This document shows positions 1 to 64,000 of a stretch of DNA of 64,000 nucleotides, piece by piece (within the stretch, counting starts at the first letter, position 1; the number at the start of each line of letters is the position of its first letter). The translations under genes and the position numbers were made by a program. Origin of the DNA: Candidatus Zixiibacteriota bacterium. Its GTDB lineage: Bacteria > Zixibacteria > MSB-5A5 > RBG-16-43-9. Below the pieces are notes generated by a model that worked only from the letters and a program-made list of their open reading frames with translations, was not told the origin of the DNA and ran no database searches. The stretch covers positions 22,612 to 86,611 of the forward strand of contig JAUYBY010000023.1 in the NCBI GenBank assembly GCA_030692925.1, in the 5' to 3' direction.

Positions 1-408
1 GAGGGTTACTGCCCAACCCATCGCCGGATTTTACCTGAGGATATCCTGAAAAGGAAAGCCCTATATCCTAAAGCGGAGGTGATAGTCCATCCCGAATGTA
101 TTCCTGAGGTTATCGCTATGGCGGATAAGGTCCTCTCCACTACCGGCATCTGCAAATATGCTAAAGAATCCAACTCCGAGGAGTTCATAATAGGAACAGA
201 GATAGGGATTTTGCACAAGCTGAGAAAGGAAAATCCAGAGAAAAGATTTTACCCAGCCTCAGAATTAGCTGATTGCCCGAATATGAAGCTGAATAACCTG
301 GAGAAGATTTTATGGTCCCTGCAGGACTTAGTATATAAAGTAGAAGTTCCAGAAGAGATCGCGAGAAGGGCTAAAAGGTCGATCGACCGGATGTTAGAGA
401 TTGTTTAA
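1..408 (+). CDS. nadA: Quinolinate synthase NadA, C-terminal part (5' end lies outside the window)
   Basis: The frame is open from nt 1 (EGYCPTHRRILPED...VIVHPECIPEV...). The cysteine/histidine motifs and the VHPEC region are typical of NadA. ORF-track entry 79..408 is its internal-Met version. Confidence 0.75.
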   Translation, partial: EGYCPTHRRILPEDILKRKALYPKAEVIVHPECIPEVIAMADKVLSTTGICKYAKESNSEEFIIGTEIGILHKLRKENPEKRFYPASELADCPNMKLNNLEKILWSLQDLVYKVEVPEEIARRAKRSIDRMLEIV

Positions 409-592
409 ATAGAGGAAATAGGTTCCTGAAGAATTGAAAAGGATTGTCGGGCAGGGGTGCCCGACCTACGAGAGAATAGCACCTTTTATCACGTAGGCGG
501 GGCTCCCAGCCCCGTGAAACAAGTCTTTCTGAGTTTTGCTAAAACCTTTCAAAAGAGAGTGGAGTTAGTCTCCACCTTTTTAGTTTTAGGAT

Positions 593-1435
593 TTGACTAT
601 GCCAGAACTGCCTGAAGTTGAAACGGTTGTCCGCGGGTTAAGGAAAACGGTTTTAGGCAAAAAAATTAAAAGCCTGAAAATTTATCCTTCCAGAGTTCTG
701 CACAGTTCCCCCGCATTCTTAAAGAAGAATTTGATCCACCAAAGGATTCAAGAGATAAGCCGAAGGGGAAAAAATATAATCATCAAATTGTCCAGTGGTG
801 ATCTACTGGTGATTCACTTAGGCATGACCGGAAATCTGTTTTATCTGAATAGACCGGCTTTTATGGGCAAGCATGACCATATAGACTTGGAATTCTCTGA
901 CAGAACTTACCTGAGATATAGCGATATCAGAAAATTCGGCAAATTCAAGCTGGTAAAGTCGTCTCAATCTGCCAAGGAGGAGGTTCTAAAAAAGTTAGGA
1001 CCAGAACCATTAGAGATATCCAGAGATGATTTTGTCCAGCTTTTGCAGAAAAAAAAGGGAAGGATTAAATCGGTTCTTTTGAATCAGTCTATTATCGCCG
1101 GGATTGGAAATATCTATGCGGACGAGGCTTTGTTCGAGGCTAAGATCCATCCTCTGCAGAAGGTGTCTGATATCAGTCGGAATGGGTTAATAAAACTACA
1201 TCAGGCGATTCAGAAGATCTTAAGAAAAGCTATAAAAGCTGGCGGTTCCTCAGTTGACAACTATCGAGATGTGAACGGGGAAAGCGGGTTTTTCCAATTC
1301 TATCACAAGGTCTACGGCAGAGAAGGAGAACCCTGTAAAAGATGCGGCACCAAAATCAAAAGGATAATCATAAACCAGCGCTCAACTCATTTTTGTCCCC
1401 AATGTCAGAAAAAAAGTAGGGGTTCCAAAATTTGA
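593..1435 (+). CDS. mutM: Formamidopyrimidine-DNA glycosylase (Fpg/MutM)
   Basis: N-terminal PELPEVE catalytic motif, H2TH region and C-terminal CxxC...CxxC zinc finger; about 280 aa. Confidence 0.9.
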   Translation: MTMPELPEVETVVRGLRKTVLGKKIKSLKIYPSRVLHSSPAFLKKNLIHQRIQEISRRGKNIIIKLSSGDLLVIHLGMTGNLFYLNRPAFMGKHDHIDLEFSDRTYLRYSDIRKFGKFKLVKSSQSAKEEVLKKLGPEPLEISRDDFVQLLQKKKGRIKSVLLNQSIIAGIGNIYADEALFEAKIHPLQKVSDISRNGLIKLHQAIQKILRKAIKAGGSSVDNYRDVNGESGFFQFYHKVYGREGEPCKRCGTKIKRIIINQRSTHFCPQCQKKSRGSKI

Positions 1436-1586
1436 GCCCCTACCTATGTCCAAATAAAAAAGGAGTACAAAAATAAATGGAGGTCTAAAGACCTCCGCTG
1501 CAAAAATAAAAACAAAATAGACCCGGGTTGTGGTTCTTCCTGAATGACAACCTGGGTCTATTAACTATTAAGCTCTTAAAAACTTC

Positions 1587-2354
1587 TTACACCTCTTCTT
1601 TCTCCAAAAAGAGGTTCCTCATCAGCTCGTCGATCTTCTCGATGCGGAAGGGCTTGGATAAATATCCGTCCGCGCCCTCGTTTAAGGCTTTGTCCTCCGG
1701 GTAGGCGTTGGAGTATCCGGTGATCATTATCACCGGAGTTTTAAGGTTCTTCTCCTTAATCCTCTTTATCAGGGTTATCCCATCCATATGGGGCATCTTG
1801 ATATCGGTGATGATCAGATCAAAAGGCTGCTCCTGCAAAATCTGCCAGGCTTTTTCACCATCCTCAGCCGCAAAAGGAAGATAATCCAGAGAGGAAAGGG
1901 TGTCGATGAGCATATTCCTCAGAATCTCGTCATCATCTATCACCAGGATCCTTTTAAGAGCAGACCTTTTTTCAGGCTCCGGTCTTTTGTGTCCCATAAG
2001 ATTCTGGATTGCCTCCTCGATCTTTCCAATGCGGAAGGGCTTTGCCAGAAAGCCGTCTGCTCCTTTCTGCAGCGCCTGTTCCATAGTGTAATTGAAATTG
2101 TAGCCGGTAATAAGCAGGACTGGCAGGGATGGGTTTTTTGCCTTAATCGATTCCAGAAGAGAAAAGCCGTTCATCCTGGGAAGCTTGATGTCAGCTATTA
2201 CCAGATCCATCTTCTGCTGGTCTAAAAGGGTCAAAGCCTCTTCTCCGTCCTTGGCTCCGAAGGTGTTGTAACCCAGGGCGGATAAAGTGTCGATCATCAG
2301 CTGACGAACCTTCTCCTCGTCATCCACGATCAAAACCTTCGTCCCTTGTTTCAT
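1587..2354 (-). CDS. Response regulator with two tandem receiver (REC) domains and no output domain
   Basis: Two repeats of LIVDD...D...MP..GF/DG...K....P..ITGY, the CheY-like receiver signature. Confidence 0.8.
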   Translation of the reverse strand: MKQGTKVLIVDDEEKVRQLMIDTLSALGYNTFGAKDGEEALTLLDQQKMDLVIADIKLPRMNGFSLLESIKAKNPSLPVLLITGYNFNYTMEQALQKGADGFLAKPFRIGKIEEAIQNLMGHKRPEPEKRSALKRILVIDDDEILRNMLIDTLSSLDYLPFAAEDGEKAWQILQEQPFDLIITDIKMPHMDGITLIKRIKEKNLKTPVIMITGYSNAYPEDKALNEGADGYLSKPFRIEKIDELMRNLFLEKEEV

Positions 2355-2448
2355 ATGGACCTCGAGTTTGTGGGTGTGAACTTAAGTCTCCATATCTTTT
2401 TATCGTATTTTTTTGAGATTACTTGAGGAGATACAGAAAAAAACTGAT

Positions 2449-2503
2449 TGTGGTTGCCCAATTTATTGGGCTTATTTTAAGCTCGATAAATCGAGCAACT
2501 ACA
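2449..2503. repeat. REP-like palindromic doublet (TGTGGTTG-CCCAATttATTGGG ... GCTCGATaaATCGAGC-AACTACA)
   Basis: Same unit family as at 15412-15466, 15653-15706, 25805-25945 and 26385-26520; conserved GTAG/CTAC ends. Confidence 0.7.
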
Positions 2504-2655
2504 GGCAGCCTCCAATTTCACGGGCTTCCAAAAAATGCAAAGGAAAAGTCGGGCAGGGTGCCTGACCTATGAAGAGTCATTATTTCACATCAGAGATACT
2601 ATTTGGAGCTATGGGGAACTGACACCTCGTCCTCACAGGAGTGAGGACGCTACAA

Positions 2656-4032
2656 TCATCTGGAACGGATAAGGTTCAAAACCTCAGATTTCTTTTGCTC
2701 TAATAACTCTTTTGTATTTGCCTCTAAGTTAAGTCTAAGCAGAGGCTCGGTGTTGGAGGGCCTTAGGTTGAACCACCAGTCAGGATATTCTATGGTTATA
2801 CCGTCCAGGTGGTCGATTTTAGCGTTCTTATACTGGGATTCGATTGCCTCGAGCTTCTTCGGGACATTTTCTACCCGGGAGTTTATCTCTCCAGTCCTGA
2901 AATAATGATCGATAGAACTTACCAGTTGAGAAAGCGGCTTATCCTCTTCGGAGAGAAGCTCTAAACAGACCGAAAGGGCGATCATTCCGGAATCAGCAAA
3001 ATAGTTTTTACGGAAATAGAAATGGCCAGAATGTTCGCCGCCGAAAGTTGCATTATATTTTTTCATCAGGGGTTTGATGAGTGCGTGTCCCACTGGCGTG
3101 CGGATGGGTATCCCTCCGTTTTGCTGAATGACCTCACGAACAGTCCTGGAACAGGGAACATTGTATAATATGGTTGCGCCTTTTTCCTTTTGAAGAAGCC
3201 TCTTAGCCACCAGGGCAGCAACCATATCTCCACCCAGGGTTACTCCCTTCTCGTCTACCAAAAACATCCGGTCCGCATCACCATCAAAAGCAACACCGAA
3301 ATCCGCTTTCTCCTCTAAAATCTTTTTCCTCAAAGGGACCATATTCTCCGGAATCATAGGATTGGGCACGTGGTTAGGGAAAGAGCCGTCCAGTTCAAAG
3401 AACATCGGAATCAGCTTGCAGGGAAGATGGGAGAAAAAATCAGGCAGGACCTTTCCGGCGATTCCGTTCCCGGCATCGGCTACTATTTTAAAGGGCTTGA
3501 TTTTCTGCGGTTCGATAAAAGATAAAAGGTGCTGTATGTAATCGGGCTGGATATCCTGATTTCTGACCTCACCTTTTTTCTCCGGGTTTGAAAAATCTCT
3601 TTTAAGTATGATTTCCTTGATCTGCTCAATCCCCTCTTTGCCACTTAAAGGGACAGCCTCCTCCTTGCACATCTTTATCCCGTTATATTCCGGCGGATTG
3701 TGCGAGGCGGTAATCATTGCTCCGAAATCGTATCCGAATCTGCCAACCGTAAAGTACAGAGCATCAGAAGTGCACAAGCCTATATCTATCGCATCTGCGC
3801 CTGCCTCGGTAATCCCGCGGGCAAGGCTTTTGAACAAGGCATTTGAGGAGAGCCGCATATCCCGACCTATGACCACCATTCTGGGATTAAGATATCGAAC
3901 AAACGCCTTGCCTATAAGGTAAGCCACATCGTTGTTCAGTTCATTAGGATATATACCCCTTATATCGTAAGCCTTAAAGATTGAGAGGTTTATTTTGAAG
4001 TTTTCTTTTTCCATTATCTGCTCCAGTTTCAA
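2656..4032 (-). CDS. Phosphomannomutase/phosphoglucomutase (AlgC/ManB-like, alpha-D-phosphohexomutase)
   Basis: FKAYDIRG N-terminus, TASHNPPEYNGIK active-site serine loop and four-domain length. Confidence 0.85.
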   Translation of the reverse strand: MKLEQIMEKENFKINLSIFKAYDIRGIYPNELNNDVAYLIGKAFVRYLNPRMVVIGRDMRLSSNALFKSLARGITEAGADAIDIGLCTSDALYFTVGRFGYDFGAMITASHNPPEYNGIKMCKEEAVPLSGKEGIEQIKEIILKRDFSNPEKKGEVRNQDIQPDYIQHLLSFIEPQKIKPFKIVADAGNGIAGKVLPDFFSHLPCKLIPMFFELDGSFPNHVPNPMIPENMVPLRKKILEEKADFGVAFDGDADRMFLVDEKGVTLGGDMVAALVAKRLLQKEKGATILYNVPCSRTVREVIQQNGGIPIRTPVGHALIKPLMKKYNATFGGEHSGHFYFRKNYFADSGMIALSVCLELLSEEDKPLSQLVSSIDHYFRTGEINSRVENVPKKLEAIESQYKNAKIDHLDGITIEYPDWWFNLRPSNTEPLLRLNLEANTKELLEQKKSEVLNLIRSR

Positions 4033-4207
4033 ACAACTATAAGGAAAAAAGTCGCCCTTGTCAAATCTTTCTTTTTAATAGTCTTTGGAGTGCATCCTTT
4101 GGCGGAATGCACTCCAAAAAGCCGTAGCGTTGCCAATCTTTTGGCAAGGTAAAGAGGTATCCATCCGGTCCGGAGACGAAAAAAAGTCTTTTCTCAAGAT
4201 TTTTTGC

Positions 4208-4254
4208 TTGACAAATCCTTGTTCTGCCGATAAAATATGTGAAAGTATTCACAA
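4208..4254 (+). promoter_or_regulatory. Sigma70-like promoter (TTGACA-17-TAAAAT) followed directly by a Rex operator (ATGTGAAAGTATTCACAA)
   Basis: TTGACA at 4208-4213, 17-nt spacer, TAAAAT at 4231-4236. An 18-bp inverted repeat TGTGAA-N6-TTCACA at 4237-4254 matches the Rex box consensus TTGTGAAnnnnTTCACAA. The rex ATG lies 5 nt downstream. Confidence 0.7.
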
Positions 4255-4258
4255 CGCT

Positions 4259-4897
4259 ATGCGAAAAATCTCGGAATCCACAATCCACAGGCTGTCGCTT
4301 TATTACCGCACTCTGGTTAGTCTACAGAGAGAAAGGTATATCACCGTTTCCTCCAGAGAGCTGGCTAAAAGGGATAAGCTCACCCCAGCCCAGGTGAGGA
4401 AAGACCTCTCCTTTTTCGGGAGCTTTGGCACAAGGGGATTAGGATACCCGGTGAACGAGCTTAAAGATAAGATCGCCTCTATTCTGGGATTGAACCGGAC
4501 CTGGAATGTGGCTCTGGTGGGGGTGGGAAACGTGGGTTCAGCTTTGGTCTCCTACAAGGAATTTCCCAGGCAGGGGTTTGTCATAAAGAAAATATTCGAC
4601 AACGACCAGAGGAAAATCGGAAAAAACCACAAGGGGATCCTGGTCTCAGACGTAAGGAATCTGGCTAAAGAACTGAAGGAGGACAGAATTGAGATCGTGG
4701 TCCTGGCTGTTCCGGCTTCTGCCGCCCAGAGCGTGGTGGATGAGGTAGTATCAGCCGGAGTTCATACTATTCTTAACTTCGCTCCGACCAACCTCAAGGT
4801 CCCGGACAACGTAGTTCTGCGCACGGTCAATATGGCAATGGAGTTAGAGCATCTCTCCTTTGCCCTTTCCAACCGGGGGAAAATAAAAGAGCTATAA
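4259..4897 (+). CDS. rex: Redox-sensing transcriptional repressor Rex
   Basis: N-terminal winged-helix region (TIHRLSLYYRTL...) and a CoA-binding/Rossmann domain (ALVGVGNVGSAL...). Start placed at the internal Met because ORF-track start 4085 overlaps the gene's own promoter and operator. Confidence 0.85.
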   Translation: MRKISESTIHRLSLYYRTLVSLQRERYITVSSRELAKRDKLTPAQVRKDLSFFGSFGTRGLGYPVNELKDKIASILGLNRTWNVALVGVGNVGSALVSYKEFPRQGFVIKKIFDNDQRKIGKNHKGILVSDVRNLAKELKEDRIEIVVLAVPASAAQSVVDEVVSAGVHTILNFAPTNLKVPDNVVLRTVNMAMELEHLSFALSNRGKIKEL

Positions 4898-6121
4898 CTT
4901 CTTTATCCCCGGTATCAAAAACCCGGTTAATCCACCCAGGGCAACTAAAACTCCACTTAAGAATACAATCATCTGGACGTGTAAAAGCCCTCCCATAACT
5001 CCTACCAAAGCTAAAGAGATCGGTCTTAAGCCTCCGCTAATTGTTCCAAGAGTGCCGAAGACCCGGCCTTGTTTCTCGTGTGGTATTTTGGACTGAAACA
5101 CGACCGGGACTAAGATGTTGGCAAAGGAGAACCCAAACCCGCACCCGCCCAGAAGAAAGATCGAGGTCCAGAAGGATTCCGAGACCCCGAACAGGGCTAA
5201 AAAGGACCCAGCTACAACTATTCCTATCATTATAAAGGTTCCTTTTCTTCTAACTCCGCCAATCATCCCGAGGAAAAGGCTGCCCAGAACCATTCCTACA
5301 GAGATGCTTGAGCCAAGCACCCCGAATCCCTCTGCTCCCATCTTCAATATCTTCTTAACCATCAACGGGATTAAAACCCCTACCGGAGCCACGAAGAAAT
5401 TCAGCACGGAGAATAAAACCACAAGCCCCAGTATCCCTGACTCTTTACGGATGAAATTCAGACCATCCATAAGCTCCTGCAGGAATCTTTTTCTTTCCTC
5501 TGAAGGAAAAACCTGCTCAACTTTGACTCTCACCAGGAATATGGCGATAACCGAGACGAAAAAGCTTAAAGCGTCCAAAATCATTACTGTTCCAGTTCCA
5601 AATAAGGCTACCAGTGCTCCCCCTAAAGCGGGCCCGATAATCCCGCTCAAGTTACTGCTCATCTGAGAGATCGAATTAGCCCGGACTAACTGCTCCTTAT
5701 TTACTATCACCGGTAGGAATGAGGCTAAGGCGGGGTTAAAGAAGGTTGACATAGATGAAAGGAAGGCTGCGATTACAAATATGTGCCAGACCTGAAGTTG
5801 ATTCAAAAAGTAAAGCACTCCAGGTACAGTGATCAGCACCCCACGCCCCAGGTCCATCAGGATCAAAAGCCTCCTTTTATCCACCCGGTCAACGTATGTT
5901 CCAGCAAAAGGTCCCAGGATGATGGCAGGCAGGGAAGAGCAGATAGCCACAGTAGCCATAGCGGCAGTGGAGCCGGTTTTTTCCAGGACCCACCACATCA
6001 GGGCTATTATATACAAGAAATCGCCGACCACTGAGATAGTCTGGCCTATCCAGATTGAAAAGAAATTCAGATTCCGAAAAATCGAACCATAGCCCCGGTT
6101 TTTTTCCTGCAAACTTTCCAT
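4892..6121 (-). CDS. MFS transporter (EntS/macrolide-efflux-like)
   Basis: About 12 predicted TM helices, G-rich MFS motifs, 409 aa. Confidence 0.75.
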   Translation of the reverse strand: MESLQEKNRGYGSIFRNLNFFSIWIGQTISVVGDFLYIIALMWWVLEKTGSTAAMATVAICSSLPAIILGPFAGTYVDRVDKRRLLILMDLGRGVLITVPGVLYFLNQLQVWHIFVIAAFLSSMSTFFNPALASFLPVIVNKEQLVRANSISQMSSNLSGIIGPALGGALVALFGTGTVMILDALSFFVSVIAIFLVRVKVEQVFPSEERKRFLQELMDGLNFIRKESGILGLVVLFSVLNFFVAPVGVLIPLMVKKILKMGAEGFGVLGSSISVGMVLGSLFLGMIGGVRRKGTFIMIGIVVAGSFLALFGVSESFWTSIFLLGGCGFGFSFANILVPVVFQSKIPHEKQGRVFGTLGTISGGLRPISLALVGVMGGLLHVQMIVFLSGVLVALGGLTGFLIPGIKKL

Positions 6122-7219
6122 TTATCTATTATCAATTCTCAGTTTAAAAATATTTTCTCCGGTTTTCAAATCGAAGAATAAAGCTTTATCCAAATTGAAA
6201 GATAATTCTGAGAAAATCCCGAGATGAAGGTTTTCATAAAATCTTTCCCTGGTCACTAATTTCTGGTCTCCGGCTTTAAAATAAAGGAAAGCCTCAGCGC
6301 CGACAGGCTCGATCTGCTCTAACTCAAATTTCAGATTCTGGCTTTTTCCAGCAATCCGGACATCTTCAGGTCTTATTCCCAGGCAGATTTCCCTGCCGGC
6401 GTACGCTTTCAAATCCTCCTCAAATTTCCCAGGGAGAGAGAGTCTACTCCTGTCCCCAAAGGTAAATTCCAAAGAAGAGGTTAGAATACCTTTAAGCAGA
6501 TTCATTGAAGGCGTTCCTATGAAGGAAGCAACAAAGATATTAGAAGGTGAACTGTACAACTCAAAAGGTGCTCCGATCTGCTGAATAGTGCCTTCCTTCA
6601 AAACCAGGCACCTATCACCCAGGGTCATAGCCTCTAACTGGTCATGGGTCACATATACGACAGAGGTCTTTAAGCTTTTGTGAAGTTTTAAAAGCTCCCC
6701 TCTCATCTGGACCCTGAGAAGAGCATCTAAATTGGACAAGGGTTCATCAAAAAGAAAAAGTTTTGGTTTTCTGACTATTGCCCTGCCTAAAGCCACCCTT
6801 TGTCTTTCCCCTCCAGAAAGAGCTTTGGGTTTTCTCCGAAGTAGCCCACCCAATCCCAGAATGTCGGCAGTCTCACAGACCCTTAGTCTGATTTCCTCTT
6901 TTGAATATCCTCTGAGTTTCAAGGGAAAAGCAAGGTTCTCAAAAACTGTGAAATGAGGGTACAGGGCATAGTTCTGGAAAACCATAGCCACATCCCTTTG
7001 TTTAGCTGGGAAGTGGTTGATCAGAATTCCATCTAAATAAATCTCTCCTGTGGAAACCTCCTCCAATCCTGCTATCATTCTCAAAATGGTGCTTTTGCCG
7101 CAGCCAGACGGACCTACCAGCACGAAAAACTCGCCTTCTTCCACCTCGAAGCTGATATCCTTCAAGACCTGATTTTTGTCAAAATACTTGTTTACTTTAC
7201 TGAGCTGGAGTTTAGCCAT
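6122..7219 (-). CDS. ABC transporter ATP-binding protein, MalK/UgpC family with C-terminal TOBE-like domain
   Basis: Walker A GPSGCGKST, signature LSGGERQRV, Walker B LFDEPLSNLD, about 120 aa C-terminal regulatory domain. No cognate permease in the window. Confidence 0.85.
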   Translation of the reverse strand: MAKLQLSKVNKYFDKNQVLKDISFEVEEGEFFVLVGPSGCGKSTILRMIAGLEEVSTGEIYLDGILINHFPAKQRDVAMVFQNYALYPHFTVFENLAFPLKLRGYSKEEIRLRVCETADILGLGGLLRRKPKALSGGERQRVALGRAIVRKPKLFLFDEPLSNLDALLRVQMRGELLKLHKSLKTSVVYVTHDQLEAMTLGDRCLVLKEGTIQQIGAPFELYSSPSNIFVASFIGTPSMNLLKGILTSSLEFTFGDRSRLSLPGKFEEDLKAYAGREICLGIRPEDVRIAGKSQNLKFELEQIEPVGAEAFLYFKAGDQKLVTRERFYENLHLGIFSELSFNLDKALFFDLKTGENIFKLRIDNR

Positions 7220-7368
7220 AGTTAAAAAGAATTTGATTTATTATATATTTTGATCTTCAGATTGGCAAGGTATTAAAAAGGATTTTCTTAAAAATTTAGT
7301 TATTTGACTTTTTCTTCATCTTGTATCTGAAATTACATTTTTTTCTATGGAAAAGTTCTAAGATTTGC

Positions 7369-7397
7369 TTGACAAGTGATTTGGAAGCCTTATAATG
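7369..7397 (+). promoter_or_regulatory. Consensus sigma70 promoter TTGACA-17-TATAAT
   Basis: TTGACA at 7369-7374 and TATAAT at 7392-7397, upstream of the 7434 CDS. Confidence 0.65.
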
Positions 7398-7433
7398 AAA
7401 TTGAAAAACTAAGGAAAAATCTCTTGGGTTTTT

Positions 7434-9185
7434 ATGAGTAATTTAAGGTCCTTGTCAAAAATTACCTTAATCCTATTGTTGTTAGGGTCTGGATGTGCCG
7501 TTAATCATTCCCTCTCTAAAAAGGGATTGACCCGAGAACAGAAAACCACCTTAAACTATCTAAAAAAAGCTGGTGCAACTAAGGCTGAATTGGATACTCT
7601 ATCTATTCTTTTAAAAGCTGATACTTCTCCAGCAAAAATTCAGAAAAAAATTGATCTTATTATCCGAAGAAGCCTATCCCGGCTTTCTTTAGAACAAAAA
7701 GCAGTTTATTATTCTCTAAGAGAAGAGGAGCGTCTGGAATATCTGGCGGCTCCTGATAAAGAGAGATGGATAAAAAAAAGAGAAGATAGGTCAGTTAAAA
7801 AACTGTGCAGCACCAGGGAAGGAAAAACCCAGTATTATGCACTAAAAAACCTTCTTTCAAAAGAGGATCTGAAGGATTTTGTCAAAAAGGATTCTACTGA
7901 GAGGGTCGAGTGGCTCAAGAGCTTCTGGGCTAAAAGTGACCCTACTCCTACTACAGAAAGAAATGAATGGGAGGAGGAGTTTAACCGGAGAGTAAGGCAC
8001 GCTTTAGAAAATTTTCATTCTACTTTTGGACAAAAACCCTGGGATGATCGGGGCGATGTCTACATTAAACTGGGACCGCCGGATGAACGAAGATTATCAG
8101 TAGAAAATCCTTCGAAGTTTAGGATTGAGAGGATAGGAGATTCAGTCTATGATACCGAACGCGAGTATTATAAAACTGCAGGAGAGACCTGGTATTACGT
8201 AATAGAAGGAAAAGACGTTTACCTCCAATTTGAGGATCTCGTTGTCGGTTATTTAACCCTTGTCCCTTATAGGTCAGGAGACATTCGGGATCTTGATTAC
8301 ATGTCTAACTTTCTTGCTCAGAATGGCGAGCTGGGGTTAAGTAAAGCGGTATACCATCACGATTACGGTGGCGAGCCTTTAGATTTTGCCTGGGAGATTA
8401 TCAAATTCCGGAGTCTGAATAATGTTTATGAAGTCCTGGTCAATGTAGGAATACCGACTGGCAAGTTAGAAAAAGACTCATCGGGCCTGGTCCATTACAA
8501 CCAACAGATTGCTATTAGGGATGAAAAAGGCAAATTTATTTACTGTGATTCTGTCAGGGTCTGTCAAAGAGTGCCTGATTTTAAAAATCAACTTCTTATC
8601 GATCAGAGAGGATTTCTTTTAACCCCTGGGACATATAGCGTGGCTCTTGAGGTAAGAGATCCAGGAAGTAAAAGGATTGGCTTATATGAAGATGAACTTT
8701 TCTTGCCTGGTTATGTTTCCCCGGATTCATTGCATCAGCCAAACTTAGAGCTCAGCCGGGCTATTCTGGCATCGGAGGCAAAAGAAGCGCAACCAGATGA
8801 GGAGGAAAGTAAATTCTTTTTAAATGGATACCTGATTATTCCAAATCCAAGCCATATCTTTTTGGTGGAACAGGAGCCAAAAATTAAAGCCTATTTTGAA
8901 ATCTACAATCTTTTACCTAAAGATGATTCATTAAGGTTCGCAACCATTTCCCAGATAATAAAATATGTCAGTAAAGATTCAGCAGTGGTAAGTTCTGATA
9001 CAACAGTAACAATCCATCCAGGATTTGTTCCAGGAACTGTTGCCTATCAGATTATACCCTTAATAAATTCTCCCGGGCTTTATCTGGAACCAGGTGATTA
9101 CCTCTGGAGAATCGATGTAATTGACCTTAATCTTCCCAATAAGATTGAAAGCATAGTCAACAAATTGAAAATCGTGAAAGATTAA
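7434..9185 (+). CDS. GWxTD-domain lipoprotein
   Basis: Signal peptide with lipobox LLGSGC. The motif KPWDDRGDVYIKLGPPDE matches the GWxTD-domain signature (GWxTDRG..yI.yGpPD). Confidence 0.6.
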   Translation: MSNLRSLSKITLILLLLGSGCAVNHSLSKKGLTREQKTTLNYLKKAGATKAELDTLSILLKADTSPAKIQKKIDLIIRRSLSRLSLEQKAVYYSLREEERLEYLAAPDKERWIKKREDRSVKKLCSTREGKTQYYALKNLLSKEDLKDFVKKDSTERVEWLKSFWAKSDPTPTTERNEWEEEFNRRVRHALENFHSTFGQKPWDDRGDVYIKLGPPDERRLSVENPSKFRIERIGDSVYDTEREYYKTAGETWYYVIEGKDVYLQFEDLVVGYLTLVPYRSGDIRDLDYMSNFLAQNGELGLSKAVYHHDYGGEPLDFAWEIIKFRSLNNVYEVLVNVGIPTGKLEKDSSGLVHYNQQIAIRDEKGKFIYCDSVRVCQRVPDFKNQLLIDQRGFLLTPGTYSVALEVRDPGSKRIGLYEDELFLPGYVSPDSLHQPNLELSRAILASEAKEAQPDEEESKFFLNGYLIIPNPSHIFLVEQEPKIKAYFEIYNLLPKDDSLRFATISQIIKYVSKDSAVVSSDTTVTIHPGFVPGTVAYQIIPLINSPGLYLEPGDYLWRIDVIDLNLPNKIESIVNKLKIVKD

Positions 9186-9355
9186 ACAGGTGGATTTGAG
9201 GCATTTTCTAACTTTTGTCCAAATTCTACCGGATTTATCCAATAAAACAAAATGTTCATTTTTCTATATCTTGTATCCGAAACAGAATATTTTACAATAT
9301 ATTGAGGCAGGGGTCATATTTTTTAAAAAAATTTTAAGGGGTTTCAAGATTTTGC

Positions 9356-9383
9356 TTGACAAGAGATTATGCAGGGTTAGATT
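9356..9383 (+). promoter_or_regulatory. Putative promoter (TTGACA-16/17-TAGATT) for the small ORF below
   Basis: The box gATTTtGCTTGACAAG is also found at the 7369 promoter. A leader of about 185 nt would follow. Confidence 0.35.
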
Positions 9384-9574
9384 AATAGTTGAGGAGAGGG
9401 ATGTAATTAGCTGGGTAATTTAGTATTAGAATTACTCCTCACAAGCACTTGCTTTTTGAAAAGGGATATTTGAAGGTAAGATAAGTTTAGCAGATTAATT
9501 GATGTTTTGAAAAGGCGCAGGAATTTTTTTATCTGTGAATGTTCATTTTTTGAACATAAGGAGGAGGTGATTCT

Positions 9575-9655
9575 ATGGAGCTGAAAGAATTAATCCTGGA
9601 GGTGGAGGAGTTAGAGGAGAAGATTGCTCCTTTAGCATCTAACGACGGACAGTAG
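9575..9655 (+). CDS. Candidate small protein, 26 aa (MELKELILEVEELEEKIAPLASNDGQ)
   Basis: Strong SD AGGAGGAGGTGA 5 nt before ATG. A perfect inverted repeat ATGTTCA-N5-TGAACAT sits just upstream of the SD, and an intrinsic terminator lies downstream. Absent from the ORF track because it is under 60 aa. Confidence 0.3.
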   Translation: MELKELILEVEELEEKIAPLASNDGQ

Positions 9656-9706
9656 TAACCTGTTTTAGTTATTTCCTTAAAACGACAAGTAGCACCTCCT
9701 ATAGGA

Positions 9707-9740
9707 AGACCACCCTGCTCCTGGGTGGTCTTTTCTTTTT
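9707..9740 (+). terminator. Intrinsic terminator (AGACCACCC-tgctcct-GGGTGGTCT + T-run)
   Basis: 9-bp GC stem followed by TTTTCTTTTTCTTTC. Confidence 0.6.
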
Positions 9741-9744
9741 CTTT

Positions 9745-12700
9745 CTAGGCTGAACTCGTCATCTCCTGGGCAAGTTTTTTTATGTCGGTGAGGAGATCAA
9801 GCTTTTCTTTTTCGTCAAGGTAGCTTTGTTTTAACTCCGGGTCATCTATATTCTGGCTCAAGGCTTTTATGAGTTTGCCAGCCTTTTCATATTCCTTATA
9901 AGCATTTTCAAGGTCATTTTTCAAAAAGCTGAGTTTTCCTCTGAGGAAATAAATTCTCCAGATAATCTCAAGCCGGTTGAGCCTTAATGCCTTCTCTAAA
10001 GCCACCTCTGAATATTCTAAAGCCTGATTTAGATTCCCTTGTTTAAACTCCTTGCGGAGGAGCATATAATAATATTCGGACTCAATTAAAGGCATACTAT
10101 TCTGATCAATGATCTTTTTAGCATTTTCCAGATAGCTTTCAAGCATCCGGTTCTGGCTTGAATCCAAATAAGCCCAGGCAAGATCTAAACTTAAGCTGAG
10201 CTTATCCTCCAACGAGTTCAGCTTCTCAGCCAGGGCGATCGAATTTTCCAGCAGCTTCAAGGCTTCAGCGGTCTTTTTGTTTTTTCTTAAGAGTATTCCC
10301 TTTAAGCGACCAACTGCTATTTGGGTCCTTTTATCATCTATCGCCCTTGATATCTCCAGAGCTTCTTCCAAAAACCGATTCGCATCTTCTGAACGGTTCA
10401 ACAGAAAGAACAACCTTCCCAGAGAGAGCAGAACTGAAACTTTCAATTCTTTATCCTTTATTTCGTCGGAAATATCTAGAGCTTCTTTCAATTGAGTTAA
10501 TGCACCCTGATAGGAACCAGTTTCCAGGTCTATATTAGCCAGACTTTTTAATAAATAGCCGACCGGCTGCTGGAAGCCTATGTCCCGGGCTATTTCTAAT
10601 CCCCGTCTGGCATAATTTGTAGCTTTCTGGTAATCTCCTAATTTAAAGTAAGATTCGCTAAGATTTACCATATTTATAGATATTTCCTTTTTGTTTTCAG
10701 TCTCCTGGTTCAGCTTTAAAGATTCAAGGTAATATGGGATAGCCAGAGAATAAAATCCTGAGAAATACTCGACCAACCCCAGGTTGTTCAGAGACTGTGC
10801 GATCTTCTCCTTATTCTGTAGCTCTTTTCTTATCTCCAGAGATTCAGTATAATATCTTCTGGCTTCAGAATATTGATGCAAAGAAAGATAAATTGAACCG
10901 ATGTTATTCAAGGTGGAGGCTATATGATACTTATCACCCAGAGATTTTTGTATTTTCAATGCTTCCGCAAATACCTCTAATGCTTTTTGATATTGGGAAT
11001 CGATCCAATAGATATTGCCTAAATTATTCAGGGTGTGTGATACCTCTTTATTGTCCTTTAATTCCTGGAAAATCTTTTTGGCTCTTAATAGAGCATCCAA
11101 TCCTTTAGGGTAATCATGTTTTAACCTAAAAAGATCTCCCAAATCCTTATAGGTCTCAGCGATTAGTCTCTGGTTTTCTGAAAATTCAACTATCTTCAGG
11201 ATCTCCTCATAGTCTTTTTGAGCCTGGTTTAACTCTCCGATACTCTTCAAAAGATCGCCCCTTTGCATCAGAGCCTGAGCAATTTTTTCTGATTTCTCCC
11301 TTTCATCAGAGAGTTTTTCAGCGGCCGCCAAGGCTTTTTCAAGATATTTTAAAGCCTGAGGAAAGTCCAGATCCTTCTGATTTTTGATGGCACAGATAAG
11401 GGAGTAATCATAAGCTTTAAAGTAATCATCGCTGGAGATGAAATGAGAAGCGATCTCTTCGGTCTCGATTTCCTCTCCCCTGGATTTTCGTCCCTCCAGA
11501 AAATATGCCAGTTTACGATGGAGAGCTTCCTTGTCTCCTACGAAGTTCTTGTAGGTTAAAGACTGGAGCGTGGGGGTGGCGAAAGCATATGTCAGGGAGT
11601 TAAGTCTTTTCTGAGCCTGAATCAAAATTCGGTCTTTCAAAAGGATGAAGAGAGATTCGAATGTTTTGTCCTCTTCATATCCTGTCAGGAATTTTATAGA
11701 GTTCAGGTCAAACTCCATACCGATAACTGAAGTTAGATTGAGAAAATTCAAGATTTCCTCAGGATATTTTCTGAGATTCCCCAGGATCGTCTTTTCGATA
11801 GTGTCAGGGATATTGATCCCTTTTAGAAGCTGTTCTTCAAATCTAAAGAAGCTTTTTTCAACATACAGGGCTTTCTTTTCAAACAGATACTTCAAAATTT
11901 CCAAAGCAAAAAGTGGAACCCCGGAGGAATTCTGGTAAATGAAATCAAGCAAAGTATCAGGGACAGTTTTCTGTCCTAACTTCTGAGACAGGAGCTTACC
12001 CAGGTCCTGCATCGTAAGAGAGGGTAATCTCAGAAGGTGGAACTGGTTTGAACCAGTCAGGCAGTTGATCAAAGATTTAAGCTTACCCTTTGGGTCTAAA
12101 TTGGCTTCTTGTAGGGTTCCACATAAGAAGAGCTTAGATTTATCCAGGACTTTAGTCAGTTCCTCCAACAAAACCAGACTTCCTTCTCCCATATGGTGAA
12201 GGTCCTCAAAAGCTAAAACAAAAGGATAAAGATTAGAAGCCTCAAGTATGAAAGAAGAGAGTTTTTCCAGTTCTGAACTGGCCTGACTTTCTTTTTCATA
12301 ACCTTGGTTTAAGAAAGATTTAAAAATCTCTTCATATCTTTCGCCAAATGAGGGATGAAGCTTTTCAAAAAAGGGCCAGATTCGGCTGAAAAGCTCTCTT
12401 ACGGGCTGGAGAGGGTGGGTCTCATCCTTGAGGCAATCTATCTGAACAAAAAGAATCCCTTCAAGCTGGGCTTCCCTTTTTAGGTATTTAAGAAGAGTGG
12501 ATTTACCTATTCCCATCTCTCCCTCGATCAGAAATAACCTTCCTCCCCGGGTAAGTGATTCATCCAGCTCTTTTTTCAGTGCCTCATATTCTTTCTCCCG
12601 GTCGAGGATCTTACCACCGTAGATTCTGTTTAAATAGGAAGTCTTCTCAGACCCCCAGGCTGGAAAAGGAGTAATATCCGAAAGAGCCTCTTTTAGCTCT

Positions 12701-13473
12701 GATATATCCTGAAAGCGATCCTCAGGTTTTTTTTCAAGCAGTTTCAGAACCAGTGAGTCCAGACCCTGCGGCAATTCAGGTCTTAAGACAGACGGAGGAG
12801 GGGCGATTTTCTCCAGATGGTCAGACCTCAAAATCAAAGGATCCTCAGAGGAAAAAGGGACATTTGAGGTCAGAAGCTCAAACAAGATTATCCCCAGAGA
12901 ATAAAGATCTGTCTGCGGGTCGATTTTTTGACCGAGAAAAACCTCTGGAGCCATATATTCAAGTGTCCCTGCAGTGCTGGAAGAAGCTTGAGAGAAGGTT
13001 TTGCGTGCTAATCCGAAGTCCAGGAGTTTTACGGAGAAGATGTTACCGGTTAACTTGAAATTGGAGGGTTTAAGGTCAGCATGCACAAGATCCTGAGAGT
13101 GAAGGTACTCCAGTATGTCGCAGATCTGCCAAACGACCTGGTAAAACCTGTTTAAATCTGGCCGGGCAACTTCTGGAGTGAGCTCTTCTCCCTGCACCAT
13201 CTCCATAGTGTAGAAGGCGCTTTTGTCAAGAGTATACCCAAAATCATAGACCTCCACTATGCCGGGGTGAGACAGCTCTGAGGTCAGCCTGAATTCCTGC
13301 TTGAAATTCTCCAGGCTGTCTTCTTTCTGCTCTTCTTGGGCAGAATGGAGCTTCAGGGCAACAGTTTTTCCCTCCCACAAGTCTATAACCTCTAAGACCT
13401 TTCCCAAGCCACCCTGGCCAATTTCCTTTATGACTTGATAGCGTGGAGTAATGAACTCTTTTTCGGTTGACAT
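9745..13473 (-). CDS. Ser/Thr protein kinase - STAND/AAA NTPase - TPR-repeat protein (1242 aa)
   Basis: Kinase motifs HADLKPSNF, DFGLAR and APE; Walker A GEMGIGKST; about 500 aa of C-terminal TPR repeats. Confidence 0.85.
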   Translation of the reverse strand: MSTEKEFITPRYQVIKEIGQGGLGKVLEVIDLWEGKTVALKLHSAQEEQKEDSLENFKQEFRLTSELSHPGIVEVYDFGYTLDKSAFYTMEMVQGEELTPEVARPDLNRFYQVVWQICDILEYLHSQDLVHADLKPSNFKLTGNIFSVKLLDFGLARKTFSQASSSTAGTLEYMAPEVFLGQKIDPQTDLYSLGIILFELLTSNVPFSSEDPLILRSDHLEKIAPPPSVLRPELPQGLDSLVLKLLEKKPEDRFQDISELKEALSDITPFPAWGSEKTSYLNRIYGGKILDREKEYEALKKELDESLTRGGRLFLIEGEMGIGKSTLLKYLKREAQLEGILFVQIDCLKDETHPLQPVRELFSRIWPFFEKLHPSFGERYEEIFKSFLNQGYEKESQASSELEKLSSFILEASNLYPFVLAFEDLHHMGEGSLVLLEELTKVLDKSKLFLCGTLQEANLDPKGKLKSLINCLTGSNQFHLLRLPSLTMQDLGKLLSQKLGQKTVPDTLLDFIYQNSSGVPLFALEILKYLFEKKALYVEKSFFRFEEQLLKGINIPDTIEKTILGNLRKYPEEILNFLNLTSVIGMEFDLNSIKFLTGYEEDKTFESLFILLKDRILIQAQKRLNSLTYAFATPTLQSLTYKNFVGDKEALHRKLAYFLEGRKSRGEEIETEEIASHFISSDDYFKAYDYSLICAIKNQKDLDFPQALKYLEKALAAAEKLSDEREKSEKIAQALMQRGDLLKSIGELNQAQKDYEEILKIVEFSENQRLIAETYKDLGDLFRLKHDYPKGLDALLRAKKIFQELKDNKEVSHTLNNLGNIYWIDSQYQKALEVFAEALKIQKSLGDKYHIASTLNNIGSIYLSLHQYSEARRYYTESLEIRKELQNKEKIAQSLNNLGLVEYFSGFYSLAIPYYLESLKLNQETENKKEISINMVNLSESYFKLGDYQKATNYARRGLEIARDIGFQQPVGYLLKSLANIDLETGSYQGALTQLKEALDISDEIKDKELKVSVLLSLGRLFFLLNRSEDANRFLEEALEISRAIDDKRTQIAVGRLKGILLRKNKKTAEALKLLENSIALAEKLNSLEDKLSLSLDLAWAYLDSSQNRMLESYLENAKKIIDQNSMPLIESEYYYMLLRKEFKQGNLNQALEYSEVALEKALRLNRLEIIWRIYFLRGKLSFLKNDLENAYKEYEKAGKLIKALSQNIDDPELKQSYLDEKEKLDLLTDIKKLAQEMTSSA

Positions 13474-13552
13474 AACTTCAGAATATTTTTTTAAAGAGAG
13501 GAGAGGGAGAATTTCAAATTTCTAAAAAAAAGGTCTCAACGTCAGTAACAAT

Positions 13553-15265
13553 TTAAGAGGAGCTTAAAGGGAAGCTGAGCAGGAAGGAGGTACCTTTTCC
13601 TAACTCGCTTTCCACCTTTATTTCCCCTTTATGGTTTCTTATGATCTTCTGACAGGTCACCAGCCCCAGTCCATGACCCTCTTTCTTGGTGGTGAAATGC
13701 GGCTCAAAGATCTTACTTAAGTTTTCCGCAGGGATCCCTGTCCCGTTATCCTCTATTTTCACCCAGACTTTTTTCTCTTCAGGCCTGTATTCACTGGAGA
13801 TCCAAATCTCCCCTTTTCCGTCTGGCCTTTCCTTTATAGATTCAGCCGCATTGTTAAACAGGTTTAAAAAAACCTGCTGGATTTGACCTGCATCTAATTC
13901 CAGCATAGGTAACTCCGGGTCAAAGTTGGTGTTGAACTTTATCTGGGAGAACTTAGTCTGCGGTTTTAAGGAGAAGAGCAGGTCCTCGATCAGGTTTTTC
14001 AGGTCATATTTCTCCACTTTAGTCTCCAGCCTGGAGAAATCCATCAGCCCATCGGTGAAGCGTTTCATAGTGTTGACGCTTTCCAGGATAGCCCTGGCAT
14101 TGGAGGAGACTTTTTCAAGCTCACCTTTTTTCAAGTGTAAAGGTAAGAGCTCAGCGTTGTTCAGGATTATGGTAAGGTAGTTATTTAACTCATGCCCTAT
14201 GGAAGCTGACATCTCCCCGGCAGCCACCAGTTTCTCAGACTGGATAAGCCTTTTTTCCAGAAGCACCTTATCGGTGATGTCCTCCACTACCAGGATCAAG
14301 CCCATTATTCTGTTCTCCACGTTTTCCAAAGGGCTTACCTTTACAGATAAGACTAATTCTTCATCTTTAAACTTATGAAAAGATTTTGCCTCCTCATAAG
14401 GCTGGCCAGTATATAGCACCTGATAGCAGATCTTTTTCCACTTGTTCTTCTCCTCCTCTGGAACCAAGTCTAAAATGGAGATCTGGTTGAAGGAAAGATC
14501 TGAAAGATCCTCTCTCCAGCCGGCTTTCTTGAAAATCTCCCTGGAAGCCTGGTTGGCTATGGTGATCCAGAGGTTGTTGTCCACCACCAGCAGCCCAATC
14601 GGGGTGCGGCTGACCACGTTTTCGTTGTATATTTTCAGGGCTAAAAGGTTCTCGTATAATTTGGCATTCTCAATGGCAATGGCAGCCTGTCCGGCAAAAA
14701 GCTCAAAAACATAAAGGTCGCTCTGCAAAAATACGTTGTTTTTAGAGGAGTTGTCCAGATACAAAATCCCGATGATCTTCTCCTTACTTTTCAGGGGAAC
14801 GCACATTATCGATTTTAACTTGAGTTCCAGGATGCTTTTTTGTTTGGAGAACCTCTCATCTTTTAAGGCATCGCTGGTATAGATCGATTCGCCAGTTGTT
14901 GCCACCTTATTGGCAATCGACATACTTATCCTGAAGTCCTCTTTGCTCAAAGATTCGTTGGTTATATTATGCGCGGTCTTGAACTGCAGCTCTCCTTTAT
15001 CATCTAAGAGCATCAGGAAACCTCTTTCCGCCCTTAAAAGAGAGACTGCCTTTTTCATCACGGTCTGCAGGATGTCATCCAGCACCAGAGAGGAGTTAAT
15101 CGCCTGACTGACCTCTAAGAGGGCTTCTAAATCGTCATTTTTAAATTTTCCAGTAGTGTTATTTTGTAAACGGGGGTGTGCGGTCTGGACTTTCTGAAAG
15201 AGGCTTTCCATTTCCTCCAAGGCAGTTTTGTCCTTTTTGTTAACCCCTGAATTGTTCATTCCCAT
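13553..15265 (-). CDS. Sensor histidine kinase with GAF and PAS domains
   Basis: GAF region, PAS region, HisKA H-box (SIGHELNNYL) and HATPase_c N/G boxes (NLFNNAAESI, GTGIPAE, GHGLGL). Confidence 0.85.
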   Translation of the reverse strand: MGMNNSGVNKKDKTALEEMESLFQKVQTAHPRLQNNTTGKFKNDDLEALLEVSQAINSSLVLDDILQTVMKKAVSLLRAERGFLMLLDDKGELQFKTAHNITNESLSKEDFRISMSIANKVATTGESIYTSDALKDERFSKQKSILELKLKSIMCVPLKSKEKIIGILYLDNSSKNNVFLQSDLYVFELFAGQAAIAIENAKLYENLLALKIYNENVVSRTPIGLLVVDNNLWITIANQASREIFKKAGWREDLSDLSFNQISILDLVPEEEKNKWKKICYQVLYTGQPYEEAKSFHKFKDEELVLSVKVSPLENVENRIMGLILVVEDITDKVLLEKRLIQSEKLVAAGEMSASIGHELNNYLTIILNNAELLPLHLKKGELEKVSSNARAILESVNTMKRFTDGLMDFSRLETKVEKYDLKNLIEDLLFSLKPQTKFSQIKFNTNFDPELPMLELDAGQIQQVFLNLFNNAAESIKERPDGKGEIWISSEYRPEEKKVWVKIEDNGTGIPAENLSKIFEPHFTTKKEGHGLGLVTCQKIIRNHKGEIKVESELGKGTSFLLSFPLSSS

Positions 15266-15403
15266 CCTCCACAGGAGAAGAGTTTAAAAGATAAAGATTC
15301 ATTTCTTTTTATCGGCAGATTGGGCATTTTTATAATGATAGAATGAAGAGAAAAAAACTGTAGCGTTGCCTCTTTCAGGGAGAGGGAATAAAAACACAAA
15401 AAA

Positions 15404-15710
15404 TGGTAAGTTGTAGTTGCCCAATTTATTGGGCATGTTTTTAGCTCGATAAATCGAGCAACTACATCTGAGGCAATGTAAAGTGGAACAGACATCTTGT
15501 CTGTTCTTTGAAGTCAGATAGGGATGTCGGCCCATCATTAGGGGAGGGTCGTCCTCACGGGAGTGAGGACGCTATAGCTTTGAAGTCTGCCAGATGGGTT
15601 CGGGAATTCCAATTCCCGAACCAACCTCAAAAATCACAAACGGATGGTAAGTTGTAGTTGCCCAATTTATTGGGCATGTTTTTAGCTCGATAAATCGAGC
15701 AACTACCCGT
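15404..15710. repeat. Composite (BIME-like) REP cluster: two 75-bp direct copies of the TGTAGTTG-CCCAAT../GCTCGATAAATCGAGC-AACTACA doublet flanking three other hairpins
   Basis: Doublets at 15412-15466 and 15653-15706; hairpins GTCGTCCTCACgggaGTGAGGACGC and GTTCGGGAATTccAATTCCCGAAC lie between them. Confidence 0.75.
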
Positions 15711-15732
15711 GCTGGGGGTGGAGTTAAACTCC

Positions 15733-16422
15733 CTACGCGGGTCTCCGTGTACTGAAGTAATCTTTCAATGCCTGGCGATGGGACTGAAATGCGATATTTT
15801 GAGGGATGCTTTTCGCAGGGAAAAACTTTACTTCTGAGGCATCATCCCCGGGTAAGGGTTCTCCGCTTACGATTTCTCCCAGATAAACTATGAGGATTGC
15901 ACGGGTGCGCGGGTCATCTGAACCTGAATAGACCCTGAATAAACCGGTCAACTTTATTTCTAAATTGGTCTCTTCTTTTACCTCCCTCACTGCACAATGT
16001 TCTGGAGATTCTCCATATTCTATAAAGCCGGCTGGCAGGCACCAGTCACCTTTATAAGGGTTATATTTTCTTCTGACCAAAACGATTTGACCTTCTTTTT
16101 CGATGATGACTCCTGCAGCAGGAGTTGGATTTCGGTATAAAACAAATCCACACACCGGACAGACCTTTCTCAAATTGTGGTCTATCCTTTTTTTGATTAA
16201 CTCCGCACTACAACGCGGGCAATATCTAAAATCTTCATCTTTTCTCAGATATTTGAAATAAAGATCATCCTCTTGTTCTTCTTCTTTTTTAGAAAACTTA
16301 GCTTTTCTTTTATAGACCTTCCCGCTTTCCTTTACCCGGGTCACAGGGGAAATAGACCAGGTTCTTCTGGTCTTGGGCTTTTTGATGGTCAATTTATCTT
16401 GAGAGGACTTTCTATAACCCAT
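15733..16422 (-). CDS. NUDIX hydrolase with NudC-type zinc ribbon and a very basic N-terminal tail
   Basis: CPRC-x15-CPVC zinc ribbon before the Nudix box GESPEHCAVREVKEETNL; Lys/Arg-rich first 60 aa. Start codon abuts the upstream stop (TAAATG), indicating translational coupling. Confidence 0.7.
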   Translation of the reverse strand: MGYRKSSQDKLTIKKPKTRRTWSISPVTRVKESGKVYKRKAKFSKKEEEQEDDLYFKYLRKDEDFRYCPRCSAELIKKRIDHNLRKVCPVCGFVLYRNPTPAAGVIIEKEGQIVLVRRKYNPYKGDWCLPAGFIEYGESPEHCAVREVKEETNLEIKLTGLFRVYSGSDDPRTRAILIVYLGEIVSGEPLPGDDASEVKFFPAKSIPQNIAFQSHRQALKDYFSTRRPA

Positions 16423-18639
16423 TTATAAAACCTTCAATATCACAATCGTGAAATCATCATACAAAGAGATGCCGTGCGCGAAGTTCTCGACTTCCCCGAC
16501 GATAAGCTCCTTCAGCTCTTCGCAGGAAAGTTTCCTGTTTTCCAAAAGCAGCTCCAAGAGCCGGTCTTCTCCGAACATCTCCTGTTTCTCATTGAAGTTC
16601 TCGGTTAGCCCATCCGAATAAAAGAAGACCAGGTCCTCAGATTCAAAAAGAATTTCCTCCATCTGGTAGGTTGCCTCAGGAAAGGGTCCCAGGATAAGCC
16701 CTCCTGTTTTGAGAAATTCCACCTTTTGGTCTTTGCGAATGACTATGGGATAGTTGTGCCCGGCATTGCAATAGGAAAGTTTTCGGGTATGAGGATTGAA
16801 CTCGCCGTAAAACATCGTTGCGAACCTGCCGTCGGAGACCGAAGAGGAGATGAGCTGATTTATGTTGGAAATAGTTTCAGAAGGCTCGAATTTATTTTTC
16901 ATCATCGCCCTTAAGGAGGCGTGTAAAAGCGATACCATCAAGGCGGCAGGGACACCTTTGCCCGAGGCATCAGCTATGGCAACCCCTAAGGAACCATCAG
17001 ACCTCTCTAAAAAGTCATAATAATCCCCTCCGACCTGATGGGCAGGCTGGGTATAAGCGGAAAGCTCAAAAGCTTTTCCTTTAGGAAAAGCCTTAGGCAA
17101 AAGCCCGAGCTGGATTTGCTTTGCTACCAGAAGCTCCTCCTCTATCTTTTGTTTTTCTAAAGACTCCTGATAGAGCTGGGCATTTTTATAGGCGACAACG
17201 AACTGGTTAGCCAGAACCTTTAAAAGGGTCAAATCCTCATAGGTATATTTTAGACCGGTGATTTTTTTGGTCAGACCGAAAAACCCGATGAACTCCTCAG
17301 AGCTATAAATTGGAACTATGAGAAAAACATCTGAGTCAGACAGGGTTTTAAAAAGGGGAGTATCTTTTTCAAAGCTCAGCTCATCTAAAAAAAATGGCCG
17401 GTCCTTTAATCTAAGCTCCTGGATCAAATGGTCATCTTCCGGGAAGGAAAGGTTTTTATCTTCTGAAAAAAGAGAAAATCTTCCATTTTTTGCATCGCAC
17501 AGGCAGAGGTAAACCTCCTCCACTAACATCTCCTTTTTCAAGGCCTCAAAGATTGTGCGGTTAAGCTCATCCAGATTCAGGATGGAGATTATCTTACGGC
17601 TGAACATCTCCATCATTATGCGGTAATCAGCTTTGTCCTTTAATAATAACCTTTTCACTAACTCATCTATCCATCCCATAATTGGCTGGAAAAGGAATAT
17701 GGCCAATATGAGGTAACCTATCTCTAAGATTGGCACCCTGCGGCCTAAAAGGGTCTGCATCAGATTACTCAACTGAGTAATCAAAAGAAAATAGATACCC
17801 AGAAGAAGGGCAGAGGTCAGGGAATAGACCAGACTCTGTCTTACCAGGGTCCTGATATCCAGAAAGCGATAGCGGATGATTGACCAGGCAATTGAGCCGC
17901 TCCCTATCAGAAGGGCTCCTATGGTTAAAGCATACCTCAGGCTGTCCGGAATCTTCAAGCTGGTCAAGGCAGGCAAGATAAAGGCGACCGCATAAAGTCC
18001 AGCAGCAGATCTAATACCCCAGGTAACCAGTTGAGCCTGAGTTTTCAAGCGGCTCTGAGTCAGTTTTCTGGTTCCCTGGTAAAGGAAGAGAACCGCCAGG
18101 AAAAGATAGGTTAAGTTTATGATCGAAAAAAACTGTAGATGAAACCTGTAGATTACCTCCACCGAAAGAGAAAGGAATTTGAGAACGAAAGTTACCGGTT
18201 GGAGAATAAAACCTCCCAGTCCGGATACATTTTCCAGGGAGGAGAGATTGATGAGATTGCGTGGCTGGTACAGAAATAAAACCAGGAGGAGGCGAAAGAT
18301 ATGAGGCGTGAAAATCAGTATCTTGGCCCGTAGGTGTTTTTTCAAAAAAAGATTTTCCACTGGAAAAACCAGGGAGAAAAGCAGAAGCTGGGGGAAGAAA
18401 AGCTCCCACAAGAAAAAGATATTGGTGTAGAAAACTGAAGTGGTAGATGCCAGCCCGCCAGCTTTAAGAATGGTTCCGAAGGCGGCAAAGATAGGGCCTG
18501 AGCCGGCAAAGAAAAGCATCAGGCTGGTTATCCGGTTTAGCCTGCCCCGGTAATCCTCGGAGAGGATAGTAATCCCTAAAAAGAAAAGGACTATGCCGCA
18601 GACCAGATAGACTGAAGCTACTAAAGTAAGAAGACCCAC
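16423..18639 (-). CDS. Membrane-anchored PP2C (SpoIIE/RsbU-type) phosphatase with GAF-like linker
   Basis: About 8 N-terminal TM helices and a C-terminal PPM domain (HQVGGDYYDF..., GVAIADASGKG..., FYSDGLTE). Confidence 0.8.
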   Translation of the reverse strand: MGLLTLVASVYLVCGIVLFFLGITILSEDYRGRLNRITSLMLFFAGSGPIFAAFGTILKAGGLASTTSVFYTNIFFLWELFFPQLLLFSLVFPVENLFLKKHLRAKILIFTPHIFRLLLVLFLYQPRNLINLSSLENVSGLGGFILQPVTFVLKFLSLSVEVIYRFHLQFFSIINLTYLFLAVLFLYQGTRKLTQSRLKTQAQLVTWGIRSAAGLYAVAFILPALTSLKIPDSLRYALTIGALLIGSGSIAWSIIRYRFLDIRTLVRQSLVYSLTSALLLGIYFLLITQLSNLMQTLLGRRVPILEIGYLILAIFLFQPIMGWIDELVKRLLLKDKADYRIMMEMFSRKIISILNLDELNRTIFEALKKEMLVEEVYLCLCDAKNGRFSLFSEDKNLSFPEDDHLIQELRLKDRPFFLDELSFEKDTPLFKTLSDSDVFLIVPIYSSEEFIGFFGLTKKITGLKYTYEDLTLLKVLANQFVVAYKNAQLYQESLEKQKIEEELLVAKQIQLGLLPKAFPKGKAFELSAYTQPAHQVGGDYYDFLERSDGSLGVAIADASGKGVPAALMVSLLHASLRAMMKNKFEPSETISNINQLISSSVSDGRFATMFYGEFNPHTRKLSYCNAGHNYPIVIRKDQKVEFLKTGGLILGPFPEATYQMEEILFESEDLVFFYSDGLTENFNEKQEMFGEDRLLELLLENRKLSCEELKELIVGEVENFAHGISLYDDFTIVILKVL

Positions 18640-18647
18640 TTTATATC

Positions 18648-19082
18648 TTATTCCTTATTCTTCAAATATTTGGTGAGACGAACTATGGTCCCGCCTTCAG
18701 GCTTGAAGATAAAATCGACTTTGTCCATCAGAGACCGGACGATGAAAATCCCCCTTCCAACTTCTTTCAGGAGGTTTTCTTCAGTTATAGGGCAGGGGAG
18801 AGAGTTAAGGTCAAACCCTTTCCCTTCGTCCTCGACCTCTATGCAGATACAGGACTTATCGCAAATGAGCCGAAGGGTGACTTTTTTTTCGGGATCCTTT
18901 TTGTTTCCGTGCACTATGGCGTTATTGACCGCTTCGGTCACTGAAATCGCCAGATCGGCCAGCTGGTTTTTGTCCAGTTTTAATTTTCTTAATTTGCCCT
19001 CTACGAAATCATCCACTTTAGCTAAATAAAGCTGGGAGCTGGGGATAATTATCTGGTTTTTCCTGCGGATTACCTTAGTCAT
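18648..19082 (-). CDS. RsbW/SpoIIAB-like anti-sigma factor / serine kinase (GHKL ATPase)
   Basis: HATPase_c fold motifs (EAVNNAIVHG, DEGKGF, GRGIFI); 144 aa. Confidence 0.8.
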   Translation of the reverse strand: MTKVIRRKNQIIIPSSQLYLAKVDDFVEGKLRKLKLDKNQLADLAISVTEAVNNAIVHGNKKDPEKKVTLRLICDKSCICIEVEDEGKGFDLNSLPCPITEENLLKEVGRGIFIVRSLMDKVDFIFKPEGGTIVRLTKYLKNKE

Positions 19083-19159
19083 TTTCTTAAATAAAAAAAG
19101 GTAGGTTGATCGACCTACCTTTAGATCTGCATTAAGTTCTTTCCAAAATAAAAGAGAGT

Positions 19160-19498
19160 TTAATTGAAGCTTCCCACTGCCTGATCAACTGATTCAAAGG
19201 TCTCAAACACGGTTATGAGCTTGGTGATGGTTAAGAGGCTCTGGATTTTTTCGGTCACATTAGCCAGTTTCAGCTCTCCGCCATTATTCCGCATGGTGGT
19301 CAGTCCGGAGATCAATATGCCCAGGCCAGTGCTGTTCATCCAATCTACTTTAGCCAGGTCGATTACAACCTTCTTTTTTCCTTGACTTATAAACTCGTGC
19401 AGCTTGTCGTGCAAAAGGGTTGCATCCGGGCCTCCCATGATCTTTCCTTTGGGTTCTAAAATCACTATCCCTTTATCTTCACGCGTAGTCAATTTCAT
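19160..19498 (-). CDS. STAS-domain anti-sigma-factor antagonist (RsbV/SpoIIAA-like)
   Basis: 112 aa with the conserved phosphorylatable MNSTGLG region. Confidence 0.85.
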   Translation of the reverse strand: MKLTTREDKGIVILEPKGKIMGGPDATLLHDKLHEFISQGKKKVVIDLAKVDWMNSTGLGILISGLTTMRNNGGELKLANVTEKIQSLLTITKLITVFETFESVDQAVGSFN

Positions 19499-19553
19499 CT
19501 TCTCCTCCTAAATTTTTTTTACGCAGAAAGAGATATAGAGTTTCAGGCCAGAT

Positions 19554-19985
19554 TCATTTAAAGAGTGCCTTGATCTTTCCCCAGGTGGTGAGATTAAGCA
19601 CTCCCATGGTGGTTAAGTTTATATCCTTTACAAAGTTGCCAGCTTTAACCTCGAAAGGCAGAGTAACTCCATACCCCTTGACTTCTAAGGTTATATAGTC
19701 ACCTTGTTCCCATCCATCCTTTTCCGAAGTGGAGGGGTCATCAGCAGGAATTAAGAGAGAATATACTCCGTTTTTAACTAGAGCCTCAGGCTTAGTTGCA
19801 ACCCCTGGGATGGAAGCCATTACCCTGCAATCGTCTGGCACCGGATTTCCTCTGTAGGTTACTTTACCTGTAAGTTGACAAACTGTATTCCCGGATTGCC
19901 CTATAGCCTCAATACTCAAAGCCAGACAGAAGAGTATAAAACAACCTTTCCAGCTTAATCTCAAAATCTTTATTACCCCTCTCAT
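19554..19985 (-). CDS. Secreted hypothetical protein (signal peptide; possible CarboxypepD_reg-like beta-sandwich)
   Basis: N-terminal signal peptide; no confident family assignment. Confidence 0.4.
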   Translation of the reverse strand: MRGVIKILRLSWKGCFILFCLALSIEAIGQSGNTVCQLTGKVTYRGNPVPDDCRVMASIPGVATKPEALVKNGVYSLLIPADDPSTSEKDGWEQGDYITLEVKGYGVTLPFEVKAGNFVKDINLTTMGVLNLTTWGKIKALFK

Positions 19986-20007
19986 AAAAGTCCTCTAATC
20001 TCTGTTT

Positions 20008-20035
20008 ATTATAGAAATTATCGAAGGTTTGTCAA
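20008..20035 (-). promoter_or_regulatory. Minus-strand promoter TTGACA-16-TATAAT for the 19985 gene
   Basis: Reverse complement reads cccTTGACAaaccttcgataatttcTATAATaaacagagattagaggacttttATG. Confidence 0.55.
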
Positions 20036-20334
20036 GGGAAATTAACAGATTTTTGGAAAAAATGCTTCTTCACCAGACCATTGACCAAAATGAATTTTGA
20101 CCACGAAAACCTTTCTTTTCTGACCTTTTACTGACTTATTTGTTTTCATATATCAAACCGCAAATAATGTTCCCGATATTAACTCCTTGAAAATCAAATA
20201 ATTAACTTCAGAGAATTTCTTAAAACTTGTATGGCGTTTGAACAAATCTCAAAATATTATCCTTTTTAATGAAAATTCTAGAGTTTGTTACTTCAAAATC
20301 GATTTATACGATAGAAAAAAAGTCAAACATCGGC

Positions 20335-21144
20335 TTAAGTTTTTTTGGTAGAAATCCTCTGGTAGAAATTCCAGAGCTTGAAGTAATTATTAGGTCCTAA
20401 AATAGTCTTGAGAAAACTTAGGAAATTGTCCCTTAGTTTTTTTTTCAGATAGAGCTTTTTATGCTGATTCACTATGGAGACAAAATAAGAGAATGAGTCA
20501 CCAAATCGAAAAGAAATTCTCTTAAGCTCAAGAAGGTTAGTATAAATGTCATTCAAACCAAATCTGGAAGTGCAGATTCCTTTGTAGCCAAGCTCCCTGG
20601 CGATCTCTTTTACCTTTGGACTGTGATATCCACCAGGCAGACTCAAAAGATCGATTTTCTTCACGGTGATTTCCTCCAGCATTTTTTTTGATTCCTGAAG
20701 CTCCAGCTTCAATTCATTCTCATTCAGAGTCGACAGAAATTGATGAGTTTTGCCGTGCGTGCCGAACTCCATTCCTTCCTGGCTCATCCTGAGAATCTGA
20801 GATTTACTCAGATGACCGGGTTTCTCAATAAAATCGCTGGTCAAAAAGAAGATTGCTTTGTAGTCGAATTTGTTAAGCAGGGGAAAAGCTATGGTATAAT
20901 CGGTCTGGTTTCCGTCATCGAAGGAGATTATCAAATTCTTTTCCGGGAGAGAGGATTTATTCTTAGACGATTCCAATAACTGGCTCACTGAAATGGTGCT
21001 CCATCCACTGGAATGAAGATACTCTAATTGTTTTGCGAATTCTTCCTCCTTTAGAAGATAAACCTTATCTTCTGGGCTGTACTTTGACAGGTCATCTTCC
21101 TTAGATAAGATTCCGTGATAAAGAAGGATTAGCATTTTGTTCAA
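20335..21144 (-). CDS. Polysaccharide deacetylase (NodB-homology, PgaB/IcaB-like)
   Basis: FDDGNQTDY, THGKTHQFL and LLYHGI motifs; TTG or ATG start. Confidence 0.85.
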   Translation of the reverse strand: MNKMLILLYHGILSKEDDLSKYSPEDKVYLLKEEEFAKQLEYLHSSGWSTISVSQLLESSKNKSSLPEKNLIISFDDGNQTDYTIAFPLLNKFDYKAIFFLTSDFIEKPGHLSKSQILRMSQEGMEFGTHGKTHQFLSTLNENELKLELQESKKMLEEITVKKIDLLSLPGGYHSPKVKEIARELGYKGICTSRFGLNDIYTNLLELKRISFRFGDSFSYFVSIVNQHKKLYLKKKLRDNFLSFLKTILGPNNYFKLWNFYQRISTKKT

Positions 21145-21169
21145 GACTCTCCTCTTTACTAAAACTTTT

Positions 21170-21232
21170 GTGCGTGCCAGATCCCCTGACCTGGCATGCT
21201 TCCGGTCGGGTCAGGGGACCCGACCACCACAT
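21170..21232. repeat. About 65-bp double-hairpin element C (GCCAGATCCCCTGACCTGG...CGGGTCAGGGGACCCGACCACCACA), copy 1
   Basis: A second copy (about 80% identical) is at 46912-46977. Both copies are flanked by diverged duplications of adjacent gene termini. Confidence 0.7.
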
Positions 21233-21322
21233 CAACCTTATCTTCAGAGTTTATCTTTGAAAGATTCTCTTCCCTGGATAAGAGACGGTGATAAAGAAGA
21301 ATCAAGGTTTTGTTCAAATTTT

Positions 21323-22471
21323 TTACCTCTTGGATGGCTCCCAGATTATTTCTCTTTTTCCTGAGATAAATTTAACCCAGGCAAAAAGCAGGGCAAAGTT
21401 GATCAGATAAAAATAAAATATCGACTCGAAATAAGAAAAAATTCCTGCTGATTTTTTGTTATTCAAAAAAAGCCAGTGAATCAGAGCAATCAGAACAGTC
21501 AAAAGCTCAAATAGAAAAGTGAGTCTGAAAATCAGATGAGTGTGCAGCAGAAAAATACTGGTCAGGAACAAAAGCAAGAGCAAGAAAGGGGTAAGCCATC
21601 TCAACAGTTTATGGCTCAAAAGCTCCAGGCTGAAAATACCATACTTAAAGGGATTCAATAAAGAAAGCTCCGAGAAAAAGACCTCCAAGCCTCCTAAGGT
21701 GGTTCTTCGTCTTCTCCGGAACTCCTCTTTGAAATCAGTGACTTTAGTGACAAAGGCAGTTGCCTCAGGCTCTGAGACCACCCTTTTTCTTTTTTTCACA
21801 ACCTGAAGCGGAAGATAAAAATCGTCTATAAGATCGTTCGGTATCTCGTTTACAAGCTCTCTTCTGATGGCATAAAGGCACCCACTCACCCCGGTCAGGT
21901 TTCCGCTTTGACTTTCCAGCCTTCTTAATTTCATCTCCAGGCCAACATAAAGCCCTTCCCCGGATTCAGACTTTTCTGAAAAAGCAGAGATGCTCCGGTC
22001 TTCTCCGCTTACGCAGCCCACATCCGGATCAGCGAAATTTCTGGCTATGTTTCTCAAAGAGTTTTCGCTCAAAAAGGTAGAGGCATCTGTGAAAAAGACC
22101 AGCTCGGTCTGAACATCTTTCAAAGCCAGATTTAAAGCCCTGGTCTTTCCTCCCCTTTTTCCCGGTCTGATAAGTTTGACTCCCTGGTTCACAAATGATT
22201 GTGCGATCTCTTCAGTTCTGTCTGTGGATGAGTCAGAGATGACTATTATCCTTAATTTTTCCTGAGGATAATTAAGCCTGAGGCAATTCTCCAGCTTACC
22301 TCTGATCACCTTCTCACCATTATATACCGGGATAAGAAGAGTAGCTCCAGGAAGGTATTCTCCCTTTTGAACTGGGTTGGATCTGAGAAAAGATATGATT
22401 TTCAGGAGAAGAAAATATCCCGAATAGGTATAAAACAGCAGAAATAGTAAAATGATGAAAAAAATAATCAT
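21323..22471 (-). CDS. Family-2 glycosyltransferase, membrane-integrated (PgaC/NodC-like)
   Basis: N-terminal TM, GT-A motifs (VISDSSTDRT, FFTDAS), C-terminal TM helices with LRW motif. Confidence 0.8.
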   Translation of the reverse strand: MIIFFIILLFLLFYTYSGYFLLLKIISFLRSNPVQKGEYLPGATLLIPVYNGEKVIRGKLENCLRLNYPQEKLRIIVISDSSTDRTEEIAQSFVNQGVKLIRPGKRGGKTRALNLALKDVQTELVFFTDASTFLSENSLRNIARNFADPDVGCVSGEDRSISAFSEKSESGEGLYVGLEMKLRRLESQSGNLTGVSGCLYAIRRELVNEIPNDLIDDFYLPLQVVKKRKRVVSEPEATAFVTKVTDFKEEFRRRRRTTLGGLEVFFSELSLLNPFKYGIFSLELLSHKLLRWLTPFLLLLLFLTSIFLLHTHLIFRLTFLFELLTVLIALIHWLFLNNKKSAGIFSYFESIFYFYLINFALLFAWVKFISGKREIIWEPSKR

Positions 22472-23334
22472 CTCAGTATCTGAGAATAAAGCTCCTCGTA
22501 GTTTTTTACCATCGATTCCTTGGAGAATTTCTCCATAACCCTTTTCCTGCCCTCCTCTCCCATCTTTTTTCTTAACTTTTCATCTTTTAGAAGCTGTATT
22601 ATAGTCTCTGCCAACTTCTCCGGCTCGGCAGAAGGGACGAGAAAGCCAGTTTTACCTTCCAGAACCAGCTCCGGATTTCCGCCCACCCTGGTGGCAATTA
22701 CCGGCTTGCCAGAAGCCATCGCTTCCAAGATCGAGATAGAACAACCTTCCAGACGGGAGGATAAGATGAAGACATCCATAAGGTTTAAAAGAGAAGGGAT
22801 GTCATCCCGATGTCCTAAGAGCAAGACCTTGTCCTCCAGTTCCAGTTCAGCCCTGAGTTTAAGCAAATTAGTCTTAAGTTCACCCTCTCCGATTATCAAG
22901 AGCTTAGCCTGAGGAAAAAAAGGGGAGACCTTAGAAAAAGATAGAATCAGAGTGTAATGGTCTTTAACTTCTCTCAGGTTACCTACATTTCCCAGTATAA
23001 GATCTTCCTTTAAGAGGTTTAACTCTTTTCTGAGCTTCTCCTGGTCAAACTTTTTTTCGAATTTGCTGGTGTCGATCCCGTTATAAATAAGCTTGATTTT
23101 TTGAGGGAGCAGTTTCAAGTCTTCTTTAAGCAGATTCTGTATATCTTTGGAGACTGCCACGATCTTCTGGACGTGGCTGATCAGAACCTTATAAGAAAGC
23201 CTCCTGGTCCACTTCCCGAAGATATAATAACGGTTGTGAACTGTGGCGAGCATCGGCATAAAGATAGCCTGAGGTGAACCTGTTAGGTAGAGTTCGGGAG
23301 GCATCATAAACCCAGATATCTGCTGCTGGAACAC
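22468..23334 (-). CDS. Family-1 (GT4) glycosyltransferase lacking about 100 aa of the N-terminal domain
   Basis: C-terminal GT-B domain with EGCSISILEAMASGKPVIAT. The N-terminal Rossmann half is incomplete, and the gene overlaps the upstream ORF by 146 nt. Confidence 0.65.
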   Translation of the reverse strand: MFQQQISGFMMPPELYLTGSPQAIFMPMLATVHNRYYIFGKWTRRLSYKVLISHVQKIVAVSKDIQNLLKEDLKLLPQKIKLIYNGIDTSKFEKKFDQEKLRKELNLLKEDLILGNVGNLREVKDHYTLILSFSKVSPFFPQAKLLIIGEGELKTNLLKLRAELELEDKVLLLGHRDDIPSLLNLMDVFILSSRLEGCSISILEAMASGKPVIATRVGGNPELVLEGKTGFLVPSAEPEKLAETIIQLLKDEKLRKKMGEEGRKRVMEKFSKESMVKNYEELYSQILR

Positions 23335-23749
23335 CTATCCTGACCAGCCCTGAGATAATGGAATTTATCGGCTCGATAATCGAATCGATCAAATTGCCTG
23401 AAGGATAATAAGTTTCAGTGCAATTGAAATTGACCCGGATGGCGATTTTGTCCCCGGAGTTGTAAGAGCTCATTATCCTCTGCCAGGCAGAAACTGCATC
23501 CGAAAGTCCGGTAAGCTCACACACTCCTCTATCCGCCATCGTGTCCACTAAATTCTGGTTGACATAATCACCATAATAGCCGCTGGCAAAATCCCAGTTG
23601 GTGGCGTTCGGGTTATGAATCTGGACCACCCGGGTCGCGGGTATATTCTTAATCAAGCTTTTTGACTCTCCTTTCAGAGCTTCAGGTAAAAAGATTATCC
23701 CTCCTCCCATGCCTAATCCGATATTTTTGAGAAAATCTCTTCTGCGCAT
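23189..23749 (-). CDS. Hypothetical Tat-signal protein whose 3' end overlaps the GT1 gene
   Basis: MRRRDFLKNIGLG twin-arginine motif; the C-terminal 25 aa look like read-through noise. Confidence 0.4.
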   Translation of the reverse strand: MRRRDFLKNIGLGMGGGIIFLPEALKGESKSLIKNIPATRVVQIHNPNATNWDFASGYYGDYVNQNLVDTMADRGVCELTGLSDAVSAWQRIMSSYNSGDKIAIRVNFNCTETYYPSGNLIDSIIEPINSIISGLVRIGVPAADIWVYDASRTLPNRFTSGYLYADARHSSQPLLYLREVDQEAFL

Positions 23750-23870
23750 ATTTTCCTCCGAATATTCGATTATTTACAATATAAACGGAAAGGGTTAAAA
23801 TCCAAAGAATTTTAATCCCCTTATCTTTTAAACGTAACTTTAGCGAAATTTTATTTGAGCCCCGAAATTA

Positions 23871-24806
23871 TCAGGAGTTCAATCCAGCATACCAGTCCAG
23901 GGTTATCTTCAAGCCTTCTTCAAATCCGGTTTTTACCTGGTAGTCCAAAAGCTTTTTGGCTTTGTTGATATCACCCAACGAGTGCCGGACATCTCCCGGC
24001 TTAGGATCGGAATAGACCGGCTCAACTTTCTTCCCGCTCAAGCGCACCAGGTTGTTCCAGAGCTGGTTTAAAGTGTGTCTCTGGTTGCAGGCGATATTGA
24101 TGCTTTCCCCGGCAACAGAAGAGGCTTTACAGGCGCTCAGGTTGGCATCCACTACATTTTCCACATAGGTAAAATCCCTGGATTGCTCACCATCCCCGAA
24201 GATACTGGGCTTATTTGCTTTCAAAAGAGCCATTATAAACCTGGGGATTACCCCGGCATATTCTGAGTTCGGGTTCTGCCTTGGACCAAACACGTTAAAA
24301 TACCTTAAAGAAACAGTTTCCAGTCCATAAACCTTGTAGAATACCTGACAGTATTCCTCTCCGGCCAATTTGCTGATAGCGTAGGGAGAGATCGGGTTCG
24401 GGCACATAGTTTCGACTTTAGGCAAAGTGGGGGTATCTCCATAAACTGAAGAAGAAGAAGCATAGATAAATCTTTTTACCTGGTGGATTTTGGCAGCTTC
24501 CAGAAGGTTTAAGGTCCCGTTTATATTGACCTCATTGGTAGTCAAAGGGTTTTTTATAGATCTCTGAACTGAGGTCAGGGCTGCCTGATGCAGGATGAAG
24601 TCAACCCCTTCTACTGTTTTGATGACTGTCCAGAAATCTCTGATGTCTCCTTCCACCAGCTCGATCTTATCCAGGAGATTTTTTAGATTTTCCCTTCTGC
24701 CAGAGGAGAAATTATCCAATACCCTGACTTTTTCTCCTGCCTGGACTAATTTCTCAACTATATGGGAGCCGATAAAACCAGCTCCACCAGTGACTAAATA
24801 TAACAT
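23871..24806 (-). CDS. NAD-dependent UDP-sugar 4-epimerase (WbpP/Gne-like SDR)
   Basis: GGAGFIGSH, YASSSSVYG and YAISK catalytic motifs. Confidence 0.85.
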   Translation of the reverse strand: MLYLVTGGAGFIGSHIVEKLVQAGEKVRVLDNFSSGRRENLKNLLDKIELVEGDIRDFWTVIKTVEGVDFILHQAALTSVQRSIKNPLTTNEVNINGTLNLLEAAKIHQVKRFIYASSSSVYGDTPTLPKVETMCPNPISPYAISKLAGEEYCQVFYKVYGLETVSLRYFNVFGPRQNPNSEYAGVIPRFIMALLKANKPSIFGDGEQSRDFTYVENVVDANLSACKASSVAGESINIACNQRHTLNQLWNNLVRLSGKKVEPVYSDPKPGDVRHSLGDINKAKKLLDYQVKTGFEEGLKITLDWYAGLNS

Positions 24807-24807
24807 A

Positions 24808-25803
24808 TCAATTCAGGTTAAGTTTCTTCTTAACCAGCTCCACTGTGTTCTGGTCTTCTGCCTGTTCTAACCTTTTTAAAGCCTCATCTCTTTCGAGATA
24901 ACCTTCCCTTACCAGTTTGGCTAACTCGAAGGCATAGGGATGGAAACCGAACCTTTGCTTATGCACCAAATTAGCAAACGAGTTCAAAAGGCAGTTAGTC
25001 GAGTTCGAGTCGGTATCAACTGGCATATTCCAGCCGAGCTTTTCGATCTTTTTGAATATTTTCTTCTCATCGTATTCCAGAAAAGCTAAAGGGCTGATAT
25101 TATAAGGAAAATCCTCTTTTTGCTCGAAATGTTTCTCCTCTAAAAAATAAGGATTGATCTTTTCACCGGCGATCCTGAAAAGCGGCTCTTTGATGGCATT
25201 CTGCATCCCCTTCAGCATTGAGGGGTTGTTCTTGAAAATGGAGGCGGATATCGGTGCCTGACCCGGTGACCAGCCATAGGTTATAAAAGGTATCTTCTTT
25301 TCTAAAGCCAGTCGCAAAGTGGTGGATTTGACAATCCCCATACAGGAAGTGCAGATGGTGCTTGCCCGGTCTAAGGTTTTGCGGGAGAAGATATCTTCTT
25401 GGGTGCCGGTCAAAAATATTTTCTTTAAAAGGGTGAAATCCGGCTTGAAAAATATATGGTCTACTCCTAAATTTTCCACAACTTGACGGATATTCTTAAA
25501 AGCCTGTTCTGATAAAAAACCGTTGTCAAAGGTCAAAGCTAAGATTTTAAGGTCATATTCTTCTTTCAAGAGACTGAGGGCATAAGTGCTGTCTTTTCCC
25601 CCGGAATAAGCCATCAAAGCATCGTAGGAACTGGAGTTTTTGAATCTATCCAGAAGCTCCTGGAACTTCTGCAGGTATTTTACCTTCTCCTTTTCCAGAT
25701 ATTCTTTTCCCTTGAACTCCTGGCAGAAATTACACACCCCTTTTGAATCAAAACTTATGCCAGGAAAGGTCTCTGGTAGCACGCAGTTGGTACAGATTTT
25801 CAT
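24808..25803 (-). CDS. N-acetyl sugar amidotransferase (PP-loop ATPase of LPS/O-antigen clusters, WbuX-like)
   Basis: N-terminal CxxC...CxxC ribbon, SGGKDS PP-loop; 331 aa. Confidence 0.7.
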   Translation of the reverse strand: MKICTNCVLPETFPGISFDSKGVCNFCQEFKGKEYLEKEKVKYLQKFQELLDRFKNSSSYDALMAYSGGKDSTYALSLLKEEYDLKILALTFDNGFLSEQAFKNIRQVVENLGVDHIFFKPDFTLLKKIFLTGTQEDIFSRKTLDRASTICTSCMGIVKSTTLRLALEKKIPFITYGWSPGQAPISASIFKNNPSMLKGMQNAIKEPLFRIAGEKINPYFLEEKHFEQKEDFPYNISPLAFLEYDEKKIFKKIEKLGWNMPVDTDSNSTNCLLNSFANLVHKQRFGFHPYAFELAKLVREGYLERDEALKRLEQAEDQNTVELVKKKLNLN

Positions 25804-25804
25804 A

Positions 25805-26520
25805 GGTGTTTTTCAGTAGTCGCCCAATTCATTGAGCTTTTTTTATGCCTGATAAATCAGGCAACTACATACTCGATAGATCGAGCAACTACAGTTACAT
25901 ATTGTAGTTGCCCAATTCATTGGGCAATATTTTCTTCCAAACAATCCATAGACTATGATTCATAAAACTGACTGAATTTTATCTTCTCTTTCAACGGATT
26001 ATTTATAATATATTCCCTGATTTTAAGCAACGCTTTCTCGTTTCGAATTACATGTTCATAATAATTAGGTTGCCATAATCTTATTCCGGCTTCTTTACTG
26101 GTCAAAGACTTGAATCTTCTTACTATCTCGCCTAAACCGAGTTTAGATTCCTGCAATATAATAATCATATGTATATGTAAAGGTAATATAGAATAATAAT
26201 CAATATTAATGCCCTCGATTCCTTTTAACTCGTCTAAGGCAGTGCGAATTTCCCTGCTGAACTCTTCTAAATAAGGGCGTTGATAACTTGAACAAATGGT
26301 AACAAAATAGTAACCGTTTTGAGAGTAATCATAATGTTTTAATCTTATATTTTTTATCGACCTCATGATTTAACCCTTGCGGTATCCTACTTGTTGTGCT
26401 TTTTGCTCGATGAATCGAGCAACTACAGTCACATATTGTAGTTGCCCAATTCATTGGGCATCTTTTATACCTGATAAATCAGGCAACTACAGGCTCGATG
26501 AATCGAGCAACTACAATTCC
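25805..26520. mobile_element. RAYT (REP-associated tyrosine transposase) locus: IS200/IS605-like Y1 transposase gene flanked on both sides by REP arrays
   Basis: REP units on both flanks share CAACTACA-gtYacatat-TGTAGTTG inverted heads: left flank 25821-25926, right flank 26405-26515. Confidence 0.75.
25953..26366 (-). CDS. tnpA: IS200/IS605-family Y1 (HuH) transposase, RAYT type
   Basis: HuH motif LHIHMII and the C-terminal LWQPNYYEHVIRNE motif (catalytic Tyr); 137 aa. Confidence 0.8.
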   Translation of the reverse strand: MRSIKNIRLKHYDYSQNGYYFVTICSSYQRPYLEEFSREIRTALDELKGIEGINIDYYSILPLHIHMIIILQESKLGLGEIVRRFKSLTSKEAGIRLWQPNYYEHVIRNEKALLKIREYIINNPLKEKIKFSQFYES

Positions 26521-27486
26521 TCAGAGGAGATTCGGAGCGTTCTGGTTCAGATGAATCGAGGCTTTCCTTTTCTGGTCAAAATCCCGATAGGCTCTTATTA
26601 TCTGTTCCTCTGAAAGGTTTAATACCTGACTTACCTTTGAAAGAGGGATTTTGTTCTCCTGAGCATACAAGAGTAAGTCCAACAGGTCATAAGGCATACA
26701 GAAGAAAAACTCCTGATCTGATACTACTGCAGAGAAGGTGTCCGGGCTGGGAACTCGCTTGATTATCTCCTCCGGGATGTCCAGAAATTTAGCTAGCTGG
26801 TATACCTGAGTCTTATAAAGATGAGCAATCGGCTCCAGATCAACTCCTCCATCCCCAAATTTCACGTAAAAACCCTGAGCATATTCACTTAAATTAGTGG
26901 TGCCGATGACCATATAGTTATATTTTTCAGCATAATAATAAAGCTGGATCATCCGGCTTCTCTGTTTCATATCCGTTGCTGCCACAATCCCCAAAAGCCC
27001 TTCTTTGGAAAGGCGAAAACTTTTCTCCTCTCCTTTGGGACTGATCATCTTCAAGCTGAAATAATTAATCCGGTCCCTTTCTAATAAGTCCTGGGGAAGC
27101 CCAATTTTTATTTTATAGGAACTGTCATAAGCGGGGGAAATCTTTTTAATTACCTCGTCTCTCTTTTTATAACATCCCAGACTTTCCATGGCTTGGGTCA
27201 GGTCGACTTTTTCGGTTCTTATGCCCAGTTTCTTAGCTAAAAGCTCTCCATAGGTTAAGCTTATCGGATTCGATTCTTTTTCCGGCAAAAAGACACCTAA
27301 AACCTTATCCTTGCCCAAAGCCCTGACCGATAAAGCAGCAGTTAGAGCTGAGTCTATGCCTCCGCTTATTCCCACCACCGCACCCTCTCTTCTGAAATGC
27401 GTAAAAACCTGTTCTTTTATGAATTCACAAATCCTTTCGCATTCTTTCTCAGAATTTATATCCAGGATATTTTTGTGAAAGTCCAT
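26521..27486 (-). CDS. nadE: NH3-dependent NAD+ synthetase NadE
   Basis: PP-loop GISGGIDSAL, and VIGTTNLSEYAQGFYVKFGDGGVDLEPIAHLYKTQVYQLAKFL matches the NadE core. Confidence 0.75.
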   Translation of the reverse strand: MDFHKNILDINSEKECERICEFIKEQVFTHFRREGAVVGISGGIDSALTAALSVRALGKDKVLGVFLPEKESNPISLTYGELLAKKLGIRTEKVDLTQAMESLGCYKKRDEVIKKISPAYDSSYKIKIGLPQDLLERDRINYFSLKMISPKGEEKSFRLSKEGLLGIVAATDMKQRSRMIQLYYYAEKYNYMVIGTTNLSEYAQGFYVKFGDGGVDLEPIAHLYKTQVYQLAKFLDIPEEIIKRVPSPDTFSAVVSDQEFFFCMPYDLLDLLLYAQENKIPLSKVSQVLNLSEEQIIRAYRDFDQKRKASIHLNQNAPNLL

Positions 27487-27497
27487 TTTCTTCTCTC

Positions 27498-29066
27498 CTA
27501 TCCTACGGATCCGTTTTTCTCGGATTTTAAACCGACTTTTCTTATTTTCCCTGATTCGGTCTTGGGCAGGGTCTCAACTAATTCCAGGTATTTGGGTACC
27601 ATAAAGTCCTCTAAATTTTTTTGACAATACCTCAGAATGTCATTTTCCGAAAGGATTATTCCTTCTTTCAAAACCACAAAGGCTTTGATCGCTTGTCCTA
27701 AAATCTCATCTGGCACTCCCACGACTGCTGCTTCTAATACGCCTTCAAGATTATATAAAACATTCTCGATTTCCTTGGGGCTTACCTTTTCTCCCCGGCA
27801 TTTTATTATGTCATCTTTTCTTCCTACGAAATACAAAAATCCTTCTTCATCCATCCTGAATAAATCTCCAGTATATAAAACCCTTTCCCAAGGCAGGGGA
27901 CCCGGTTTTAAAACCTTGGCGGTTTCCTCTGGGAGTTCCCAGTAACCAAGCATCACGTTTGAGCCCCGGACAACAAGCTCCCCAACTTCTCCGGGTGAAA
28001 CTCTTTGTCCATCCTCATTAACTATATAAACTTCCTCATTTGGCATACCCTTTCCGATTGAGTTAGGCCTTCTGTCAAGCTCTTCTGGAGGAAGAAAGGA
28101 CACCCTTTTGCATTCGGTCAAACCGTACATTGAATACAATTTTGCTTTTGGAAAGGTCTCCCTGATTTTCTTTATGAAGGCAACAGGTAAAGCTGCAGCG
28201 GTGTTGGTGATATATCTTAAGGAATCGAAATTCTGTTTTTTCAAGTCTTCTAATTGAAGCAATATGGCGAAAATGGTGGGGACTCCTGGAAATCCGGTTA
28301 CCTTTTCCTTTAGCATCAGATCAACAATCACATAAGGATATAAGAAACTTTTTTCCAAAATTACTCTTCCGCCTATTTTGAAACCCATTAGAATTTGATA
28401 AAGCCCATAGTCAAAAGATAAAGGTAAGACGTTGAGGATGACATCATCACTGGTATTCTCCAGATATTGAGTAATAGAGTTTGACGCGGAGACCATATTC
28501 AGATGAGATAGCATCACCCCTTTGGGGTTTCCGGTCGTGCCGGATGTATAGATTATGCTTGCCAGGTCCAGATCGATATTTTTGTTCCGAAGTGGATTGT
28601 CAGGATAGGAGCCTAAAACCTTGTCAAAGTAAGAGACCCTTTTGTCAGGGAAGAACATTTTTACTTCAGATTCCTGCTTGCCTGCAAGTATGACAGACTT
28701 GACTGAGGGCGCTTTCTGCAAAACCTCCTGGATGAGATCCAGTTTATCAGAACCGGTGATTAAAGCTTTGACCCGGCAGTTATTTAAGATATAGGCAAGC
28801 TTATCTTTCTTAGTGGTCGGGTTGATAACCACGAAAACCGCATTTGCTTTTAAAATTCCGAAAATGGATAAAACCGCCTCGACTGAGTTCTCCAAGAAAA
28901 TCGCAACCCGGTCGCCCCTTTCCACTCCAGAATCTTTTAGGCCACTGGCTAACCTATTGGCAGAGCTATTGATCTGCTGATAGGTCAGCCTTTCGCCCTG
29001 ACAGACTAAGGCGATCTTGTCAGGAAATTTTTCAGCACTTTTTTCAAGGAAATGATTTAAAAGCAT
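27498..29066 (-). CDS. AMP-dependent synthetase/ligase (acyl- or aminoacyl-AMP ligase)
   Basis: YTSGTTGNPKGVMLSH (A3), TGD (A8) and GRxDD motifs. Confidence 0.85.
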   Translation of the reverse strand: MLLNHFLEKSAEKFPDKIALVCQGERLTYQQINSSANRLASGLKDSGVERGDRVAIFLENSVEAVLSIFGILKANAVFVVINPTTKKDKLAYILNNCRVKALITGSDKLDLIQEVLQKAPSVKSVILAGKQESEVKMFFPDKRVSYFDKVLGSYPDNPLRNKNIDLDLASIIYTSGTTGNPKGVMLSHLNMVSASNSITQYLENTSDDVILNVLPLSFDYGLYQILMGFKIGGRVILEKSFLYPYVIVDLMLKEKVTGFPGVPTIFAILLQLEDLKKQNFDSLRYITNTAAALPVAFIKKIRETFPKAKLYSMYGLTECKRVSFLPPEELDRRPNSIGKGMPNEEVYIVNEDGQRVSPGEVGELVVRGSNVMLGYWELPEETAKVLKPGPLPWERVLYTGDLFRMDEEGFLYFVGRKDDIIKCRGEKVSPKEIENVLYNLEGVLEAAVVGVPDEILGQAIKAFVVLKEGIILSENDILRYCQKNLEDFMVPKYLELVETLPKTESGKIRKVGLKSEKNGSVG

Positions 29067-29096
29067 AATGAAATCTTCTTTTCGGGATTAAATCTA

Positions 29097-29342
29097 TTAT
29101 CCCTGCTTTCTCTGGATATAGGTTATCAGATTCTGTATGGAATCCAGATTCTCCGGGACAAGCTCCTCATCCTCCACCTTGATCTTGTAGGTCTCCTCGA
29201 TGAAATTGACCAGCTCTAAAACCCCGGTGGAATCTATTATCCCGTTCTGCAGAAACGACTCGTCTTCTTTTATAGCCCGGTTCTTGTCCCCCAGGAGGAA
29301 GTTGTTCTGGATAAAAGTCCTAAGTTTTTCCTCCATAACCAT
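29097..29342 (-). CDS. Acyl carrier protein
   Basis: 81 aa with DSTGVLELV phosphopantetheine-attachment serine; sits directly upstream of the ligase. Confidence 0.75.
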   Translation of the reverse strand: MVMEEKLRTFIQNNFLLGDKNRAIKEDESFLQNGIIDSTGVLELVNFIEETYKIKVEDEELVPENLDSIQNLITYIQRKQG

Positions 29343-29446
29343 TTTCTCTCCTTAGTTTGCTTAAAATAAAAATCAGGAACTCTTACTATTTCTTGATACC
29401 TATAGTTACCTTTAGCTTATCGGAACTATTATTTACTGGTTTAACT

Positions 29447-29475
29447 TATATACAGTAGAAGATTGAATTTGTCAA
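29447..29475 (-). promoter_or_regulatory. Minus-strand promoter TTGACA-17-TATATA for the ACP-ligase operon
   Basis: Reverse complement reads TTGACAaattcaatcttctactgTATATA. Confidence 0.4.
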
Positions 29476-29606
29476 GATTTTTAAGCAGGGTTTTTGAAGG
29501 AGATTGAGTGTAAAGCCTTAGCTTTACCTCTTTAAGGATGCTATTGAAAGTTTATCTCAAAAGGAACAGGTGTCGAAAGGTAACTCCTTACACCACCGTA
29601 ATCTAT

Positions 29607-30389
29607 CTATTCTCCTTCACCCGGAGTAAATTCGATTACCTTGCTGCCAATTTGTGTGGTAATAAAAAGCCTATAAGTGTAATTCTCCGGTTTTATAACA
29701 ACTTCTTGTCGGTTGTATCCATAGGGGTCATATATAATTAGGGGAAGAGGAAAATATACATAACCGTTTACACTTTCACCTGGAAAAACTGTATTTCGTC
29801 GTAAAATCCCAGAATTTACACTACTCTGAAATATATCATATAAAATAGCAGTGTTTATCATTGAACTCTTTGCTCTAGTCTCAATAATATCTACTTTAGC
29901 ATCTCTATCATTTACAATCCACTTATCTCCTTTTTGGTTTGTTATTGTAGTTGGCTGGGTGGACATTGCTTTCAACGTACCACCTATTGCCTGTGCTATT
30001 AGGCTTACTGTTTTTTCATTTTTAATGTGTGCTAGGATTTTTGTTGGTGATTCAGGAGCAATATTATCAAAAGACTTTTCATCTGCTTGAATGCTCGGAA
30101 TGTTGAGCTTCACTGCTTTTAAGGGTTCAAAAAGGTATGGTGTATGAGAATTATTTTTATAGAGTAACCATAACCTCATATATTCTGTGCCGGCCAACTT
30201 AGTCGGTTCCAATAAAACTATGATGAATGAACTATCTGTGTTCACTGCCCCGATAGGGAGACCATTTCTGTAAAAAGACATTACTTCAGAATTTTGAGTG
30301 GGCAAATAAATTACTGGTGGTTTTGTACTGGCACAATTACAAAGTATCAAAGTTGTCAGAACCAAGATCAATAAATCTATTCGTCTCAT
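29607..30389 (-). CDS. Hypothetical lipoprotein
   Basis: Signal peptide with LILCNCAS lipobox; no recognisable domain. Confidence 0.45.
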   Translation of the reverse strand: MRRIDLLILVLTTLILCNCASTKPPVIYLPTQNSEVMSFYRNGLPIGAVNTDSSFIIVLLEPTKLAGTEYMRLWLLYKNNSHTPYLFEPLKAVKLNIPSIQADEKSFDNIAPESPTKILAHIKNEKTVSLIAQAIGGTLKAMSTQPTTITNQKGDKWIVNDRDAKVDIIETRAKSSMINTAILYDIFQSSVNSGILRRNTVFPGESVNGYVYFPLPLIIYDPYGYNRQEVVIKPENYTYRLFITTQIGSKVIEFTPGEGE

Positions 30390-30575
30390 ATCCTATCTCC
30401 TTATTTGTTTTAAATGTATCGTAAATCCATTACAGCCCTAATAAAAGGTTGCCACATAATGCAGCAAGGCATACAGCGACGCTTTAATTACATTATCAAA
30501 ATCGTTTCTAAGATTAAATTAGAAGATATTTTAAGTCTGTCAAGAGAAAAGTAATTCTTTTTAAAATCAGCACTA

Positions 30576-30666
30576 CCTAAATTTCTCTTGACTTGGCCCT
30601 TAAATTATTACTAAATATAATTCCTGAATGTAGTTGCAACAGGGCGTCCAATTGGACACCCCTACG
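30576..30666 (+). repeat. 91-bp direct repeat, copy 1 (promoter-like TTGACT..TAAATA plus REPIN-like GTAG-palindrome-CTAC)
   Basis: About 92% identical to 31698-31788. The central palindrome GGCGTCCAATTGGACACC is inverted relative to copy 2. Confidence 0.8.
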
Positions 30667-30763
30667 TGGACTGGACAAATCGTCATTCTGTTACCTCCTG
30701 ACACCAACATTAGAAACCTCGTGTATTACCCTCAAACAAGTTTGTGGGTGCCACCTTGCCGCA

Positions 30764-31495
30764 TCATTTCTTCACGGCGACAATGACAGTATCGCTTCCA
30801 CATAAAACCTCTTTGGAGAGATACATCTTGAAAATATTCAGGTAATGCTTTTCATCTGGTTTTCCCTGATACAGTTTCCTGTAGGTCAAAAGATAACGCA
30901 GAAAAATATAAGGATAGATAAAAGGATAAAGAATTAAACTGCCTGTGCGCAGGCGGTAGGTGGTAAGGGTCTGGATCTCGAAACCAGCAAATCTGAGAAA
31001 TGTTTCCAGGCGGTGAAAAGGGATTAGGTTAATGTGTTCCATATAGATATTGGGCAAATCCTCTCTTAACGGGCGCGGGGGGTTATCGTAAACTCCGGTT
31101 AGAAAATATAAAAAACGGCTTTCCAAAGAGGAGATATTCGGGGTGGTCAGAAAAAGTCTGCCGCCCTTTTTTAAAATCCTGAAACATTCCCGAAAGAATA
31201 AAAATTGATTCTCGATATGTTCTATTCCTTCGATGGATACGATGTAATCAAAACTCTCAGGCCCGAAGGAAAGTTCTTTGGACATATCTAACTTCTGATA
31301 AGAGACCTCGGGGAAAAGATGAAGAGATTCGTCGATTTCAGCGGCAATCGTTTCAAAGCCAGATTCTTTTGCCTGTAGGGCAAAATATCCGGGACCTGAG
31401 GGGATATCTAACAAACGCCCGGGTGGATTTGGTTTTAACAGCTTCCAGATCAAATCGTGCAAGTAGGGGTTATGTTTTGGTGGAATTTCCTGCAT
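30764..31495 (-). CDS. Class I SAM-dependent methyltransferase
   Basis: Motif I LLDIPSGPGYFA and motif post-II ILKKGGRLFLTTPN. Confidence 0.8.
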   Translation of the reverse strand: MQEIPPKHNPYLHDLIWKLLKPNPPGRLLDIPSGPGYFALQAKESGFETIAAEIDESLHLFPEVSYQKLDMSKELSFGPESFDYIVSIEGIEHIENQFLFFRECFRILKKGGRLFLTTPNISSLESRFLYFLTGVYDNPPRPLREDLPNIYMEHINLIPFHRLETFLRFAGFEIQTLTTYRLRTGSLILYPFIYPYIFLRYLLTYRKLYQGKPDEKHYLNIFKMYLSKEVLCGSDTVIVAVKK

Positions 31496-31697
31496 CTTAT
31501 CCTCTGAAAAGGCTCAGCAAGGTAAGCGACCGAAGCCTGGTTGGCTTATTCTCAATAGCTCCACAAAACCGGGCCAATAAGAAAAGAATCAGTTATTTTA
31601 AATTTGTCAACTAAAAAAACGCATTCTGATAACCTCACCCTATTCCCCTTCCTATAGCAGAGGAGTCTATCTAAGTAGAAAGGAGGAGGAGTAATTG

Positions 31698-31788
31698 CCT
31701 AAATTTCTCTTGACTTAGCCTTTAAATTATTGCTAAATATAATTCCTGAATATAGTTGCGACAGGGTGTCCAATTGGACGCCCCTACG
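31698..31788 (+). repeat. 91-bp direct repeat, copy 2, followed by two more REP units (31815-31868)
   Basis: See copy 1. The downstream units are GTTCGATgaATCGAAC-CCCTACG and TGTAGGGG-CTTGATttATCAAACC. Confidence 0.8.
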
Positions 31789-31886
31789 CGGGTTCTGAAT
31801 CTTAACCGGTCTGGGTTCGATGAATCGAACCCCTACGAATGAATGTAGGGGCTTGATTTATCAAACCCTGCAAAAGCGAAGGGATT

Positions 31887-34202
31887 ATGGCTGGGGAATA
31901 CCCAAGTTTCAGAAAAGATTTAATCATAAGCCAGCAGGAATATGAGGGGAAGACCTACTACGTTATCAAAGACCCGATTACCAGGAAATTCTTCCGAGTA
32001 AAAGAGCCGGAATATTTTATCACCCAAAATTTGGATGGGACAAAATCTAATCAAGAAATAATCCAGGAATTTGAAAGAAAGTTCCAGGTCAAGCTGGACC
32101 TGACGACTCTGGAGAGTTTCCTCAACCGGTTGGAGAAATTAGGTTTTTTAGAAGGTGAAATCTCACAGAGGGAGCTTTCCAAATTACAGTATGAAGCTGA
32201 AAAGAAAAAAAGTCTGCTCAAGAAAATCCTCTTCATAAAAATAAAAGCTTTTGACCCGGATAAATTCTTAGATAGGCTACTGAAAAAATTCAGGTTTGTC
32301 TATACAAAGGGTTTTTTGCTTTTCTCCTTGGCCGTAATTTTTCTGGCTCTTGTCGTCACCATCTCAAACTGGGAGGATGCTGGATACAGCTTCAAGAAAC
32401 TGTTTGCTTTGACCACTATTGTCAAGCTCTGGCTGGCTATTTTTTTAATTGCCTTGGTGCACGAGTTGGGGCATGCTTTAACCTGCAAATATTTTGGAGG
32501 TGAAGTGCGCGAGATGGGGTTTTTGCTCATTTATTTTCAGCCTGCTTTTTTCACCAACGTCTCAGATGCCTGGATGTTCAAGGAGAAAAGGAAAAAACTA
32601 TTAGTCTCCTGGGCAGGGATATATATCCATCTTTTCCTTTGGGCTTGCGTCACACTTTTGTGGAGGATTACCGATTTAGAGACTCAGCTTAACTCCTTTC
32701 TCTTTGTGGTTATGGTAGCTTCCGGGGTTTTAATCCTCTTCAATTTCAACCCCCTGATAAAATTGGATGGATATTACCTGTTATCCGACTGGCTGGAAAT
32801 ACCGAATTTGCGAAAGAAAGCTTTTGGCTATTTAGGCTCTATTGTCAAGAACAAAATTCTCAGGGTCAGGGAGAAAATCCCTGAAGTCACTGCCCGGGAT
32901 AAAAAGATTTTTCCCTTGTACGGCACCCTGTCCATATTTTATTCTTTTGTCCTCATCCTTTATTTTTTCCTGAAGGTGGGTAATTTTCTGATATCCCGGT
33001 ATCAGGGTTTCGGATTTGCCTTGTTTTTGGTAATCCTTTATTTTATCTTTCAACAGCCGTTAAAAATTCTTTTGGCTGGCGGTTTTCATTTTTTCTTAAT
33101 CAAAAAAGAAGGACTTATGAAGCCGAAGAAGATCTTCATCTATGGCGGAGTAATCATCTTAATCCTGATTTTATTATTTATTGTCAAACTGGATTTGAAG
33201 ATCAGCCAGGAGTGCGAATTCGCCGCCATGGAGAGGTATTCCATTGTTAACAGTCCCTCTGCGGGGTTCATTGAGGAACAGCTTTATCAAGAGGATAAAG
33301 AAGAGAAAAGGCAGATGAATGTCTTGAGACTGATCTCCTCCACCTACGGGATAGCGAATTTGGAACCAATGGTAAAGGAGGGGCAAAGGGTTAAAAAGGG
33401 ACAGGTTATAGTTCGCGTGTTTTCCAATCAATATATCAATGAACTGGAGGAGAACGAGGCAGCCATAAGAAAGGAAAAGGCTAATCTGGAACTTCTGGAA
33501 AAAGGAGCCAGGCCTGAGGAGATAGCCCAGGCTAAAGAACAGGTGAGAAAAGCAGAAGCTAAACTTGAGTCAAACGAGAATGAACTTAAGAGGCTTAAAG
33601 AGCTTTTTTCCCGGAACCTGATCTCCAAGGAGGAGCTGGAGAAAAAGGAATCCGAACATACGGTCCTGGCCGCAGAGCTGGGGATTGCCCAGAACAATCT
33701 GAAGATACTTCTGAGAGGTGCAAAAAAAGAAGAGATCGACATGTCTAGGGCTGAGATCAGCCGGCTGGAGGCTAAAGCGAAATTCTATAAAGATCAAATC
33801 GCTAGTTCGGATTTCAAATCACCCATCTCCGGGATCGTCACCTCGGTGCAGCCGGAAGGGAATCTCTTGAGCATCGCCAATTACGATACCATAAGGGTCT
33901 TGATGCCGGTATCAGAAAAAGATCTGGACGTCATAAAATCAGGCCAGAAGGTCAAAGCTAAGGTAAGAAGCTTTTCCTGGAAAACTTTCTACGGGGTGGT
34001 AACCAGGATCGCCTATCAGGCAGAACAACATAAATCCCGCCAGGTTTTCCTGGTCACCAGCAGAATAGATAACTCCGAGCTACTTTTGAAACCCGGTATG
34101 ACCGGGCAGGCAAAAATCTACTGCGGAAAAAGAAGCATCGCCTACCTTCTTCTGCGCCGGATAATTAGCTGGATCAGGGTAGAGGTCTGGTCCTGGTTTT
34201 GA
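31887..34202 (+). CDS. Tripartite protein: PqqD-like RiPP recognition element (RRE) + peptidase M50 (site-2-protease-like, HELGH) + HlyD-family periplasmic adaptor
   Basis: aa 20-95 match PqqD (FITQNLDGTKSNQEIIQEF...LESFLNRLEKLGFL versus PqqD [18 protein letters not shown]...VVEFL). TM helices carry HELGH. The C-terminal 340 aa contain a coiled coil, a lipoyl-like region (GQVIVRV, SPISGIV) and a beta-barrel (KPGMTGQAKI). Confidence 0.7.
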   Translation: MAGEYPSFRKDLIISQQEYEGKTYYVIKDPITRKFFRVKEPEYFITQNLDGTKSNQEIIQEFERKFQVKLDLTTLESFLNRLEKLGFLEGEISQRELSKLQYEAEKKKSLLKKILFIKIKAFDPDKFLDRLLKKFRFVYTKGFLLFSLAVIFLALVVTISNWEDAGYSFKKLFALTTIVKLWLAIFLIALVHELGHALTCKYFGGEVREMGFLLIYFQPAFFTNVSDAWMFKEKRKKLLVSWAGIYIHLFLWACVTLLWRITDLETQLNSFLFVVMVASGVLILFNFNPLIKLDGYYLLSDWLEIPNLRKKAFGYLGSIVKNKILRVREKIPEVTARDKKIFPLYGTLSIFYSFVLILYFFLKVGNFLISRYQGFGFALFLVILYFIFQQPLKILLAGGFHFFLIKKEGLMKPKKIFIYGGVIILILILLFIVKLDLKISQECEFAAMERYSIVNSPSAGFIEEQLYQEDKEEKRQMNVLRLISSTYGIANLEPMVKEGQRVKKGQVIVRVFSNQYINELEENEAAIRKEKANLELLEKGARPEEIAQAKEQVRKAEAKLESNENELKRLKELFSRNLISKEELEKKESEHTVLAAELGIAQNNLKILLRGAKKEEIDMSRAEISRLEAKAKFYKDQIASSDFKSPISGIVTSVQPEGNLLSIANYDTIRVLMPVSEKDLDVIKSGQKVKAKVRSFSWKTFYGVVTRIAYQAEQHKSRQVFLVTSRIDNSELLLKPGMTGQAKIYCGKRSIAYLLLRRIISWIRVEVWSWF

Positions 34203-34221
34203 TTTTTTTAAAAAAAAGTCC

Positions 34222-34249
34222 TTGACAAAGGGGAACTTGCCAATATATT
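34222..34249 (+). promoter_or_regulatory. Promoter TTGACA-16-TATATT
   Basis: Sequence tccTTGACAaaggggaacttgccaaTATATTaag, downstream of the M50-HlyD stop. Confidence 0.5.
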
Positions 34250-34459
34250 AAGTTAATTTACCGTAGGAGACAACAAAAGGGTAAGCAATACCTCAAATAT
34301 AAATAAATCAACTAAATGTCAAAATATATCTATAAGTACGAGATAATCAATAACAACTGGAATAGGCCCCCTCCGTAAAAAAATCATGCTGGAGAGTTTT
34401 CATTATTTTTTGTTGAAAGATAGACCATAAAAACTTTAACTTAAGAAAGGAAAAAGAAA

Positions 34460-35020
34460 ATGTCAAAATACAAACTCTTCGGGATGAGCTTACTGCTTAT
34501 CCTGGGAATAATCCTCTTAAGCTCCTGCGCCAAGCCTCCGGACAAGGAGATGCAGGCAGCCAGAGATGCGGTTTCAGCTGCTATGAATGCGGAAGCCAAT
34601 ATGTACGTGCCCGATCTTTTCACTTCTGCCCAGGATTCTTTAAACCAGGCAGAGGCCTTCGTGTCTGAGAAGAAATATGGAGATGCCAAAAGGTTAGCCC
34701 TGTTTGCCAAGAGCTGGGCTGATTCTGCAGCGGCTATGGCCGAAACCAAGAAAGAGGAGATGAAAGCCTCCGCCGAGAATGCCATAAAAGAAGCCACTGC
34801 CAAAGTTGATTCCATGAAAAAGATGAAGGTTCCTGCTAAGATGAAGAAAGAAATGGATAAAATGATGAAGATGTGCGAGGACACTCTATCTGAGGCGAAA
34901 AAGGCCCTGGAGGCGGGGAATTATAAACAGGTACTGGATAAGGCTAACGAGACCATCAACAATGCAAATAAGGCCGAGGCGAGCATGGCAAAGAAAACAG
35001 CAGGAACGAAAAAGAAATAA
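34460..35020 (+). CDS. Lipoprotein, DUF4398-like coiled-coil
   Basis: LLSSC lipobox; Ala/Lys/Glu-rich helical protein. Confidence 0.5.
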   Translation: MSKYKLFGMSLLLILGIILLSSCAKPPDKEMQAARDAVSAAMNAEANMYVPDLFTSAQDSLNQAEAFVSEKKYGDAKRLALFAKSWADSAAAMAETKKEEMKASAENAIKEATAKVDSMKKMKVPAKMKKEMDKMMKMCEDTLSEAKKALEAGNYKQVLDKANETINNANKAEASMAKKTAGTKKK

Positions 35021-35154
35021 AATCTTTTTCATTCTAAATTTACGGAGACAAGAAAATGCCTAAAGCAAAAAAGAAAAAAGGCGGTTGCAAAACCAAGAAG
35101 CCCTGCTAAGATTTAAAGACAAAAATAGTTTAGAGAAAAAGGGCTTATTTTTTA

Positions 35155-35191
35155 AAAATCAGTCCCGCTTAAAGCGGGACTGATTTTTTTT
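35155..35191 (+). terminator. Intrinsic terminator (AATCAGTCCCGC-ttaa-GCGGGACTGATT + TTTTTTTT)
   Basis: 12-bp perfect stem followed by a T8 run. Confidence 0.8.
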
Positions 35192-35272
35192 ACACAGATA
35201 AATTTTATTATTGCATTTTAAAAAGGAATAGCTCATATTAAAAAACCGTTTTAAGTTAAAAGGAGGTGGAAG

Positions 35273-35845
35273 ATGTTCATAATGCCCAAACAGGTTTTCC
35301 TCACCAAGGGGGTAGGAAAACATATGGAGAAGCTTTCCAGTTTTGAGTTGGCTTTAAGGAATGCCGGGATCGCTCGCTTTAATATCGTAAGCGTCTCCTC
35401 CATTTTTCCGCCGGAGTGTAAATTAATCACCAGAGCGCAAGGGATGAAAAAACTGCAGGATGGCCAGATAATCTTCTGCGTGATGAGCCGTAACTCGACC
35501 AACGAGCCCAACCGTCTGATCTCTGCCTCGGTGGGACTGGCTATACCCAAGGAGAAGAAATATTACGGGTTCCTTTCCGAGCACTCGGCTTATGGCCAGA
35601 CCGAGAAAAAAGCTGGAGACTATTCTGAGGATTTAGCCGCCTCTATGCTAGCCACCACCCTGGGTTTGGATTTTGACGTGGACAAAAACTATGACATGAG
35701 AAAAGAGATCTGGAAGATCTCAGGCAAAATAGTCCGCACCATGAGTAGCACCCAGTCCGCAGAAGGGGATAAAAATGGCCTCTGGACTACGGTGATAGCC
35801 GCGGCTATCTTCATCACCCAGGCCGAGCCTAAAAAACCGGCCTGA
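35273..35845 (+). CDS. pdaD: Pyruvoyl-dependent arginine decarboxylase
   Basis: LTKGVGKH...LSSFELAL..AGIARFNIVSVSSIFPP matches the PdaD family, including the SS self-cleavage site. Confidence 0.85.
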   Translation: MFIMPKQVFLTKGVGKHMEKLSSFELALRNAGIARFNIVSVSSIFPPECKLITRAQGMKKLQDGQIIFCVMSRNSTNEPNRLISASVGLAIPKEKKYYGFLSEHSAYGQTEKKAGDYSEDLAASMLATTLGLDFDVDKNYDMRKEIWKISGKIVRTMSSTQSAEGDKNGLWTTVIAAAIFITQAEPKKPA

Positions 35846-35873
35846 GAAGAATCTTTAAGGAGGTATTTTTGAG

Positions 35874-36908
35874 ATGGACGAATTTTTGAAAAATCCTACC
35901 CGTCCCTTAGAAATCGAGAATATAAAGGATGTAGCTCAGCTTTTAGAAAAGATGAGCGGGATATCTTTTCAGGGAAGAAATCTGTCCACGGCTCTGAGCG
36001 TGTGGAAAGAAATGCTCAAAAAGAATGTAGTCATCTTCTTAGGCTTGTCCGGAGCGATGATCCCCGGGGGTTTGAGGAAGATACTGGTCTACCTGATAAA
36101 AAATCGACTGATCGACTGTCTGGTCTCCACCGGAGCTAATCTTTTTCACGATCTGCACGAGAGTCTGGGAAAATACCATTACCTGGGGGATCATCTGACG
36201 AGCGATCTGAAATTAAGAAAAGCAGGTATCGATAGGATCTATGATACCTTTGCCTCAGAAGAGGAGTTCAGGGAAACAGACGAATATATCAAGGAGTTTG
36301 CCCGCTCATTTTTCGATCTGGAGAAAAGTTATTCCACCCGGGAGTTTTTCTATTCTTTAGGAAAAGTGTTATCCCGGATGAAGAAAAAAGAGGGAATGAT
36401 CAGTTCAGCCTATGCTTCCGGCATCCCGATCTTCTGCCCGGCAATAGGAGACTCCTCTTACGGGATCGCCCTGGTTGAGCTGGGCAGAAAAACTGGCAAA
36501 AGGTTCCAATTTGACGTTATCCAGGATGCAGAAGAGATCTCCAATTTAGTCCTCTGGGCTAAATCCACCGGAGTCATCTACGTAGGAGGTGGAACCCCCA
36601 AGAATTTTATCCAGCAGGCTGAGGTCATTGCCTCCCTCCAGAGAGAAGGCAATAAATGCGGGCATGAATATGCCATTCAGATAGTGGTTGACTCTCCGCA
36701 CTGGGGAGGGCTTTCCGGATGCACTTTCTCTGAGGCACAGTCCTGGGGGAAAATCCACCCTAAGGCAAAAACGGTCACGGTCCATTCGGATGCCACTATA
36801 GCTCTCCCGTTTTTGGTAGGGGCACTCTCACAAGGGTCCAGGGGTTTAATCCGCAAAAGAAAAAAACCAGAGTTCAAGTTCGGAAAAGAACTTTTGATGA
36901 AAAGGTAA
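35874..36908 (+). CDS. Deoxyhypusine-synthase-family protein (DHS-like; possible homospermidine/aminobutyl transferase)
   Basis: 344 aa; DHS-like NAD-binding regions (LVSTGANLFHD, GGGTPKNF). Confidence 0.65.
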   Translation: MDEFLKNPTRPLEIENIKDVAQLLEKMSGISFQGRNLSTALSVWKEMLKKNVVIFLGLSGAMIPGGLRKILVYLIKNRLIDCLVSTGANLFHDLHESLGKYHYLGDHLTSDLKLRKAGIDRIYDTFASEEEFRETDEYIKEFARSFFDLEKSYSTREFFYSLGKVLSRMKKKEGMISSAYASGIPIFCPAIGDSSYGIALVELGRKTGKRFQFDVIQDAEEISNLVLWAKSTGVIYVGGGTPKNFIQQAEVIASLQREGNKCGHEYAIQIVVDSPHWGGLSGCTFSEAQSWGKIHPKAKTVTVHSDATIALPFLVGALSQGSRGLIRKRKKPEFKFGKELLMKR

Positions 36909-36913
36909 AAGAA

Positions 36914-37831
36914 TTGTTAGACAGAAAGCTTTTTCTTCCCAATAATTTCTTAGGCATTCTTCAGCCCTTCTCAACTTACAAAAAATCTAAGTTCGTCATC
37001 CTTCCAGTTCCTTACGAGCAGACCACCACCTACAAGGCTGGAACCAAAGAAGGACCCCAGGCAATTATCACAGCCTCTAAACAGGTCGAGCTTTTCGATG
37101 AGGAGCTAAAAACAGAAGCTTATAAGGCCGGAATCTATACCACGGAGGAGTTAGAGCCCACCTCTAAGGGGCCTGAAAAGATGATAGAAAGAATCTATCG
37201 ACTAAGTCGGGAGCTCCTTAAAGACGGGAAAGTGATTGTGACGTTAGGCGGGGAGCATACTATCTCCGTCGGCATGATAAAAGCCTATAAAGAAAAATAT
37301 AAAGATCTTTCAGTCCTGCAGCTGGATGCTCATGCGGACTTAAGACAGAGTTTTCAGGGGAGCAAGTTCAGCCATGCCTGCACTATGAGAAGAGTAAGGG
37401 AGTTCGCACCCGCAGTACAGGTGGGAATAAGGAACTTAAGTTTAGAGGAGCATAACTGGGTCAAGAAAAATAAGATCCACCTTTTCTATGCTAGGGAAAA
37501 AGATAAAAACTCGGTTGACAAGATCATAGATTCCCTTTCGGATAACGTTTATTTGACCTTTGACCTGGATTTCCTGGATCCCTCGATTATGCCTTCTGTG
37601 GGGACTCCGGAGCCGGGAGGTTACTTGTGGTATGAAACTCTGGATTTTCTCAAGACTTTATCTCAGAGGAAAAAGATAGTCGGATTCGACATAGTTGAGC
37701 TCTGTCCCCAGCCCGGAAATATAGCCCCGGACTTTCTGGCAGCTAAGCTGATTTATAAGCTTATCGGATATATAATAACGCAAGATGGAAAAAGGAAGAT
37801 GGAAAAAGGAAAAATAAAGAGAAAAAAATGA
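36914..37831 (+). CDS. speB: Agmatinase / ureohydrolase (arginase family)
   Basis: Mn-binding motifs GGEHTIS, DAHADLR and DLDFLDPS. Confidence 0.85.
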   Translation: MLDRKLFLPNNFLGILQPFSTYKKSKFVILPVPYEQTTTYKAGTKEGPQAIITASKQVELFDEELKTEAYKAGIYTTEELEPTSKGPEKMIERIYRLSRELLKDGKVIVTLGGEHTISVGMIKAYKEKYKDLSVLQLDAHADLRQSFQGSKFSHACTMRRVREFAPAVQVGIRNLSLEEHNWVKKNKIHLFYAREKDKNSVDKIIDSLSDNVYLTFDLDFLDPSIMPSVGTPEPGGYLWYETLDFLKTLSQRKKIVGFDIVELCPQPGNIAPDFLAAKLIYKLIGYIITQDGKRKMEKGKIKRKK

Positions 37832-38564
37832 AATGGTGGGAGAAATTTTTCGACGAATATTATCCAGAGGTCTATTCTCACTTAGAGGATTTGACTTCCA
37901 GGGAAGTCGATGGGGTGGTAAAGGTTTTAGGACTTAAGCCAAAAAAGAAGATTTTAGACTTATGTTGCGGATACGGCAGGCATTGTCTGGAGCTTGCCCG
38001 CAGAGGGTTCAGAGTCACCGGTTATGATTTTTCCTCCTATTTCATAGAGAGAGCCAGAAAAGAGGCAGACTCCTTGAAGCTTAAGGCGAAGTTTATTCGA
38101 GGGGATATGAGGAAGCTTCCTTTCAAATCGGAATTCGATGCGGTCATAAATATGTATACTTCTTTTGGTTATTTTCAGAATGAAAAAGAAGATTTACAGG
38201 TTCTGAAAGGGATAAATAAAGCCTTAAAAGAGGAGGTATATTCCTTCTGGATACCATCAATCGAGAATTTGTGTTAAAAAGTCTTCAGAGGAGAAGATGG
38301 TATCCCAGGAAGGGCTTTTTTGCTTTAGAGGAAATCATCTTCGATCCTTTTACCAGCCGGATGGAAAATACCCGCACTTTAGTTTTCGAAAACCAGCCCA
38401 AAAGGGAATATTTTTTCTCAGTCCGTCTTTACACTCTCACCGAGATGATCTCGAACTTGAAGAAAACAGGTTTTACAACTGAACAGATTTTCGGGGACTT
38501 CGATCTGACAGAATACTCCTTGCAGAGTCCCCGCATGATAATCCTTGCCAAGAAGGTAAGTTAA
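37828..38564 (+). pseudogene. Class I SAM methyltransferase interrupted by a -1 frameshift in an A4 run near 38228-38231
   Basis: ORFs 37828..38277 and 38271..38564 are the two halves. Frame +2 continues ...SLKRGGIFLLDTINREFVLKSLQRRRWY, and inserting one A in TTAAAAG restores a single 245-aa ORF. Confidence 0.7.
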
Positions 38565-38611
38565 AAGGTATTTTCTCACCAATTGTTTCTTCAATTTGAC
38601 GTTTTTAATTA

Positions 38612-41600
38612 TTGGATTTCAAGAAAAGAGATCAGATGATGTCTACCTCAACGCTTTTGGATCTGGCAAACAGGTCTGATGGTTTTTCGATCCTGAGCGA
38701 GAAGATTGCAGAAGGGAAAAAGCGTATAGTTTTATCCGGGCTGATCGGGTCAGGGAAATCTTTTCTTTTAGCTCACCTGAAGGAGAAACTTCAGGTTCCG
38801 ATTCTGGTCCTGACCTATCATCCGGATGAGGCTACAAAGCTTTTTGAGGACCTGCAATCCTTCTTGGGAGAAAATGAGGTTTCGTTTTTCCCCTCAAGGG
38901 AGATTCTGCCCTATGAGCTGGAAGTCCCTTACTCTGAGGTACTGGGTGCCAGGCTCTCCTGCTTATATGATCTTTTGTTCCAGAGAAAAAAGGTGGTGGT
39001 GACCCATATCCGGGCAATTCTGGAAAAGACCATCCCTCCGGCTGAGCTGAAAAGTAAAATCATCCAACTGAAGGTCGGACAGGAGCTGGAGATAGACGAT
39101 CTGGTGCAGAGTATTTTAGGCTTGGGCTTCAAAAGAACCCCCCAGGTAGAAGAGGTGGGCACTTATAGCCAGAGAGGAGGGATTTTAGACCTTTTCCCTT
39201 ATACTTCAGAGAATCCTCTAAGGATAGAGTTCTTCGGCAATCAAATCGAATCGATAAGGGAGTTTTCGGTTTTTAACCAGAGGACTATCACCAAAAAAGA
39301 TGAGGTTATAATCTTACCTAAAAGGGAGTTTCATCTAAGGGACGAAGAGCTGGAAAAATACCTAAGAGGGCTGGAGGATAAGGAAGCTCAAAACTTAAGG
39401 AATAGGATTAACCTCTATCAGGAGATCCCGGGTTTAGAATGGATGGCACCCCTTTTCAGACTTCCTCAGGGTGAGCTGCTCGATTACCTACCAGAAGAAA
39501 CTCTCTGTTTTTTGGATGAGCCGGAGTTAATCCAAAGGAAAATAGGGCAGATCTGGGAAGAAGCAGAAGAAAGGTATCAGGAGGCAGACTCAAAAGGGGA
39601 ATTGGTTCCGAAACCGGGTGCTTTTCTGAGAGGAGTAACTTCATTTGAAAACCGGATAAAGAAGTTCCAGCATCTGGAAAATCATTACTTGAAAAAGGAG
39701 AATCTGGATTTCGATTTTGGGATGACTGAACCGGAAAGTCTGATCTCAGATTTTAGCCGGTTGAAGAAGACTTTAGAAAAAGAGGAGAATAGAGGAAGAA
39801 GAATCTATATAACCTGTGAGAATTCAGGTCAGAGGGAAAGATTAGAAGAGCTTATGGAAAAGGATGCAGAAAAGGTCATCTTCTTGTTACTTAACTTGAG
39901 CTCAGGTTTTGTCTTCCCGGAACTGGATTTAGCAGTCCTTCCAGAACATCAGCTTTTCAGGCGCTATTTCAGAAGAAGAAAGAAAAGAAGATTTAAAGAA
40001 GGTCTGCCGCTTTCAGCTTATACCAGCCTTTCTTCAGGTGATTTTGTTGTGCATATCGATTTCGGCATAGGGAAGTATGCCGGGCTGGAGACTCTTTCAA
40101 TAGATGAAAAGAAGAGAGATTGCCTGCTTCTTTTATATAAGGACGGAGATAAGCTATATGTCCCGGTGGAGGAATTTAACCGGATCCAGAAATATATTGG
40201 AAAAGATGGTGAGCCGAACCTTTCTAAATTAGGCTCGCCTTCCTGGGAGAAGACCAAAGAAAAGACCAAGCAAGCCCTGAAAGAAATGGCAGAAGAGCTT
40301 ATCCAGCTTTATGCAGAGAGGAAAGCAAAACCAGGATATTCTTTTTCACCTGACACCTCCTGGCAGAAAGAGTTAGAATCGTCCTTCATCTACGAGGAGA
40401 CCCCTGACCAGATAGAGGCTATAGAAGCTATCAAGAAAGATATGGAAAAACCTGTGCCTATGGATCGTCTGGTGTGTGGAGATGTAGGTTATGGGAAGAC
40501 TGAAGTTGCCTTAAGAGCAGCATTCAAATGCGTGATGGACGGGAAACAGGCAGCAGTGCTTGTTCCCACCACGATTTTAGCTCAACAGCACCATACCACT
40601 TTCACCGAGAGGTTAAAAGATTACCCGGTTCAAATTGAAGTCTTATCCCGTTTTAAGTCGCCTAAAGAGCAAAAAGAGATAATCGAATTGGTTGAAAAGG
40701 GGAAAATCGACATTGTCGTTGGTACACACCGGCTCCTGCAAAAAGACATCCAGTTTAAAGATTTGGGACTCCTGATAATCGATGAAGAGCAAAGGTTCGG
40801 AGTTGCCCATAAAGAGAAGCTCAAAAAGTTTAAGAAATCAGTAGATGTCTTGACCCTGACAGCCACTCCTATTCCCCGGACTTTGCAGCTTTCCTTATTA
40901 GGGGCTAAAGATATGTCCATAATCAACACGCCGCCCAAGGACAGACTGCCGATCCAGACCCAGATTTCTCCTTTTGACAAGGAGTTGATAGCAGAGGCGA
41001 TCTTAAGGGAGGCTGATCGGGGCGGGCAGGTCTATTTTGTGCATAATCGGGTTGAGTCGATCAATTCCATTTATAATTTATTAAGAAAACTACTTCCTGA
41101 TCTTAGGCTGGCAGTAGCCCATGGCCAGATGGAGGAAAAGGTCTTGGAGAAGATCATGTTGCAATTTTTGGAGGGGAAATACGATTGTCTACTCTGCACC
41201 AATATCATCGAGTCCGGCCTGGATCTGCCCAATGTCAATACGATCCTGATCAACCGGGCTGATAGATTCGGATTGGCTGAACTTTACCAGTTAAAAGGAA
41301 GAGTAGGCAGGTCCAACCGTAAAGCTTATGCTTATCTTTTAGTCCCGGATTTCGGGGACCTGACCCCCCAAGCCCGGAAAAGACTTTCTGCTATTCAGCA
41401 GTATACCCAGTTAGGCTCAGGCTTCTATTTAGCTTTAAGAGACCTGGAGATCAGAGGAGCAGGAAACATTTTAGGTCCCCAGCAGCACGGTTTCATAGAG
41501 GAGATCGGTTTTGACCTGTACTGCCAGCTTTTAGAAGAGGCGGTAAGGGAGATAAAAGGAGAAGAAATCAAGAAAGTCAAAGCGACGAAATTAGAGATAG

Positions 41601-42010
41601 ATTTAGATCTTTTCATTCCCCAGCAGTATATAGAAGATAGCCAGCAGAGGATGGAGATCTATAAAAAGCTCTCAGAGGTCAAAAGGAACGAGGATATCGA
41701 GGAGTTGAAGATAGAACTTAGGGACAGGTTCGGGTCTATGCCTAGAGAAGCAGAAGAGCTTCTGGAGGTATCGGAGATTAAACTCTTATGTCAGGCAAAG
41801 GAGATCTCCAAGCTTACCTTGAGAGGGGATCGGTTGAAGATAGAATTCGATCAAAGCAAAAAGGTGGGGAAAGAAGAGATCAGGAAATACCGGGAAGGAC
41901 TTACTTACCCGATGGAGTTTTTCGCGGATGAGAATTTGAAAATGGAACTATCTTTAAATTCGACCGAAAATCGCCTGGAGCAGACAAAAAAGGTCTTGCA
42001 AAAATTATAG
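38612..42010 (+). CDS. mfd: Transcription-repair coupling factor Mfd
   Basis: 1132 aa; UvrB-homology N-terminus, RNAP-interaction domain, SF2 helicase motifs (GDVGYGKTEVA, DEEQRFG) and TRCF C-terminal domain. Confidence 0.95.
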   Translation: MDFKKRDQMMSTSTLLDLANRSDGFSILSEKIAEGKKRIVLSGLIGSGKSFLLAHLKEKLQVPILVLTYHPDEATKLFEDLQSFLGENEVSFFPSREILPYELEVPYSEVLGARLSCLYDLLFQRKKVVVTHIRAILEKTIPPAELKSKIIQLKVGQELEIDDLVQSILGLGFKRTPQVEEVGTYSQRGGILDLFPYTSENPLRIEFFGNQIESIREFSVFNQRTITKKDEVIILPKREFHLRDEELEKYLRGLEDKEAQNLRNRINLYQEIPGLEWMAPLFRLPQGELLDYLPEETLCFLDEPELIQRKIGQIWEEAEERYQEADSKGELVPKPGAFLRGVTSFENRIKKFQHLENHYLKKENLDFDFGMTEPESLISDFSRLKKTLEKEENRGRRIYITCENSGQRERLEELMEKDAEKVIFLLLNLSSGFVFPELDLAVLPEHQLFRRYFRRRKKRRFKEGLPLSAYTSLSSGDFVVHIDFGIGKYAGLETLSIDEKKRDCLLLLYKDGDKLYVPVEEFNRIQKYIGKDGEPNLSKLGSPSWEKTKEKTKQALKEMAEELIQLYAERKAKPGYSFSPDTSWQKELESSFIYEETPDQIEAIEAIKKDMEKPVPMDRLVCGDVGYGKTEVALRAAFKCVMDGKQAAVLVPTTILAQQHHTTFTERLKDYPVQIEVLSRFKSPKEQKEIIELVEKGKIDIVVGTHRLLQKDIQFKDLGLLIIDEEQRFGVAHKEKLKKFKKSVDVLTLTATPIPRTLQLSLLGAKDMSIINTPPKDRLPIQTQISPFDKELIAEAILREADRGGQVYFVHNRVESINSIYNLLRKLLPDLRLAVAHGQMEEKVLEKIMLQFLEGKYDCLLCTNIIESGLDLPNVNTILINRADRFGLAELYQLKGRVGRSNRKAYAYLLVPDFGDLTPQARKRLSAIQQYTQLGSGFYLALRDLEIRGAGNILGPQQHGFIEEIGFDLYCQLLEEAVREIKGEEIKKVKATKLEIDLDLFIPQQYIEDSQQRMEIYKKLSEVKRNEDIEELKIELRDRFGSMPREAEELLEVSEIKLLCQAKEISKLTLRGDRLKIEFDQSKKVGKEEIRKYREGLTYPMEFFADENLKMELSLNSTENRLEQTKKVLQKL

Positions 42011-42067
42011 AATAATTTATATTAACGGTTTAAATGAATCGAACTTAACCCTAATAAGGAGGAATCG

Positions 42068-43822
42068 GTGAGAAAGAGAATTGCAATATTAGCCCTGGTG
42101 GTACTTGGGCTGGTCTCTGGGAGCGGTTGTGAATCAAAACAAGACCAGATGGTGGCACAGGTGGGAAAGGATAAAATCACCGTGGGAAGGGTAGCCAATG
42201 ATTTTGTGGCTATGAAAAAGGGGTCGCAGATACAGTTAGAGTCGAATCTCCCCCTGCTGGAACAGGTAAAGCAATTTGTGGACCAGGAGATCGACGGAAA
42301 ACTTCAGATTCAGGCAGCTTATGAAAAAGGTTTTGATAAGGACCCTCAGATAATAAGCCGACTGGATCAGGAAAAGGATAAGCTTCTGTTAAATCAACTT
42401 TTCCAGAAAGAGGTTTTAAGCAAAGCCAAGGTCACGGATAAAGACGTTGAGGATTTCTACAAGAAATTAGGGGAGAGGATCAAAGTAAGACACATTCTGG
42501 TCAAGACAAAAAAAGAGGCTGACCAGATTTACCAGACCCTTAAAGGCGGGGCAAATTTCGACTCCTTAGCCAAGGAGAAATCTATTGATCCAGGCACCAA
42601 AGAAAAGGGTGGTGACCTGGGTTTTATCACCTGGAACGCCTTACTCGGTTTAGGTCCATTTAAAGAGGCGGCTTTCAAGTTAAAACCCAATGAGATTTCC
42701 CATCCGGTCAAGACCATTGCCGGATGGCACGTGATAAAATTAGAGGAGAGAAAAAAAGAGGAGCAAAAACCGTTTGCCGAGGAAAAGGACCGGTTGAAAA
42801 TGAGCCTGCAGATGATGAGGCAGCAGGAGGCAGCCTTAACCTATGTCTACGATCTAATGGAGAAGTCAGATCTTCAGATGGTCAGCCCGACTTTAAAGAA
42901 GTTAGAGGAAAAAGCCAGGGAGTTAGCTGCCAAAGATACCCTGCAGACACAACCTCAGATGGCAAATATCGACCCCGGTCAGCTCACAGAAGAGGAGAGG
43001 TCTTTGCCGGTTCTGAAGTATAAAGGTGGAGTGCTGAAAGTGGATGATTTTCTCCAGTTCTATAATCGTCTGCCTTATTACCAGAGGCCGCCTCTGACGG
43101 ATGAGGATAATCTGAAAAACATGGTTTTCAATTATCTTCTCGCTCAGGAGTTTTTGAAAAAGGAAGCCTTGAAGAAAGGGATAGATAAAAGCAAAGAATA
43201 CAAAGACAGGTTGAATCAAATAAAAGAAGGGGCGATGGCGGATAAATTCAGGAAAGAGGTGATCTGGGAAGACTTAACTGTGGATTCAACTGAGATAGAA
43301 CTTTTCTATGAAAGGAATAAAGATAAATTTATCGCTCCGGCTCAGGCGCACGTCCTGGAGATTATGGTCAAAACCGAAGAGGAGGCTCAAAAGATGTTAA
43401 AACAGCTTCGGGCAGGAGCCGATTTTAAAAAGCTGGCCCAGGAGAATACAATCCGGACCTATGCCAAGAAAAACGGTGGCGACCTCGGATTTATTGCTAA
43501 AAGCAACTACCCGGAGCTTTTCGACGCAGCATTCCAGCTCAAGAAGGGACAGCTTGGTGGTCCGATTCATCTGCTGCAAAGTCCGGTGGGTGAAGGTTAT
43601 TCGGTCATAAAGCTGGTGGAGAAAACTGAACAGAGACAGAAAACCCTAAAGGAAATAGAGCCGGATATGCAGAGTGGTGCCACCTACGAGAAGAGAAATG
43701 CTGTGTATCAACAGTGGTTAGCTCAAGCCCGGGCAAAAACCCAGATCAAAATCGACCAGAGCGGGCTTCAGGCTGTAGTTAAGATGGTGGAAAAGGAGCT
43801 TCCTGAGGAGAAAAAGGGATGA
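42068..43822 (+). CDS. Periplasmic chaperone / peptidyl-prolyl isomerase with two parvulin domains (PpiD/SurA-like)
   Basis: Signal peptide; rotamase motifs VRHILVKTKKEAD and AHVLEIMVKTEEEAQ. Confidence 0.75.
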   Translation: MRKRIAILALVVLGLVSGSGCESKQDQMVAQVGKDKITVGRVANDFVAMKKGSQIQLESNLPLLEQVKQFVDQEIDGKLQIQAAYEKGFDKDPQIISRLDQEKDKLLLNQLFQKEVLSKAKVTDKDVEDFYKKLGERIKVRHILVKTKKEADQIYQTLKGGANFDSLAKEKSIDPGTKEKGGDLGFITWNALLGLGPFKEAAFKLKPNEISHPVKTIAGWHVIKLEERKKEEQKPFAEEKDRLKMSLQMMRQQEAALTYVYDLMEKSDLQMVSPTLKKLEEKARELAAKDTLQTQPQMANIDPGQLTEEERSLPVLKYKGGVLKVDDFLQFYNRLPYYQRPPLTDEDNLKNMVFNYLLAQEFLKKEALKKGIDKSKEYKDRLNQIKEGAMADKFRKEVIWEDLTVDSTEIELFYERNKDKFIAPAQAHVLEIMVKTEEEAQKMLKQLRAGADFKKLAQENTIRTYAKKNGGDLGFIAKSNYPELFDAAFQLKKGQLGGPIHLLQSPVGEGYSVIKLVEKTEQRQKTLKEIEPDMQSGATYEKRNAVYQQWLAQARAKTQIKIDQSGLQAVVKMVEKELPEEKKG

Positions 43823-44667
43823 GAACTTACCTTCTACTGATATTCTCCGTCTGGCTCTTGAGCATTCCCGGATGCAAGAGCTCAAACCGGGTTCAAGCAG
43901 GGAAAGTTCTGGCTAAAGTGAACGGAGAGGAGTTAACTGAGGAGGAGATGAGAGCTGAGCTTTCCTTAGCCTATGGAGACAGCATCCTTCCTGGAGCTAA
44001 GCTGGACTACTTGAATCGCTGGATTGATAATCAGCTTTTATATGAGGAGGCAAAAAGAAAAGGACTGGAGAAACTTCCCCAGGTGAAGATGAGGGCCAGG
44101 CAGGCAGCCAGGGACATAACGGTCTTAAGCTTGTTAAATGATCAGATAGCAAAAAATATTCAGGTCTCCGAGGATGAGGCCAGAAGGTTTTATGTTCAGA
44201 ATAAAGATTTTTTCAAAAGGGAGCAAGAGGAAGTCAGGGCCAGCCATATCCTTTTCTCCAGCCAGGCTCAGGCGGATTCAGCTTCTGCCCGTTTGAAAAA
44301 AGGTGAGGATTTCAAGCTTTTAGCCCGGGAATTGTCCTTAGACTTACTCACCAGAAATACCGGGGGAGATATCGGTTATTTCAGTCTCTCCAATACGGAC
44401 CCGGTCGTAGCCAGGGTCGCTTCTGGCCTTCAAACCGGGATGGTCTCCCCACCTTTCAAGACCGCAATGGGCTACCACATCCTGAAGGTCACAGACAGAA
44501 AACCGAAGGGAAGCATCCGGGATTTCAAGGAGGTCAAAGCAACCCTGATGAACCAGCTGCTTCAGGAGAAAAGAAACCAGGCAATCTCCAGCCTGTTGGG
44601 GGAATTGAAGAAAAAAGCAAAGATAGAGAAATTCGGGTGGGCAACAGATTCCCAGGTCACCCGGTAG
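43819..44667 (+). CDS. Parvulin-type PPIase (PrsA/SurA-like), single rotamase domain
   Basis: ASHILFSSQAQADSA...GGDIGYF...MGYHILKV. Confidence 0.7.
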   Translation: MRTYLLLIFSVWLLSIPGCKSSNRVQAGKVLAKVNGEELTEEEMRAELSLAYGDSILPGAKLDYLNRWIDNQLLYEEAKRKGLEKLPQVKMRARQAARDITVLSLLNDQIAKNIQVSEDEARRFYVQNKDFFKREQEEVRASHILFSSQAQADSASARLKKGEDFKLLARELSLDLLTRNTGGDIGYFSLSNTDPVVARVASGLQTGMVSPPFKTAMGYHILKVTDRKPKGSIRDFKEVKATLMNQLLQEKRNQAISSLLGELKKKAKIEKFGWATDSQVTR

Positions 44668-44682
44668 GAGCTCTCAAAAAAA

Positions 44683-45972
44683 ATGAAGATAATAAAGAGT
44701 CTCTTTTTCCTTGGCTTGTTCCTGCTTTCGTTCCCCCTGCCTGTTCTGGCTCAGGATACTTTAGATTATGTTGTGGCTGTAGTGGGGAAAGAGATCATCT
44801 TAAATTCAGAACTTAAGCTTCAATTGGAAATCTATCTGACCCAGACCGGTCAGAAGATCAGCTCTGCGCAGGAATTAGACCAACTGAAAAAAAGTCTGCT
44901 GGACCAGATGATAAACGACCGGCTTCTTCTGATCCAGGCGCAAAAGGATACGCTTTTGAAAGTTAGCGATAAGGAGATAGATCAGACCCTGGAAAGCCAG
45001 TTAAGCAAGATCAAAAGCCAGTTCCCCAATGAGGAAGCCTTCCAGAGGGAGCTGAAAGCTGAGGGGCTTACCGAAGCCGAATTCAGAAGAACGTATCGGG
45101 GGCAATTCCAGGAGCAGCTTTTAAGGGACAAGCTGATCTCGTCCAGGCTATCCAAGGTGAATATCTCCTCACGCGAGGTCAAGGAATTCTACGATATCTT
45201 TAAGGACAGTCTGCCTGAACAGTCAGAGTCTGCCAAATTGAGCCAGATTTTTTTGAAAATAGAGCCCAGTCAGAATACCAAAGATTCCCTGAAGAGTTTT
45301 GCCCAGACTCTTGCACAAAAGGCTAAAGAGGGGGAGGATTTTTCTGAGCTGGCAAGAAAATACTCTGAAGATCCTAGCTCTAAAGAGGGTGGGGATTTAG
45401 GTTTTCTGAAAAAAGGGGAAATACTGCCGGAATTTGAGGAGAAGGCGTTTTCCTTAAATCCGGGCGAGATAAGCGATGTGGTGCAGACACCTCTGGGTTT
45501 TCACATAATCAAGTTAGATGAAAAAAAGGATGACCAGATACATGTTCATCATATCCTGATCAAAATCCAGCCCTCCCCGGCTGATTCGTCCCGGGTTTTG
45601 AGTCTGGCTGATTCCTTATATCAGGGACTTAAAAACAGGGCCGATTTTGTCCAGATGGTCAAAGATTATTCTCAGGATGAGGACTCCAAGAAAAAAGGAG
45701 GAGAACTGGACTGGTTACCTTTGGCCCAGCTCCCTCCAGAGTTAAAGGATAAGATCTCCCAGGCAGAGATCGGTCAGATAATCCCCCCTGTCACTGCCGA
45801 GGACGGCGTGTATGTCCTCAAGGTGCTGGACAAGAAAAAGCAGAGGAAGTTGAGCCTGGAGGAGGACTACGATACTATCAAGGAGATGGCCAAGAGAAAA
45901 AAGGCAAGCAATGAGATTATGAAATGGATAGATACTCTTAAAGAGAGGACTTACGTGGAGGTGAGGATATAA
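44683..45972 (+). CDS. SurA-like chaperone with two parvulin domains
   Basis: N-terminal SurA_N-like region; rotamase motifs SQIFLKIEPS and HHILIKIQPS. Confidence 0.75.
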   Translation: MKIIKSLFFLGLFLLSFPLPVLAQDTLDYVVAVVGKEIILNSELKLQLEIYLTQTGQKISSAQELDQLKKSLLDQMINDRLLLIQAQKDTLLKVSDKEIDQTLESQLSKIKSQFPNEEAFQRELKAEGLTEAEFRRTYRGQFQEQLLRDKLISSRLSKVNISSREVKEFYDIFKDSLPEQSESAKLSQIFLKIEPSQNTKDSLKSFAQTLAQKAKEGEDFSELARKYSEDPSSKEGGDLGFLKKGEILPEFEEKAFSLNPGEISDVVQTPLGFHIIKLDEKKDDQIHVHHILIKIQPSPADSSRVLSLADSLYQGLKNRADFVQMVKDYSQDEDSKKKGGELDWLPLAQLPPELKDKISQAEIGQIIPPVTAEDGVYVLKVLDKKKQRKLSLEEDYDTIKEMAKRKKASNEIMKWIDTLKERTYVEVRI

Positions 45973-45979
45973 ATTAAAC

Positions 45980-46255
45980 TTGCGTATAGACCAGTTTCTT
46001 TCTGAAGCCCGGCTGATAAAGAGAAGAACTCAGGCGAAATTAGCCTGCGATAAGGGTCTTGTTTTTTTGGACGGGATTAAGGCTAAGCCGGGAAAAGAGG
46101 TTAAACCCGGGCAGAGGATAGTTCTGAACCTAACTCAGAGAAAGATTGAACTGGAGATCTTAAAGCTTCCCTCAAAGAACTTGAGAAAAGAGGAGGCAAA
46201 AGAACTATACCGGGTAATATCAGAGGAAATAAAAAAGGAAAATCTTTTCGAATAG
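45980..46255 (+). CDS. S4-domain RNA-binding protein (Hsp15/YabO-like)
   Basis: MRIDQFLSEARLIKRRTQA...DGIKAKPG S4 fold; same mfd-neighbour position as B. subtilis yabO. Confidence 0.7.
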   Translation: MRIDQFLSEARLIKRRTQAKLACDKGLVFLDGIKAKPGKEVKPGQRIVLNLTQRKIELEILKLPSKNLRKEEAKELYRVISEEIKKENLFE

Positions 46256-46341
46256 AAAAGGAGCCTATTTTTGGTAACCGTAGAAATAAAGACTAAAGAG
46301 TAACGCAACCTGAAGGTTGTGGCTACCCTTTCAAAATCAGT

Positions 46342-46376
46342 AAACCCACGTTGCCCTCAACGTGGGTTTATTCTTT
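46342..46376 (+). terminator. Intrinsic terminator (AAACCCACGTTG-ccctc-AACGTGGGTTT + ATTCTTT)
   Basis: 11-bp stem with a U-rich tail after the S4 gene. Confidence 0.7.
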
Positions 46377-46502
46377 AAAATATGGTAAATTAAAAAGTAT
46401 AGATAGAACATCTGTCCTTTTTTATTGAGGAAAACTATTCTCCAGCCGATAATAGTATTAAATTAAGTTTTACTCGATCATTTTGGGAGGGATGGGCAGT
46501 AT

Positions 46503-46883
46503 ATGAGCCATGGTTTTAAAAACAAGAAAGTTCTGATCGTAGAAGATAATCCCAATATGTCCAGTCTTCTGGCGGATATCCTGTTGCAATGTTTTGACCT
46601 CAAGAGTGAAAAAGCAAAAGATGGACAGGAGGCTTTAGATATTTTAAAAGACGAGGCCTTTGACCTGGTGATAACTGATTTGATGATGCCTAAGATAGAT
46701 GGGAAAGAACTCTTAAAGACTGTGAAGCAGAATTTCCCTAAACTTCCAGTGGTTCTTATAACCGGCTACGAAGCAGAATTTAATCCGGAAGAGGAACCCA
46801 GACCTGACGGATTTCTGCTGAAGCCTTTCAAAGTGCAGCAGATTGAGGAGCTTCTAAGGAATCTCCAAAATCCTAAAAGATAG
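46503..46883 (+). CDS. Single-domain CheY-like response regulator
   Basis: VLIVEDNPNM...DLMMPKIDG...KLPVVLITGY. Confidence 0.8.
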   Translation: MSHGFKNKKVLIVEDNPNMSSLLADILLQCFDLKSEKAKDGQEALDILKDEAFDLVITDLMMPKIDGKELLKTVKQNFPKLPVVLITGYEAEFNPEEEPRPDGFLLKPFKVQQIEELLRNLQNPKR

Positions 46884-46911
46884 TTTACTTCAAATCCTCT
46901 AAGATTTTCCG

Positions 46912-46977
46912 GTGCTTGCCAGGTCCCTTGACCTGGTTCGCCATTGGCGAATCGGGTCGGGGGACCTGACGACCACA
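46912..46977. repeat. Double-hairpin element C, copy 2
   Basis: GCCAGGTCCCTTGACCTGG...CGGGTCGGGGGACCTGACGACCACA; flanked by two 45-bp copies (84% identical) of the response-regulator 3' end. Confidence 0.7.
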
Positions 46978-47039
46978 TAAAATTGACGAGCTTCTGAAAA
47001 ATCTTCAAAATCCTAAAAGATAGTAGAATAAGAAATGTT

Positions 47040-47320
47040 TGAAAGGTCTATTTCGCAGGGCTGTTCCGCCTGAAGCATTGTATGTGTGAGTTCTTCGTAT
47101 TCCCCTCCCTTGATGGCCGTTAAAAGCTTTACGGCTCGTAGAGGAGGGGTAAGGGGAGGGTGAATTGTCTTTTTTTGTCTTCCCCCTCACCCTCTCCCAC
47201 AAGCCGATAAAAGCATTACGGTGGCTGCGCCCTTCGCTCCTCGTAGAGGGAAGAGGGAAACTATTTTGTGAGTCCGGCACCTGTGCCCGACTTTTCCCTC
47301 TTTAATTCTTGAGAGATGTC
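47040..47320. repeat. Cluster of GC-rich hairpin repeats (two about 60-nt units CCCCTCCC..GCCGtTAAAAGCtTTACGG..CTCGTAGAGG..GGGGAGGG, plus GTCCGGCACCTGTGCCCGAC)
   Basis: ORF 47005..47280 lies entirely within these repeats and is probably spurious. Confidence 0.6.
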
Positions 47321-47321
47321 C

Positions 47322-47780
47322 TTACTTTAAATCCTCCAAAATCTTTAAAAGCTCGCTGTTTTCCCTCTGCTGGGGGATATCATAAACCTGAACGTACCGA
47401 ACAGTCCCTTCTTTATCTATTATGACCGTTGCCCGGTTGGTTATCCCCAGATCGGAAAGATATAAGCCGTACTTGGAGGCAACTGCTCCTTTTGGGTGAA
47501 AATCAGATAAAAGAGGATATTTGATCTGAAGCTTTTCCGCAAAGGCTTTGTGGGACCAGATATTGTCAACGCTGATTCCAAAGACCTGGGCATTCAGATT
47601 CTCAAATCTTTTCAGGTCGTTGACAAAACAGGTATTCTCCTTTGAACAGACCGGGCTGAAATCCGCCACATAAAAGGCTAAGACGATATTTTTACCTTTG
47701 AAATCTGATAACTTGTATTCCTTATCATCATGCCCCTTCAACATAAAATCCGGAGCTTTCTCACCTGGTTTTATGGGCAT
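47322..47780 (-). CDS. Peroxiredoxin (AhpC/TSA family, Bcp/PrxQ-like)
   Basis: [13 protein letters not shown] peroxidatic-Cys motif; 152 aa. Confidence 0.85.
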
Positions 47781-47883
47781 TTTTCCCTCCTTTAAATTTT
47801 CTTAGGAGTGCACAATTCTACCGATCCTGGTTCACTCCATTTAGGGCATCCAGAGACTGAGATGTTCTGTCATCTAATAGAGT

Positions 47884-48117
47884 TCACATTTTCTCTAATT
47901 GCTCGCTAAATTGCTCAGGAGTCATCTCGATTTCCCGAAGGATTTCACGAATCAATGGTCGGGCAAAGTCCCTTCCTGGATGATTAGGCACCGTGGTAGT
48001 TCTTCCATCAGGGTGACGAAAGAACACATGACTTCCCTTCTGCCGCACGGCCTTAAAGCCTAAGCTGAGTAGCAGCTTTTCCATTGTTTTGAAGTCCGTA
48101 ATCGGGAGGCGGCTCAT
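47884..48117 (-). CDS. hicA: Type II toxin HicA (YcfA-like mRNA interferase)
   Basis: KGSHVFFRHPDGRTTTVPNHPGRD matches the HicA signature; 4-nt overlap with the upstream hicB. Confidence 0.8.
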   Translation of the reverse strand: MSRLPITDFKTMEKLLLSLGFKAVRQKGSHVFFRHPDGRTTTVPNHPGRDFARPLIREILREIEMTPEQFSEQLEKM

Positions 48118-48332
48118 ATAACCACCTCAATCTGCTGAAGACCTATAAAGTGCGGTAAGTCTTCTACTGGGCCTTCATACTCTTCAAGACATAATTCCAA
48201 AACTTCTTTGAGATTTTTCTGGAGTTCGTCCAGAGTCGCACCCTGGGTATGGGCCCCGGGGATGCCGGGAACAATTCCTACGTAAAGTTTAGTCTCAGGA
48301 TCCCATTCTACATAGGCGGTAAAGGTTTTCAT
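48114..48332 (-). CDS. hicB: Antitoxin HicB (UPF0150)
   Basis: 72 aa; YVGIVPGIPGAHTQGATLDEL motif. Confidence 0.75.
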   Translation of the reverse strand: MKTFTAYVEWDPETKLYVGIVPGIPGAHTQGATLDELQKNLKEVLELCLEEYEGPVEDLPHFIGLQQIEVVI

Positions 48333-48344
48333 CGTTCACCTCCT

Positions 48345-48848
48345 TTAAATATCCGGGAAAAATCTGGCATCCTGCCAGTAAGCCTCTTTGAGATATTGCT
48401 GCTGGGTAATCAGCGCTTTAAGATGCTCCTGTTCCCATTGCACTAAATAGGAGAAAAGGTTTTTGACCTCCTCATCTCTGCTTTCTTCTGCAGATTTTCG
48501 ATAAAATTCGATTGAATTTTTCTCTAAAAGCGCTCCGATGGATAAGGCTGACATCTCGAAGTGCATATCCTTGATTCTTTTTTTGAAATCCTCAGAGAAG
48601 ATCGGGCTGGGGCTTTCGGATTTGAAGAACTCTACCTTTTTATCCTTGAACTCTATCCCTCCGGTTTTTCTCACTTTCTCGTACTGCCCCTTTAAAATCT
48701 GATAATGCTTCTTCTCATCCTCTGCCAGAGAAGAAAATACCTCTTTCCCTTTCTTATCTATCGTTTTCTCTGAAGCTAATTTGTAGAAATGATACCCGTC
48801 TATTTCCACCTGCATGGCATTGGAGAGTATGTCTAATAGTTTTTCCAT
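48345..48848 (-). CDS. Rubrerythrin/ferritin-like di-iron protein (no rubredoxin domain)
   Basis: Four ExxH-like helices (EIDGYHFY, EDEKKHYQ, EKNSIEFY, EQEHLK). Confidence 0.6.
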   Translation of the reverse strand: MEKLLDILSNAMQVEIDGYHFYKLASEKTIDKKGKEVFSSLAEDEKKHYQILKGQYEKVRKTGGIEFKDKKVEFFKSESPSPIFSEDFKKRIKDMHFEMSALSIGALLEKNSIEFYRKSAEESRDEEVKNLFSYLVQWEQEHLKALITQQQYLKEAYWQDARFFPDI

Positions 48849-48861
48849 TATTGCTCCTTTT

Positions 48862-50511
48862 CTAAGTTAGCCCGGTTATATTACCATCCTTGTCTAAGTC
48901 GAAATTGAAAGCAGCCGGATTGGTGGGGAGTCCTGGCATAGTCATTATATCGCCGGCTAAGGCATAAAGGTAACCCGCACCGGTTGCAGGTCTCAAATCC
49001 TCAATGGGAAGACGAAAATTCTCTGGTCTTCCTTTGAGCTTGGGGTCATGGGAAAAAGAGTAAGGGGTCTTGGCTATGCACATTGGTAAAAAATCTAATC
49101 CCCAGGATTTGAAAAGGTCGATCTTTTTTTCAGCTAAGGGGAAGTAGAGCACCTCGCCTGCCCCGTAGATTTTTTTGGCAATGGTTTCGATTTTTTCCTT
49201 TATCCCTCCACCTTCGTACAGGAAATTAAAACAGCATCCCCTTTGGCATAATTTTACAGCCTTTTCAGCTAATTCTGTTCCGCCCTCTCCGCCTTTGTCA
49301 AATATCTCTGCCACTGCTACGTCATCTGCTCCTGCCTGGATTGATTTTTCTTTTAAGAGCGAAAGCTCGGCTTCGCTGTCCTCAGGAAAACGGTTTATAG
49401 CCACCAGAACCGGAAGTCCGAAAAGTTTAAGATTCTGTATATGCTTTTGCAGATTTCCGCACCCTTTTTCCAGTATTTCGAGGTTCTCCTGATCAATTGC
49501 TTTCTTATCATAGATGCCTATCCCGTGCATCATCAGGCTTTTCACCGTTGCAACCAGAACTGCTAAATCAGGAGTAAGGCCGCTTTCGCGGCATTTTATG
49601 TCCATCAGTTTTTCTGCTCCGCAGTCAGCACCAAAACCTGATTCAGTCACCACGTAGTCTGAAAGCTTTAAAGATATAAGGTCAGCTATAACAGAGGAGT
49701 TACCGTGAGATATATTGGCAAAAGGACCAGTATGGATAAAGGCAGGGGTTCCCTCAGAAGTCTGAACCAAATTCGGATTAAAAGCCTTTTTTAAAACCGC
49801 AGCCATAGCGCCGGAGGATTTCAAATCCTGAGCAGTTATCATTTTCTTATTCTGGTCTATTCCCACAGTTATCCTGGAAAGCCTTTTTTTCAAATCCTCC
49901 AGATCAACTGACAAGGACAGGATCGACATAACCTCACTGGCAGGGGTGATATCAAAATAAGATTCTCTGGGAATTCCATCAGCTTTACCGCCTAAGCCAA
50001 TGATGATATGCCTTAAAGCCCGATCGTTAATATCCACAACCCTGGGCCAGAAAATCTCAGATATGTTCAGGCATAATTTATTTCCTTTTTGCAGATGAGT
50101 ATCCAGAATAGCGGAGAGGAGGTTATGTGCATAACCAACTGCGTGGAAATCACCGGAAAAGTGAAGATTTATCTCCTCCTTAGGAAGAACCTGAGCTTTT
50201 CCGCCTCCGGTAGCTCCGCCCTTTAGGCCGAATAGTGGTCCCATAGATGGCTGCCTCAGAGTGCAGATAGTTTTTTTACCGATTCTATTCAATGCTTGAG
50301 AGAGACCGATAGCAGTAACTGTTTTCCCTTCTCCAGCCGGGGTAGGGGTGATAGCCGTGACGAAAATATACTTACCGTTTTTTCTTTCTTTTAATCTGTC
50401 TAAGACCTTGAAAGACACTTTGGCAATATACTTACCGTCCAGCTCTAACTCATCCTCTTTTAAGCCGAGCTCTTCAGCTATCTCTAAAATCGGCCTTAAC
50501 TTCTCAGACAT
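48862..50511 (-). CDS. fhs: Formate--tetrahydrofolate ligase
   Basis: ITPTPAGEGKTVTAIGL P-loop and full-length homology. Start moved to Met18 (MSEKLRPILEIA) of ORF 48862..50562 to remove a 50-nt overlap with nadE. Confidence 0.9.
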   Translation of the reverse strand: MSEKLRPILEIAEELGLKEDELELDGKYIAKVSFKVLDRLKERKNGKYIFVTAITPTPAGEGKTVTAIGLSQALNRIGKKTICTLRQPSMGPLFGLKGGATGGGKAQVLPKEEINLHFSGDFHAVGYAHNLLSAILDTHLQKGNKLCLNISEIFWPRVVDINDRALRHIIIGLGGKADGIPRESYFDITPASEVMSILSLSVDLEDLKKRLSRITVGIDQNKKMITAQDLKSSGAMAAVLKKAFNPNLVQTSEGTPAFIHTGPFANISHGNSSVIADLISLKLSDYVVTESGFGADCGAEKLMDIKCRESGLTPDLAVLVATVKSLMMHGIGIYDKKAIDQENLEILEKGCGNLQKHIQNLKLFGLPVLVAINRFPEDSEAELSLLKEKSIQAGADDVAVAEIFDKGGEGGTELAEKAVKLCQRGCCFNFLYEGGGIKEKIETIAKKIYGAGEVLYFPLAEKKIDLFKSWGLDFLPMCIAKTPYSFSHDPKLKGRPENFRLPIEDLRPATGAGYLYALAGDIMTMPGLPTNPAAFNFDLDKDGNITGLT

Positions 50512-50512
50512 C

Positions 50513-52246
50513 TTAGAACTCTTTATATTTATTGGTGATTGGTAATCTGCGATCTTTTCCAAAGGCTCTGGCAGTTATCTTTATGCCAGGGGGCGCCTGT
50601 CTTCTTTTATATTCGCTTCTGTCCACCATCTGCATAACTTTGATTATCGTGTCCTCATCAAAACCTAAATCCTTTATCTCTTTGAACCCCTTGTCTTCCT
50701 CCACATAATATTTTAAAATCGGGTCTAAAACCGGGTAAGGAGGAAGAGTGTCAGAATCCTTTTGCCCGGGCTTAAGCTCGGCAGTAGGCTCCCTTTTCAA
50801 AATATCTTCAGGGATAAGCTCTTTTTTCTCTAAAAAATTTCTGTATCCGGCTAACTTATAAACTAAAGTCTTGGGAATATCTTTTAACACCACGAAGCCG
50901 CCAACCATGTCTCCATACAGAGTAGAATATCCTGCAGCTAATTCGCTTTTATTTCCGGTAGTCAGTACCAGCCAGCCGAATTTGTTAGAAAGAGCCATTA
51001 GAAGATTCCCTCTTATCCTTGCCTGGAGGTTTTCCTCAGTTACGTCCGGCTTTCTACCTTTAAATTCTGAAGACAAAGTCAAGATATAGGTCTCCAGAAT
51101 TTTCTGGATAGAAAGATCGATAAACTTCATCCCTAAATTCCGGGCTAATTTTTTAGCATCCTCGAAACTTCTTTTTGAGGTAAACTCAGATGGCATAAAA
51201 ACTGAGATCACATTTTCACTGCCCAGGGCATCTCTGGCAATGACTGCTACTAACGCGGAATCTATCCCTCCGCTTAAACCCAGAACCGCCTTCCTAAATC
51301 CGTTTTTACTCAGATAATCTTTTGTTCCCAGGACCAATGCCTGATAGACTTCAGCCAGAGGTGACAAGGGTTCTGGATTTATCCTTTTTATCTTTGGTTT
51401 TCTTCTCTTAAGAATTCTTTTTGTGACGATTATTCTGTTGACGATTTCAGATTTGAGTTTCTCTTTTTCCGTTCTCCACTTTGGGTCATGCAACCTTGCC
51501 CTGAAAACCTCATCCAAGTCCAGGTCTGCTATTATGAAATCCTCTTCAAACTGTTTGCCACGGTATAAAGTTTTACCTTCAGGGTCAAAGATCATCCCCA
51601 TTCCATCAAAGACCAGCTCATCCTGTCCGCCAACCAGGTTATTATACAAAATGAAAACCCGGTTATCGCTCGCCCGGGTGGAAAGCATCTTCTCTCTTTC
51701 TTTCCACTTATCCATATGATAGGGTGAAGCGTTGATATTCACTATCAGTTCAGCTTCGCCGATTAAAGCCTGAGCTTTTGCCGGACCTTCTGGATACCAG
51801 ATATCCTCGCAGACATTAACCCCAAAGACAAAATCGCCTATCTGATAAACAGAGAATTTCTCCCCTGGCTGGAAATAGCGATATTCGTCAAACACCCCAT
51901 AATTGGGCAGGTTGCTTTTATAATAAACGTCCACCAGTTTCCTATTATGAATTACGGCTGCCGCATTGTATACCTCTCCGTTTTTATCCACAAATCCGAC
52001 AATCACAGTCAGACCGCCAGTCTTCGGGATTATCTTCTTTAAAGCTTTGATATTGTCTTCAATGAATTGTGGTTTGAGCAGCAAGTCCTCAGGCGGATAG
52101 CCGGTAATGGAAAGCTCCGGAAAGCATACCAGCTCCACCCCCATCTTCTTGGCTTTGTCCAGATACTGGATTATCTTTCTGGTATTCCCCTCTAAATCCC
52201 CTACGGTGCAGTTTATCTGCGCCATCCCTACCCTTAAAGAACGCAT
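50513..52246 (-). CDS. nadE: Glutamine-dependent NAD+ synthetase (nitrilase + NAD-synthase domains)
   Basis: CN-hydrolase domain (CFPELSITGY, E-K-C triad) plus PP-loop GLSGGIDSALVA. Confidence 0.9.
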   Translation of the reverse strand: MRSLRVGMAQINCTVGDLEGNTRKIIQYLDKAKKMGVELVCFPELSITGYPPEDLLLKPQFIEDNIKALKKIIPKTGGLTVIVGFVDKNGEVYNAAAVIHNRKLVDVYYKSNLPNYGVFDEYRYFQPGEKFSVYQIGDFVFGVNVCEDIWYPEGPAKAQALIGEAELIVNINASPYHMDKWKEREKMLSTRASDNRVFILYNNLVGGQDELVFDGMGMIFDPEGKTLYRGKQFEEDFIIADLDLDEVFRARLHDPKWRTEKEKLKSEIVNRIIVTKRILKRRKPKIKRINPEPLSPLAEVYQALVLGTKDYLSKNGFRKAVLGLSGGIDSALVAVIARDALGSENVISVFMPSEFTSKRSFEDAKKLARNLGMKFIDLSIQKILETYILTLSSEFKGRKPDVTEENLQARIRGNLLMALSNKFGWLVLTTGNKSELAAGYSTLYGDMVGGFVVLKDIPKTLVYKLAGYRNFLEKKELIPEDILKREPTAELKPGQKDSDTLPPYPVLDPILKYYVEEDKGFKEIKDLGFDEDTIIKVMQMVDRSEYKRRQAPPGIKITARAFGKDRRLPITNKYKEF

Positions 52247-52340
52247 TTCTTCTCCCCGGATTTAATCCTTTGACGGTTCTATATATGGCTTATAATAGTT
52301 TTTCAGTGCCTTTTTGTCAACGGTTTATTGGGAAGATCTT

Positions 52341-52612
52341 TTGTAGGGGAGGGGCTTGTCCCCTCCCGTCTCACATACCCACGGGCGACCACGAGGGTCG
52401 CCCCTACGTTCTCCCTCTTCTTGCAAAATACAAGGGTAAGGGTGAGGTTCTAAGGTAAAGTCGAGTCTTATAAAGGAGGCGCCGATATTTTTAATGGGTG
52501 GGGACAGCTTGTAGGGACAGGGCTTGTCCCTGTCCGATTGAAAAACAACGGACGGCCACACGGTTCGATAAACTCACCGTCCTGAGAAGTGTAGAAGGAA
52601 GGGTCGCGCTAC
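52341..52612. repeat. Cluster of GC-rich GTAG-headed palindromes (TGTAGGG-GAGGGGcttgtCCCCTCCC; GGGCGACCacgaGGGTCGCCC-CTACG; TGTAGGGACAGGGcttgtCCCTGTCC)
   Basis: ORFs 52270..52458 and 52325..52561 lie inside the repeats and are probably spurious. Confidence 0.65.
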
Positions 52613-52618
52613 GATTTA

Positions 52619-53398
52619 TCAAACTGAATCTTTGGGTTCCTCGACTTGCGGATTCAAAGGTGCTTCATATTCCTCTAAGGTTAAGAATCCGTATTTTAGC
52701 ATCCGGTTTAAGATTATCTTTCTTCTTCTTTCAAATCTTCGGGCATCTGAGGTAGGCGGGTATTTCCGAGGGAAAGGTAAAGAGGTAGCCATCCTTATCG
52801 CCTCATCTGGCGTAAGGTCTGATGATGATTTTCCAAAATAGTATCTGGAAGCCGCCTCGCAGCCGTAGATTCCGTCTCCCCATTCGACTAAATTCAAATA
52901 AAGTTCAAAGATTCTTCTTTTGCTGAGTGCCTTTTCCAGACGGAAGGCGATTAAGATTTCCTTCAATTTTCTAAAAGGATTCTTGGAAGGTGAAAGGTAG
53001 AGGTTTTTAGCTAATTGCTGGGTAATGGTGGATGCGCCCCTGGAGAATCCTTTCTTTTTCCAGTCGATCTTTAAGGATTCTTTCATCTCCTGCAGATCTA
53101 TTCCGCTGTGAGTGAAGAAATTTATGTCCTCACTTACTAAAATAGCTTTTTTTAGATACAGAGAAACCTGGCTATAAGGCACCCAGATGCGATATTCCCT
53201 GGGTTTTTTGCCTTCTCTCTCATATTCTTTGTTCCTTATCTGGATTAAGGAAGTGGTCTCGGGATTTTCTTTTTGAAGATATTTTACATCTGGCAAGGTT
53301 AGATACTCCATAAGAAATATAAGAACAAAAATTAAAAGCAAAGCTGAAAAGATATATCGCCATTTGAATTTTTTTGGTTTTGGAAAGCTCATTATCAA
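52619..53398 (-). CDS. mtgA: Monofunctional biosynthetic peptidoglycan transglycosylase (GT51)
   Basis: N-terminal TM; EDINFFTHSGID, GASTITQQLAKNLYLS and RKxxE motifs. Confidence 0.85.
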   Translation of the reverse strand: MIMSFPKPKKFKWRYIFSALLLIFVLIFLMEYLTLPDVKYLQKENPETTSLIQIRNKEYEREGKKPREYRIWVPYSQVSLYLKKAILVSEDINFFTHSGIDLQEMKESLKIDWKKKGFSRGASTITQQLAKNLYLSPSKNPFRKLKEILIAFRLEKALSKRRIFELYLNLVEWGDGIYGCEAASRYYFGKSSSDLTPDEAIRMATSLPFPRKYPPTSDARRFERRRKIILNRMLKYGFLTLEEYEAPLNPQVEEPKDSV

Positions 53399-53402
53399 CG
53401 CT

Positions 53403-53427
53403 GGGCTTGATAAATCAAGCCCCTACA
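53403..53427. repeat. Single REP unit GGGCTTGATAAATCAAGCCC-CTACA
   Basis: Same palindrome-plus-CTACA design as the other REPs. Confidence 0.6.
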
Positions 53428-53548
53428 AATGTGGTCGTCGGATTAAAGCTCTTTGTTGGTGTCCTCACCAACAAAGATACTCCATTGGTCAGGAGACCAA
53501 CGGAGAGCAAGTGGGGCGCATTGGAATACGCCCCCACCTGAACGGTAA

Positions 53549-54808
53549 TTATCTGCGAGCGTTAGGTCCTCCATATAATCCGGGATCGCTGATGCTTCCA
53601 TCCGGGTCAGTTAAAAGAGGATTACCTTTATCGATCAAAGGTGAATTTGACTTTAGGTGAAAATCTGTCTGGCTTTCAAAAAGAGGGTCAACAGATAGGT
53701 TTCCGTTTTGCTCTGTCTGGTCTGGTATATCTTTGTAATTGCCCGCGCTGTTGTTCCAGACGTCATTGTAGGTTACTGGAAAGTTTGGATTTATATCAGT
53801 TGCCCAGACTCCAACGCAGGGGCAGACCCATTCTTTTCTCCAGCCGTTTTCAGTGATTATGTTGTTCGTGCAGACCCCTTTGCATTCTGCGCTCCAGACT
53901 GCAAATCCGCAGTTACCGTTTCTGGTGATGATATTATTCGAAGCATCCATATAAGAGGTTCCAGTAGCAATAATTCCCCAGCCCAGATTTTCGTGCACCA
54001 GATTGTTTCTCACCACTGCCCTTGAGTTGCCGAAAGTTCCGATTCCCTTCCAGTAGCCGGAGATCTCGTTGCGGTACAGTGTCGCAGTTGCATCCCAGGT
54101 TATCCCGATTCCGGCACCCCTGCCGTCGCAGATGACGTTATCCGCGATATAGGCAGTTGCTCCCCGATATAATGCCACACCATCCCAGCCGTTGTTCTGA
54201 ATCCGGTTATTCAAAATAGATATTTCCGAATTCTCTCTTCCGAATACGCCGCCTATCCCGACCACAACATTCTCGAGTCGATGAATGTTATCTGATATCT
54301 CCACGTCTTCAACTGTAACAGTGCTGAATTTAGTAACAATCCCAGCATCGGTGGCATTCCCATCAACGTCTCTTTTTCCTCCGGTTATCTTAAGCCTGGT
54401 GATAAGGGAATTTCGGCTATTTTCAAATAAAACTCCATATCCAGCTTTAGTGACCAGAGTGGTTGCATCTTTTCCACTGCCGATTATGCTCAGCCCTTTA
54501 TTCTCGACCAAAAAGCCCCGGGTGGCATTCACTCTGGTCTTATGCTCCTGGCAATTACCGCACAATTCCTCGATGTATTCTTGCGGTTTTGCCTCATAAG
54601 TTCCCTGAAAGATAAAAATTGTATCCCCATCTTTTGCCTGATCAAATGCATTCTGCAAATCCCTGAGCGGCTCCTGCTTTGACCCGACTCCGACTTTCTT
54701 ATCTTTAAGGTCATCCACAAACCAGATTCTATTGATCTGATCAGGTGAATTTGAGTTTAGGATTACAAGTAAAATTAAAATTATGAATAATTGAAACAGA
54801 TTTCTCAT
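53549..54808 (-). CDS. Secreted right-handed parallel beta-helix repeat protein (pectate-lyase/NosD-like fold)
   Basis: Signal peptide; many N/G-rich about 22-aa PbH1-like repeats (NNxIxxN, GxG). Confidence 0.6.
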   Translation of the reverse strand: MRNLFQLFIILILLVILNSNSPDQINRIWFVDDLKDKKVGVGSKQEPLRDLQNAFDQAKDGDTIFIFQGTYEAKPQEYIEELCGNCQEHKTRVNATRGFLVENKGLSIIGSGKDATTLVTKAGYGVLFENSRNSLITRLKITGGKRDVDGNATDAGIVTKFSTVTVEDVEISDNIHRLENVVVGIGGVFGRENSEISILNNRIQNNGWDGVALYRGATAYIADNVICDGRGAGIGITWDATATLYRNEISGYWKGIGTFGNSRAVVRNNLVHENLGWGIIATGTSYMDASNNIITRNGNCGFAVWSAECKGVCTNNIITENGWRKEWVCPCVGVWATDINPNFPVTYNDVWNNSAGNYKDIPDQTEQNGNLSVDPLFESQTDFHLKSNSPLIDKGNPLLTDPDGSISDPGLYGGPNARR

Positions 54809-54859
54809 ATTCTCGATCCTTTTTTATTTTTGAAAAGCTACAAGCTACCTGCTACCAGC

Positions 54860-55852
54860 TTATTTAGTCACTTCCAGAATCCTTTTAATTACCTTTTCAT
54901 CTTTTGGCAGTAGATCAACCGAAGGCAGCCTTTTGACTAACTCTTTCCAGATCGGCTCTTTTTCAAAGATTTCCTTAAAAATGGGGAGAGATTCTTTTAC
55001 TCGCCCGTTGTTTACCAGAGCAGTTGCTTCCCAGAATTTAAGCTCGATACTTTCCGGATATAATCTTTTTGCCTCAGCATATTCTTTCAACGCAGTCTTG
55101 AGGTCTTTCTTTTCCAGAGCCAGGTCACCCAAGTCTGAATGATGATATGCTTCTGCTATCTTTACCAACCTTCTTAGCTCCTTTAAAGGCTCAGGATTAT
55201 CCTCCACTCTTAAATCCAGGACCTTGTCCTGCCAGGGCTTCCCAGTCGATTTTCCTTTGACGATCAAAATCGCCGCAGACTGCTTTCCTCTTATGTCTCC
55301 GCCTTGTGCCTGAGCAGCATCTAAGGCTGCAAGCATCCTTTCAGTTAAACTCCCTTTGGTATTCTCAAAGGCTTTAGCCATAGCAGGCCAGACTTTGTCA
55401 TTCAGCATCAGATTTGCCTGAACCGAATAATTTTTTCCGGTGATGTGTCCCGCAGCCGGTATGCATTTATCACCGGTATGAGCTGCCACGTTTCCAGACG
55501 CATCAATCATCGCCACCTGGCGAACGGCATTATTCTTATCTCCGGCAAGCAGAGCTTTCAGGGCATCCTGGGCAGTTCTGCCAGCCCTCATCAAATCTAA
55601 TCCTAAAGGACCGTAGGTTACATCCACTAAAGACTGGGTTGCCACCGCACCCACTCCTGCCTCAGCCCAGGGGACAACTGGTCCTACTGAGAAATAATGA
55701 GATTGGACCGCAACCCCCATCTCGCCGGTTACACTATCTCGTGCAACGATAGAATAAGTGTGGCAGGGATAAGATTTAAGTTCCTGGGAGTTCGAAAGAG
55801 TAGCGCACAGAAGCAAAATTAAAGCTGTCAAGACAACTTTGTTGTAATTCAT
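54860..55852 (-). CDS. Secreted DUF1028-family (Ntn-hydrolase-like) protein with C-terminal TPR region
   Basis: TYSIVARDSVTGEMGVAVQSHYFSVG...AGVGAVATQS resembles DUF1028; TPR-like helices at the C-terminus. Confidence 0.5.
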   Translation of the reverse strand: MNYNKVVLTALILLLCATLSNSQELKSYPCHTYSIVARDSVTGEMGVAVQSHYFSVGPVVPWAEAGVGAVATQSLVDVTYGPLGLDLMRAGRTAQDALKALLAGDKNNAVRQVAMIDASGNVAAHTGDKCIPAAGHITGKNYSVQANLMLNDKVWPAMAKAFENTKGSLTERMLAALDAAQAQGGDIRGKQSAAILIVKGKSTGKPWQDKVLDLRVEDNPEPLKELRRLVKIAEAYHHSDLGDLALEKKDLKTALKEYAEAKRLYPESIELKFWEATALVNNGRVKESLPIFKEIFEKEPIWKELVKRLPSVDLLPKDEKVIKRILEVTK

Positions 55853-55949
55853 CTTTCCCTCCCTGAAAAAAGGTTTTTATGTGAGGATATGTTATTGTTT
55901 CTAAAAGGGATTGTCAAGATAAAGTTGAGTTGAGAAATTGGTGAACCTT

Positions 55950-56200
55950 ACGAGTTATTGCGAGCCCAGTTGGGCGAAGCAATCCGTTTACTCTGAAGGG
56001 ATTGCCGCGTCGTCCTACAGACTCCTCGCAATGACAGACTATGAGAGGCAATTAGCGTTAGCCCCACATTGCCCGCAACATGGGTCAGTCTTCTCGGAAT
56101 GTGGAAAAGCACCCTGTGTCATTCTGAGTTCCGCCGAAGGCGGAACGAAGAATCTCCTTCTTTCGCTGTAGATTCTTCGCTTCGTTCAGAATGACAGGTA
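55950..56200. repeat. Hairpin-rich intergenic block (TGTCATTCTGAG-TTCCGCCgaaGGCGGAA-CGAAGAATC ... GATTCTTCGCTTCGTTCAGAATGACA)
   Basis: Nested inverted repeats; ORFs 56085..56423 and 56119..56316 overlap them and are doubtful. Confidence 0.5.
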
Positions 56201-56315
56201 TGGAATCTTTTCCATTTGACAATCTGGTTCGCCAGGCGTTTATTATCTCTGTTGTAAAGTAAGATGAAGGGTAATTTAGTCGATAAAATAAAAGAGATAT
56301 AATCGAGGAAAGACA

Positions 56316-57269
56316 ATGTTCAAAAATTTCGCAATTACCGGCGTGGCAGGGTATGTAGCGCCGAGGCATCTTAAGGCGATAAAGGAAACAGGCAACAGAT
56401 TGGTCGCAGCAGTTGATCCGCATGATTCGGTGGGTCTTTTAGATAGCTATTTTGAAGACGTGCGTTTCTTCACCGAGTTCGAGAGGTTTGACCGGCATAT
56501 TGAAAAGCTTCGCCGGCAGGGTGAGGACCAGCGTGTACATTACGTCAGCATCTGCTCTCCTAATTATCTGCACGATGCTCACTGCCGTTTTGCTCTACGA
56601 GTCGGTGCGGATGTTATCTGCGAAAAACCGGTGGTCTTAAACCCCTGGAATATCGATGCTCTGCAGGAGTTAGAAAAGGAGAGCGGAAAAAAGATTTTCA
56701 CGGTTCTGCAGTTGCGGGTACACCCTTCTCTGATTGCACTTAAAGAGAAATTACAAAAAGAAAAGTCAAGTTTCAAAAAAGAGATTATCCTTACATATGT
56801 TACTTCCCGTGGTCTTTGGTATCTGGTCTCCTGGAAAGGCCAGGCGGAGAAATCCGGCGGCTTAGCCACAAATATCGGAATTCATTTCTTTGACCTTTTG
56901 CTCTGGCTATTTGGAAAAGTAGAAGGTTTTGAGGTCCATCTTGCCACACCGACCAGAACTGCAGGCTATATGGAGCTTGAAAATGCCAGGGTGAAATGGT
57001 TTTTGTCAATCGAGAAAACAGACCTGCCGGAAGAGTGTAAAAGCAAAGGCAAAGTAACATTCCGCTCAATCACTATCGACGGGCAGGAAGTCGAATTCTC
57101 AGAAGGGTTCACCGATCTGCACACTATCGTTTATCGGGAGACCCTGGCAGGCAGAGGATTCGGCCTGGCAGATGCCAGACCCTCTGTGGTCCTGGCTCAT
57201 GATATAAGAAATGCCGAGATAATCGGGGTTAATGAGAATTCGCATCCGTTGGTGAAAAATCTTAAGTAA
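56316..57269 (+). CDS. Gfo/Idh/MocA-family NAD(P)-dependent oxidoreductase
   Basis: N-terminal Rossmann motif FAITGVAGYVAPRHL and the EKP motif (ICEKPVV). Confidence 0.85.
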   Translation: MFKNFAITGVAGYVAPRHLKAIKETGNRLVAAVDPHDSVGLLDSYFEDVRFFTEFERFDRHIEKLRRQGEDQRVHYVSICSPNYLHDAHCRFALRVGADVICEKPVVLNPWNIDALQELEKESGKKIFTVLQLRVHPSLIALKEKLQKEKSSFKKEIILTYVTSRGLWYLVSWKGQAEKSGGLATNIGIHFFDLLLWLFGKVEGFEVHLATPTRTAGYMELENARVKWFLSIEKTDLPEECKSKGKVTFRSITIDGQEVEFSEGFTDLHTIVYRETLAGRGFGLADARPSVVLAHDIRNAEIIGVNENSHPLVKNLK

Positions 57270-57382
57270 CTTTTCCTCTAAGTAGTTAACTACAAGTTTT
57301 GGAGTATAAAGGTATAGTTTATTATCAAGTTACATAGCCGAGACATGACTTTTAAGAATGTTTTTTTAAAATACAAGTTGGC

Positions 57383-57721
57383 TTTTAATATGTATATATA
57401 CATATTAAAATAGTACATCCATTATACACGATAACATATTAAGCTATTATAGAACAATGAATTAGAATGCTATTATCATAAAATATGGAGCATATTATGT
57501 AGTATATATACTACATAATATGCATAAGATATTTGCGTGTAAAAAAAAATTAAGCAAAAGTTGAAGATTTCTCTTGACAATTTGACTATAATGTATATAT
57601 ACATTATAGTCTTTATCTAATACGGAATCAACTGATCTACTAAGGTGTTAAAACTTAATAACTTAGTCCGGATAACTTAACATAAATGATGGCTTTTATT
57701 ATTGTATATATACAATAATAA
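57383..57721. promoter_or_regulatory. Array of four perfect 26-32-bp palindromes sharing the core GTATATATAC, at 57383-57410, 57491-57522, 57584-57611 and 57696-57721
   Basis: Centres are 110, 91 and 111 bp apart. Palindrome 3 forms the 17-nt spacer of a TTGACT-17-TATAGT promoter (57582-57610), and palindrome 4 lies 20 nt before the AbiEi-like start. Confidence 0.7.
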
Positions 57722-57741
57722 GAAACTTTTACTCCTAATTA

Positions 57742-58628
57742 TGCCACGTATTAAGAAAGAAGATATCTTAAAAATCGCTAAGAACGATATAATAGAATTA
57801 CTTGATAATCTACCTTCTAAAATCCTGAAATATTCTGATCTCGAGAACATTCTATTAATAAACAGAAAAAATTGGCGTGTTACTACTACTACCACCGTCA
57901 ATGAATTCATTTCTTTTCTATTAGACCAAACAAAACTTAAGGAAGCAAAATTTAATTTTCCTTATCGTCCTGAACTAAGGTATATCTGGGGTGAAGTATC
58001 TAATTACGAATTAATTATGTCATTGAGGCCTGACTCCTATTTTACACACTATACTGCTATGTATTTGCATGAAATTACAGAGCAAATTCCAAATACCTTT
58101 TACTTAAATTATGAGCAATCTCCCAAGCGGAAGCATAAAGAGAACTTGGAACAAGATCGAATCGATTCTGCCTTCAAACGTCCAGTTAGGTCATCGAAAA
58201 ACATTGCATTCTACAACAATTTTAAAATATGCCTGCTGAATGGTATGTATACCGGCAAGCTGGGAGTAGTTGAAATTCTTGGGTTACAACGAGAGAAAAT
58301 TCGAGTCACAAATATAGAGAGAACACTTATAGATATTACTGTTAGGCCTGAGTACTCTGGAGGTGTTTTTGAGGTTTTAAAGGCTTTTCAGTTTGCCCAT
58401 GATAACGTATCGATAAACAAGCTGACCGCCATGTTTAAAAAACTGGATTATACTTATCCTTATCACCAAGCTATTGGATTCTATCTTGAGAAGGCAGGCG
58501 TTTATAATCAATCCCAAGTAGATTTACTATGCAAGTTTGATTTTGAGTTCGACTTTTATCTTACTCACCAAATGAAAGAAACCGATTATTCCAAAAAGTG
58601 GCGACTATACTACCCCAAGGGCCTCTAA
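57742..58628 (+). CDS. AbiEi-family (type IV TA / abortive-infection antitoxin-like) transcriptional regulator
   Basis: Start taken at MPRIKKEDIL, the internal Met of ORF 57702..58628. SYFTHYTAMYLHEITEQIP resembles the AbiEi_4 motif (S.ESAL..HGL..Q). The AT content is far higher than in neighbouring genes. Confidence 0.5.
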
Positions 58629-59486
58629 TTCTTTACATTTGTTTGCTACATAATCAAAATAAAAATCGAAATCTCTTAACTCTGTACTTGTTTTAACAGT
58701 ATCTTTTACGGCAGGAAAATCTGAACGATGAAATTCTTTATAGTTTTGTATGTTACCAATAAATTGTAGTGGAACCTTTTTGGCTGTAAATATATTCTTT
58801 AAGAGTTCAGTATTCTCACTCGTTGTGAGATCAATTCCGAAATGTTCAATAGTAATATAGATATCAAAGAAATCCCTTGCCCTTGCTGATCTTGATGGTT
58901 CTGTAACTATGTCAGCGTATTCTGGCATTTGCTGGCAGATAGCTCTCAGCTTTTCTATGACGATCATTTCAGGGGTATAAACATAAATAGTATATCCATC
59001 AATCTCATGCTTCTGTTTTGGGATGCAATACTCAAATTTACTGATATCGATCTTAATTTTTCTTTTTTGTTTATTGCCAACCACTAAAGCATTGCGTCGT
59101 AAAGAATCGATTTTATCAGACAGTCGGGCATAGTCTCCTGACTCTATAATTTTGAACTCAACCTGATATCCTCCCCAAAAACCAGCCATTTCTGGACTGA
59201 TCTTTTCTGGTTTTTCGACAAGGGTAACATCGAAAACCTCGTAGCCTTCTGCTTTAAATGTTTCTTTCAGAATCTTTTGAATTTTGGATTCAATAATAGG
59301 GAGGTCTTCTTGCCTAAACTCTTTCTCAATTGAAAAGTCGAGATCAACTGAGGCGCGGTGTTCGATCTGGTGAATTATATCAAGAGCATTCCCACCCTTC
59401 AAAACCAGCATATCCATTAGGTAGTCATCAGAAAACATAGCGATTATAACAAGCCTTTTGATTTTTCGGAGAAATTCAGTATCCAA
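58605..59486 (-). CDS. AbiEii/AbiGii-family nucleotidyltransferase toxin (DUF1814)
   Basis: LKGGNALDIIHQIEHRASVDLDFS matches the LxGGTAL...R.SxDIDF NTase motif; convergent with the AbiEi-like gene, overlapping it by 24 nt. Confidence 0.75.
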   Translation of the reverse strand: MDTEFLRKIKRLVIIAMFSDDYLMDMLVLKGGNALDIIHQIEHRASVDLDFSIEKEFRQEDLPIIESKIQKILKETFKAEGYEVFDVTLVEKPEKISPEMAGFWGGYQVEFKIIESGDYARLSDKIDSLRRNALVVGNKQKRKIKIDISKFEYCIPKQKHEIDGYTIYVYTPEMIVIEKLRAICQQMPEYADIVTEPSRSARARDFFDIYITIEHFGIDLTTSENTELLKNIFTAKKVPLQFIGNIQNYKEFHRSDFPAVKDTVKTSTELRDFDFYFDYVANKCKELEALGVV

Positions 59487-59573
59487 AGGTTATCCTTTTG
59501 ATTGCTTTTTCTTCAGACCTGAAAGGAGTATCACGGATTCTACTCGGGAGATTAAAAATAACATTCAAAAAAC

Positions 59574-59956
59574 TGGAGGCGGTGGGAATCGAACCCACGT
59601 CCGAAGATAAGAACTAAAGGACTTCTACAGGCTTAGCTTAGTCTTTTTTCCTTCCCGCTTTTGGCAGGAGGGACTTTCGCTCCAGGAAAGACCGACAAGC
59701 AGGTCTAACCCAGAACTATCCCGGTTTTGTTTCGCCCTCTTCCCCCAGGAGATAGAAGAAGGCTATCCTGTTTTTCTCGACGCCTTAGCCCAAACCAACA
59801 GGCAGGCTCAGGTAAGACGAGCTACCTTTTATTAGGCAGCCAATGCATACGAGTATTCGTTTGCATTTAGATTTGTTCCCAATGGATTAACGAGGTTACT
59901 GGGTACCTCGGCCTGCTTTCCTTTACCCTTGATCCCCGTCGAAACCGATCGCCCCC
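59574..59956 (-). ncRNA. ssrA: tmRNA (ssrA), tag peptide (A)ANEYSYALAA
   Basis: 5' end GGGGGCGAUCGGUUUCGACGGGGAUCAAGGG and 3' end GGACGUGGGUUCGAUUCCCACCGCCUCCA (tRNA-Ala-like T-arm and acceptor). Tag ORF GCAAACGAAUACUCGUAUGCAUUGGCUGCCUAAUAA. CCA is not encoded. Confidence 0.9.
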
Positions 59957-60037
59957 AAGAAAGTGGCTTAAGTCCTAATAAAATATACGTATAAATATGA
60001 GAAATTCAACAGAAATTTTGGGTAACCGAGAAAAAGG

Positions 60038-60065
60038 TTGACAAAAATATAGGCAATTGTAAATT
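60038..60065 (+). promoter_or_regulatory. Putative promoter TTGACA-16-TAAATT for the M16 peptidase operon
   Basis: Sequence ggTTGACAaaaatataggcaattgTAAATTgg. Confidence 0.4.
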
Positions 60066-60125
60066 GGATACCTTAGTGTAAGGTGAAAACAAGTTTATAA
60101 CTGTACATCTAATCAAGGAGAGGAT

Positions 60126-61466
60126 ATGAGCAAAAAACAAAGTTTCAAGGTAAATATGTTTTCTTCTCTGCTCCTGGTTTTAATTCCCCTTTTTTCTCTT
60201 CTGGCTCAAGAACTCAAACTGGACATAAAGAAAAATGTCCTGGATAACGGGCTGACCATTTTGACCTGCGAGGATAAATCCGCACCCACGGTTTCCTATA
60301 TGACCTTTATAAATGCTGGCTCCCGTGAGGAAAAGCCAGGAATTACTGGATTAGCTCACATCTTCGAGCATATGATGTTCCGGGGAACCAAAGAATACCC
60401 GGACTTTGATAAGGCGATAACCTCATTCGGAGCGCAGACCAATGCCTCAACTGGTGAGGATTACACCTCTTATTTTGTGAATGTGAAGAAGGATTATCTG
60501 GAAAAGATAATCCCGATCGAGGCAGATAGGGTGAGAAATTTAGTCTTTACTAATGAGGCTTTCCGAATGGAGATGGGTCCGGTTAAGGAAGAAAGGAGAA
60601 GGGGTGTGGTGGATGATCCGGATGGTTTTATCTGGGACGAGCTGGTCCAGACCGCTTACCAGGTGCATCCTTATCACCATCCGGTAATAGGTTTTGAAGA
60701 GGACCTGGAGAAAAATATCCAGGTTCAGGATGGACTGGATTTCAAGAGGAATTTCTATTCTCCTGGATATACCACCATCGTCTTAACCGGCAATTTCGAT
60801 ACTCCGAAGGCATTGGAGTTGATAAAAAAGTATTACGGGGACTGGCAAAAGACCCCTCCGCCTGATCTCAACATACCGGCTGAGCCAAAGCAGACCAAGG
60901 AGAGGGTGAAAAATTACGTGTGGAAGGATTCTGAGATCTCTCCCAAGCTTTTAATCGCTTTTCACGGGCCCAATTTTGAGATAAAAGATGACGATTTTTG
61001 CGCGCTGGAGCTTGCAGCCCGGATTCTGTTTATGTCCTCAGGTAGGCTCACTAAAAAGCTCTACAATGACCTGCAACTGGTTGAATATATCTCCGGCGGA
61101 ATGGGGGATAGAAAGGACCCGGGGCTTTTCGAGATCAGCACGTCTTTAAAAAGGGGAAAATCGATAGATGAGGCGAAACCCCTGATCTTAGAGGAGCTGG
61201 AAAAACTGAAAAATGAGCCGGTCTCGGAAAGAGAGCTGGAAAAAGCCAAAAACTCCGTAAAGGCTGAGATGATCTACCGGATGGATAACCCGCTCTCGGT
61301 TGCTTATACAATCGGGCATTTTCAGACAGCAGGTGGCGATTACAATCTGCTTTTCGAGATTCAGAAGAAATACTCGGAAGTGACTCCGGAGATGATTCAA
61401 CAGGTGGCAAGGAAATATTTCAATCCTGAGAACAGGACTGTGCTTACCTTATTACCCAAGAAGTAG
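60126..61466 (+). CDS. M16-family zinc peptidase (active subunit, HxxEH)
   Basis: Signal peptide and HIFEHMMFRGT inverted zinc-binding motif. Confidence 0.85.
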   Translation: MSKKQSFKVNMFSSLLLVLIPLFSLLAQELKLDIKKNVLDNGLTILTCEDKSAPTVSYMTFINAGSREEKPGITGLAHIFEHMMFRGTKEYPDFDKAITSFGAQTNASTGEDYTSYFVNVKKDYLEKIIPIEADRVRNLVFTNEAFRMEMGPVKEERRRGVVDDPDGFIWDELVQTAYQVHPYHHPVIGFEEDLEKNIQVQDGLDFKRNFYSPGYTTIVLTGNFDTPKALELIKKYYGDWQKTPPPDLNIPAEPKQTKERVKNYVWKDSEISPKLLIAFHGPNFEIKDDDFCALELAARILFMSSGRLTKKLYNDLQLVEYISGGMGDRKDPGLFEISTSLKRGKSIDEAKPLILEELEKLKNEPVSERELEKAKNSVKAEMIYRMDNPLSVAYTIGHFQTAGGDYNLLFEIQKKYSEVTPEMIQQVARKYFNPENRTVLTLLPKK

Positions 61467-61500
61467 CTTAACTTTCTCAAAAAATAGATGGAGGAAAAAG

Positions 61501-63000
61501 ATGAGAAATACAGGTTTGAAAATCATACTCTTAAGTTTGATCTGTCTTTTACTGGTTTTTTCAGTTGATTGCAGCAAAACCCAGAAGCTCAAGATCATTC
61601 AGGTGAAGAAGACCGAGATACCGGTGGTCAATTTCCGGGTGATGATTTTCTCCGGCTCGGCTGATGACCAGAAAGGGAAAGAAGGTTTAGCTTATTTTGC
61701 TTCTTCTATGTTGAAAAAAGGTACCCAGTCTTATTCCCGGGAACAGTTAGAAGAGCTTTTGGATTTCCTGAGTGCCAGGATAGACATAAGCGTGGACAAA
61801 CAGGTTATTGTGGTGAGCGGAACGACCCTGAAGGAAAATTTAGACAAATTTTACCCGCTCTTCTCTGAGGTCATTTTGAAACCCTCTTTTCCACAGGAGG
61901 AAATAGAAAAACAGAAGAAAGAGCAGGAAGATGGGGTCAATATGCTTCTGCAGGATGATGGGGAATTAGTAAAGGAGTGCCTGCAGGATTATATCTACAA
62001 AGACCATCCTTACGGACACCCGGTGGTGGGAGGTCTATCCTCCATAAAAAGTTTCACCAGGCAGGACGTTCAGGATTTCTATAACACTCATTTTGTCAAG
62101 GATAATCTGGTCATAGGCTTAGCCGGGGATATTGATGAAAACTTAGTGGAAAAGGTAAGAAAAGACTTCTCCGCTTTAAAAGAAGGGAAAGTGGTTCATC
62201 CGGAGGGAACTGTTCAACCGCTCAAGGGGAGGAAACTTCTTTTAGTTGAAAAAGAAGGCAGAGGTCAAACCCAGTTTTGTTTTGGTCATCCGGTTAGTTT
62301 CACGCGAAAAGATGAAAAAATGTTTTTCCCTTTGTATGTGGCAAATACCTACTTTGGCAAGCACAGGGAATCTTTCGGGGTTTTGTTTCAGACTGTCCGA
62401 ACCGAGCACGGGCTTAGCTACGGAGCTTACAGCTATATCGAGTATTTCAGGCAGGCAGGCTGGTCCAATTTAGCCTCGCCCAATATTCCGCGCAGGGAAC
62501 AGTACTTCAGCATCTGGACTTATCCTAAAAGCATCAATGGCAAATTCACTATGAAACTGGTCTTGAAAGATTTGACTGATTTAGTTGAAAACGGAGTTCC
62601 CAAAGAGGAGTTGGAAAGATACAAGAATTTCGAGATCAACCATTTCCCTTTTGAGATTCAGACACCCCAGAGGAAATTAGGGCTCCTTTTGGATGAGGAG
62701 TTTTATGGTAATTATGGTTTTGTGGACAACTTCGAAAAAAACGTTAAAGGGGTAAGCTCAGACCAGGTTAATTCAGACCTTAAGAAGTATATTTTTCCGG
62801 ATGACATTGCGATAGTGGCAATAGTCAGCAATGCCGATGATTTCAAAAAAGAGCTTTTCTCAGATCAAACTGTGATAGAATACCCCTCAGGCGTAGATGG
62901 TGCATCTTTAAAAGAAGGGGACGATAAGGTCAAAGCTTTTGATCTTAAAATCAAGCCCGAGGATGTATCTGTGGTTAAAGTTTCAGAGCTTTTTAAATAG
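61501..63000 (+). CDS. M16-family peptidase, non-catalytic partner subunit
   Basis: M16 fold without HxxEH; paired with the upstream gene. Confidence 0.75.
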   Translation: MRNTGLKIILLSLICLLLVFSVDCSKTQKLKIIQVKKTEIPVVNFRVMIFSGSADDQKGKEGLAYFASSMLKKGTQSYSREQLEELLDFLSARIDISVDKQVIVVSGTTLKENLDKFYPLFSEVILKPSFPQEEIEKQKKEQEDGVNMLLQDDGELVKECLQDYIYKDHPYGHPVVGGLSSIKSFTRQDVQDFYNTHFVKDNLVIGLAGDIDENLVEKVRKDFSALKEGKVVHPEGTVQPLKGRKLLLVEKEGRGQTQFCFGHPVSFTRKDEKMFFPLYVANTYFGKHRESFGVLFQTVRTEHGLSYGAYSYIEYFRQAGWSNLASPNIPRREQYFSIWTYPKSINGKFTMKLVLKDLTDLVENGVPKEELERYKNFEINHFPFEIQTPQRKLGLLLDEEFYGNYGFVDNFEKNVKGVSSDQVNSDLKKYIFPDDIAIVAIVSNADDFKKELFSDQTVIEYPSGVDGASLKEGDDKVKAFDLKIKPEDVSVVKVSELFK

Positions 63001-63010
63001 ACTTCTATGT

Positions 63011-63040
63011 TGGGATAGGGGTTGTATTCCTATCCCTTTT
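63011..63040 (+). terminator. Intrinsic terminator (GGGATAGG-ggttgtatt-CCTATCCC + TTTTCTCTT)
   Basis: 8-bp stem with a U-rich tail right after the M16 operon. Confidence 0.7.
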
Positions 63041-63211
63041 CTCTTACGGGCAGCCCCGCATATTGCGGGACGCCTATGGGTTCAAAGGGTGTTGATTTTG
63101 CGTCCTAGAAACGGATCCGTAGGATAGGTCGGGCACCCTTGCTCGTCTAATTTCTCGAAGAAATCTCTTGACAAAAAGAGGTAGGAAATAGAATAGTATA
63201 GGAAATAAACT

Positions 63212-63263
63212 CGCGTAGCAGAGGTTTTAAACCTCTGCCGAGCCCTAAAGGCTCGGCTACGCG
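63212..63263 (+). repeat. REPIN-like element: 8-bp outer stem CGCGTAGC/GCTACGCG enclosing two hairpins (CAGAGGttttaaaCCTCTG; GCCGAGCCctaaaGGCTCGGC), followed by GTTTTC
   Basis: GTAG/CTAC heads as in the other REPs. It sits between two copies of cTTGACAA-N15-gaaaTAGAATrag (63168-63197 and 63271-63300). Confidence 0.55.
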
Positions 63264-63295
63264 TGTTTTCTTGACAATTATATATGAGAAATAGA

Positions 63296-64000
63296 ATGAG
63301 AGATATTTTGGATAAAAAAGAACTAAAAGAACTTACCATTCCCCAGATGCTCAGAAGAAGCGCCAGGCTTTTCTCTGATTCTATTGCTTTATCTGCCTGG
63401 AAGGACGTGAAATATTATTCCATTACCTATGAAGAGCTTGAAAATAAGGTAGGATTTTTTGCCAGGGGTTTGAACTCCTCAGGTATTAGGAAAAACGATA
63501 AGGTAGGGCTTCTTTCCGAAAATCGGCCTGAATGGGGGATAGCTTATCTGGGGATTTTAAGCTCAGGCGGAATTATAGTTCCTTTAGACCCACTGCTTAG
63601 GTGTTCGGAAATAGAAGTTCTGATCCGGGATTCAGGGATGAAGGGTCTGGTAACCTCAGCTAAATTTATAACTGATATATTTGAAATAAAAAAGAAGATA
63701 CCGGGGCTTGATTTTCTTATCTGTATGGATGAAAATAAAGGGGATGGCATATTATCTTTTTCAGAGATTTTGGATAAAGGTAAAGAGAATAAGACTGAAT
63801 TGCCCGGAGCTGTTCCTGATGATACCGCGGTTATCATCTATACCTCTGGCACAACTGGCAAGTCCAAAGGTGTGTTGCTCTCTCATAAGAATATTATGTC
63901 CGATATCTGGGGAACAAAAGAGGCTTTAAAACTTTATCCAGAAGATGTTTTCCTCTCACTCCTTCCCTTGCATCATACCTTTGAATGCACAGCCGGATTT
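63296..64000 (+). CDS. Long-chain-fatty-acid--CoA ligase (AMP-binding), 3' end outside the window
   Basis: Reads MRDILDKKELKELTIPQMLRRSARLF...IIYTSGTTGKSKGVLLSH. Absent from the ORF track because no stop codon falls inside the window. Confidence 0.8.
   Translation, partial: MRDILDKKELKELTIPQMLRRSARLFSDSIALSAWKDVKYYSITYEELENKVGFFARGLNSSGIRKNDKVGLLSENRPEWGIAYLGILSSGGIIVPLDPLLRCSEIEVLIRDSGMKGLVTSAKFITDIFEIKKKIPGLDFLICMDENKGDGILSFSEILDKGKENKTELPGAVPDDTAVIIYTSGTTGKSKGVLLSHKNIMSDIWGTKEALKLYPEDVFLSLLPLHHTFECTAGF

Follow-up and report, generated by a model that had tools for sequence, protein, structure and literature searches.

A conserved 26-codon gene of Zixibacteria-like bacteria as a candidate precursor of a short released peptide

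A small gene with its own signals

The window, a stretch of 64 kb of DNA from a Candidatus Zixiibacteriota bacterium, contains between the genes for a GWxTD-domain protein and a convergent Ser/Thr kinase a self-contained transcription unit of about 350 nt, in which a promoter, a leader, a Shine-Dalgarno sequence (SD), a 26-codon ORF, a CACCUCCU box and a terminator follow one another in this order (Table 1). The first-pass annotation had described this unit as a stand-alone micro-gene with a promoter, a long leader, a strong SD, an acidic ORF of 26 residues and a terminator. All of these elements are present where it had placed them and recur at homologous loci, and the peptide itself is conserved at 15 loci other than the window.

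Table 1. Positions of the micro-gene elements, the adjoining genes and the candidate protease gene in the window
Feature	Coordinates	Strand	Basis or remark
GWxTD-domain protein with N-terminal LLLLGSGC signal-like sequence	7434..9185	+	TIGR04514, 58 bits
Sigma-70-type promoter: TTGACA (9356-9361), 16-nt spacer, TAGATT (9378-9383)	9356..9383	+	scores 10/12
5' untranslated leader, AU-rich, ~185 nt from start site to ATG	9390..9558	+	long leader kept in every homologue
Inverted repeat ATGTTCAtttttTGAACAT ('operator' of the first-pass annotation)	9539..9557	+	single copy in the window
Extended SD aGGAGGAGGTGAT	9559..9571	+	AGGAGGTG begins at 9562, within aaGGAGGAGGTGATtct
Micro-ORF, ATG 9575 to TAG 9655, TAA directly after; product MELKELILEVEELEEKIAPLASNDGQ	9575..9655	+	26 codons, 81 nt with stop
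Codons 1-19, MELKELILEVEELEEKIAP, conserved acidic amphipathic 'leader' ending ELEEKIAP	9575..9631	+	pN/pS, family profile
Codons 20-26, LASNDGQ, and stop, variable 'core' or tail	9632..9655	+	column entropy
CACCTCCT box, complementary to SD AGGAGGTG	9693..9700	+	missed by the first-pass annotation
Rho-independent terminator: stem-loop 9704-9734, 12 pairs, then T-rich tail	9704..9744	+	seen in all homologues
Ser/Thr kinase-AAA(STAND)-TPR protein, convergent, 1242 aa	9745..13473	-	Pfam Pkinase, AAA_16, TPR_12/TPR_10
RRE (PqqD-like)-site-2 metalloprotease (HELGH)-HlyD-type adaptor fusion, 771 aa	31887..34202	+	proposed processing/export partner

The homologous micro-ORFs (L002, L092, L095, L097, L100, L102, L103, L105, L106, L109, L110, L111-113 and L114/115) were sought with a degenerate DNA pattern, a padded 40-mer and a profile headed by the 30-residue peptide P0007, and there are 31 distinct peptides in all; the exhaustive profile search gave 29 cluster representatives at E<=1e-3. 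The JGI gene callers likewise report 26-residue proteins of this family, with P0001 present on 26 contigs. Several groups of matches were discarded. Those obtained with tblastn in Latescibacterota (VEEEAINEFIAPLQSASG; peptide against 80 GWxTD loci) fall within proteins of 620-725 residues and are due to chance, a looser pattern on viral contigs gave only chance matches inside large proteins or unrelated short frames, and eight of 13 metagenome matches are unrelated proteins with DLDEKIAPLA-like strings. A literature text search returned no publication with EEKIAPL, EKIAPLA or LEEKIAP, and none with GWxTD.

The ORF is confirmed as a real stand-alone gene of Zixibacteria-like bacteria that is subject to strong purifying selection. 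Comparison of codons 2-21 between the window and either L095 or L102 reveals saturated synonymous differences (pS 0.85-1.0) together with a pN of about 0.09, which corresponds to a pN/pS of about 0.1. The window peptide is identical to that of L102 at 19 of 21 residues, and residues 8-19 are almost invariant in comparisons in which the flanking proteins have diverged to 32-38% identity (in L102, GWxTD protein 32%, kinase 35-38%). Precursor genes of this size usually escape annotation, and few genes nearby match the micro-gene in conservation. It also persists where both neighbours differ (L097/L100).

The promoter is the best promoter-like site within positions 9000-10000, with transcription predicted to start near 9390. 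The number of promoter-like sites (five, against 2.4 +/- 1.5 in shuffles) is unremarkable if only a single sequence is considered, and it is conservation that decides: the signals of the locus exceed chance because promoter, SD, ORF and terminator are found again, in unchanged order, at every one of the 12 distinct homologous loci read. At each of these 12 loci a TTGACA, mostly as CTTGACAA, lies 159-223 nt 5' of the ATG, and an xAxATT-type -10 element follows it in the homologues checked. The earlier impression that the signals are too well formed to be noise is borne out by this conserved architecture and by the purifying selection on the ORF.

The 5' leader, by comparison, is kept in sequence only inside the close clade. 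The suggestion that it may be a structured RNA found no backing: the leader has no match in Rfam, and the consensus that RNAalifold computes from four close leaders is weak (-10.7 kcal/mol; 4 of 35 pairs are compensatory) and shows no convincing riboswitch-like fold. Searches with Rfam 15 returned chance-level matches to the terminator region only for the locus (E >= 0.12), and tmRNA only for the whole 64-kb window at gathering thresholds. The inverted repeat at the end of the leader, described earlier as a perfect palindromic operator, is perfect in the window and far from a chance match (0.02 matches expected even with three mismatches allowed). It is missing from most homologous loci: only L092, with 6-bp arms, has a perfect copy as well, L002 and L097 each show one mismatch, and the palindrome is absent in L103, L095, L102, L105, L109, L110, L111 and L114. 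Judging from this distribution, the repeat is probably not a conserved operator but a small, clade-specific hairpin that precedes the SD. A direct repeat, AATGTTCATTTTT, at 9251 and 9538 probably arose by chance (expected count 0.37; two or more copies in 5 of 100 shuffles).

Shine-Dalgarno sequence, CACCTCC box and terminator

All homologues carry AGGAGG(T/C)G before the ATG, in L109 as AGGAGGG; among the larger ORFs of the window, just 9 of 48 are preceded by GGAGG. The complementary box downstream of the ORF is equally persistent. It lies between the stop codon and the terminator, immediately 5' of the latter, at 11 of 12 loci read, with L110 having CATCTCC in place of CACCTCC, and the exact CACCTCC follows the stop codon at a distance of 10-43 nt in the seven loci measured. 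The terminator stems vary between clades, the box does not. The box has the same sequence as the anti-SD with which 16S rRNA ends at its 3' side. In predicted folds of the RNA from SD to terminator it pairs with the SD in most homologues, and we infer that such a pairing may form within the mRNA of the micro-gene, where it would probably limit translation or stabilise the message. On the minus strand the box provides an SD but no usable ORF.

The same box can be read in a different way, namely as the seed of a regulatory or dual-function sRNA of about 350 nt that pairs with the SD of other mRNAs, in which case the RNA would be the main effector and the ORF secondary. Seeds of 3'-end-derived sRNAs sit just 5' of the terminator, which is precisely where the box is found in clades that are synonymously saturated; a long 5' leader is kept in length, and folding z-scores range from -2.8 to -3.3. 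We nevertheless regard this reading as improbable. Selection on the ORF at the protein level is unambiguous, which leaves at most an added role for the RNA, the box has a perfect partner in cis in its own SD with which it is paired in most predicted folds, neither an Rfam family nor a conserved leader fold was found, and no target mRNA was identified.

A short ORF with a strong SD that is followed by a terminator may also recall a translational attenuation leader peptide, or an attenuator that controls read-through into a downstream gene, as had been considered in the first-pass annotation. In attenuation leaders just a few regulatory codons matter, whereas here 19 residues are under strong purifying selection. 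Moreover, the strong terminator is followed by a convergent gene in six loci (window, L002, L092, L102, L103 and L110), so that no co-oriented gene is available for regulation, and a conserved alternative antiterminator structure was not found. Synteny in effect refutes attenuation, which is thus extremely improbable.

Conserved leader-like part, variable tail and neighbouring genes

The peptide consists of two parts with very different conservation, and the boundary between them lies directly after Ala-Pro (residues 18-19 in the window). Column entropy amounts to 0-0.95 bits at positions -12 to -1 and to 1.6-2.7 bits from position +1 onward (31 members), with conservation at positions -3 to -1 being inflated by the anchoring of the family set on 'IAP'. 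Within ELEEKIAP, which corresponds to residues 12-19, the 31 members show no variation at L(-7), E(-6), A(-2) and P(-1), the last two within the anchored positions, and E(-8) is 90% conserved. Hydrophobic residues occupy positions 3, 6, 10, 13, 17 and 20 of the peptide. The tails, or cores, comprise 7-17 residues, with an abundance of Gly, Ser and Ala; almost all members retain a Ser 2-5 residues past AP, and Ser is common at core positions 2-4. The C-terminal residue is Q, H, G, R, P, S, A, I, L, V, F or M, but never Thr (31 members). A Pup/UBact-like tag was considered because GGQ closes many of the tails, and dropped because other members end differently. Double-glycine leaders have hydrophobic and acidic residues at set positions relative to GG; here these residues are off the consensus positions and a single residue would be left after cleavage, and this assignment was rejected as well. 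No signal peptide was found in the micro-peptide.

The conserved part ends in a motif known from other ribosomally made peptides. ELEEKIAP fits the daptide leader motif ELExxxAP, directly before the core: daptide leaders carry ELExMEAP (PMC10036551), their cleavage rule places the cut after 'ELExxxxx' (PMC12670281), and the RRE-dependent intramembrane peptidase MpaP is credited with removing the leader (PMC10036551; PMC12670281). An hhalign comparison with TfDapA1 (...LELEMQELEAMEAP|GFW) covers 14 columns at 57% identity (P=0.008). The window peptide alone does not reach the threshold of any curated family; it has no match at E<=1 to the daptide precursor model NF041808, to which the repeat relative P0022 scores 13.6 bits (cutoff 25). 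The term 'leader peptide', which the first-pass annotation had offered, is apt for what looks like a RiPP-type leader of 19 residues with ELExxxAP before a variable core, but not in the sense of translational attenuation.

The only curated family that the peptide matches is NF033737 (Amm_Lyn_leader), the pearlin scaffolds AmmA and BhaA of the ammosamide/lymphostin RiPP family. The match of the window peptide is weak (17.4 bits, E=0.0035, under the cutoff of 30), P0012 reaches 22.4 bits and the two-repeat protein P0026 30.9 bits, and an hhalign comparison with AmmA gives P=3.7e-5 (probability 71%). The likeness is concentrated in an E-phi-E-x-K-(I/V)-A-P-L-A stretch, with EEKIAPLA here, ESKIAPLA in AmmA and EDKVAPLA in BhaA (VEELEEKIAPLA against DEVESKIAPLALAW and EEIEDKVAPLALAW; PMC9850906; supplement of PMC11962472), and all are highly acidic helical peptides. 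It is conceivable that the micro-peptide serves as such a scaffold, extended or modified at its C-terminus by a PEARL (a LanB-like peptide-aminoacyl-tRNA ligase) encoded elsewhere. However, PEARL and BhaC1 require the C-terminal end PLAL(A)(W) (PMC11962472, PMC9850906), and the window peptide continues as APLASNDGQ; 7-17 variable residues follow AP in the family, and many members lack the LA after AP. Likewise, the scan for Lant_dehydr/PEARL matches came up empty both in the window and in the large ORFs and precomputed annotations covered for L095, L102, L103, L111, L114 and L116. A pearlin-type scaffold is consequently quite improbable.

A candidate for the enzyme that would act on the leader is encoded 22 kb from the micro-gene. 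The RRE-site-2 protease-HlyD fusion (RRE-S2P-HlyD) matches the daptide protease model NF041824 (daptide_HExxH) with 215.5 bits (E=1.3e-63, model positions 18-363 of 379), and because this score is under the NCBIfam cutoff of 300, the protein counts as a relative of the daptide protease rather than as an equivalog. On its residues 25-88 the best Pfam match is PqqD, which is above cutoff in the orthologues of L114 and L116; the HELGH and NPLIKLDG motifs are visible, and HlyD models match too. In two lineages (L111-113 and L114-115) an orthologue immediately precedes the micro-ORF in the same orientation; these two proteins are 53% and 49% identical to that of the window and 56% to each other. 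The genes are non-adjacent in the window, L002, L092, L097, L095, L102 and L103, and the orthologue in L116 has no adjoining micro-ORF. Neither an ABC nor another inner-membrane exporter was identified beside the micro-gene or the protease gene. The scan of the 64-kb window, which covered nearly every non-nested ORF from 100 aa upward, revealed no tailoring enzyme: the set of DapB/DapC, aminotransferase and N-methyltransferase was not found, only generic methyltransferases, of which the one at 37828-38277 scores 57.6 bits to daptide_MTase (cutoff 175). A radical-SAM/SPASM maturase and an ABC exporter 2.6-6 kb upstream of the micro-ORF in L095 were set aside as coincidental; this association is seen at no other locus, and the micro-peptide has no Cys.

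Among the neighbouring genes, it is the links to the TPR kinase and to RRE-S2P-HlyD, not that to GWxTD, that are informative. The first-pass annotation had proposed to check whether the peptide is conserved after GWxTD genes in relatives; it is conserved, but a GWxTD gene precedes it in three contexts only (window, L002 and L102) and is missing upstream in L092, L097, L095, L111 and L114. The most frequent neighbour is the kinase, an orthologue of which converges on the micro-ORF in the six loci named above. These span at least four diverged sub-clades. On the other hand, the kinase is absent beside the micro-ORF in L097/L100, L095, L111 and L114.

The kinase association allows for a rival explanation that takes up the 'small regulatory protein' of the first-pass annotation: the product may remain in the cell as an unprocessed micro-protein, the acidic helix of which docks to the TPR repeats of the kinase as a regulator, ligand or phospho-substrate, with the tail as a disordered appendage. 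The kinase of the window bears TPR_12/TPR_10 repeats, the multi-repeat relatives of the micro-peptide are followed by TPR proteins, and for BhaA, a related scaffold, a prediction places the acidic helix inside the TPR cleft of BhaC1 (PMC9850906). The frequent Ser at core positions 2-4 and the combination of a conserved N-terminal helix with a floppy tail would suit such a role, too. Yet convergent genes are not co-transcribed, the kinase is not a constant neighbour, and a purely intracellular protein leaves the ELExxxAP match, the boundary after AP and two independent RRE-S2P adjacencies unexplained. We keep this reading as a rival and consider it unlikely.

A possible peptide-release module

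The reading that we prefer, with a confidence somewhat above even, is that the micro-gene encodes a RiPP-style precursor from which a short peptide is cut by the RRE-S2P-HlyD protease and exported. Residues 1-19 would then be the leader with the recognition and cleavage motif, and residues 20-26 a short, fast-evolving core. The PqqD-like RRE of the fusion would bind the leader, its intramembrane HExxH protease would cut after Pro19, and the HlyD-like part would help the 7-residue peptide to leave the cell. The recurrent convergent kinase is probably linked in function to the peptide, as a sensor or regulator, for which the predicted TPR binding of BhaA and the TPR proteins beside the multi-repeat relatives offer a precedent; we infer cleavage, export and the role of the kinase. 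As there is no tailoring enzyme in the 64-kb window, the product may be unmodified, or modified by enzymes encoded elsewhere. The best reading of the precursor is that it is neither a daptide, nor a pearlin scaffold, nor an attenuator.

Daptides (MpaA/DapA with MpaP; Ren et al. 2023, PMC10036551; PMC12670281) are nevertheless among the nearest known systems. They share with the micro-gene the acidic helical leader with ELExxxAP before the core; the candidate partner here also resembles MpaP in that an N-terminal PqqD-like RRE is fused to a HExxH membrane protease, and the precursor gene adjoins it in two lineages. The differences are considerable: daptides have an invariant C-terminal Thr and a hydrophobic core of 20-30 residues, in contrast to the short Gly/Ser/Ala-rich cores of the micro-peptides; DapB/C/D/M enzymes are lacking here, and a single precursor gene has its own promoter and terminator and is often far from the protease gene; the protease carries a fused HlyD-type adaptor and stays below the equivalog cutoff; and the hosts are Zixibacteria instead of Actinomycetota or Bacillota. 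The pearlin scaffolds share, in addition to the common stretch, the predicted binding of the scaffold helix to a TPR domain, which is mirrored by the recurrent TPR-protein neighbour here, but differ in that no PEARL gene was found in any of the contexts scanned and that a variable tail extends past the PLAL(A)(W) position.

ELExxxAP, which had been tied to daptides, is thus common to AmmA and BhaA, and it is found here without the defining enzymes of either class in a poorly known uncultured phylum. This suggests that the leader, together with the RRE-bearing site-2 protease, constitutes a module for peptide release that is older and more general, onto which different chemistries, or none, may have been grafted. 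We know of no precedent for a 7-residue Gly/Ser/Ala-rich product among daptide-like systems.

A further possibility combines protease and kinase. The hypervariable core of 7-17 residues might be released and exported by RRE-S2P-HlyD, and the precursor or the mature peptide read by the TPR repeats of the STAND kinase, which would amount to an undescribed peptide-signalling circuit of Zixibacteria. We hold such a circuit to be distinctly unlikely. If it were true, the core would diversify in step with its receptor, as in Rap-Phr, and the SD/anti-SD clamp would gate production. In the Rap-Phr/RRNPP systems of Firmicutes a pro-peptide bearing a signal sequence is secreted, and its mature C-terminal part is bound by a TPR receptor in the cytoplasm. 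As in these systems, a tiny gene lies beside that of a large TPR signalling protein, and specificity could reside in the few variable residues at the C-terminus; unlike them, the micro-peptide lacks a Sec signal peptide, and its neighbour is a convergent STAND Ser/Thr kinase instead of a phosphatase or transcription factor. Re-import and sensing of the peptide in the Rap-Phr manner would be pure conjecture by analogy. Nonetheless, the TPR-STAND-kinase pairing and the SD/anti-SD arrangement provide testable ideas on peptide signalling and translational control where genetics is lacking.

The YydF/YydH epipeptide system of Bacillus subtilis also pairs a small precursor with a membrane M50-type HExxH protease. 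It differs in its leader motif and in having a radical-SAM epimerase and an ABC transporter operon, neither of which is present here, and the window protease scores 52.8 bits to the YydH/LiaK protease model, far under the cutoff of 225. In the JGI annotations, the RRE-S2P-HlyD orthologues bear the KEGG name 'putative peptide zinc metalloprotease'.

Transcription signals of the micro-gene

The 26-codon micro-ORF encodes MELKELILEVEELEEKIAPLASNDGQ, with a second stop codon directly after the first. All the signals that the first-pass annotation had placed around it are present: the top promoter-like site of the region consists of TTGACA at 9356 and TAGATT, set 16 nt apart, the strong SD sequence reads aGGAGGAGGTGAT, and a 12-pair stem followed by a T-rich tail makes up the terminator. 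Among the larger ORFs of the window, only 9 of 48 have GGAGG upstream and fewer than half have any SD-like sequence there, which renders the SD of the micro-gene exceptional for this genome. The inverted repeat ATGTTCAtttttTGAACAT likewise exists and is unique (0.02 matches expected by chance); the operator role proposed for it is not supported: its conservation reaches only the closest relatives. A further repeat, AATGTTCATTTTT, occurs just past the GWxTD stop (9251-9263) and again at 9538-9550, where it forms the palindrome's left arm; with an expected count of 0.37, and at least two copies in 5 of 100 shuffles, this doubling is probably due to chance.

Features of the window and of compared loci (strand in brackets where recorded)
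Feature	Position	Remark
GWxTD-domain protein	7434-9185	TIGR04514
Inverted repeat	9539-9557
Micro-ORF	9575-9655
Terminator stem	9704-9734
Pkinase-AAA_16-TPR protein		1242 residues; convergent on micro-gene
GAF-PAS histidine kinase	13553-15265
Partner-switching module	16423-19498 (-)	beside kinase
SpoIIE/PP2C phosphatase	16423-18639 (-)	738 residues
RsbW-like HATPase_c_2 kinase	18648-19082 (-)
STAS protein	19160-19498 (-)
IS200-like Y1 transposase match	25953-26366 (-)	PF01797, weak
SAM-dependent methyltransferase	30764-31495 (-); L116:8891-9628 (-)	divergent from RRE-S2P-HlyD gene at both
RRE-S2P-HlyD protein	31887-34202	771 residues; profile matches
Polyamine cluster	35273-37831 (+)	past protease gene region
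308-residue ORF	57702-58628 (+)
AbiEii-type toxin	58605-59486 (-)
tmRNA	59571-59956 (-)	tag ANEYSYALAA
Maturase and exporter	L095:1176-4659	upstream of micro-ORF
Secreted Cys-rich protein	L095:8083-8334	83 residues; downstream of micro-ORF
Repeat-type relatives	L107:586-945; L108:658-1014	TPR_10/12-type protein gene directly after

The layout of the transcription unit was compared across 12 distinct loci. All 12 possess TTGACA (mostly as CTTGACAA) 159-223 nt upstream, with a -10 element of the type xAxATT behind it in the loci checked, a long 5' leader, an SD before the ATG (AGGAGG(T/C)G; AGGAGGG in L109), the micro-ORF and a Rho-independent terminator with a clade-dependent stem. Between stop codon and terminator, 11 of the 12 carry an exact CACCTCC box (CATCTCC in L110), which is the complement of the SD; its distance from the stop is 10-43 nt in the seven loci where this was measured. 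Predicted folds from SD to terminator pair the box with the SD in most homologues, and when the full length is folded, it is in competition with GGAGGUG of codons 9-10. A function centred on the RNA, exerted by this anti-SD box, is a rival explanation that could coexist with the precursor reading given below. The leader itself has only a weak consensus fold and found no match in Rfam.

Conservation and likenesses of the peptide

Homologous micro-ORFs were recovered at other loci. One search used the GWxTD protein as query against species-representative genomes; the orthologous locus L002, with a GWxTD protein 80% identical, carries the same micro-ORF beside it (MELKKLILEVEELEEKIAPLASASGQ). A degenerate-pattern search of metagenomes ([DE]L[DE][DE]K[IV]APLA) added five loci (L092, L095, L097, L100, L102), a padded query returned seven JGI gene calls of the family, six of 26 residues and one of 30, with one of them present on 26 contigs, and from 1.84 billion representatives an exhaustive profile search recovered 29 matches at E<=1e-3. 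Additional micro-ORF loci are L103, L105, L106, L109, L110, L111-113 and L114/115. The attenuator originally suggested is excluded by synteny. When the window clade is compared with L095 or L102, saturation is seen at synonymous sites (pS 0.85-1.0), whereas non-synonymous divergence is about 0.09 (codons 2-21); the L102 peptide is identical to that of the window in 19 of the first 21 residues, while its flanking GWxTD and kinase proteins are 32% and 35-38% identical. Judged from these substitutions, the micro-ORF is under purifying selection at the protein level, and conservation of the RNA only would not describe it.

When 31 family members were aligned on the AP dipeptide (alignment set anchored on IAP), a sharp boundary appeared: positions -12 to -1 (L-E-V-E-E-L-E-E-K-I-A-P) have an entropy of 0-0.95 bits, and all positions past AP 1.6-2.7 bits. 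The tails after AP comprise 7-17 residues rich in Gly, Ser and Ala. Daptide precursors possess the leader motif ELExMEAP immediately ahead of the core (PMC10036551), cleavage after 'ELExxxxx' yields their products (PMC12670281), and MpaP, an RRE-dependent intramembrane peptidase, is credited with removing the leader (PMC10036551). Counting ELE and the next five residues of the window peptide leads exactly to Pro19, where conservation stops, and TfDapA1 (...LELEMQELEAMEAP|GFW) is 57% identical to LILEVEELEEKIAP over 14 columns. The best-supported reading from such comparisons is a RiPP-style precursor in which a daptide-like leader of 19 residues precedes a short variable core.

An orphan pearlin scaffold is a rival identity: the sole curated-family match of the peptide is NF033737, the ammosamide/lymphostin RiPP leader, and hhalign relates the family to the scaffold AmmA (P=3.7e-5). 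With a cutoff of 30 bits, the window peptide scores 17.4, P0012 22.4 and the two-repeat relative P0026 30.9. Published scaffolds end in ...DEVESKIAPLALAW (AmmA) and ...EEIEDKVAPLALAW (BhaA) (PMC9850906), and the minimal recognition tag of the LanB-like PEARL ligase is LEEIEDKVAPLALA (PMC11962472 supplement). The micro-peptide has the wrong C-terminus and too low a score for a pearlin and lacks the C-terminal Thr of a daptide, and the whole 64-kb window encodes no LanB/PEARL, YcaO, radical-SAM or DapBCD-type enzyme. We therefore regard it as acting like these systems and as a member of neither.

Repeat-type relatives of 74-119 residues (P0017, P0018, P0022, P0026, P0030, P0032, P0033) contain two to three tandem units '[LI]E[IV]EELE[EA]K[IV]APG...NHNET[LF]V', in which the leader motif is repeated with an NHNET-containing segment in each copy. 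A literature search for NHNET gave no match; these proteins may be a multi-core precursor family. L095 also encodes a radical-SAM/SPASM peptide maturase (Clo7bot/CefB-like), an MsbA-like ABC exporter and a secreted Cys-rich protein, likely a separate RiPP system, associated in this locus only.

A candidate protease

Residues 25-386 of the RRE-S2P-HlyD protein cover nearly the whole daptide intramembrane metalloprotease model (215.5 bits, E=1.3e-63; cutoff 300). The protein is matched by the YydH/LiaK RiPP protease model as well, contains HELGH and NPLIKLDG motifs, and has an HlyD-type adaptor match in its C-terminal half; its PqqD-like N-terminus scores 17.6 bits, compared with 33.3 and 27.7 in the L114 and L116 orthologues (cutoff 23.4). 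Together these matches identify it as an RRE-S2P-HlyD fusion. Orthologues in L111-113 and L114/115 are 53% and 49% identical to it and 56% to each other, and about 300 nt downstream of each, on the same strand, lies a micro-ORF that has a promoter, SD, CACCTCC box and terminator of its own; no micro-ORF adjoins the L116 orthologue. Several adjacencies come from near-identical contigs, and each such group was counted once. Under the precursor reading, the fusion protein would recognise the 19-residue leader, cut after Pro19 and help to export the core.

The divergent methyltransferase is paired with the RRE-S2P-HlyD gene in L116 too (locus 56% identical); a role in tailoring the peptide is possible, as is a coincidental pairing. 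The nearby polyamine cluster encodes a pyruvoyl-dependent arginine decarboxylase, a deoxyhypusine-synthase-like (homospermidine-type) enzyme and an agmatinase.

The kinase and the wider neighbourhood

An orthologue of the Ser/Thr-kinase-AAA-TPR protein converges on the micro-ORF in the window, L002, L092, L102, L103 and L110. This association is real and probably marks a functional tie to the peptide. As a precedent, a prediction places BhaA's acidic helix in the TPR cleft of BhaC1 (PMC9850906), and TPR proteins follow the repeat-type relatives. In a rival reading, which could coexist with the precursor reading, the peptide would stay unprocessed inside the cell and serve the kinase as ligand or substrate. 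In L097/L100 the micro-gene also persists with neither kinase nor protease as neighbour, which underlines its autonomy. With the partner-switching module, and behind it a NUDIX gene and the GAF-PAS histidine kinase, the micro-gene borders a dense signalling island.

Elsewhere in the window, the transposase match (E=7.5e-07, no individual stretch passing the threshold) falls within a polysaccharide-biosynthesis region. The tmRNA gene adjoins the AbiEii-type nucleotidyltransferase toxin gene and the unassigned 308-residue ORF; these may represent a type IV toxin-antitoxin pair, or the tmRNA gene may be where an island inserted. One protein whose sequence equals that of another gene product of the window carries the annotation of a candidate division Zixibacteria MAG. 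Close relatives of the window region (L002, L003, P0035) are deposited as uncultured Ignavibacteria, Terriglobales and candidate division Zixibacteria, three labels that suggest inconsistent binning or classification of the lineage.

Follow-up and report, generated by a model that had tools for sequence, protein, structure and literature searches.

A partner-switching module without a sigma factor gene, associated with a zinc-ribbon Nudix hydrolase and rex in Zixibacteria

A 64-kb stretch of DNA from a Candidatus Zixiibacteriota bacterium, referred to here in its entirety as the window, encodes a STAS protein, a GHKL kinase and a PP2C phosphatase that are not accompanied by a sigma factor gene and that are followed directly by a gene for a Nudix hydrolase. 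This arrangement raises the question of what such a switch controls, and whether the hydrolase takes part in its output. Three elements of the initial annotation of this locus held up, namely the complete partner switch without a sigma factor, the synteny of the PP2C and Nudix genes and a link to NAD. Its comparison of the Nudix protein with NudC and its argument from NadE and NadA genes did not, and tight coupling between PP2C and Nudix genes proved specific to the window's clade.

Organization of the locus and the partner-switch proteins

The cluster lies on the minus strand in the order small secreted protein, STAS protein, RsbW-like GHKL kinase, GAF-SpoIIE/PP2C phosphatase, Nudix hydrolase, two REP copies, GAF-PAS histidine kinase and a giant Ser/Thr kinase-AAA-TPR protein. 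For the part of this cluster that had been described previously, gene order, strand and coordinates were all exact. The features are:

20008..20035, minus strand: sigma-70-type promoter, TTGACA-16-TATAAT (12/12 consensus matches), upstream of the small secreted-protein gene
19554..19985, minus strand: small secreted-protein gene, first of the cluster (143 aa, N-terminal hydrophobic signal-like segment)
19160..19498, minus strand: single-domain STAS protein of the anti-sigma-antagonist type (PF01740, 7e-16)
19097..19122, minus strand: terminator-like hairpin in the STAS-kinase gap (10-bp stem, then a T-run; identified by pattern matching alone)
18648..19082, minus strand: RsbW/SpoIIAB-type GHKL serine kinase, HATPase_c_2 (PF13581, 2e-24)
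16423..18639, minus strand: membrane SpoIIE-family PP2C phosphatase (PF07228, 5e-52, profile positions 1-191 of 192, plus a weak GAF match)
15733..16422, minus strand: Nudix hydrolase, 229 aa (PF00293, 3e-24; PF14803 Zn_ribbon_Nudix, 26.1 bits against a cut-off of 25.6)
15403..15706, no strand assigned: REP-like block between the Nudix and histidine-kinase genes (two identical palindromic units and an inner hairpin)
13553..15265, minus strand: cytoplasmic histidine kinase (GAF-PAS-HisKA-HATPase domains)
9745..13473, minus strand: Hanks-type Ser/Thr kinase, STAND-like (Pkinase-AAA_16-TPR domains)
4259..4897, plus strand: rex (Put_DNA-bind_N and CoA_binding domains)
4237..4254, plus strand: Rex operator ATGTGAAAGTATTCACAA, with 1 mismatch to TTGTGAA-N4-TTCACAA

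The small secreted protein matched no Pfam or NCBIfam family, and its orthologues, which hold the same cluster position in relatives, share an invariant C-terminus, TWGKIKALF[KR]. The hairpin in the STAS-kinase gap might be an attenuator through which the ratio of STAS protein to kinase is set. The REP block was present as described, its two identical palindromes of 63 nt occupying 15403-15465 and 15644-15706. A third, diverged copy is located at 2455-2496; the number of copies expected by chance is 0. An AbiEii gene is present elsewhere in the window.

The STAS protein scores 66.5 bits against TIGR00377 (cut-off 53.45) and has its phosphorylatable residue, Ser56, in the sequence DWMNS56TGLG. 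The N, G1 and G2 boxes of the RsbW-like kinase are conserved. The PP2C protein, which had been described as having eight transmembrane segments, has about 10 hydrophobic segments by a Kyte-Doolittle scan (residues 1-328), followed by a GAF-like region in the middle and, at the C-terminus, a PP2C domain of the SpoIIE family; an NCBI protein from a candidate division Zixibacteria MAG is 100% identical to it. In the SpoIIE phosphatase, too, the N-terminus is polytopic, with about 10 membrane segments. Judged from Ser56, the kinase boxes and the full-length SpoIIE-type PP2C domain, the three proteins have all the parts that a phosphorylation-driven partner switch requires. As the initial annotation had stated, no sigma factor accompanies this set: no sigma-70-family Pfam domain was found in window open reading frames of at least 130 aa, and no sigma factor gene lies within 6-10 kb at the locus in eight annotated relatives.

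The module resembles the SpoIIE/SpoIIAA/SpoIIAB and RsbU/RsbV/RsbW modules of Bacillus subtilis in its single-domain STAS protein with a phosphoserine in a DS[ST]GLG-type motif, its GHKL serine kinase and its SpoIIE-family PP2C. It differs from them in that no sigma-F or sigma-B gene is nearby and that the kinase falls below both the RsbW and SpoIIAB equivalog cut-offs (65-66 bits versus 135-145). Further differences are the GAF middle domain, an unusually constrained STAS protein (80-86% identity across relatives, compared with about 49-64% for the other cluster genes) and additional conserved partners, which are the small secreted protein, the Nudix hydrolase, rex, the histidine kinase and the Ser/Thr kinase. 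STAS-type phospho-logic with no adjacent sigma gene is shared with Vibrio SypE/SypA, Bordetella BtrU/V/W, Chlamydia RsbU/V/W, Pseudomonas SiaABC and Rhodobacter RbaV/W/Y. Non-sigma switches direct the STAS protein or the kinase to a different type of target (PMC8256260; see also PMC7647112 and PMC3999984), and STAS proteins that themselves serve as non-sigma outputs are documented (PMC8256260). The outputs of the named switches include biofilm formation, type III secretion, c-di-GMP and gene transfer agents. None is reported with a Nudix protein or rex, and a full-text literature search for partner switching together with Nudix returned only two papers, both unrelated.

The Nudix hydrolase and its basic tail

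Three parts make up the Nudix protein: residues 1-62 (nt 16237-16422) form a basic tail, residues 66-96 (nt 16135-16227) a C4 zinc ribbon and residues 100-219 (nt 15766-16125) the Nudix fold. Since the Nudix box is intact, with invariant residues G132, E138, R146, E147, E150 and E151, the protein is probably an active hydrolase. The CxxC pairs of the ribbon noted previously are present (C68, C71, C88 and C91), though with a spacing of x16 rather than x15. The TAAATG stop/start junction between the PP2C and Nudix genes is real (16425-16420) and has a Shine-Dalgarno-like box, GAAGG, 8 nt upstream. Tight coupling of the two genes holds in the window's clade but not elsewhere, as the spacing of the reading frames in relatives ranges from overlap to 347 nt.

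Like NudC, the E. coli NADH pyrophosphatase and NAD-RNA decapping enzyme, the window Nudix has a C4 zinc ribbon immediately before the Nudix fold, and to this extent its earlier description as NudC-like is justified. Identity with NudC was rejected, as the protein lacks the N-terminal domain of NudC and scores 55.5 bits against the NudC equivalog HMM, for which the cut-off is 158. The ribbon matches PF14803 and not the NudC zinc-ribbon model PF09297; PF09296 did not match the protein either. None of the aligned homologues contains the SQPWPFPxS motif, which the initial annotation had also failed to see. The closest relative is 3CNG from Nitrosomonas europaea (E = 8e-34, versus 1e-9 for NudC), which has the same PF14803-PF00293 architecture over residues 60-221 but lacks the basic tail. 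It is also the best structural match, at 32% identity, and NudC chains rank next after 3CNG and 2YYH (Foldseek E about 4e-12, ~20% identity). Because 3CNG and 2YYH are uncharacterised structural-genomics entries, they do not allow a substrate to be assigned.

The Lys/Arg-rich character of the tail was borne out, with 17 Lys or Arg among the first 48 residues. The tail is disordered and contains a strongly conserved linear motif, and it looks like a short linear motif that folds on binding. It belongs to an unannotated family of free-standing proteins of ~45 aa and also occurs fused to RuvX/YqgF, a nuclease implicated in 16S rRNA maturation. A search of the tail profile against the PDB gave no match, ribosome-bound ArfA included. 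Three switch-linked Nudix orthologues (L161, L164 and L175) lack the tail, and free-standing homologues of it are present in phyla and phages with no such switch nearby, which argues that the tail binds a general cellular target.

Conservation of the neighbourhood and its association with rex

The pairing of Nudix and PP2C genes proved to be conserved, with a PP2C gene upstream in 32 of 35 non-redundant tail-bearing Nudix loci that had enough upstream DNA. In all 26 of the loci with both flanks available, the PP2C gene, the GAF-PAS histidine kinase gene or both adjoin the Nudix gene, whereas neither is adjacent in 69 of 70 tail-less zinc-ribbon Nudix homologues from other phyla. The Nudix gene adjoins a GAF-domain signalling gene (PP2C upstream and/or histidine kinase downstream) through three different locus rearrangements. 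In many relatives the histidine kinase gene is directly downstream of the Nudix gene, and the Ser/Thr kinase gene is conserved after it. The sampled loci all belong to one phylum, and the conserved order is partly a matter of shared descent.

A reverse search was seeded with three PP2C orthologues of 43-45% identity (L173, L174 and L175). Two of these loci (L173 and L175) have the Nudix, histidine kinase, Ser/Thr kinase and rex genes in one locus. L174 has rex and the partner switch without the Nudix, histidine kinase or Ser/Thr kinase genes, and in this single locus the cluster includes a gene for a Macro (ADP-ribose-binding) domain. Conversely, three Nudix genes (L086, L111 and L115) have no partner switch within 2.6-8 kb of upstream sequence but keep the histidine and Ser/Thr kinase genes.

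The window encodes Rex, as previously noted. Its gene is convergent with the cluster, ~5 kb past the Ser/Thr kinase gene, a layout also found in L088, L096 and L173. The rex promoter consists of TTGACA at 4209-4214 and TAAAAT at 4232-4237, and the operator (consensus as quoted in PMC6018154) overlaps its -10 element; overlap of the 18-bp operator with rex's own promoter is likewise seen in the regulon of this NADH/NAD+-responsive repressor. An arrangement not reported in the initial annotation is seen in most deep relatives, in which rex immediately precedes the module as the first gene of the cluster; in the remaining lineages it is found within a few kb. Counting partner-switch loci whose upstream sequence extends for 5.5 kb or more, rex has this leading position in 13 of 20, and all 13 have a single perfect TTGTGAA-N4-TTCACAA box, with no second one within 10-20 kb. 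For most relatives, rex is thus followed in the same orientation by the partner-switch and Nudix genes, but the module in the window's clade has its own promoter, and no Rex box was found in that promoter region. A full-text literature search found neither a partner switch nor this zinc-ribbon Nudix family reported in the Rex regulon.

Through rex and its perfect operator at the head of the cluster in most deep relatives, the proposal of an NAD-linked output gains much stronger support than it first had. Two NAD_synthase-domain genes are present (26521-27486 and 50513-52246), but NadA was not found and one NadE-like gene is inside a polysaccharide locus, which makes that argument weak. A comparable gene neighbourhood is the mycobacterial RHOCS, which consists of PknG, ribosomal protein L13 and the Nudix hydrolase RenU, is induced by NADH, and maintains redox balance through hydrolysis of NADH, FAD and ADP-ribose by its Nudix component (PMC4401782). 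The likeness is one of gene neighbourhood, in that a Nudix gene adjoins a TPR-bearing Hanks-type kinase gene, here together with the NADH sensor Rex. RHOCS differs in having no partner switch, histidine kinase or rex, and in being linked to the ribosome through L13 and not through a tail on the enzyme.

Possible targets of the switch and roles of the Nudix hydrolase

From gene content and order, the window locus is one copy of a neighbourhood conserved across Zixibacteria that comprises rex, the secreted protein, STAS, kinase, GAF-PP2C, Nudix, histidine kinase and Ser/Thr kinase-AAA-TPR genes. It is possible, though we consider it somewhat unlikely, that the module is a canonical anti-sigma system for a sigma factor encoded at another genomic site, with the Nudix hydrolase a housekeeping passenger on a shared transcript. 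The switch proteins belong to the same superfamilies as RsbV/RsbW/RsbU and SpoIIAA/SpoIIAB/SpoIIE, the scan for sigma factors in the host covers 64 kb of its genome, tight PP2C-Nudix coupling is not conserved, and L174 keeps the switch without the Nudix gene. Set against this are the sigma-free flanks of the eight annotated relatives and the scores of the kinase, far under both equivalog cut-offs. A passenger would also not be expected to remain with the histidine and Ser/Thr kinases where the switch is absent, as the Nudix gene does in three loci.

That the Nudix protein is a NudC-like NAD(H) pyrophosphatase and NAD-RNA decapping enzyme, tethered to RNA or the ribosome by its tail, is improbable. 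Such a role would fit the zinc ribbon, the rank of NudC among the structural matches, the disordered basic tail with its conserved motif, the occurrence of this motif in small free-standing proteins and a RuvX/YqgF fusion, and the linkage to rex; it is at odds with the missing NudC signatures and low HMM score, the identity of only about 20%, the lack of any PDB match to the tail profile and the three switch-linked orthologues without a tail. We give similarly little weight to the Nudix protein being itself the target of the switch, bound by the RsbW-like kinase or the STAS protein, perhaps through the tail, so that the hydrolase is released or inhibited. Nudix is the gene that most constantly adjoins the switch, no sigma gene is present, the tail resembles a motif that folds on binding, and the extreme conservation of the STAS protein suggests that it has several partners, as expected of a hub. 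However, neither fusions nor covariation nor structures point to such contact, the tail homologues in switch-less phyla and phages argue for a general cellular target, and some lineages have the Nudix gene without the switch. Highly improbable is an anti-phage defence island of STAND NTPases, a kinase and a Nudix effector. The PADLOC models PD-T4-6 and mad6 do match the kinase domain and PDC-S07 the Nudix domain, the HEAT repeats of a NACHT-HEAT protein in L091 are matched as well, and the window has its AbiEii gene. All of these PADLOC matches are generic and single-domain, however, the switch proteins match no PADLOC model, and the locus, unlike the variable defence islands, has been conserved vertically throughout the phylum with rex and neighbouring housekeeping genes beside it.

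The reading that we favour, tentatively and with a probability of roughly 0.4, is a redox-linked, non-sigma partner switch with the Nudix hydrolase as an integrated nucleotide-hydrolysing arm, for which we infer both target and substrate. A cue sensed at the membrane or by the GAF domain would activate the PP2C phosphatase, which would dephosphorylate the phosphorylated STAS protein. Free STAS protein would then capture the RsbW-like kinase or, as with SypA, itself be the output; here, too, its extreme conservation points to several partners. The switch would act on a non-sigma target. As the metabolic arm of the circuit, the Nudix protein would hydrolyse an NAD(H)- or ADP-ribose-type dinucleotide, and could either lower NADH when Rex derepresses the locus or clear a nucleotide ligand of the flanking GAF sensors. 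In the window's clade, where a strong promoter of its own but no Rex box precedes the module, any control by Rex would be indirect. The Macro-domain gene in the cluster of the Nudix-less L174 favours this redox-linked reading. Counting against it are the loci with the Nudix gene and no switch, the presence in L174 of the switch without Nudix, the absent NudC signature, the window promoter without a Rex box and the sampling of a single phylum. The cluster suggests a previously undescribed link in these bacteria between protein-phosphorylation signalling and the turnover of NAD-type nucleotides.

Components of the partner-switching module

The genes recognized by the initial annotation were all recovered on the minus strand in searches of Pfam and NCBIfam, and a gene for a small secreted protein that had been overlooked lies immediately upstream of them. 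Read 5' to 3' on the minus strand, the module and the genes that follow it are:

19554-19985, minus strand: small protein of 143 residues with a signal-like N-terminus
19160-19498, minus strand: STAS protein (PF01740, 7e-16; TIGR00377, 66.5 bits against a cut-off of 53.45)
18648-19082, minus strand: GHKL kinase of the RsbW/SpoIIAB type (PF13581, HATPase_c_2, 2e-24; 86.6 bits against a cut-off of 27.4)
16423-18639, minus strand: PP2C phosphatase of 738 residues with a polytopic N-terminus, a weak GAF match and a SpoIIE-type PP2C domain (PF07228, 5e-52)
15733-16422, minus strand: Nudix protein of 229 residues (PF00293, 3e-24, 86 bits; PF14803, Zn_ribbon_Nudix)
13553-15265, minus strand: GAF-PAS-HisKA-HATPase histidine kinase
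9745-13473, minus strand: Pkinase-AAA_16-TPR Ser/Thr kinase

The residues on which partner switching depends are retained. Ser56 of the STAS protein, the phosphorylatable residue (DWMNSTGLG), is kept in at least 95% of 21 aligned orthologues, and the stretch around it, DWMNSTGLGILIS, is at least 95% conserved in the ortholog alignment. The N box (E..NA..HGN), G1 box (D.G.GF) and G2 box (GRG) of the kinase are conserved in 27 orthologues, but the kinase scores well below the NCBIfam equivalog cut-offs for RsbW and SpoIIAB (TIGR01925, 66 bits against 135; NF003144, 64.8 bits against 145). We read the set as a working phosphorylation switch that is orthologous to neither Bacillus system. The phosphatase, which is identical (100%) to an NCBI protein from a metagenome-assembled genome of candidate division Zixibacteria, matches positions 1-191 of the 192 in the PF07228 profile at 177 bits, and a hydropathy scan predicts about ten membrane segments in its N-terminal portion rather than the eight originally counted.

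The STAS protein is 80-86% identical across lineages in which the kinase, phosphatase and Nudix protein are only 49-64% identical. It probably contacts more partners than one kinase and one phosphatase. The small secreted protein belongs to no known family, and its C-terminus, TWGKIKALF[KR], is invariant even where the phosphatase is only 43-45% identical. A WGxIKxLF[KR] terminus was considered as a sorting signal common to proteins of the window and was rejected, as only the small secreted protein ends in this way.

Absence of a sigma factor gene, which the initial annotation had proposed, is borne out in that no sigma-70-family domain was detected by Pfam in the scanned window ORFs of at least 130 residues, and no sigma gene was found in the Pfam-annotated flanks of relatives. 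STAS proteins that serve as outputs and partner switches that have targets other than sigma factors have been documented (PMC8256260).

Several non-coding elements accompany the genes:

upstream of the small secreted-protein gene, minus strand: perfect promoter match, TTGACA-16-TATAAT
19097-19122, minus strand: terminator-like hairpin (10-bp stem followed by a T-run) within the 77 nt that separate the STAS gene from the kinase gene, the best such hairpin in the region
15403-15465 and 15644-15706: identical 63-nt palindromic REP-like units, with a third, diverged copy at 2455-2496

The hairpin could give an excess of STAS protein over kinase. The two identical units confirm the REP block noted earlier between the Nudix and histidine kinase genes. 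A 137-residue ORF at 25953-26366 has a weak match to IS200-like Y1 transposases (7.5e-7) and is a candidate REP-associated tyrosine transposase. A riboswitch or other known RNA element within the module was discarded because Rfam returned only a tmRNA at 59571-59956 (minus strand, 201 bits, tag peptide ANEYSYALAA), which adjoins a gene for an AbiEii-family nucleotidyltransferase toxin (58605-59486).

Other parts of the window deserve brief mention. Directly upstream of the module is a polysaccharide locus (20335-24806) encoding a deacetylase, GT2 and GT1/GT4 glycosyltransferases and an epimerase/dehydratase. A few kilobases further upstream, a gene annotated as NadE (26521-27486) lies beside an AMP-binding enzyme and is separated from the epimerase/dehydratase gene by a PP-loop-like ORF and the Y1 transposase-like ORF. 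This NadE may amidate a sugar instead of synthesizing NAD. What looks like a compact polyamine pathway of the homospermidine type is encoded at 35273-37831 by three neighbouring genes, whose products are a pyruvoyl-dependent arginine decarboxylase, a member of the deoxyhypusine synthase family and an agmatinase-like protein of the arginase family.

The Nudix hydrolase and its basic tail

The stop codon of the phosphatase gene abuts the start codon of the Nudix gene as TAAATG, as had been seen directly in the sequence, and a GAAGG box is located 8 nt upstream. The Nudix protein belongs to the Zn-ribbon family (PF14803 plus PF00293), in which a four-cysteine ribbon precedes the Nudix fold, though its PF14803 score is marginal (26.1 bits against a cut-off of 25.6). 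The zinc motif is CxxC-x16-CxxC, one residue longer in its spacer than first reported, and its cysteines (C68, C71, C88 and C91) are invariant. G132, E138, R146, E147, E150 and E151 of the Nudix box (GX5EX7REUXEEXGU) are invariant in 77 sequences, and the last glycine of the box is replaced by N153 in the window protein. With the box and its catalytic glutamates in place, the enzyme is predicted to be catalytically competent. Its named homologues are almost all from Zixibacteria.

The initial annotation had described this protein as NudC-like, and this assignment does not hold. Against the NudC equivalog PRK00241 (NCBIfam) it scores 55.5 bits, where the cut-off is 158, in a match limited to the ribbon and one half of the Nudix fold. 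Neither PF09296 (the NUDIX-like N-terminal domain) nor PF09297 (zf-NADH-PPase) is detected at E <= 0.01, and the ribbon matches PF14803. The SQPWPFPxS motif, which the initial annotation also did not see, is absent; the corresponding region reads L.GLFxVYSGxDDPRTxA in 20 of 20 and in 77 of 77 aligned homologues. A profile search of the PDB placed the structural-genomics Nudix structure 3CNG at the top (E = 8e-34, residues 60-221, spanning ribbon and Nudix fold), compared with 1e-9 for NudC, and Foldseek with the AlphaFold model likewise ranked 3CNG first, followed by a second structural-genomics structure, 2YYH, and then NudC at about 20% identity. 3CNG is an uncharacterized structure from Nitrosomonas europaea. 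The family of the enzyme falls among the ADP-ribose and dinucleotide pyrophosphatases, and the substrate is not readable from sequence.

The first 62 residues of the Nudix protein (window 16237-16422) form a basic tail that is predicted to be disordered (pLDDT below 50 despite a 77-sequence alignment). Its motif, R-x2-W-x3-P-x-T-[RK]-[VI]-K-x-S-x-K-x-Y-x-R-K, recurs in all 120 of the close Nudix homologues compared, and divergent tails (RRTWKIKPYTRVH...) also exist among homologues. When a profile of the tail was run against 1.84 billion representative proteins, at least 351 clusters (50% identity) were matched at E <= 0.001. Most of the top 150 matches (about 138) are free-standing proteins of 32-100 residues that carry the same motif, and these relatives (P0122-P0279) are basic proteins of about 45 residues. 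The motif is also found at the N-terminus of RuvX/YqgF nucleases (TIGR00250, 122 bits) and inside phage-like proteins, with a weak match to phrog_2701, a family that has no assigned function. The tail and the small proteins have no Pfam match at E <= 10 and no NCBIfam match at E <= 1, and PDB profile searches at E <= 10 with the tail (A2) and the free-standing family (A5) gave chance matches only. A KGKGSYxRK resemblance suggested an ArfA-like ribosome-rescue motif in the tail, a reading that was set aside as unsupported because the PDB profile searches of the tail and the free-standing family never returned ArfA. In two Omnitrophica-like genomes the free-standing gene lies just 5' of hisG (6001-6141 in locus L168, where it overlaps hisG, and 161-298 in locus L171), and the two genomes share the downstream neighbours, transketolase and FtsH.

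The occurrence of the tail motif apart from any partner switch makes some general cellular component the probable binding partner of the tail; nucleic acid or the ribosome comes to mind first, but that is no more than a guess. Three switch-linked Nudix orthologues (loci L161, L164 and L175) lack the tail, which indicates that it is dispensable for association with the switch and breaks any strict rule that a tail always marks a signalling neighbourhood. The correlation between the tail and such neighbourhoods is strong, but it is not absolute and is confounded by phylogeny.

Conservation of the neighbourhood and the link to rex

With the Nudix alignment as query, 80 loci were collected from a set of species-representative genomes and 80 from metagenomes; loci from exact-protein look-ups were added, and the ORFs of all loci were searched with the window proteins. 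Synteny was counted in 35 non-redundant loci that have a tail-bearing Nudix gene and 1.5 kb or more of sequence upstream of it. An orthologous phosphatase gene is directly upstream of the Nudix gene in 29 of these and 2.8-4.7 kb upstream in three, while in the other three it was not found within the available upstream sequence. Wherever both flanks are available (26 of 26 loci), the Nudix gene adjoins the phosphatase gene, or the GAF-PAS histidine kinase gene followed by that for the Ser/Thr kinase, or both. Tail-less Zn-ribbon Nudix homologues from KSB1, Cytophagia, Chloroflexota, Prevotella, betaproteobacteria, archaea and other groups have neither the phosphatase nor the histidine kinase as a neighbour in 69 of 70 cases.

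Sampling was also done in reverse, starting from phosphatase orthologues that are only 43-45% identical (loci L173, L174 and L175). L175 carries the complete set of rex, small protein, STAS, kinase, phosphatase, Nudix, (Omp85), histidine kinase and Ser/Thr kinase genes. L173 has two STAS genes followed by kinase, phosphatase, Nudix, histidine kinase and Ser/Thr kinase genes, with a convergent rex at the end as in the window. L174, alone among the orthologous loci with rex and the switch, has no Nudix gene, and it contains a gene for a Macro-domain (ADP-ribose-binding) protein at 4139-4645 that, in this one case, may functionally replace the Nudix gene. The Macro-domain gene and a second STAS gene lie just upstream of rex in that locus. 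Given these counts and the reverse sampling, the loss of synteny that the initial annotation had named as evidence against its reading was not observed. The Nudix gene belongs stably to a neighbourhood of eight genes, and through several rearrangements of this neighbourhood it has always kept a GAF-domain signalling gene beside it.

In two separate lineages (about 89% and 60% Nudix identity) the gap between the phosphatase and Nudix genes holds a same-strand gene for a NACHT-HEAT STAND NTPase of 931-968 residues (L091, 2648-5443; L103, 6761-9667), together with a pentapeptide-repeat protein gene in L103. The 3-5 kb insertions of L091, L092 and L103 were considered as mobile elements, an idea that was dropped for L091 and L103 on finding the NTPase genes. 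In L092 the gap at the corresponding position is 3.2 kb.

The initial annotation had linked the module to NAD through Rex, two NadE genes and NadA in the window. Of these, rex and two NAD_synthase-domain genes were found, and NadA was not found among the scanned ORFs. The rex gene and its control region are arranged as follows:

4259-4897, plus strand: rex, convergent with the module and about 5 kb beyond the Ser/Thr kinase gene
4237-4254: putative Rex operator with one mismatch, overlapping the -10 element of the rex promoter (TTGACA-17-TAAAAT); promoter and operator together span 4209-4254

A 583-residue ORF with no Pfam match at E <= 0.01 (7434-9185, plus strand) occupies the interval between the Ser/Thr kinase gene and the rex-adjacent transporter genes.

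Three relatives (L088, L096 and L173) share the convergent layout of the window. Among the switch-bearing loci, 20 have upstream sequence of 5.5 kb or more, and in 13 of them rex instead directly precedes the small secreted-protein gene on the same strand. All 13 of these rex-headed loci carry a single perfect TTGTGAA-N4-TTCACAA immediately before rex, with no other copy within 10-20 kb. This sequence is the consensus of characterized Rex proteins (PMC6018154). The promoter and operator of rex in the window have a textbook layout for autorepression, and the Rex consensus of Firmicutes and Actinobacteria holds in Zixibacteria. The perfect operator and rex at the head of the cluster in most switch-bearing loci lend weight to the NAD direction of the earlier reading. 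The promoter of the module itself in the window was also searched for a Rex operator, and this idea was rejected: with spacers of 6 nt and of the correct 4 nt, nothing better than matches with three mismatches was found, these occurred at chance frequency, and the sole good box is that at rex. Direct control of the module by Rex is thus plausible for most lineages and implausible for that of the window.

A possible circuit and its output

A circuit can be proposed from what is established here: the inventory of parts, the residues that catalyse or accept phosphate, the lack of a nearby sigma gene, the conserved neighbourhood and the Rex operator. An envelope or small-molecule cue would cause the membrane-bound GAF-PP2C phosphatase to dephosphorylate the phosphorylated STAS protein, with possible input from the co-conserved secreted protein. 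Free STAS protein would then sequester the kinase or act itself on a target other than a sigma factor. The Nudix enzyme would be the metabolic arm of the circuit, hydrolysing an NAD(H)- or ADP-ribose-type nucleotide. Of the initial interpretation, this proposal retains the switch without a sigma factor, the conserved gene order and the NAD direction, and it gives up membership of NudC, which scores, domains and motif all contradict.

It could be argued that the switch controls a sigma factor encoded remotely and that the Nudix gene is a passenger. We prefer functional integration of the Nudix enzyme over mere hitch-hiking, because, where the switch is lost, its gene is still found with those for the histidine kinase and the Ser/Thr kinase, and because its immediate neighbour nearly always encodes a GAF-domain sensor. 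Adjacency to GAF sensors would also fit an enzyme that controls how much of a nucleotide ligand is present. Another alternative, in which the Nudix protein is a tethered NudC-like decapping enzyme, is at odds with the missing NudC signatures. A further rival makes the Nudix enzyme itself the direct target of the switch. That the cluster is a defence island is improbable, as PADLOC returned only generic, domain-level matches. Beyond functional integration, one may speculate that the tail family is an RNA or ribosome targeting peptide, and that the locus is a device controlled by Rex and the partner switch which places a dinucleotide or cap hydrolase (acting on NAD, ADP-ribose or similar) on RNA or ribosomes upon redox and envelope signals; we consider this extended scheme unlikely.

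The components are all of known kinds. What is new is the gene combination, its conservation across the phylum, the link to Rex and the membership of the tail in an unannotated small-protein family. A full-text literature search found no report tying partner switching to a Nudix hydrolase, or Zixibacteria to Rex. A documented functional precedent for a redox circuit built from a kinase and a Nudix enzyme is the mycobacterial RHOCS system (PknG, L13 and the Nudix hydrolase RenU), in which PknG expression is induced by NADH, RenU hydrolyses NADH, FAD and ADP-ribose, and NADH hydrolysis is stimulated by phosphorylated L13 (PMC4401782). As in RHOCS, a Nudix gene is found in the neighbourhood of a Hanks kinase with TPR repeats, a likeness in gene arrangement.

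The locus suggests pairs that can be tested for interaction: the RsbW-like kinase or the STAS protein with the Nudix enzyme, and the Nudix enzyme with the GAF sensors. As a by-product, the analysis brought to light small basic proteins of an unannotated family, which two different enzymes that process nucleotides or nucleic acids have acquired as a tail. Sigma-less partner switches are common in genomes and their outputs are mostly uncharacterized. The eight-gene context conserved across the phylum points to one area of output, the turnover of NAD(H)- or ADP-ribose-type nucleotides under the NADH sensor Rex, and the echo of RHOCS hints that redox control by a kinase together with a Nudix enzyme may be more general.

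Follow-up and report, generated by a model that had tools for sequence, protein, structure and literature searches.

Two copies of a short mobile hairpin repeat, here called element C, lie in the 64,000-nt stretch of DNA that we analysed (the window), and each is bracketed by a direct repeat made of the ends of its neighbouring genes. Identified by its repeats and folds, element C is a REPIN, that is, two inverted REP hairpins of the sort mobilised by a RAYT (Y1/HUH) transposase. The layout, a duplicated tight gene junction with a single REPIN at the joint, may show how REPINs insert, and if that is true the 33–115-nt duplications found beside some copies would be the first sequence footprint of REPIN insertion.

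At locus 1, self-comparison of the window reveals an ungapped direct repeat of 87 nt and 76% identity (Table 1). This bears out an earlier note on this DNA, which had described a hairpin between the stop of a GT2 glycosyltransferase gene and the start of a polysaccharide deacetylase gene, flanked by two copies of about 85 bp and about 75% identity. The repeat brackets an inverted repeat (21169–21231) with a 61-nt hairpin core (21170–21230, GTGCG...CCACCAC), followed by a 5-nt tail, ATCAA. The left copy is the working 5′ end of the deacetylase gene, which starts at TTG 21144 or, by the gene call in the Logan assembly L078, at ATG 21135; over the first ~250 nt it carries a divergent allele, common to the closest relatives only, and identity along the region is mosaic. 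From the GT2 stop through nucleotide ~84 of the deacetylase, the displaced copy and its counterpart in element-free relatives are collinear. As the earlier note had reported, it has a TTG start with AGAGG 8 nt upstream, carries ACC in place of the ATG of the functional copy, and runs in frame into the element; the read-through is a predicted ORF of 52 codons, whose TAG lies 14 nt ahead of the deacetylase start.

The 25-nt spacer between the left copy and the element probably derives by decay from a copy of the GT2 3′ end plus the junction, as suggested by weak similarity within the window and by an undecayed counterpart in L086. In L086 the duplication also includes the last ~22 nt of GT2, and the deacetylase side holds a duplicate of the GT2 3′ end. 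The unit is demonstrable over 87 nt in the window, and its full size is probably about 112–115 nt. When the 35-nt segment from the GT2 stop to the element was aligned with the displaced copy, of which it might be a deletion remnant, z was borderline (1.7–4.1) for L079, L085, L086 and L087, and no similarity was found for L089. The whole structure is identical in L078, and across three assemblies in all, and is also present in the JGI contig L105 from a strain 3% divergent, which rules out an assembly artefact at this locus.

Table 1 Features of the two element C loci in the window
Feature	Position	Strand	Basis or remark
Polysaccharide deacetylase gene	20335–21144	−	ORF; PF01522 on identical L078 gene
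Left copy of locus-1 repeat (working deacetylase 5′ end, minus-strand reading)	21058–21144		Repeat alignment
25-nt spacer with deacetylase ribosome-binding site AAAGAGGAGAG	21145–21169	−	Also present in L079 and L174
52-codon predicted ORF, from displaced TTG through element to TAG	21159–21317	−	ORF list
Element C copy 1, REPIN	21170–21235	+	Inverted repeats, signature matches, DNA fold
Displaced copy of deacetylase 5′ end	21231–21317		Repeat alignment; comparison with element-free relatives
GT2 glycosyltransferase gene	21323–22471	−	ORF; stop 6 nt ahead of displaced TTG
CheY-like response-regulator gene	46503–46883	+	ORF and comparison with relatives
Left copy of ~70-nt locus-2 unit	46842–46911		Working response-regulator 3′ end (46842–46883) and dead peroxiredoxin 3′-end copy (46884–46911)
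Element C copy 2, REPIN with extra central hairpin (TTCGCC ATT GGCGAA), then tail ATAAA	46912–46981	+	Inverted repeats, fold
Displaced response-regulator 3′-end copy including stop codon (IDELLKNLQNPKR, then stop)	46982–47024		Repeat alignment
Later insertions of other GC-rich palindromic repeats	47025–47321		Absent in L096 and L098
Peroxiredoxin (AhpC/TSA) gene	47322–47780	−	PF00578 in orthologues

The same pattern had been claimed for the second copy. The repeat is indeed present (46842–46884 versus 46982–47024, 43 nt, 88% identity, bracketing an element at 46912–46976), but the unit proves longer than noted. Nothing else in the window matches the 27–28 nt that separate the element from the response-regulator (RR) stop as well as 47321–47348 (20/28), the 3′ end of a convergent peroxiredoxin gene. 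In relatives this gene lies immediately next to the RR stop. The spacer is thus a duplicate of the peroxiredoxin 3′ end, which makes the duplicated unit ~70 nt rather than 43. A dead peroxiredoxin-end copy accordingly stands to the left of the element and a dead RR-end copy to its right; the original of the former (47322–47348) is separated from the right-hand unit by the later palindromic insertions. In element-free relatives the original junction consists of the RR stop, 1–6 nt and the peroxiredoxin stop (TAG and 6 nt in L098); half elements and stubs of reduced length are found among the relatives. The last ~45–60 nt of the RR gene are hypervariable among genes otherwise 97–99% identical.

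Copy 1 of element C is built from a head (GTGCG), hairpin A (TGCCAGATC/GACCTGGCA), hairpin B (GGTCGGGTC/GACCCGACC), a closing CAC and the tail ATCAA. The two hairpins have complementary cores, GGTCCCCTGACC and GGTCAGGGGACC, with GTG at the head of each, and these cores recur across copies. Inverted arms are present at both loci, and the DNA folds at −20.1 kcal/mol for copy 1 (z = −4.3) and −21.9 kcal/mol for copy 2 (z = −5.3), as befits an inverted REP pair. Both 20–23-nt element signatures occur at only two sites in the 64-kb window, where 0.00–0.01 would be expected by chance. A T run precedes the element (5′ tail TTTTCT) and none follows it; the left copies often end in TTT. Zixibacteria and Ignavibacteria assemblies yielded 91 non-redundant full-length copies, mostly extragenic, and a strict 20-mer finds at least 8 loci in each of several MAGs, including OY970208.1, MEWM01 and CAZEDM01.

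The description of element C as a mobile hairpin repeat is supported, and the empty sites for which the earlier note had proposed a search exist: L090, L173, L093 and L098 have element-free junctions, a presence/absence polymorphism between relatives that would fit mobilisation by a RAYT. At locus 1, L090 and L173 have the GT2 TGA or TAA, 5 nt and the TTG of the deacetylase, and L093 has a 25-nt gap. The proposed likeness to a MITE, by contrast, gives way to a REPIN, as its REP halves lie on either side of RAYT genes in related MAGs. Both REP types are found on both sides of a Y1 transposase gene in L013, L026 and L039; against NCBIfam NF047646 (REP-associated tyrosine transposase, cut-off 80) the protein from L026 reaches 100.8 bits, and a 91%-identical protein carries a Zixibacteria label. 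The window has a RAYT of its own (25953–26366), which shares only 20% identity with the cognate type and has REPs of another family, GTAG-type, on its flanks.

Several other identities were rejected. A MITE of a DDE transposon is at odds with the absence of a fixed-length target repeat, and a full-length insertion sequence ending in element halves with L067 and L073, which hold only an isolated half element among ordinary genes. The mismatches between copies (20–21 at locus 1, 5 at locus 2) affect bases of every type and are not adenine-specific, unlike those of a diversity-generating retroelement. No terminator-like site lies in 20900–21500 and no T run follows the hairpin, which excludes an intrinsic terminator. 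The sole Rfam match above the gathering threshold in the window is a tmRNA elsewhere, and permissive searches over the element returned only E ≥ 0.26, with scores far under gathering.

About 80–85% of element C copies have no flank repeat. The earlier note had proposed aligning the flanks of other copies and had held that, should these lack duplications, its two cases would be coincidental. Most copies do lack them, but coincidence does not follow, as at least 11 independent loci (about a dozen, in related genomes) carry 33–115-nt duplications adjoining the element, far above controls. In the genome set, 9/62 copies score at least 48, with the 99th control percentile at 46; in the metagenome set, four of the 57 copies exceed the 99.9th control percentile, and additional true cases exceed the 99th. 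The controls, mismatched flank pairs, reach such scores in <1% of pairs (<0.1% for the strongest). In an anchored test the right copy begins 0–6 nt past the element. These comparisons effectively refute unrelated small tandem duplications or assembly errors beside a repeat, a reading that the many repeat-free copies would suit but that is further contradicted by three assemblies with the identical structure and by its occurrence in a second strain; we regard it as extremely improbable. A pre-existing duplication later hit by the element is rejected as well, since the element would be expected to land at random positions of the 70-nt dead zone, and not every time at the boundary of the copies. 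In a comparison of the intergenic room around copies with and without duplications, some repeat-free copies also sat in tight gaps, and later repeat insertions inflate the gaps. Of the suggestion that insertion generates or captures flanking sequence, the recurrence thus stands; the duplications are not regular, being absent from most copies, variable in length and in several cases part of arrays, and capture is unsupported.

By its distribution the element is old at locus 1, because it is common to lineages whose GT2 genes are only 80–95% identical. The displaced copy differs from the deacetylase orthologues at 11 nt, 8–9 of them at third codon positions, and at only 2 amino acids (the window pair alone differs 7/4/10 by codon position). 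The stub has the usual, consensus N-terminus of the orthologues and the functional copy is the outlier, which overturns the idea that ~75% identity reflects slow decay of the displaced copy: with the stub matching the orthologues and the working 5′ end divergent, 76% is not an age. That working end is probably an imported allele, its ~250 nt showing 71–80% identity to all other lineages versus 90–96% for the flanking GT genes.

Such mosaics raise the possibility that the layout arose by allelic recombination rather than transposition, foreign DNA with the element beside that lineage's own gene version being integrated with one end homologous and the other joined illegitimately at the element end, so that a stub of the resident gene was left. 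Besides the consensus N-terminus of the stub and the divergent working end, this would fit the closer similarity of the element and deacetylase 5′ part to L079 (97–98%) than of GT2 (~94%), the divergence of L105, which is 0–1% across the structure and GT2 and 7% in the remaining deacetylase gene, and the distinct alleles of the RR tail. However, one-sided import cannot make the dead peroxiredoxin-end copy at locus 2 or the GT2-end copy in L086, and the illegitimate joint would have to fall within ~5 nt of the element end at every locus. We consider this origin quite unlikely, and rate allelic recombination from these comparisons as a real modifier of the window loci rather than the source of their layout.

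We tentatively favour, somewhat short of conviction, a single event that would couple arrival of the element to a long target duplication of variable length, with recombination and decay to follow. The starting point would be a very tight junction of two genes with no element. A REPIN would insert with a variable-length duplication spanning this junction, possibly by widely staggered breaks and fill-in, or alternatively by replication switching templates onto an element copy and off it again. In the present layout one copy supplies the left gene with its intact end and the other copy the right gene, while the unused halves persist as dead stubs beside the element; both neighbours keep intact ends because the unit spans the junction. 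Homologous recombination with alleles of other lineages, deletion between or within copies and more repeat insertions would subsequently reshape the locus, which would explain the 76–88% copy identity and the shorter remnants in relatives.

Coupling in one event is supported by the lone element at the boundary of complete copies, given that two-step routes would pass through a gene-disrupting state, and by duplication of both sides at locus 2 and of the GT2 end in L086. Later reshaping is supported by the mosaic identity along the region, the half elements and the shortened stubs. On the other hand, the high share of repeat-free copies means that duplication is at most occasional, or decays fast. 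The element at locus 1 is old but the displaced copy looks freshly coding, which would call for renewal by recombination or a later event at the same element. The RAYT of the window is non-cognate and accompanies a different REP family, which also counts against the proposal, and Y1 transposition of the IS200/IS605 type, on which RAYT action is by general agreement modelled, is not known to make a target duplication. The more specific claim that RAYT-driven REPIN movement creates or repeatedly re-creates the variable 33–115-nt duplications, through staggered cleavage or through end transfer and re-priming, is doubtful.

A further argument against coupling is that the most identical duplications (L112, 98/106; L070, 73/76; L007) are twofold arrays of element plus flank or show a half element beyond the left copy, fitting plain tandem duplication at a resident element. 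In L112 the order is half element, 106-nt unit, full element and unit again, at 92% identity, and L070 and L007/L015 are similar. Duplication may thus have come after insertion, a resident REPIN promoting local tandem duplication of itself and its flank, and loss of one element leaving flank-element-flank. Either RAYT nicking or events at the hairpin or at T-run microhomology, namely slippage or unequal sister exchange, could have brought such duplication about. This order of events would make sense of the arrays as the youngest cases, of half elements at the expected places (L096, L112) and of a locus-1 element older than the displaced copy appears, and the TTT ends of the left copies together with the TTTTCT tail offer microhomology. 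There is also precedent: SBW25 has ordered tandem clusters in which REPINs are repeated along with flanking sequence (Bertels and Rainey 2011, PMC3116915), described as unexplained in PMC3337134. Yet a two-element intermediate at the window loci would put an element inside the GT2, deacetylase, response-regulator or peroxiredoxin gene. By our reasoning, moreover, an element (E) between two stops, with X and A on its two sides, would yield X-E-A-X-E-A, but the observed order is X-A-E-X-A. Single-element loci are also commoner than arrays (~9 versus 4). We hold duplication after insertion to be rather unlikely.

Element C resembles the REPIN–RAYT systems of Pseudomonas fluorescens SBW25 and the REP/BIME repeats with RayT of E. 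coli in its two inverted REP hairpins, conserved head and many, mostly extragenic copies, and in the position of its REPs on both sides of a RAYT gene in related genomes. It differs in its hosts, which belong to other phyla (Zixibacteria and Ignavibacteria), in its head (GTGC versus the classical GTAG, with one half beginning CGTC) and in the sizeable minority of copies bracketed by long gene-end duplications, for which we found no description in the REPIN literature examined. The ordered SBW25 clusters share with L007/L015, L070 and L112 the local duplication of a REPIN and adjacent unique sequence; the window loci and most other cases instead duplicate the flank only, around a single REPIN, and this flank is a two-gene junction whose duplication preserves both genes. 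Long direct repeats of variable length (8–514 bp), likewise without a mechanistic model, are known for IS1634 and IS1549 of the IS1634 family (PMC2266710), but those elements are 1.5–2 kb and encode a DDE transposase, whereas element C is ~65 nt, Y1/HUH-associated and mostly repeat-free. Integrative elements with a replacement gene end (attL/attR at tRNA, tmRNA and protein genes) similarly keep their target intact through a diverged gene-end duplicate. Here only ~65–90 nt lie between the repeats, which excludes att sites of such an element, there is no integrase, and both neighbours are repaired by one duplication.

If the proposal is true, REPIN ends would act as joints, where gene ends undergo duplication, remodelling and exchange from one lineage to another, and this would account for the hypervariable RR tail and the foreign deacetylase 5′ end. 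It would show a route by which a mobile element enters a junction without spare DNA and kills neither gene, leaving stubs that recombine with other alleles and can supply genes with new ends. Loci with a single REPIN exactly between junction copies, together with their empty and decayed forms, give concrete predictions for a RAYT transposition assay. For annotation, such stubs yield spurious small ORFs, and their percent identity is unsafe as a measure of age. The 52-codon predicted ORF is a case in point: its frame crosses a palindromic element, as in Rickettsia RPEs and intragenic REPs (PMC3733652), but it appears to be a leftover stub rather than a working protein with an inserted peptide.

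At the junction between the GT2 glycosyltransferase and polysaccharide deacetylase genes (locus 1), element C is bracketed by two versions of the deacetylase start, as the earlier note described, and these form a gapless direct repeat around the hairpin. The left copy is the 5′ end of the deacetylase gene on the minus strand. The right, displaced copy has a TTG start 6 nt past the stop codon of GT2, the upstream gene, and a 52-codon open reading frame from this TTG passes through the element and terminates 14 nt short of the deacetylase start. A 25-nt spacer on the deacetylase side retains the ribosome-binding site and is also found in related stretches L079 and L174. Assembly error is ruled out as the source of this structure, since an independent Logan assembly reproduces it identically and JGI contig L105, from a strain 3% divergent overall, carries it with stub, element and spacer unchanged.

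The insertion with flank repeat recurs, as had been claimed, at the junction of the response regulator (RR) and peroxiredoxin genes (locus 2), where the repeated sequence is the 3′ end of the CheY-like RR gene, including its stop codon. When the whole window was searched on both strands, the best match to the 28-nt spacer between the RR stop and the element was exactly the peroxiredoxin 3′ end, and once the peroxiredoxin end is appended to the displaced RR end, the two together match the left unit along ~70 nt (~86% identity). A complete copy of a junction-spanning unit is therefore present on each side of the element. The left copy combines the working RR end with a dead peroxiredoxin end, and the right copy a dead RR end with the working peroxiredoxin end. 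In the window, ~300 nt of other repeats entered the right copy later. These GC-rich palindromic repeats, for example CCCCTCCC...GGGGAGGG arms around TAAAAGCTTTACGG, run from the displaced RR end to the peroxiredoxin gene and are absent from the relatives L096 and L098.

The empty sites for which the earlier note proposed a search were found at both loci. Deacetylase orthologues, followed to their contigs, revealed an element-free locus 1 in which the GT2 stop is separated from the deacetylase TTG start by 5 nt (L090, L173) or 25 nt (L093); the window follows the empty site collinearly from GT2 into the displaced copy and as far as deacetylase nt ~84, the point at which the element starts. In the close relative L098 (RR 96–99% identical), 6 nt separate the RR stop at locus 2 from that of the convergent peroxiredoxin gene. 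In L086, an occupied relative, the deacetylase side of the element reads CTGGGAGTCATCTAAAAGGTAA, which duplicates the 3′ end of GT2 (CTGGGAGCCATCCAAGAGGTGA); in the window this part has probably decayed to the 25-nt spacer. The element thus sits at the boundary of complete junction-spanning unit copies, of which the empty sites hold one. Most likely, element arrival and target duplication took place together, as one event.

Features of the window and related stretches; the loci with flank duplication after curation are marked D
Feature	Position or stretch	Size, identity
Locus-1 direct repeat (D; same locus as L105)	window 21058-21144 vs 21231-21317	87 nt, 76%, gapless
Element C inverted repeat inside locus-1 repeat	window 21169-21231	
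Outlier deacetylase 5′ segment	window 20900-21144	
Locus-2 direct repeat (D)	window 46842-46884 vs 46982-47024	43 nt, 88%
Second, related inverted repeat within locus-2 repeat (element C copy 2)	window 46912-46976	
RR C-terminal ~13 residues	window 46820-46883	
Palindromic repeats	window 47025-47321	~300 nt
Peroxiredoxin 3′ end matching the spacer	window 47321-47348	20/28
RAYT-like gene, minus strand	window 25953-26366	
GTAGTTGC REP clusters around RAYT-like gene	window 25840-26560	
GTAGTTGC-type REPs away from RAYT gene	window 2490, 15413-15700	
REP half beside RAYT gene	L026 880-950, 1510-1600	
Interrupted element C copy	L015 ~1650-1790; L007 (minus) ~510-1100	
Flank duplication (D)	L059/L074/L046	58 nt
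Flank duplication (D)	L007/L015	
Flank duplication (D)	L070	
Flank duplication (D)	L112	106 nt, 98/106 identical
Flank duplication (D)	L172	62 nt
Flank duplication (D)	L116	68 nt
Flank duplication (D)	L143	36 nt
Two flank duplications (D)	L107	33 and 35 nt

Within the window, the two element signatures TGCCAGNTCCCNTGACCTGG and GGGTCNGGGGACCNGACNACCAC match at loci 1 and 2 only, both on the plus strand, against a chance expectation of 0.00–0.01 matches. When one genome per species was scanned, 77 stretches carried the signature, most of them from MAGs labelled Zixibacteria or Ignavibacteria and often with at least 8 loci per genome, and a metagenome scan added 72 further stretches; combined, the scans yielded 91 non-redundant full-length copies. 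Their consensus, TTTTCT GTGCY TGCCAGGTC CCCT GACCTGGCA - variable linker - CGTCGGGTC AGGG GACCCGACG RNCAC ATAAA, comprises two hairpins, each headed by GTG, with the second inverted relative to the first. Both window copies, folded as single-stranded DNA, adopt either two hairpins or one long hairpin (z = -4.3 and -5.3). An Rfam search with the element matched no family, and the hairpin has no terminator-like T run on its 3′ side. Elsewhere in the window, Rfam identifies a tmRNA gene at 59571-59956 on the minus strand (RF00023, 201 bits). One copy, shared by stretches L015 and L007, is interrupted within its second hairpin by a small element with inverted ends GACCGAGAA...TTCTCGGTC.

We then aligned the 300 nt upstream of each copy to its downstream sequence, with flanks paired across loci as the control. 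Nine of the 62 copies tested in the genome set score 48–137 (control 99th percentile, 46), and 4 of 57 non-redundant metagenome copies score 69–172 (control 99th and 99.9th percentiles, 33 and 66), with several additional metagenome copies at 33–47. In an anchored test of the first 45 nt past the element, the right copy starts 0–6 nt after the element end in clear cases. Matches were checked by eye, L165 and L153 were dropped as other repeat families and orthologous loci were merged, leaving at least 11 independent duplicated loci, with L036 and L023 as weaker candidates. The proposal that flank duplication accompanies the element thus held in part: duplications are strongly enriched over controls but far from universal, and because ~80–85% of tested copies show no flank repeat, the outcome is mixed.

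At most other duplicated loci checked, an open reading frame ends within the duplicated unit. Some loci have one element between two flank copies, and others have arrays of element plus flank in 2–3 repeats, sometimes with an outer half element (L112, L070, L007/L015). The most identical duplications are arrays, as expected under the main rival explanation, in which a resident element underwent tandem duplication and one copy was then lost. Such arrays would be the counterpart of the REPIN clusters of P. fluorescens SBW25, which are ordered, include flanking sequence and have no proposed mechanism (PMC3116915, PMC3337134). This two-element route, however, would leave an element inside one of the genes, and duplication from an element between two stop codons delivers the parts in the wrong order. 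The L059/L074/L046 duplication is a single locus in three genomes, starting at the 3′ end of a Clp/Hsp100-like gene and reaching a ribosomal-protein-L27-like gene (both recognised by eye); it surrounds differing mixtures of hairpin elements, and further repeats appear to use the space between its copies as a landing pad.

In three MAG loci (L013, L026, L039), a 184-aa gene is bracketed on both sides by the two hairpin types of element C. Its product matches Pfam Y1_Tnp and scores 100.8 bits against the NCBIfam "REP-associated tyrosine transposase" (cut-off 80); a 91%-identical relative comes from a MAG labelled Zixibacteria, and several relatives carry the JGI name RayT. Given this flanking arrangement and family match, element C is a REPIN, an inverted pair of REP hairpins, whose cognate RAYT transposase is located at these loci. 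The structure around it is real and recurrent, and the element class itself is already known; in the literature searched, we found no description of it in these host phyla. The REP half beside all three RAYT genes starts CGTCGGG. In a 2013 survey (PMC3733652), no RAYT was reported to be flanked by CGTC-tagged REPs, a super-family to which the halves here may or may not belong. The window's own RAYT-like gene shares only 20% identity with the cognate type (Pfam Y1_Tnp, 29.7 bits; NF047646, 71.5 bits, under the cut-off of 80). Clusters of a different REP family, starting GTAGTTGC, lie on both sides of it, and the genome thus appears to have a second REP/RAYT system, separate from that of element C. 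Further REPs of this type occur elsewhere in the window.

Insertion by Y1 transposases of the IS200/IS605 type is not known to duplicate the target, so a duplication coupled to arrival would be either a new behaviour or a side effect of replication. Two breaks 33–115 nt apart on opposite strands could be followed by fill-in, or a nascent strand could switch onto an element copy and return upstream of its departure point. Template switching would fit the 6–18 nt of junction filler in L172 and L116 and the short junction matches, namely the T run ending many left copies with the TTTTCT tail of the element and, at locus 1, ATAAA with the element tail. The literature searched held no description of this variant, a single-element layout restoring both gene ends. 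Long direct repeats of variable length, as at element C loci, are known for IS1634 and IS1549, likewise without a mechanism (PMC2266710).

Locus 1 is occupied in the window, L079, L085, L086, L087, L174 and L089, with GT2 genes 80–96% identical to the window's, and among lineages at ~82% GT2 identity the site is occupied in L089 but empty in L090 and L173; the element is old there. The displaced copy nevertheless has the look of fresh coding sequence. It encodes the peptide LNKTLILLYHRLLSREENLSKINSEDKV, the N-terminal consensus shared by most orthologues, and it differs from the L085/L086 working copies at 11 nt, 8–9 of them at third codon positions, and 2 amino acids, while being no further from outgroup L090 than those copies are. 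The stub is 81–90% identical to most other lineages and 71% to L093, the most distant. It is the working deacetylase copy of the window and L079 that is the outlier, its first ~250 nt being 71–80% identical to every other lineage, although the flanking glycosyltransferase genes are 90–96% identical. Over its first 84 nt it comes closest, among the other lineages, to the distant L093 (17 differences, 80% identity), and the segment was probably acquired horizontally. Locus 1 clearly owes part of its make-up to import, from another lineage, of the element together with adjoining gene sequence, but such import cannot produce the dead stub on the element's far side. In place of the displaced copy, other lineages have 35 nt separating the GT2 stop from the element; on borderline evidence, this segment may be the deleted remnant of an older stub.

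Identities are patchy at both loci, which are therefore mosaics shaped by allelic recombination, deletion and additional insertions. In L105, stub, element and spacer equal those of the window, and the remaining deacetylase gene is 7% divergent. Because a live gene directly continues the dead stub, recombination can overwrite the stub; the 76% identity at locus 1 reflects how far apart two alleles are rather than the time since duplication. Over the last ~60 nt, RR genes that are 97–99% identical elsewhere show ~70% identity, with distinct C-terminal tail alleles (RNLQNPKR, KRIPDFQR, KRLPKF) in the window and orthologues, suggesting that the gene end next to the element was remodelled repeatedly. 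L096 carries a half element with one tail allele to its left and, to its right, the other allele as a shortened stub.
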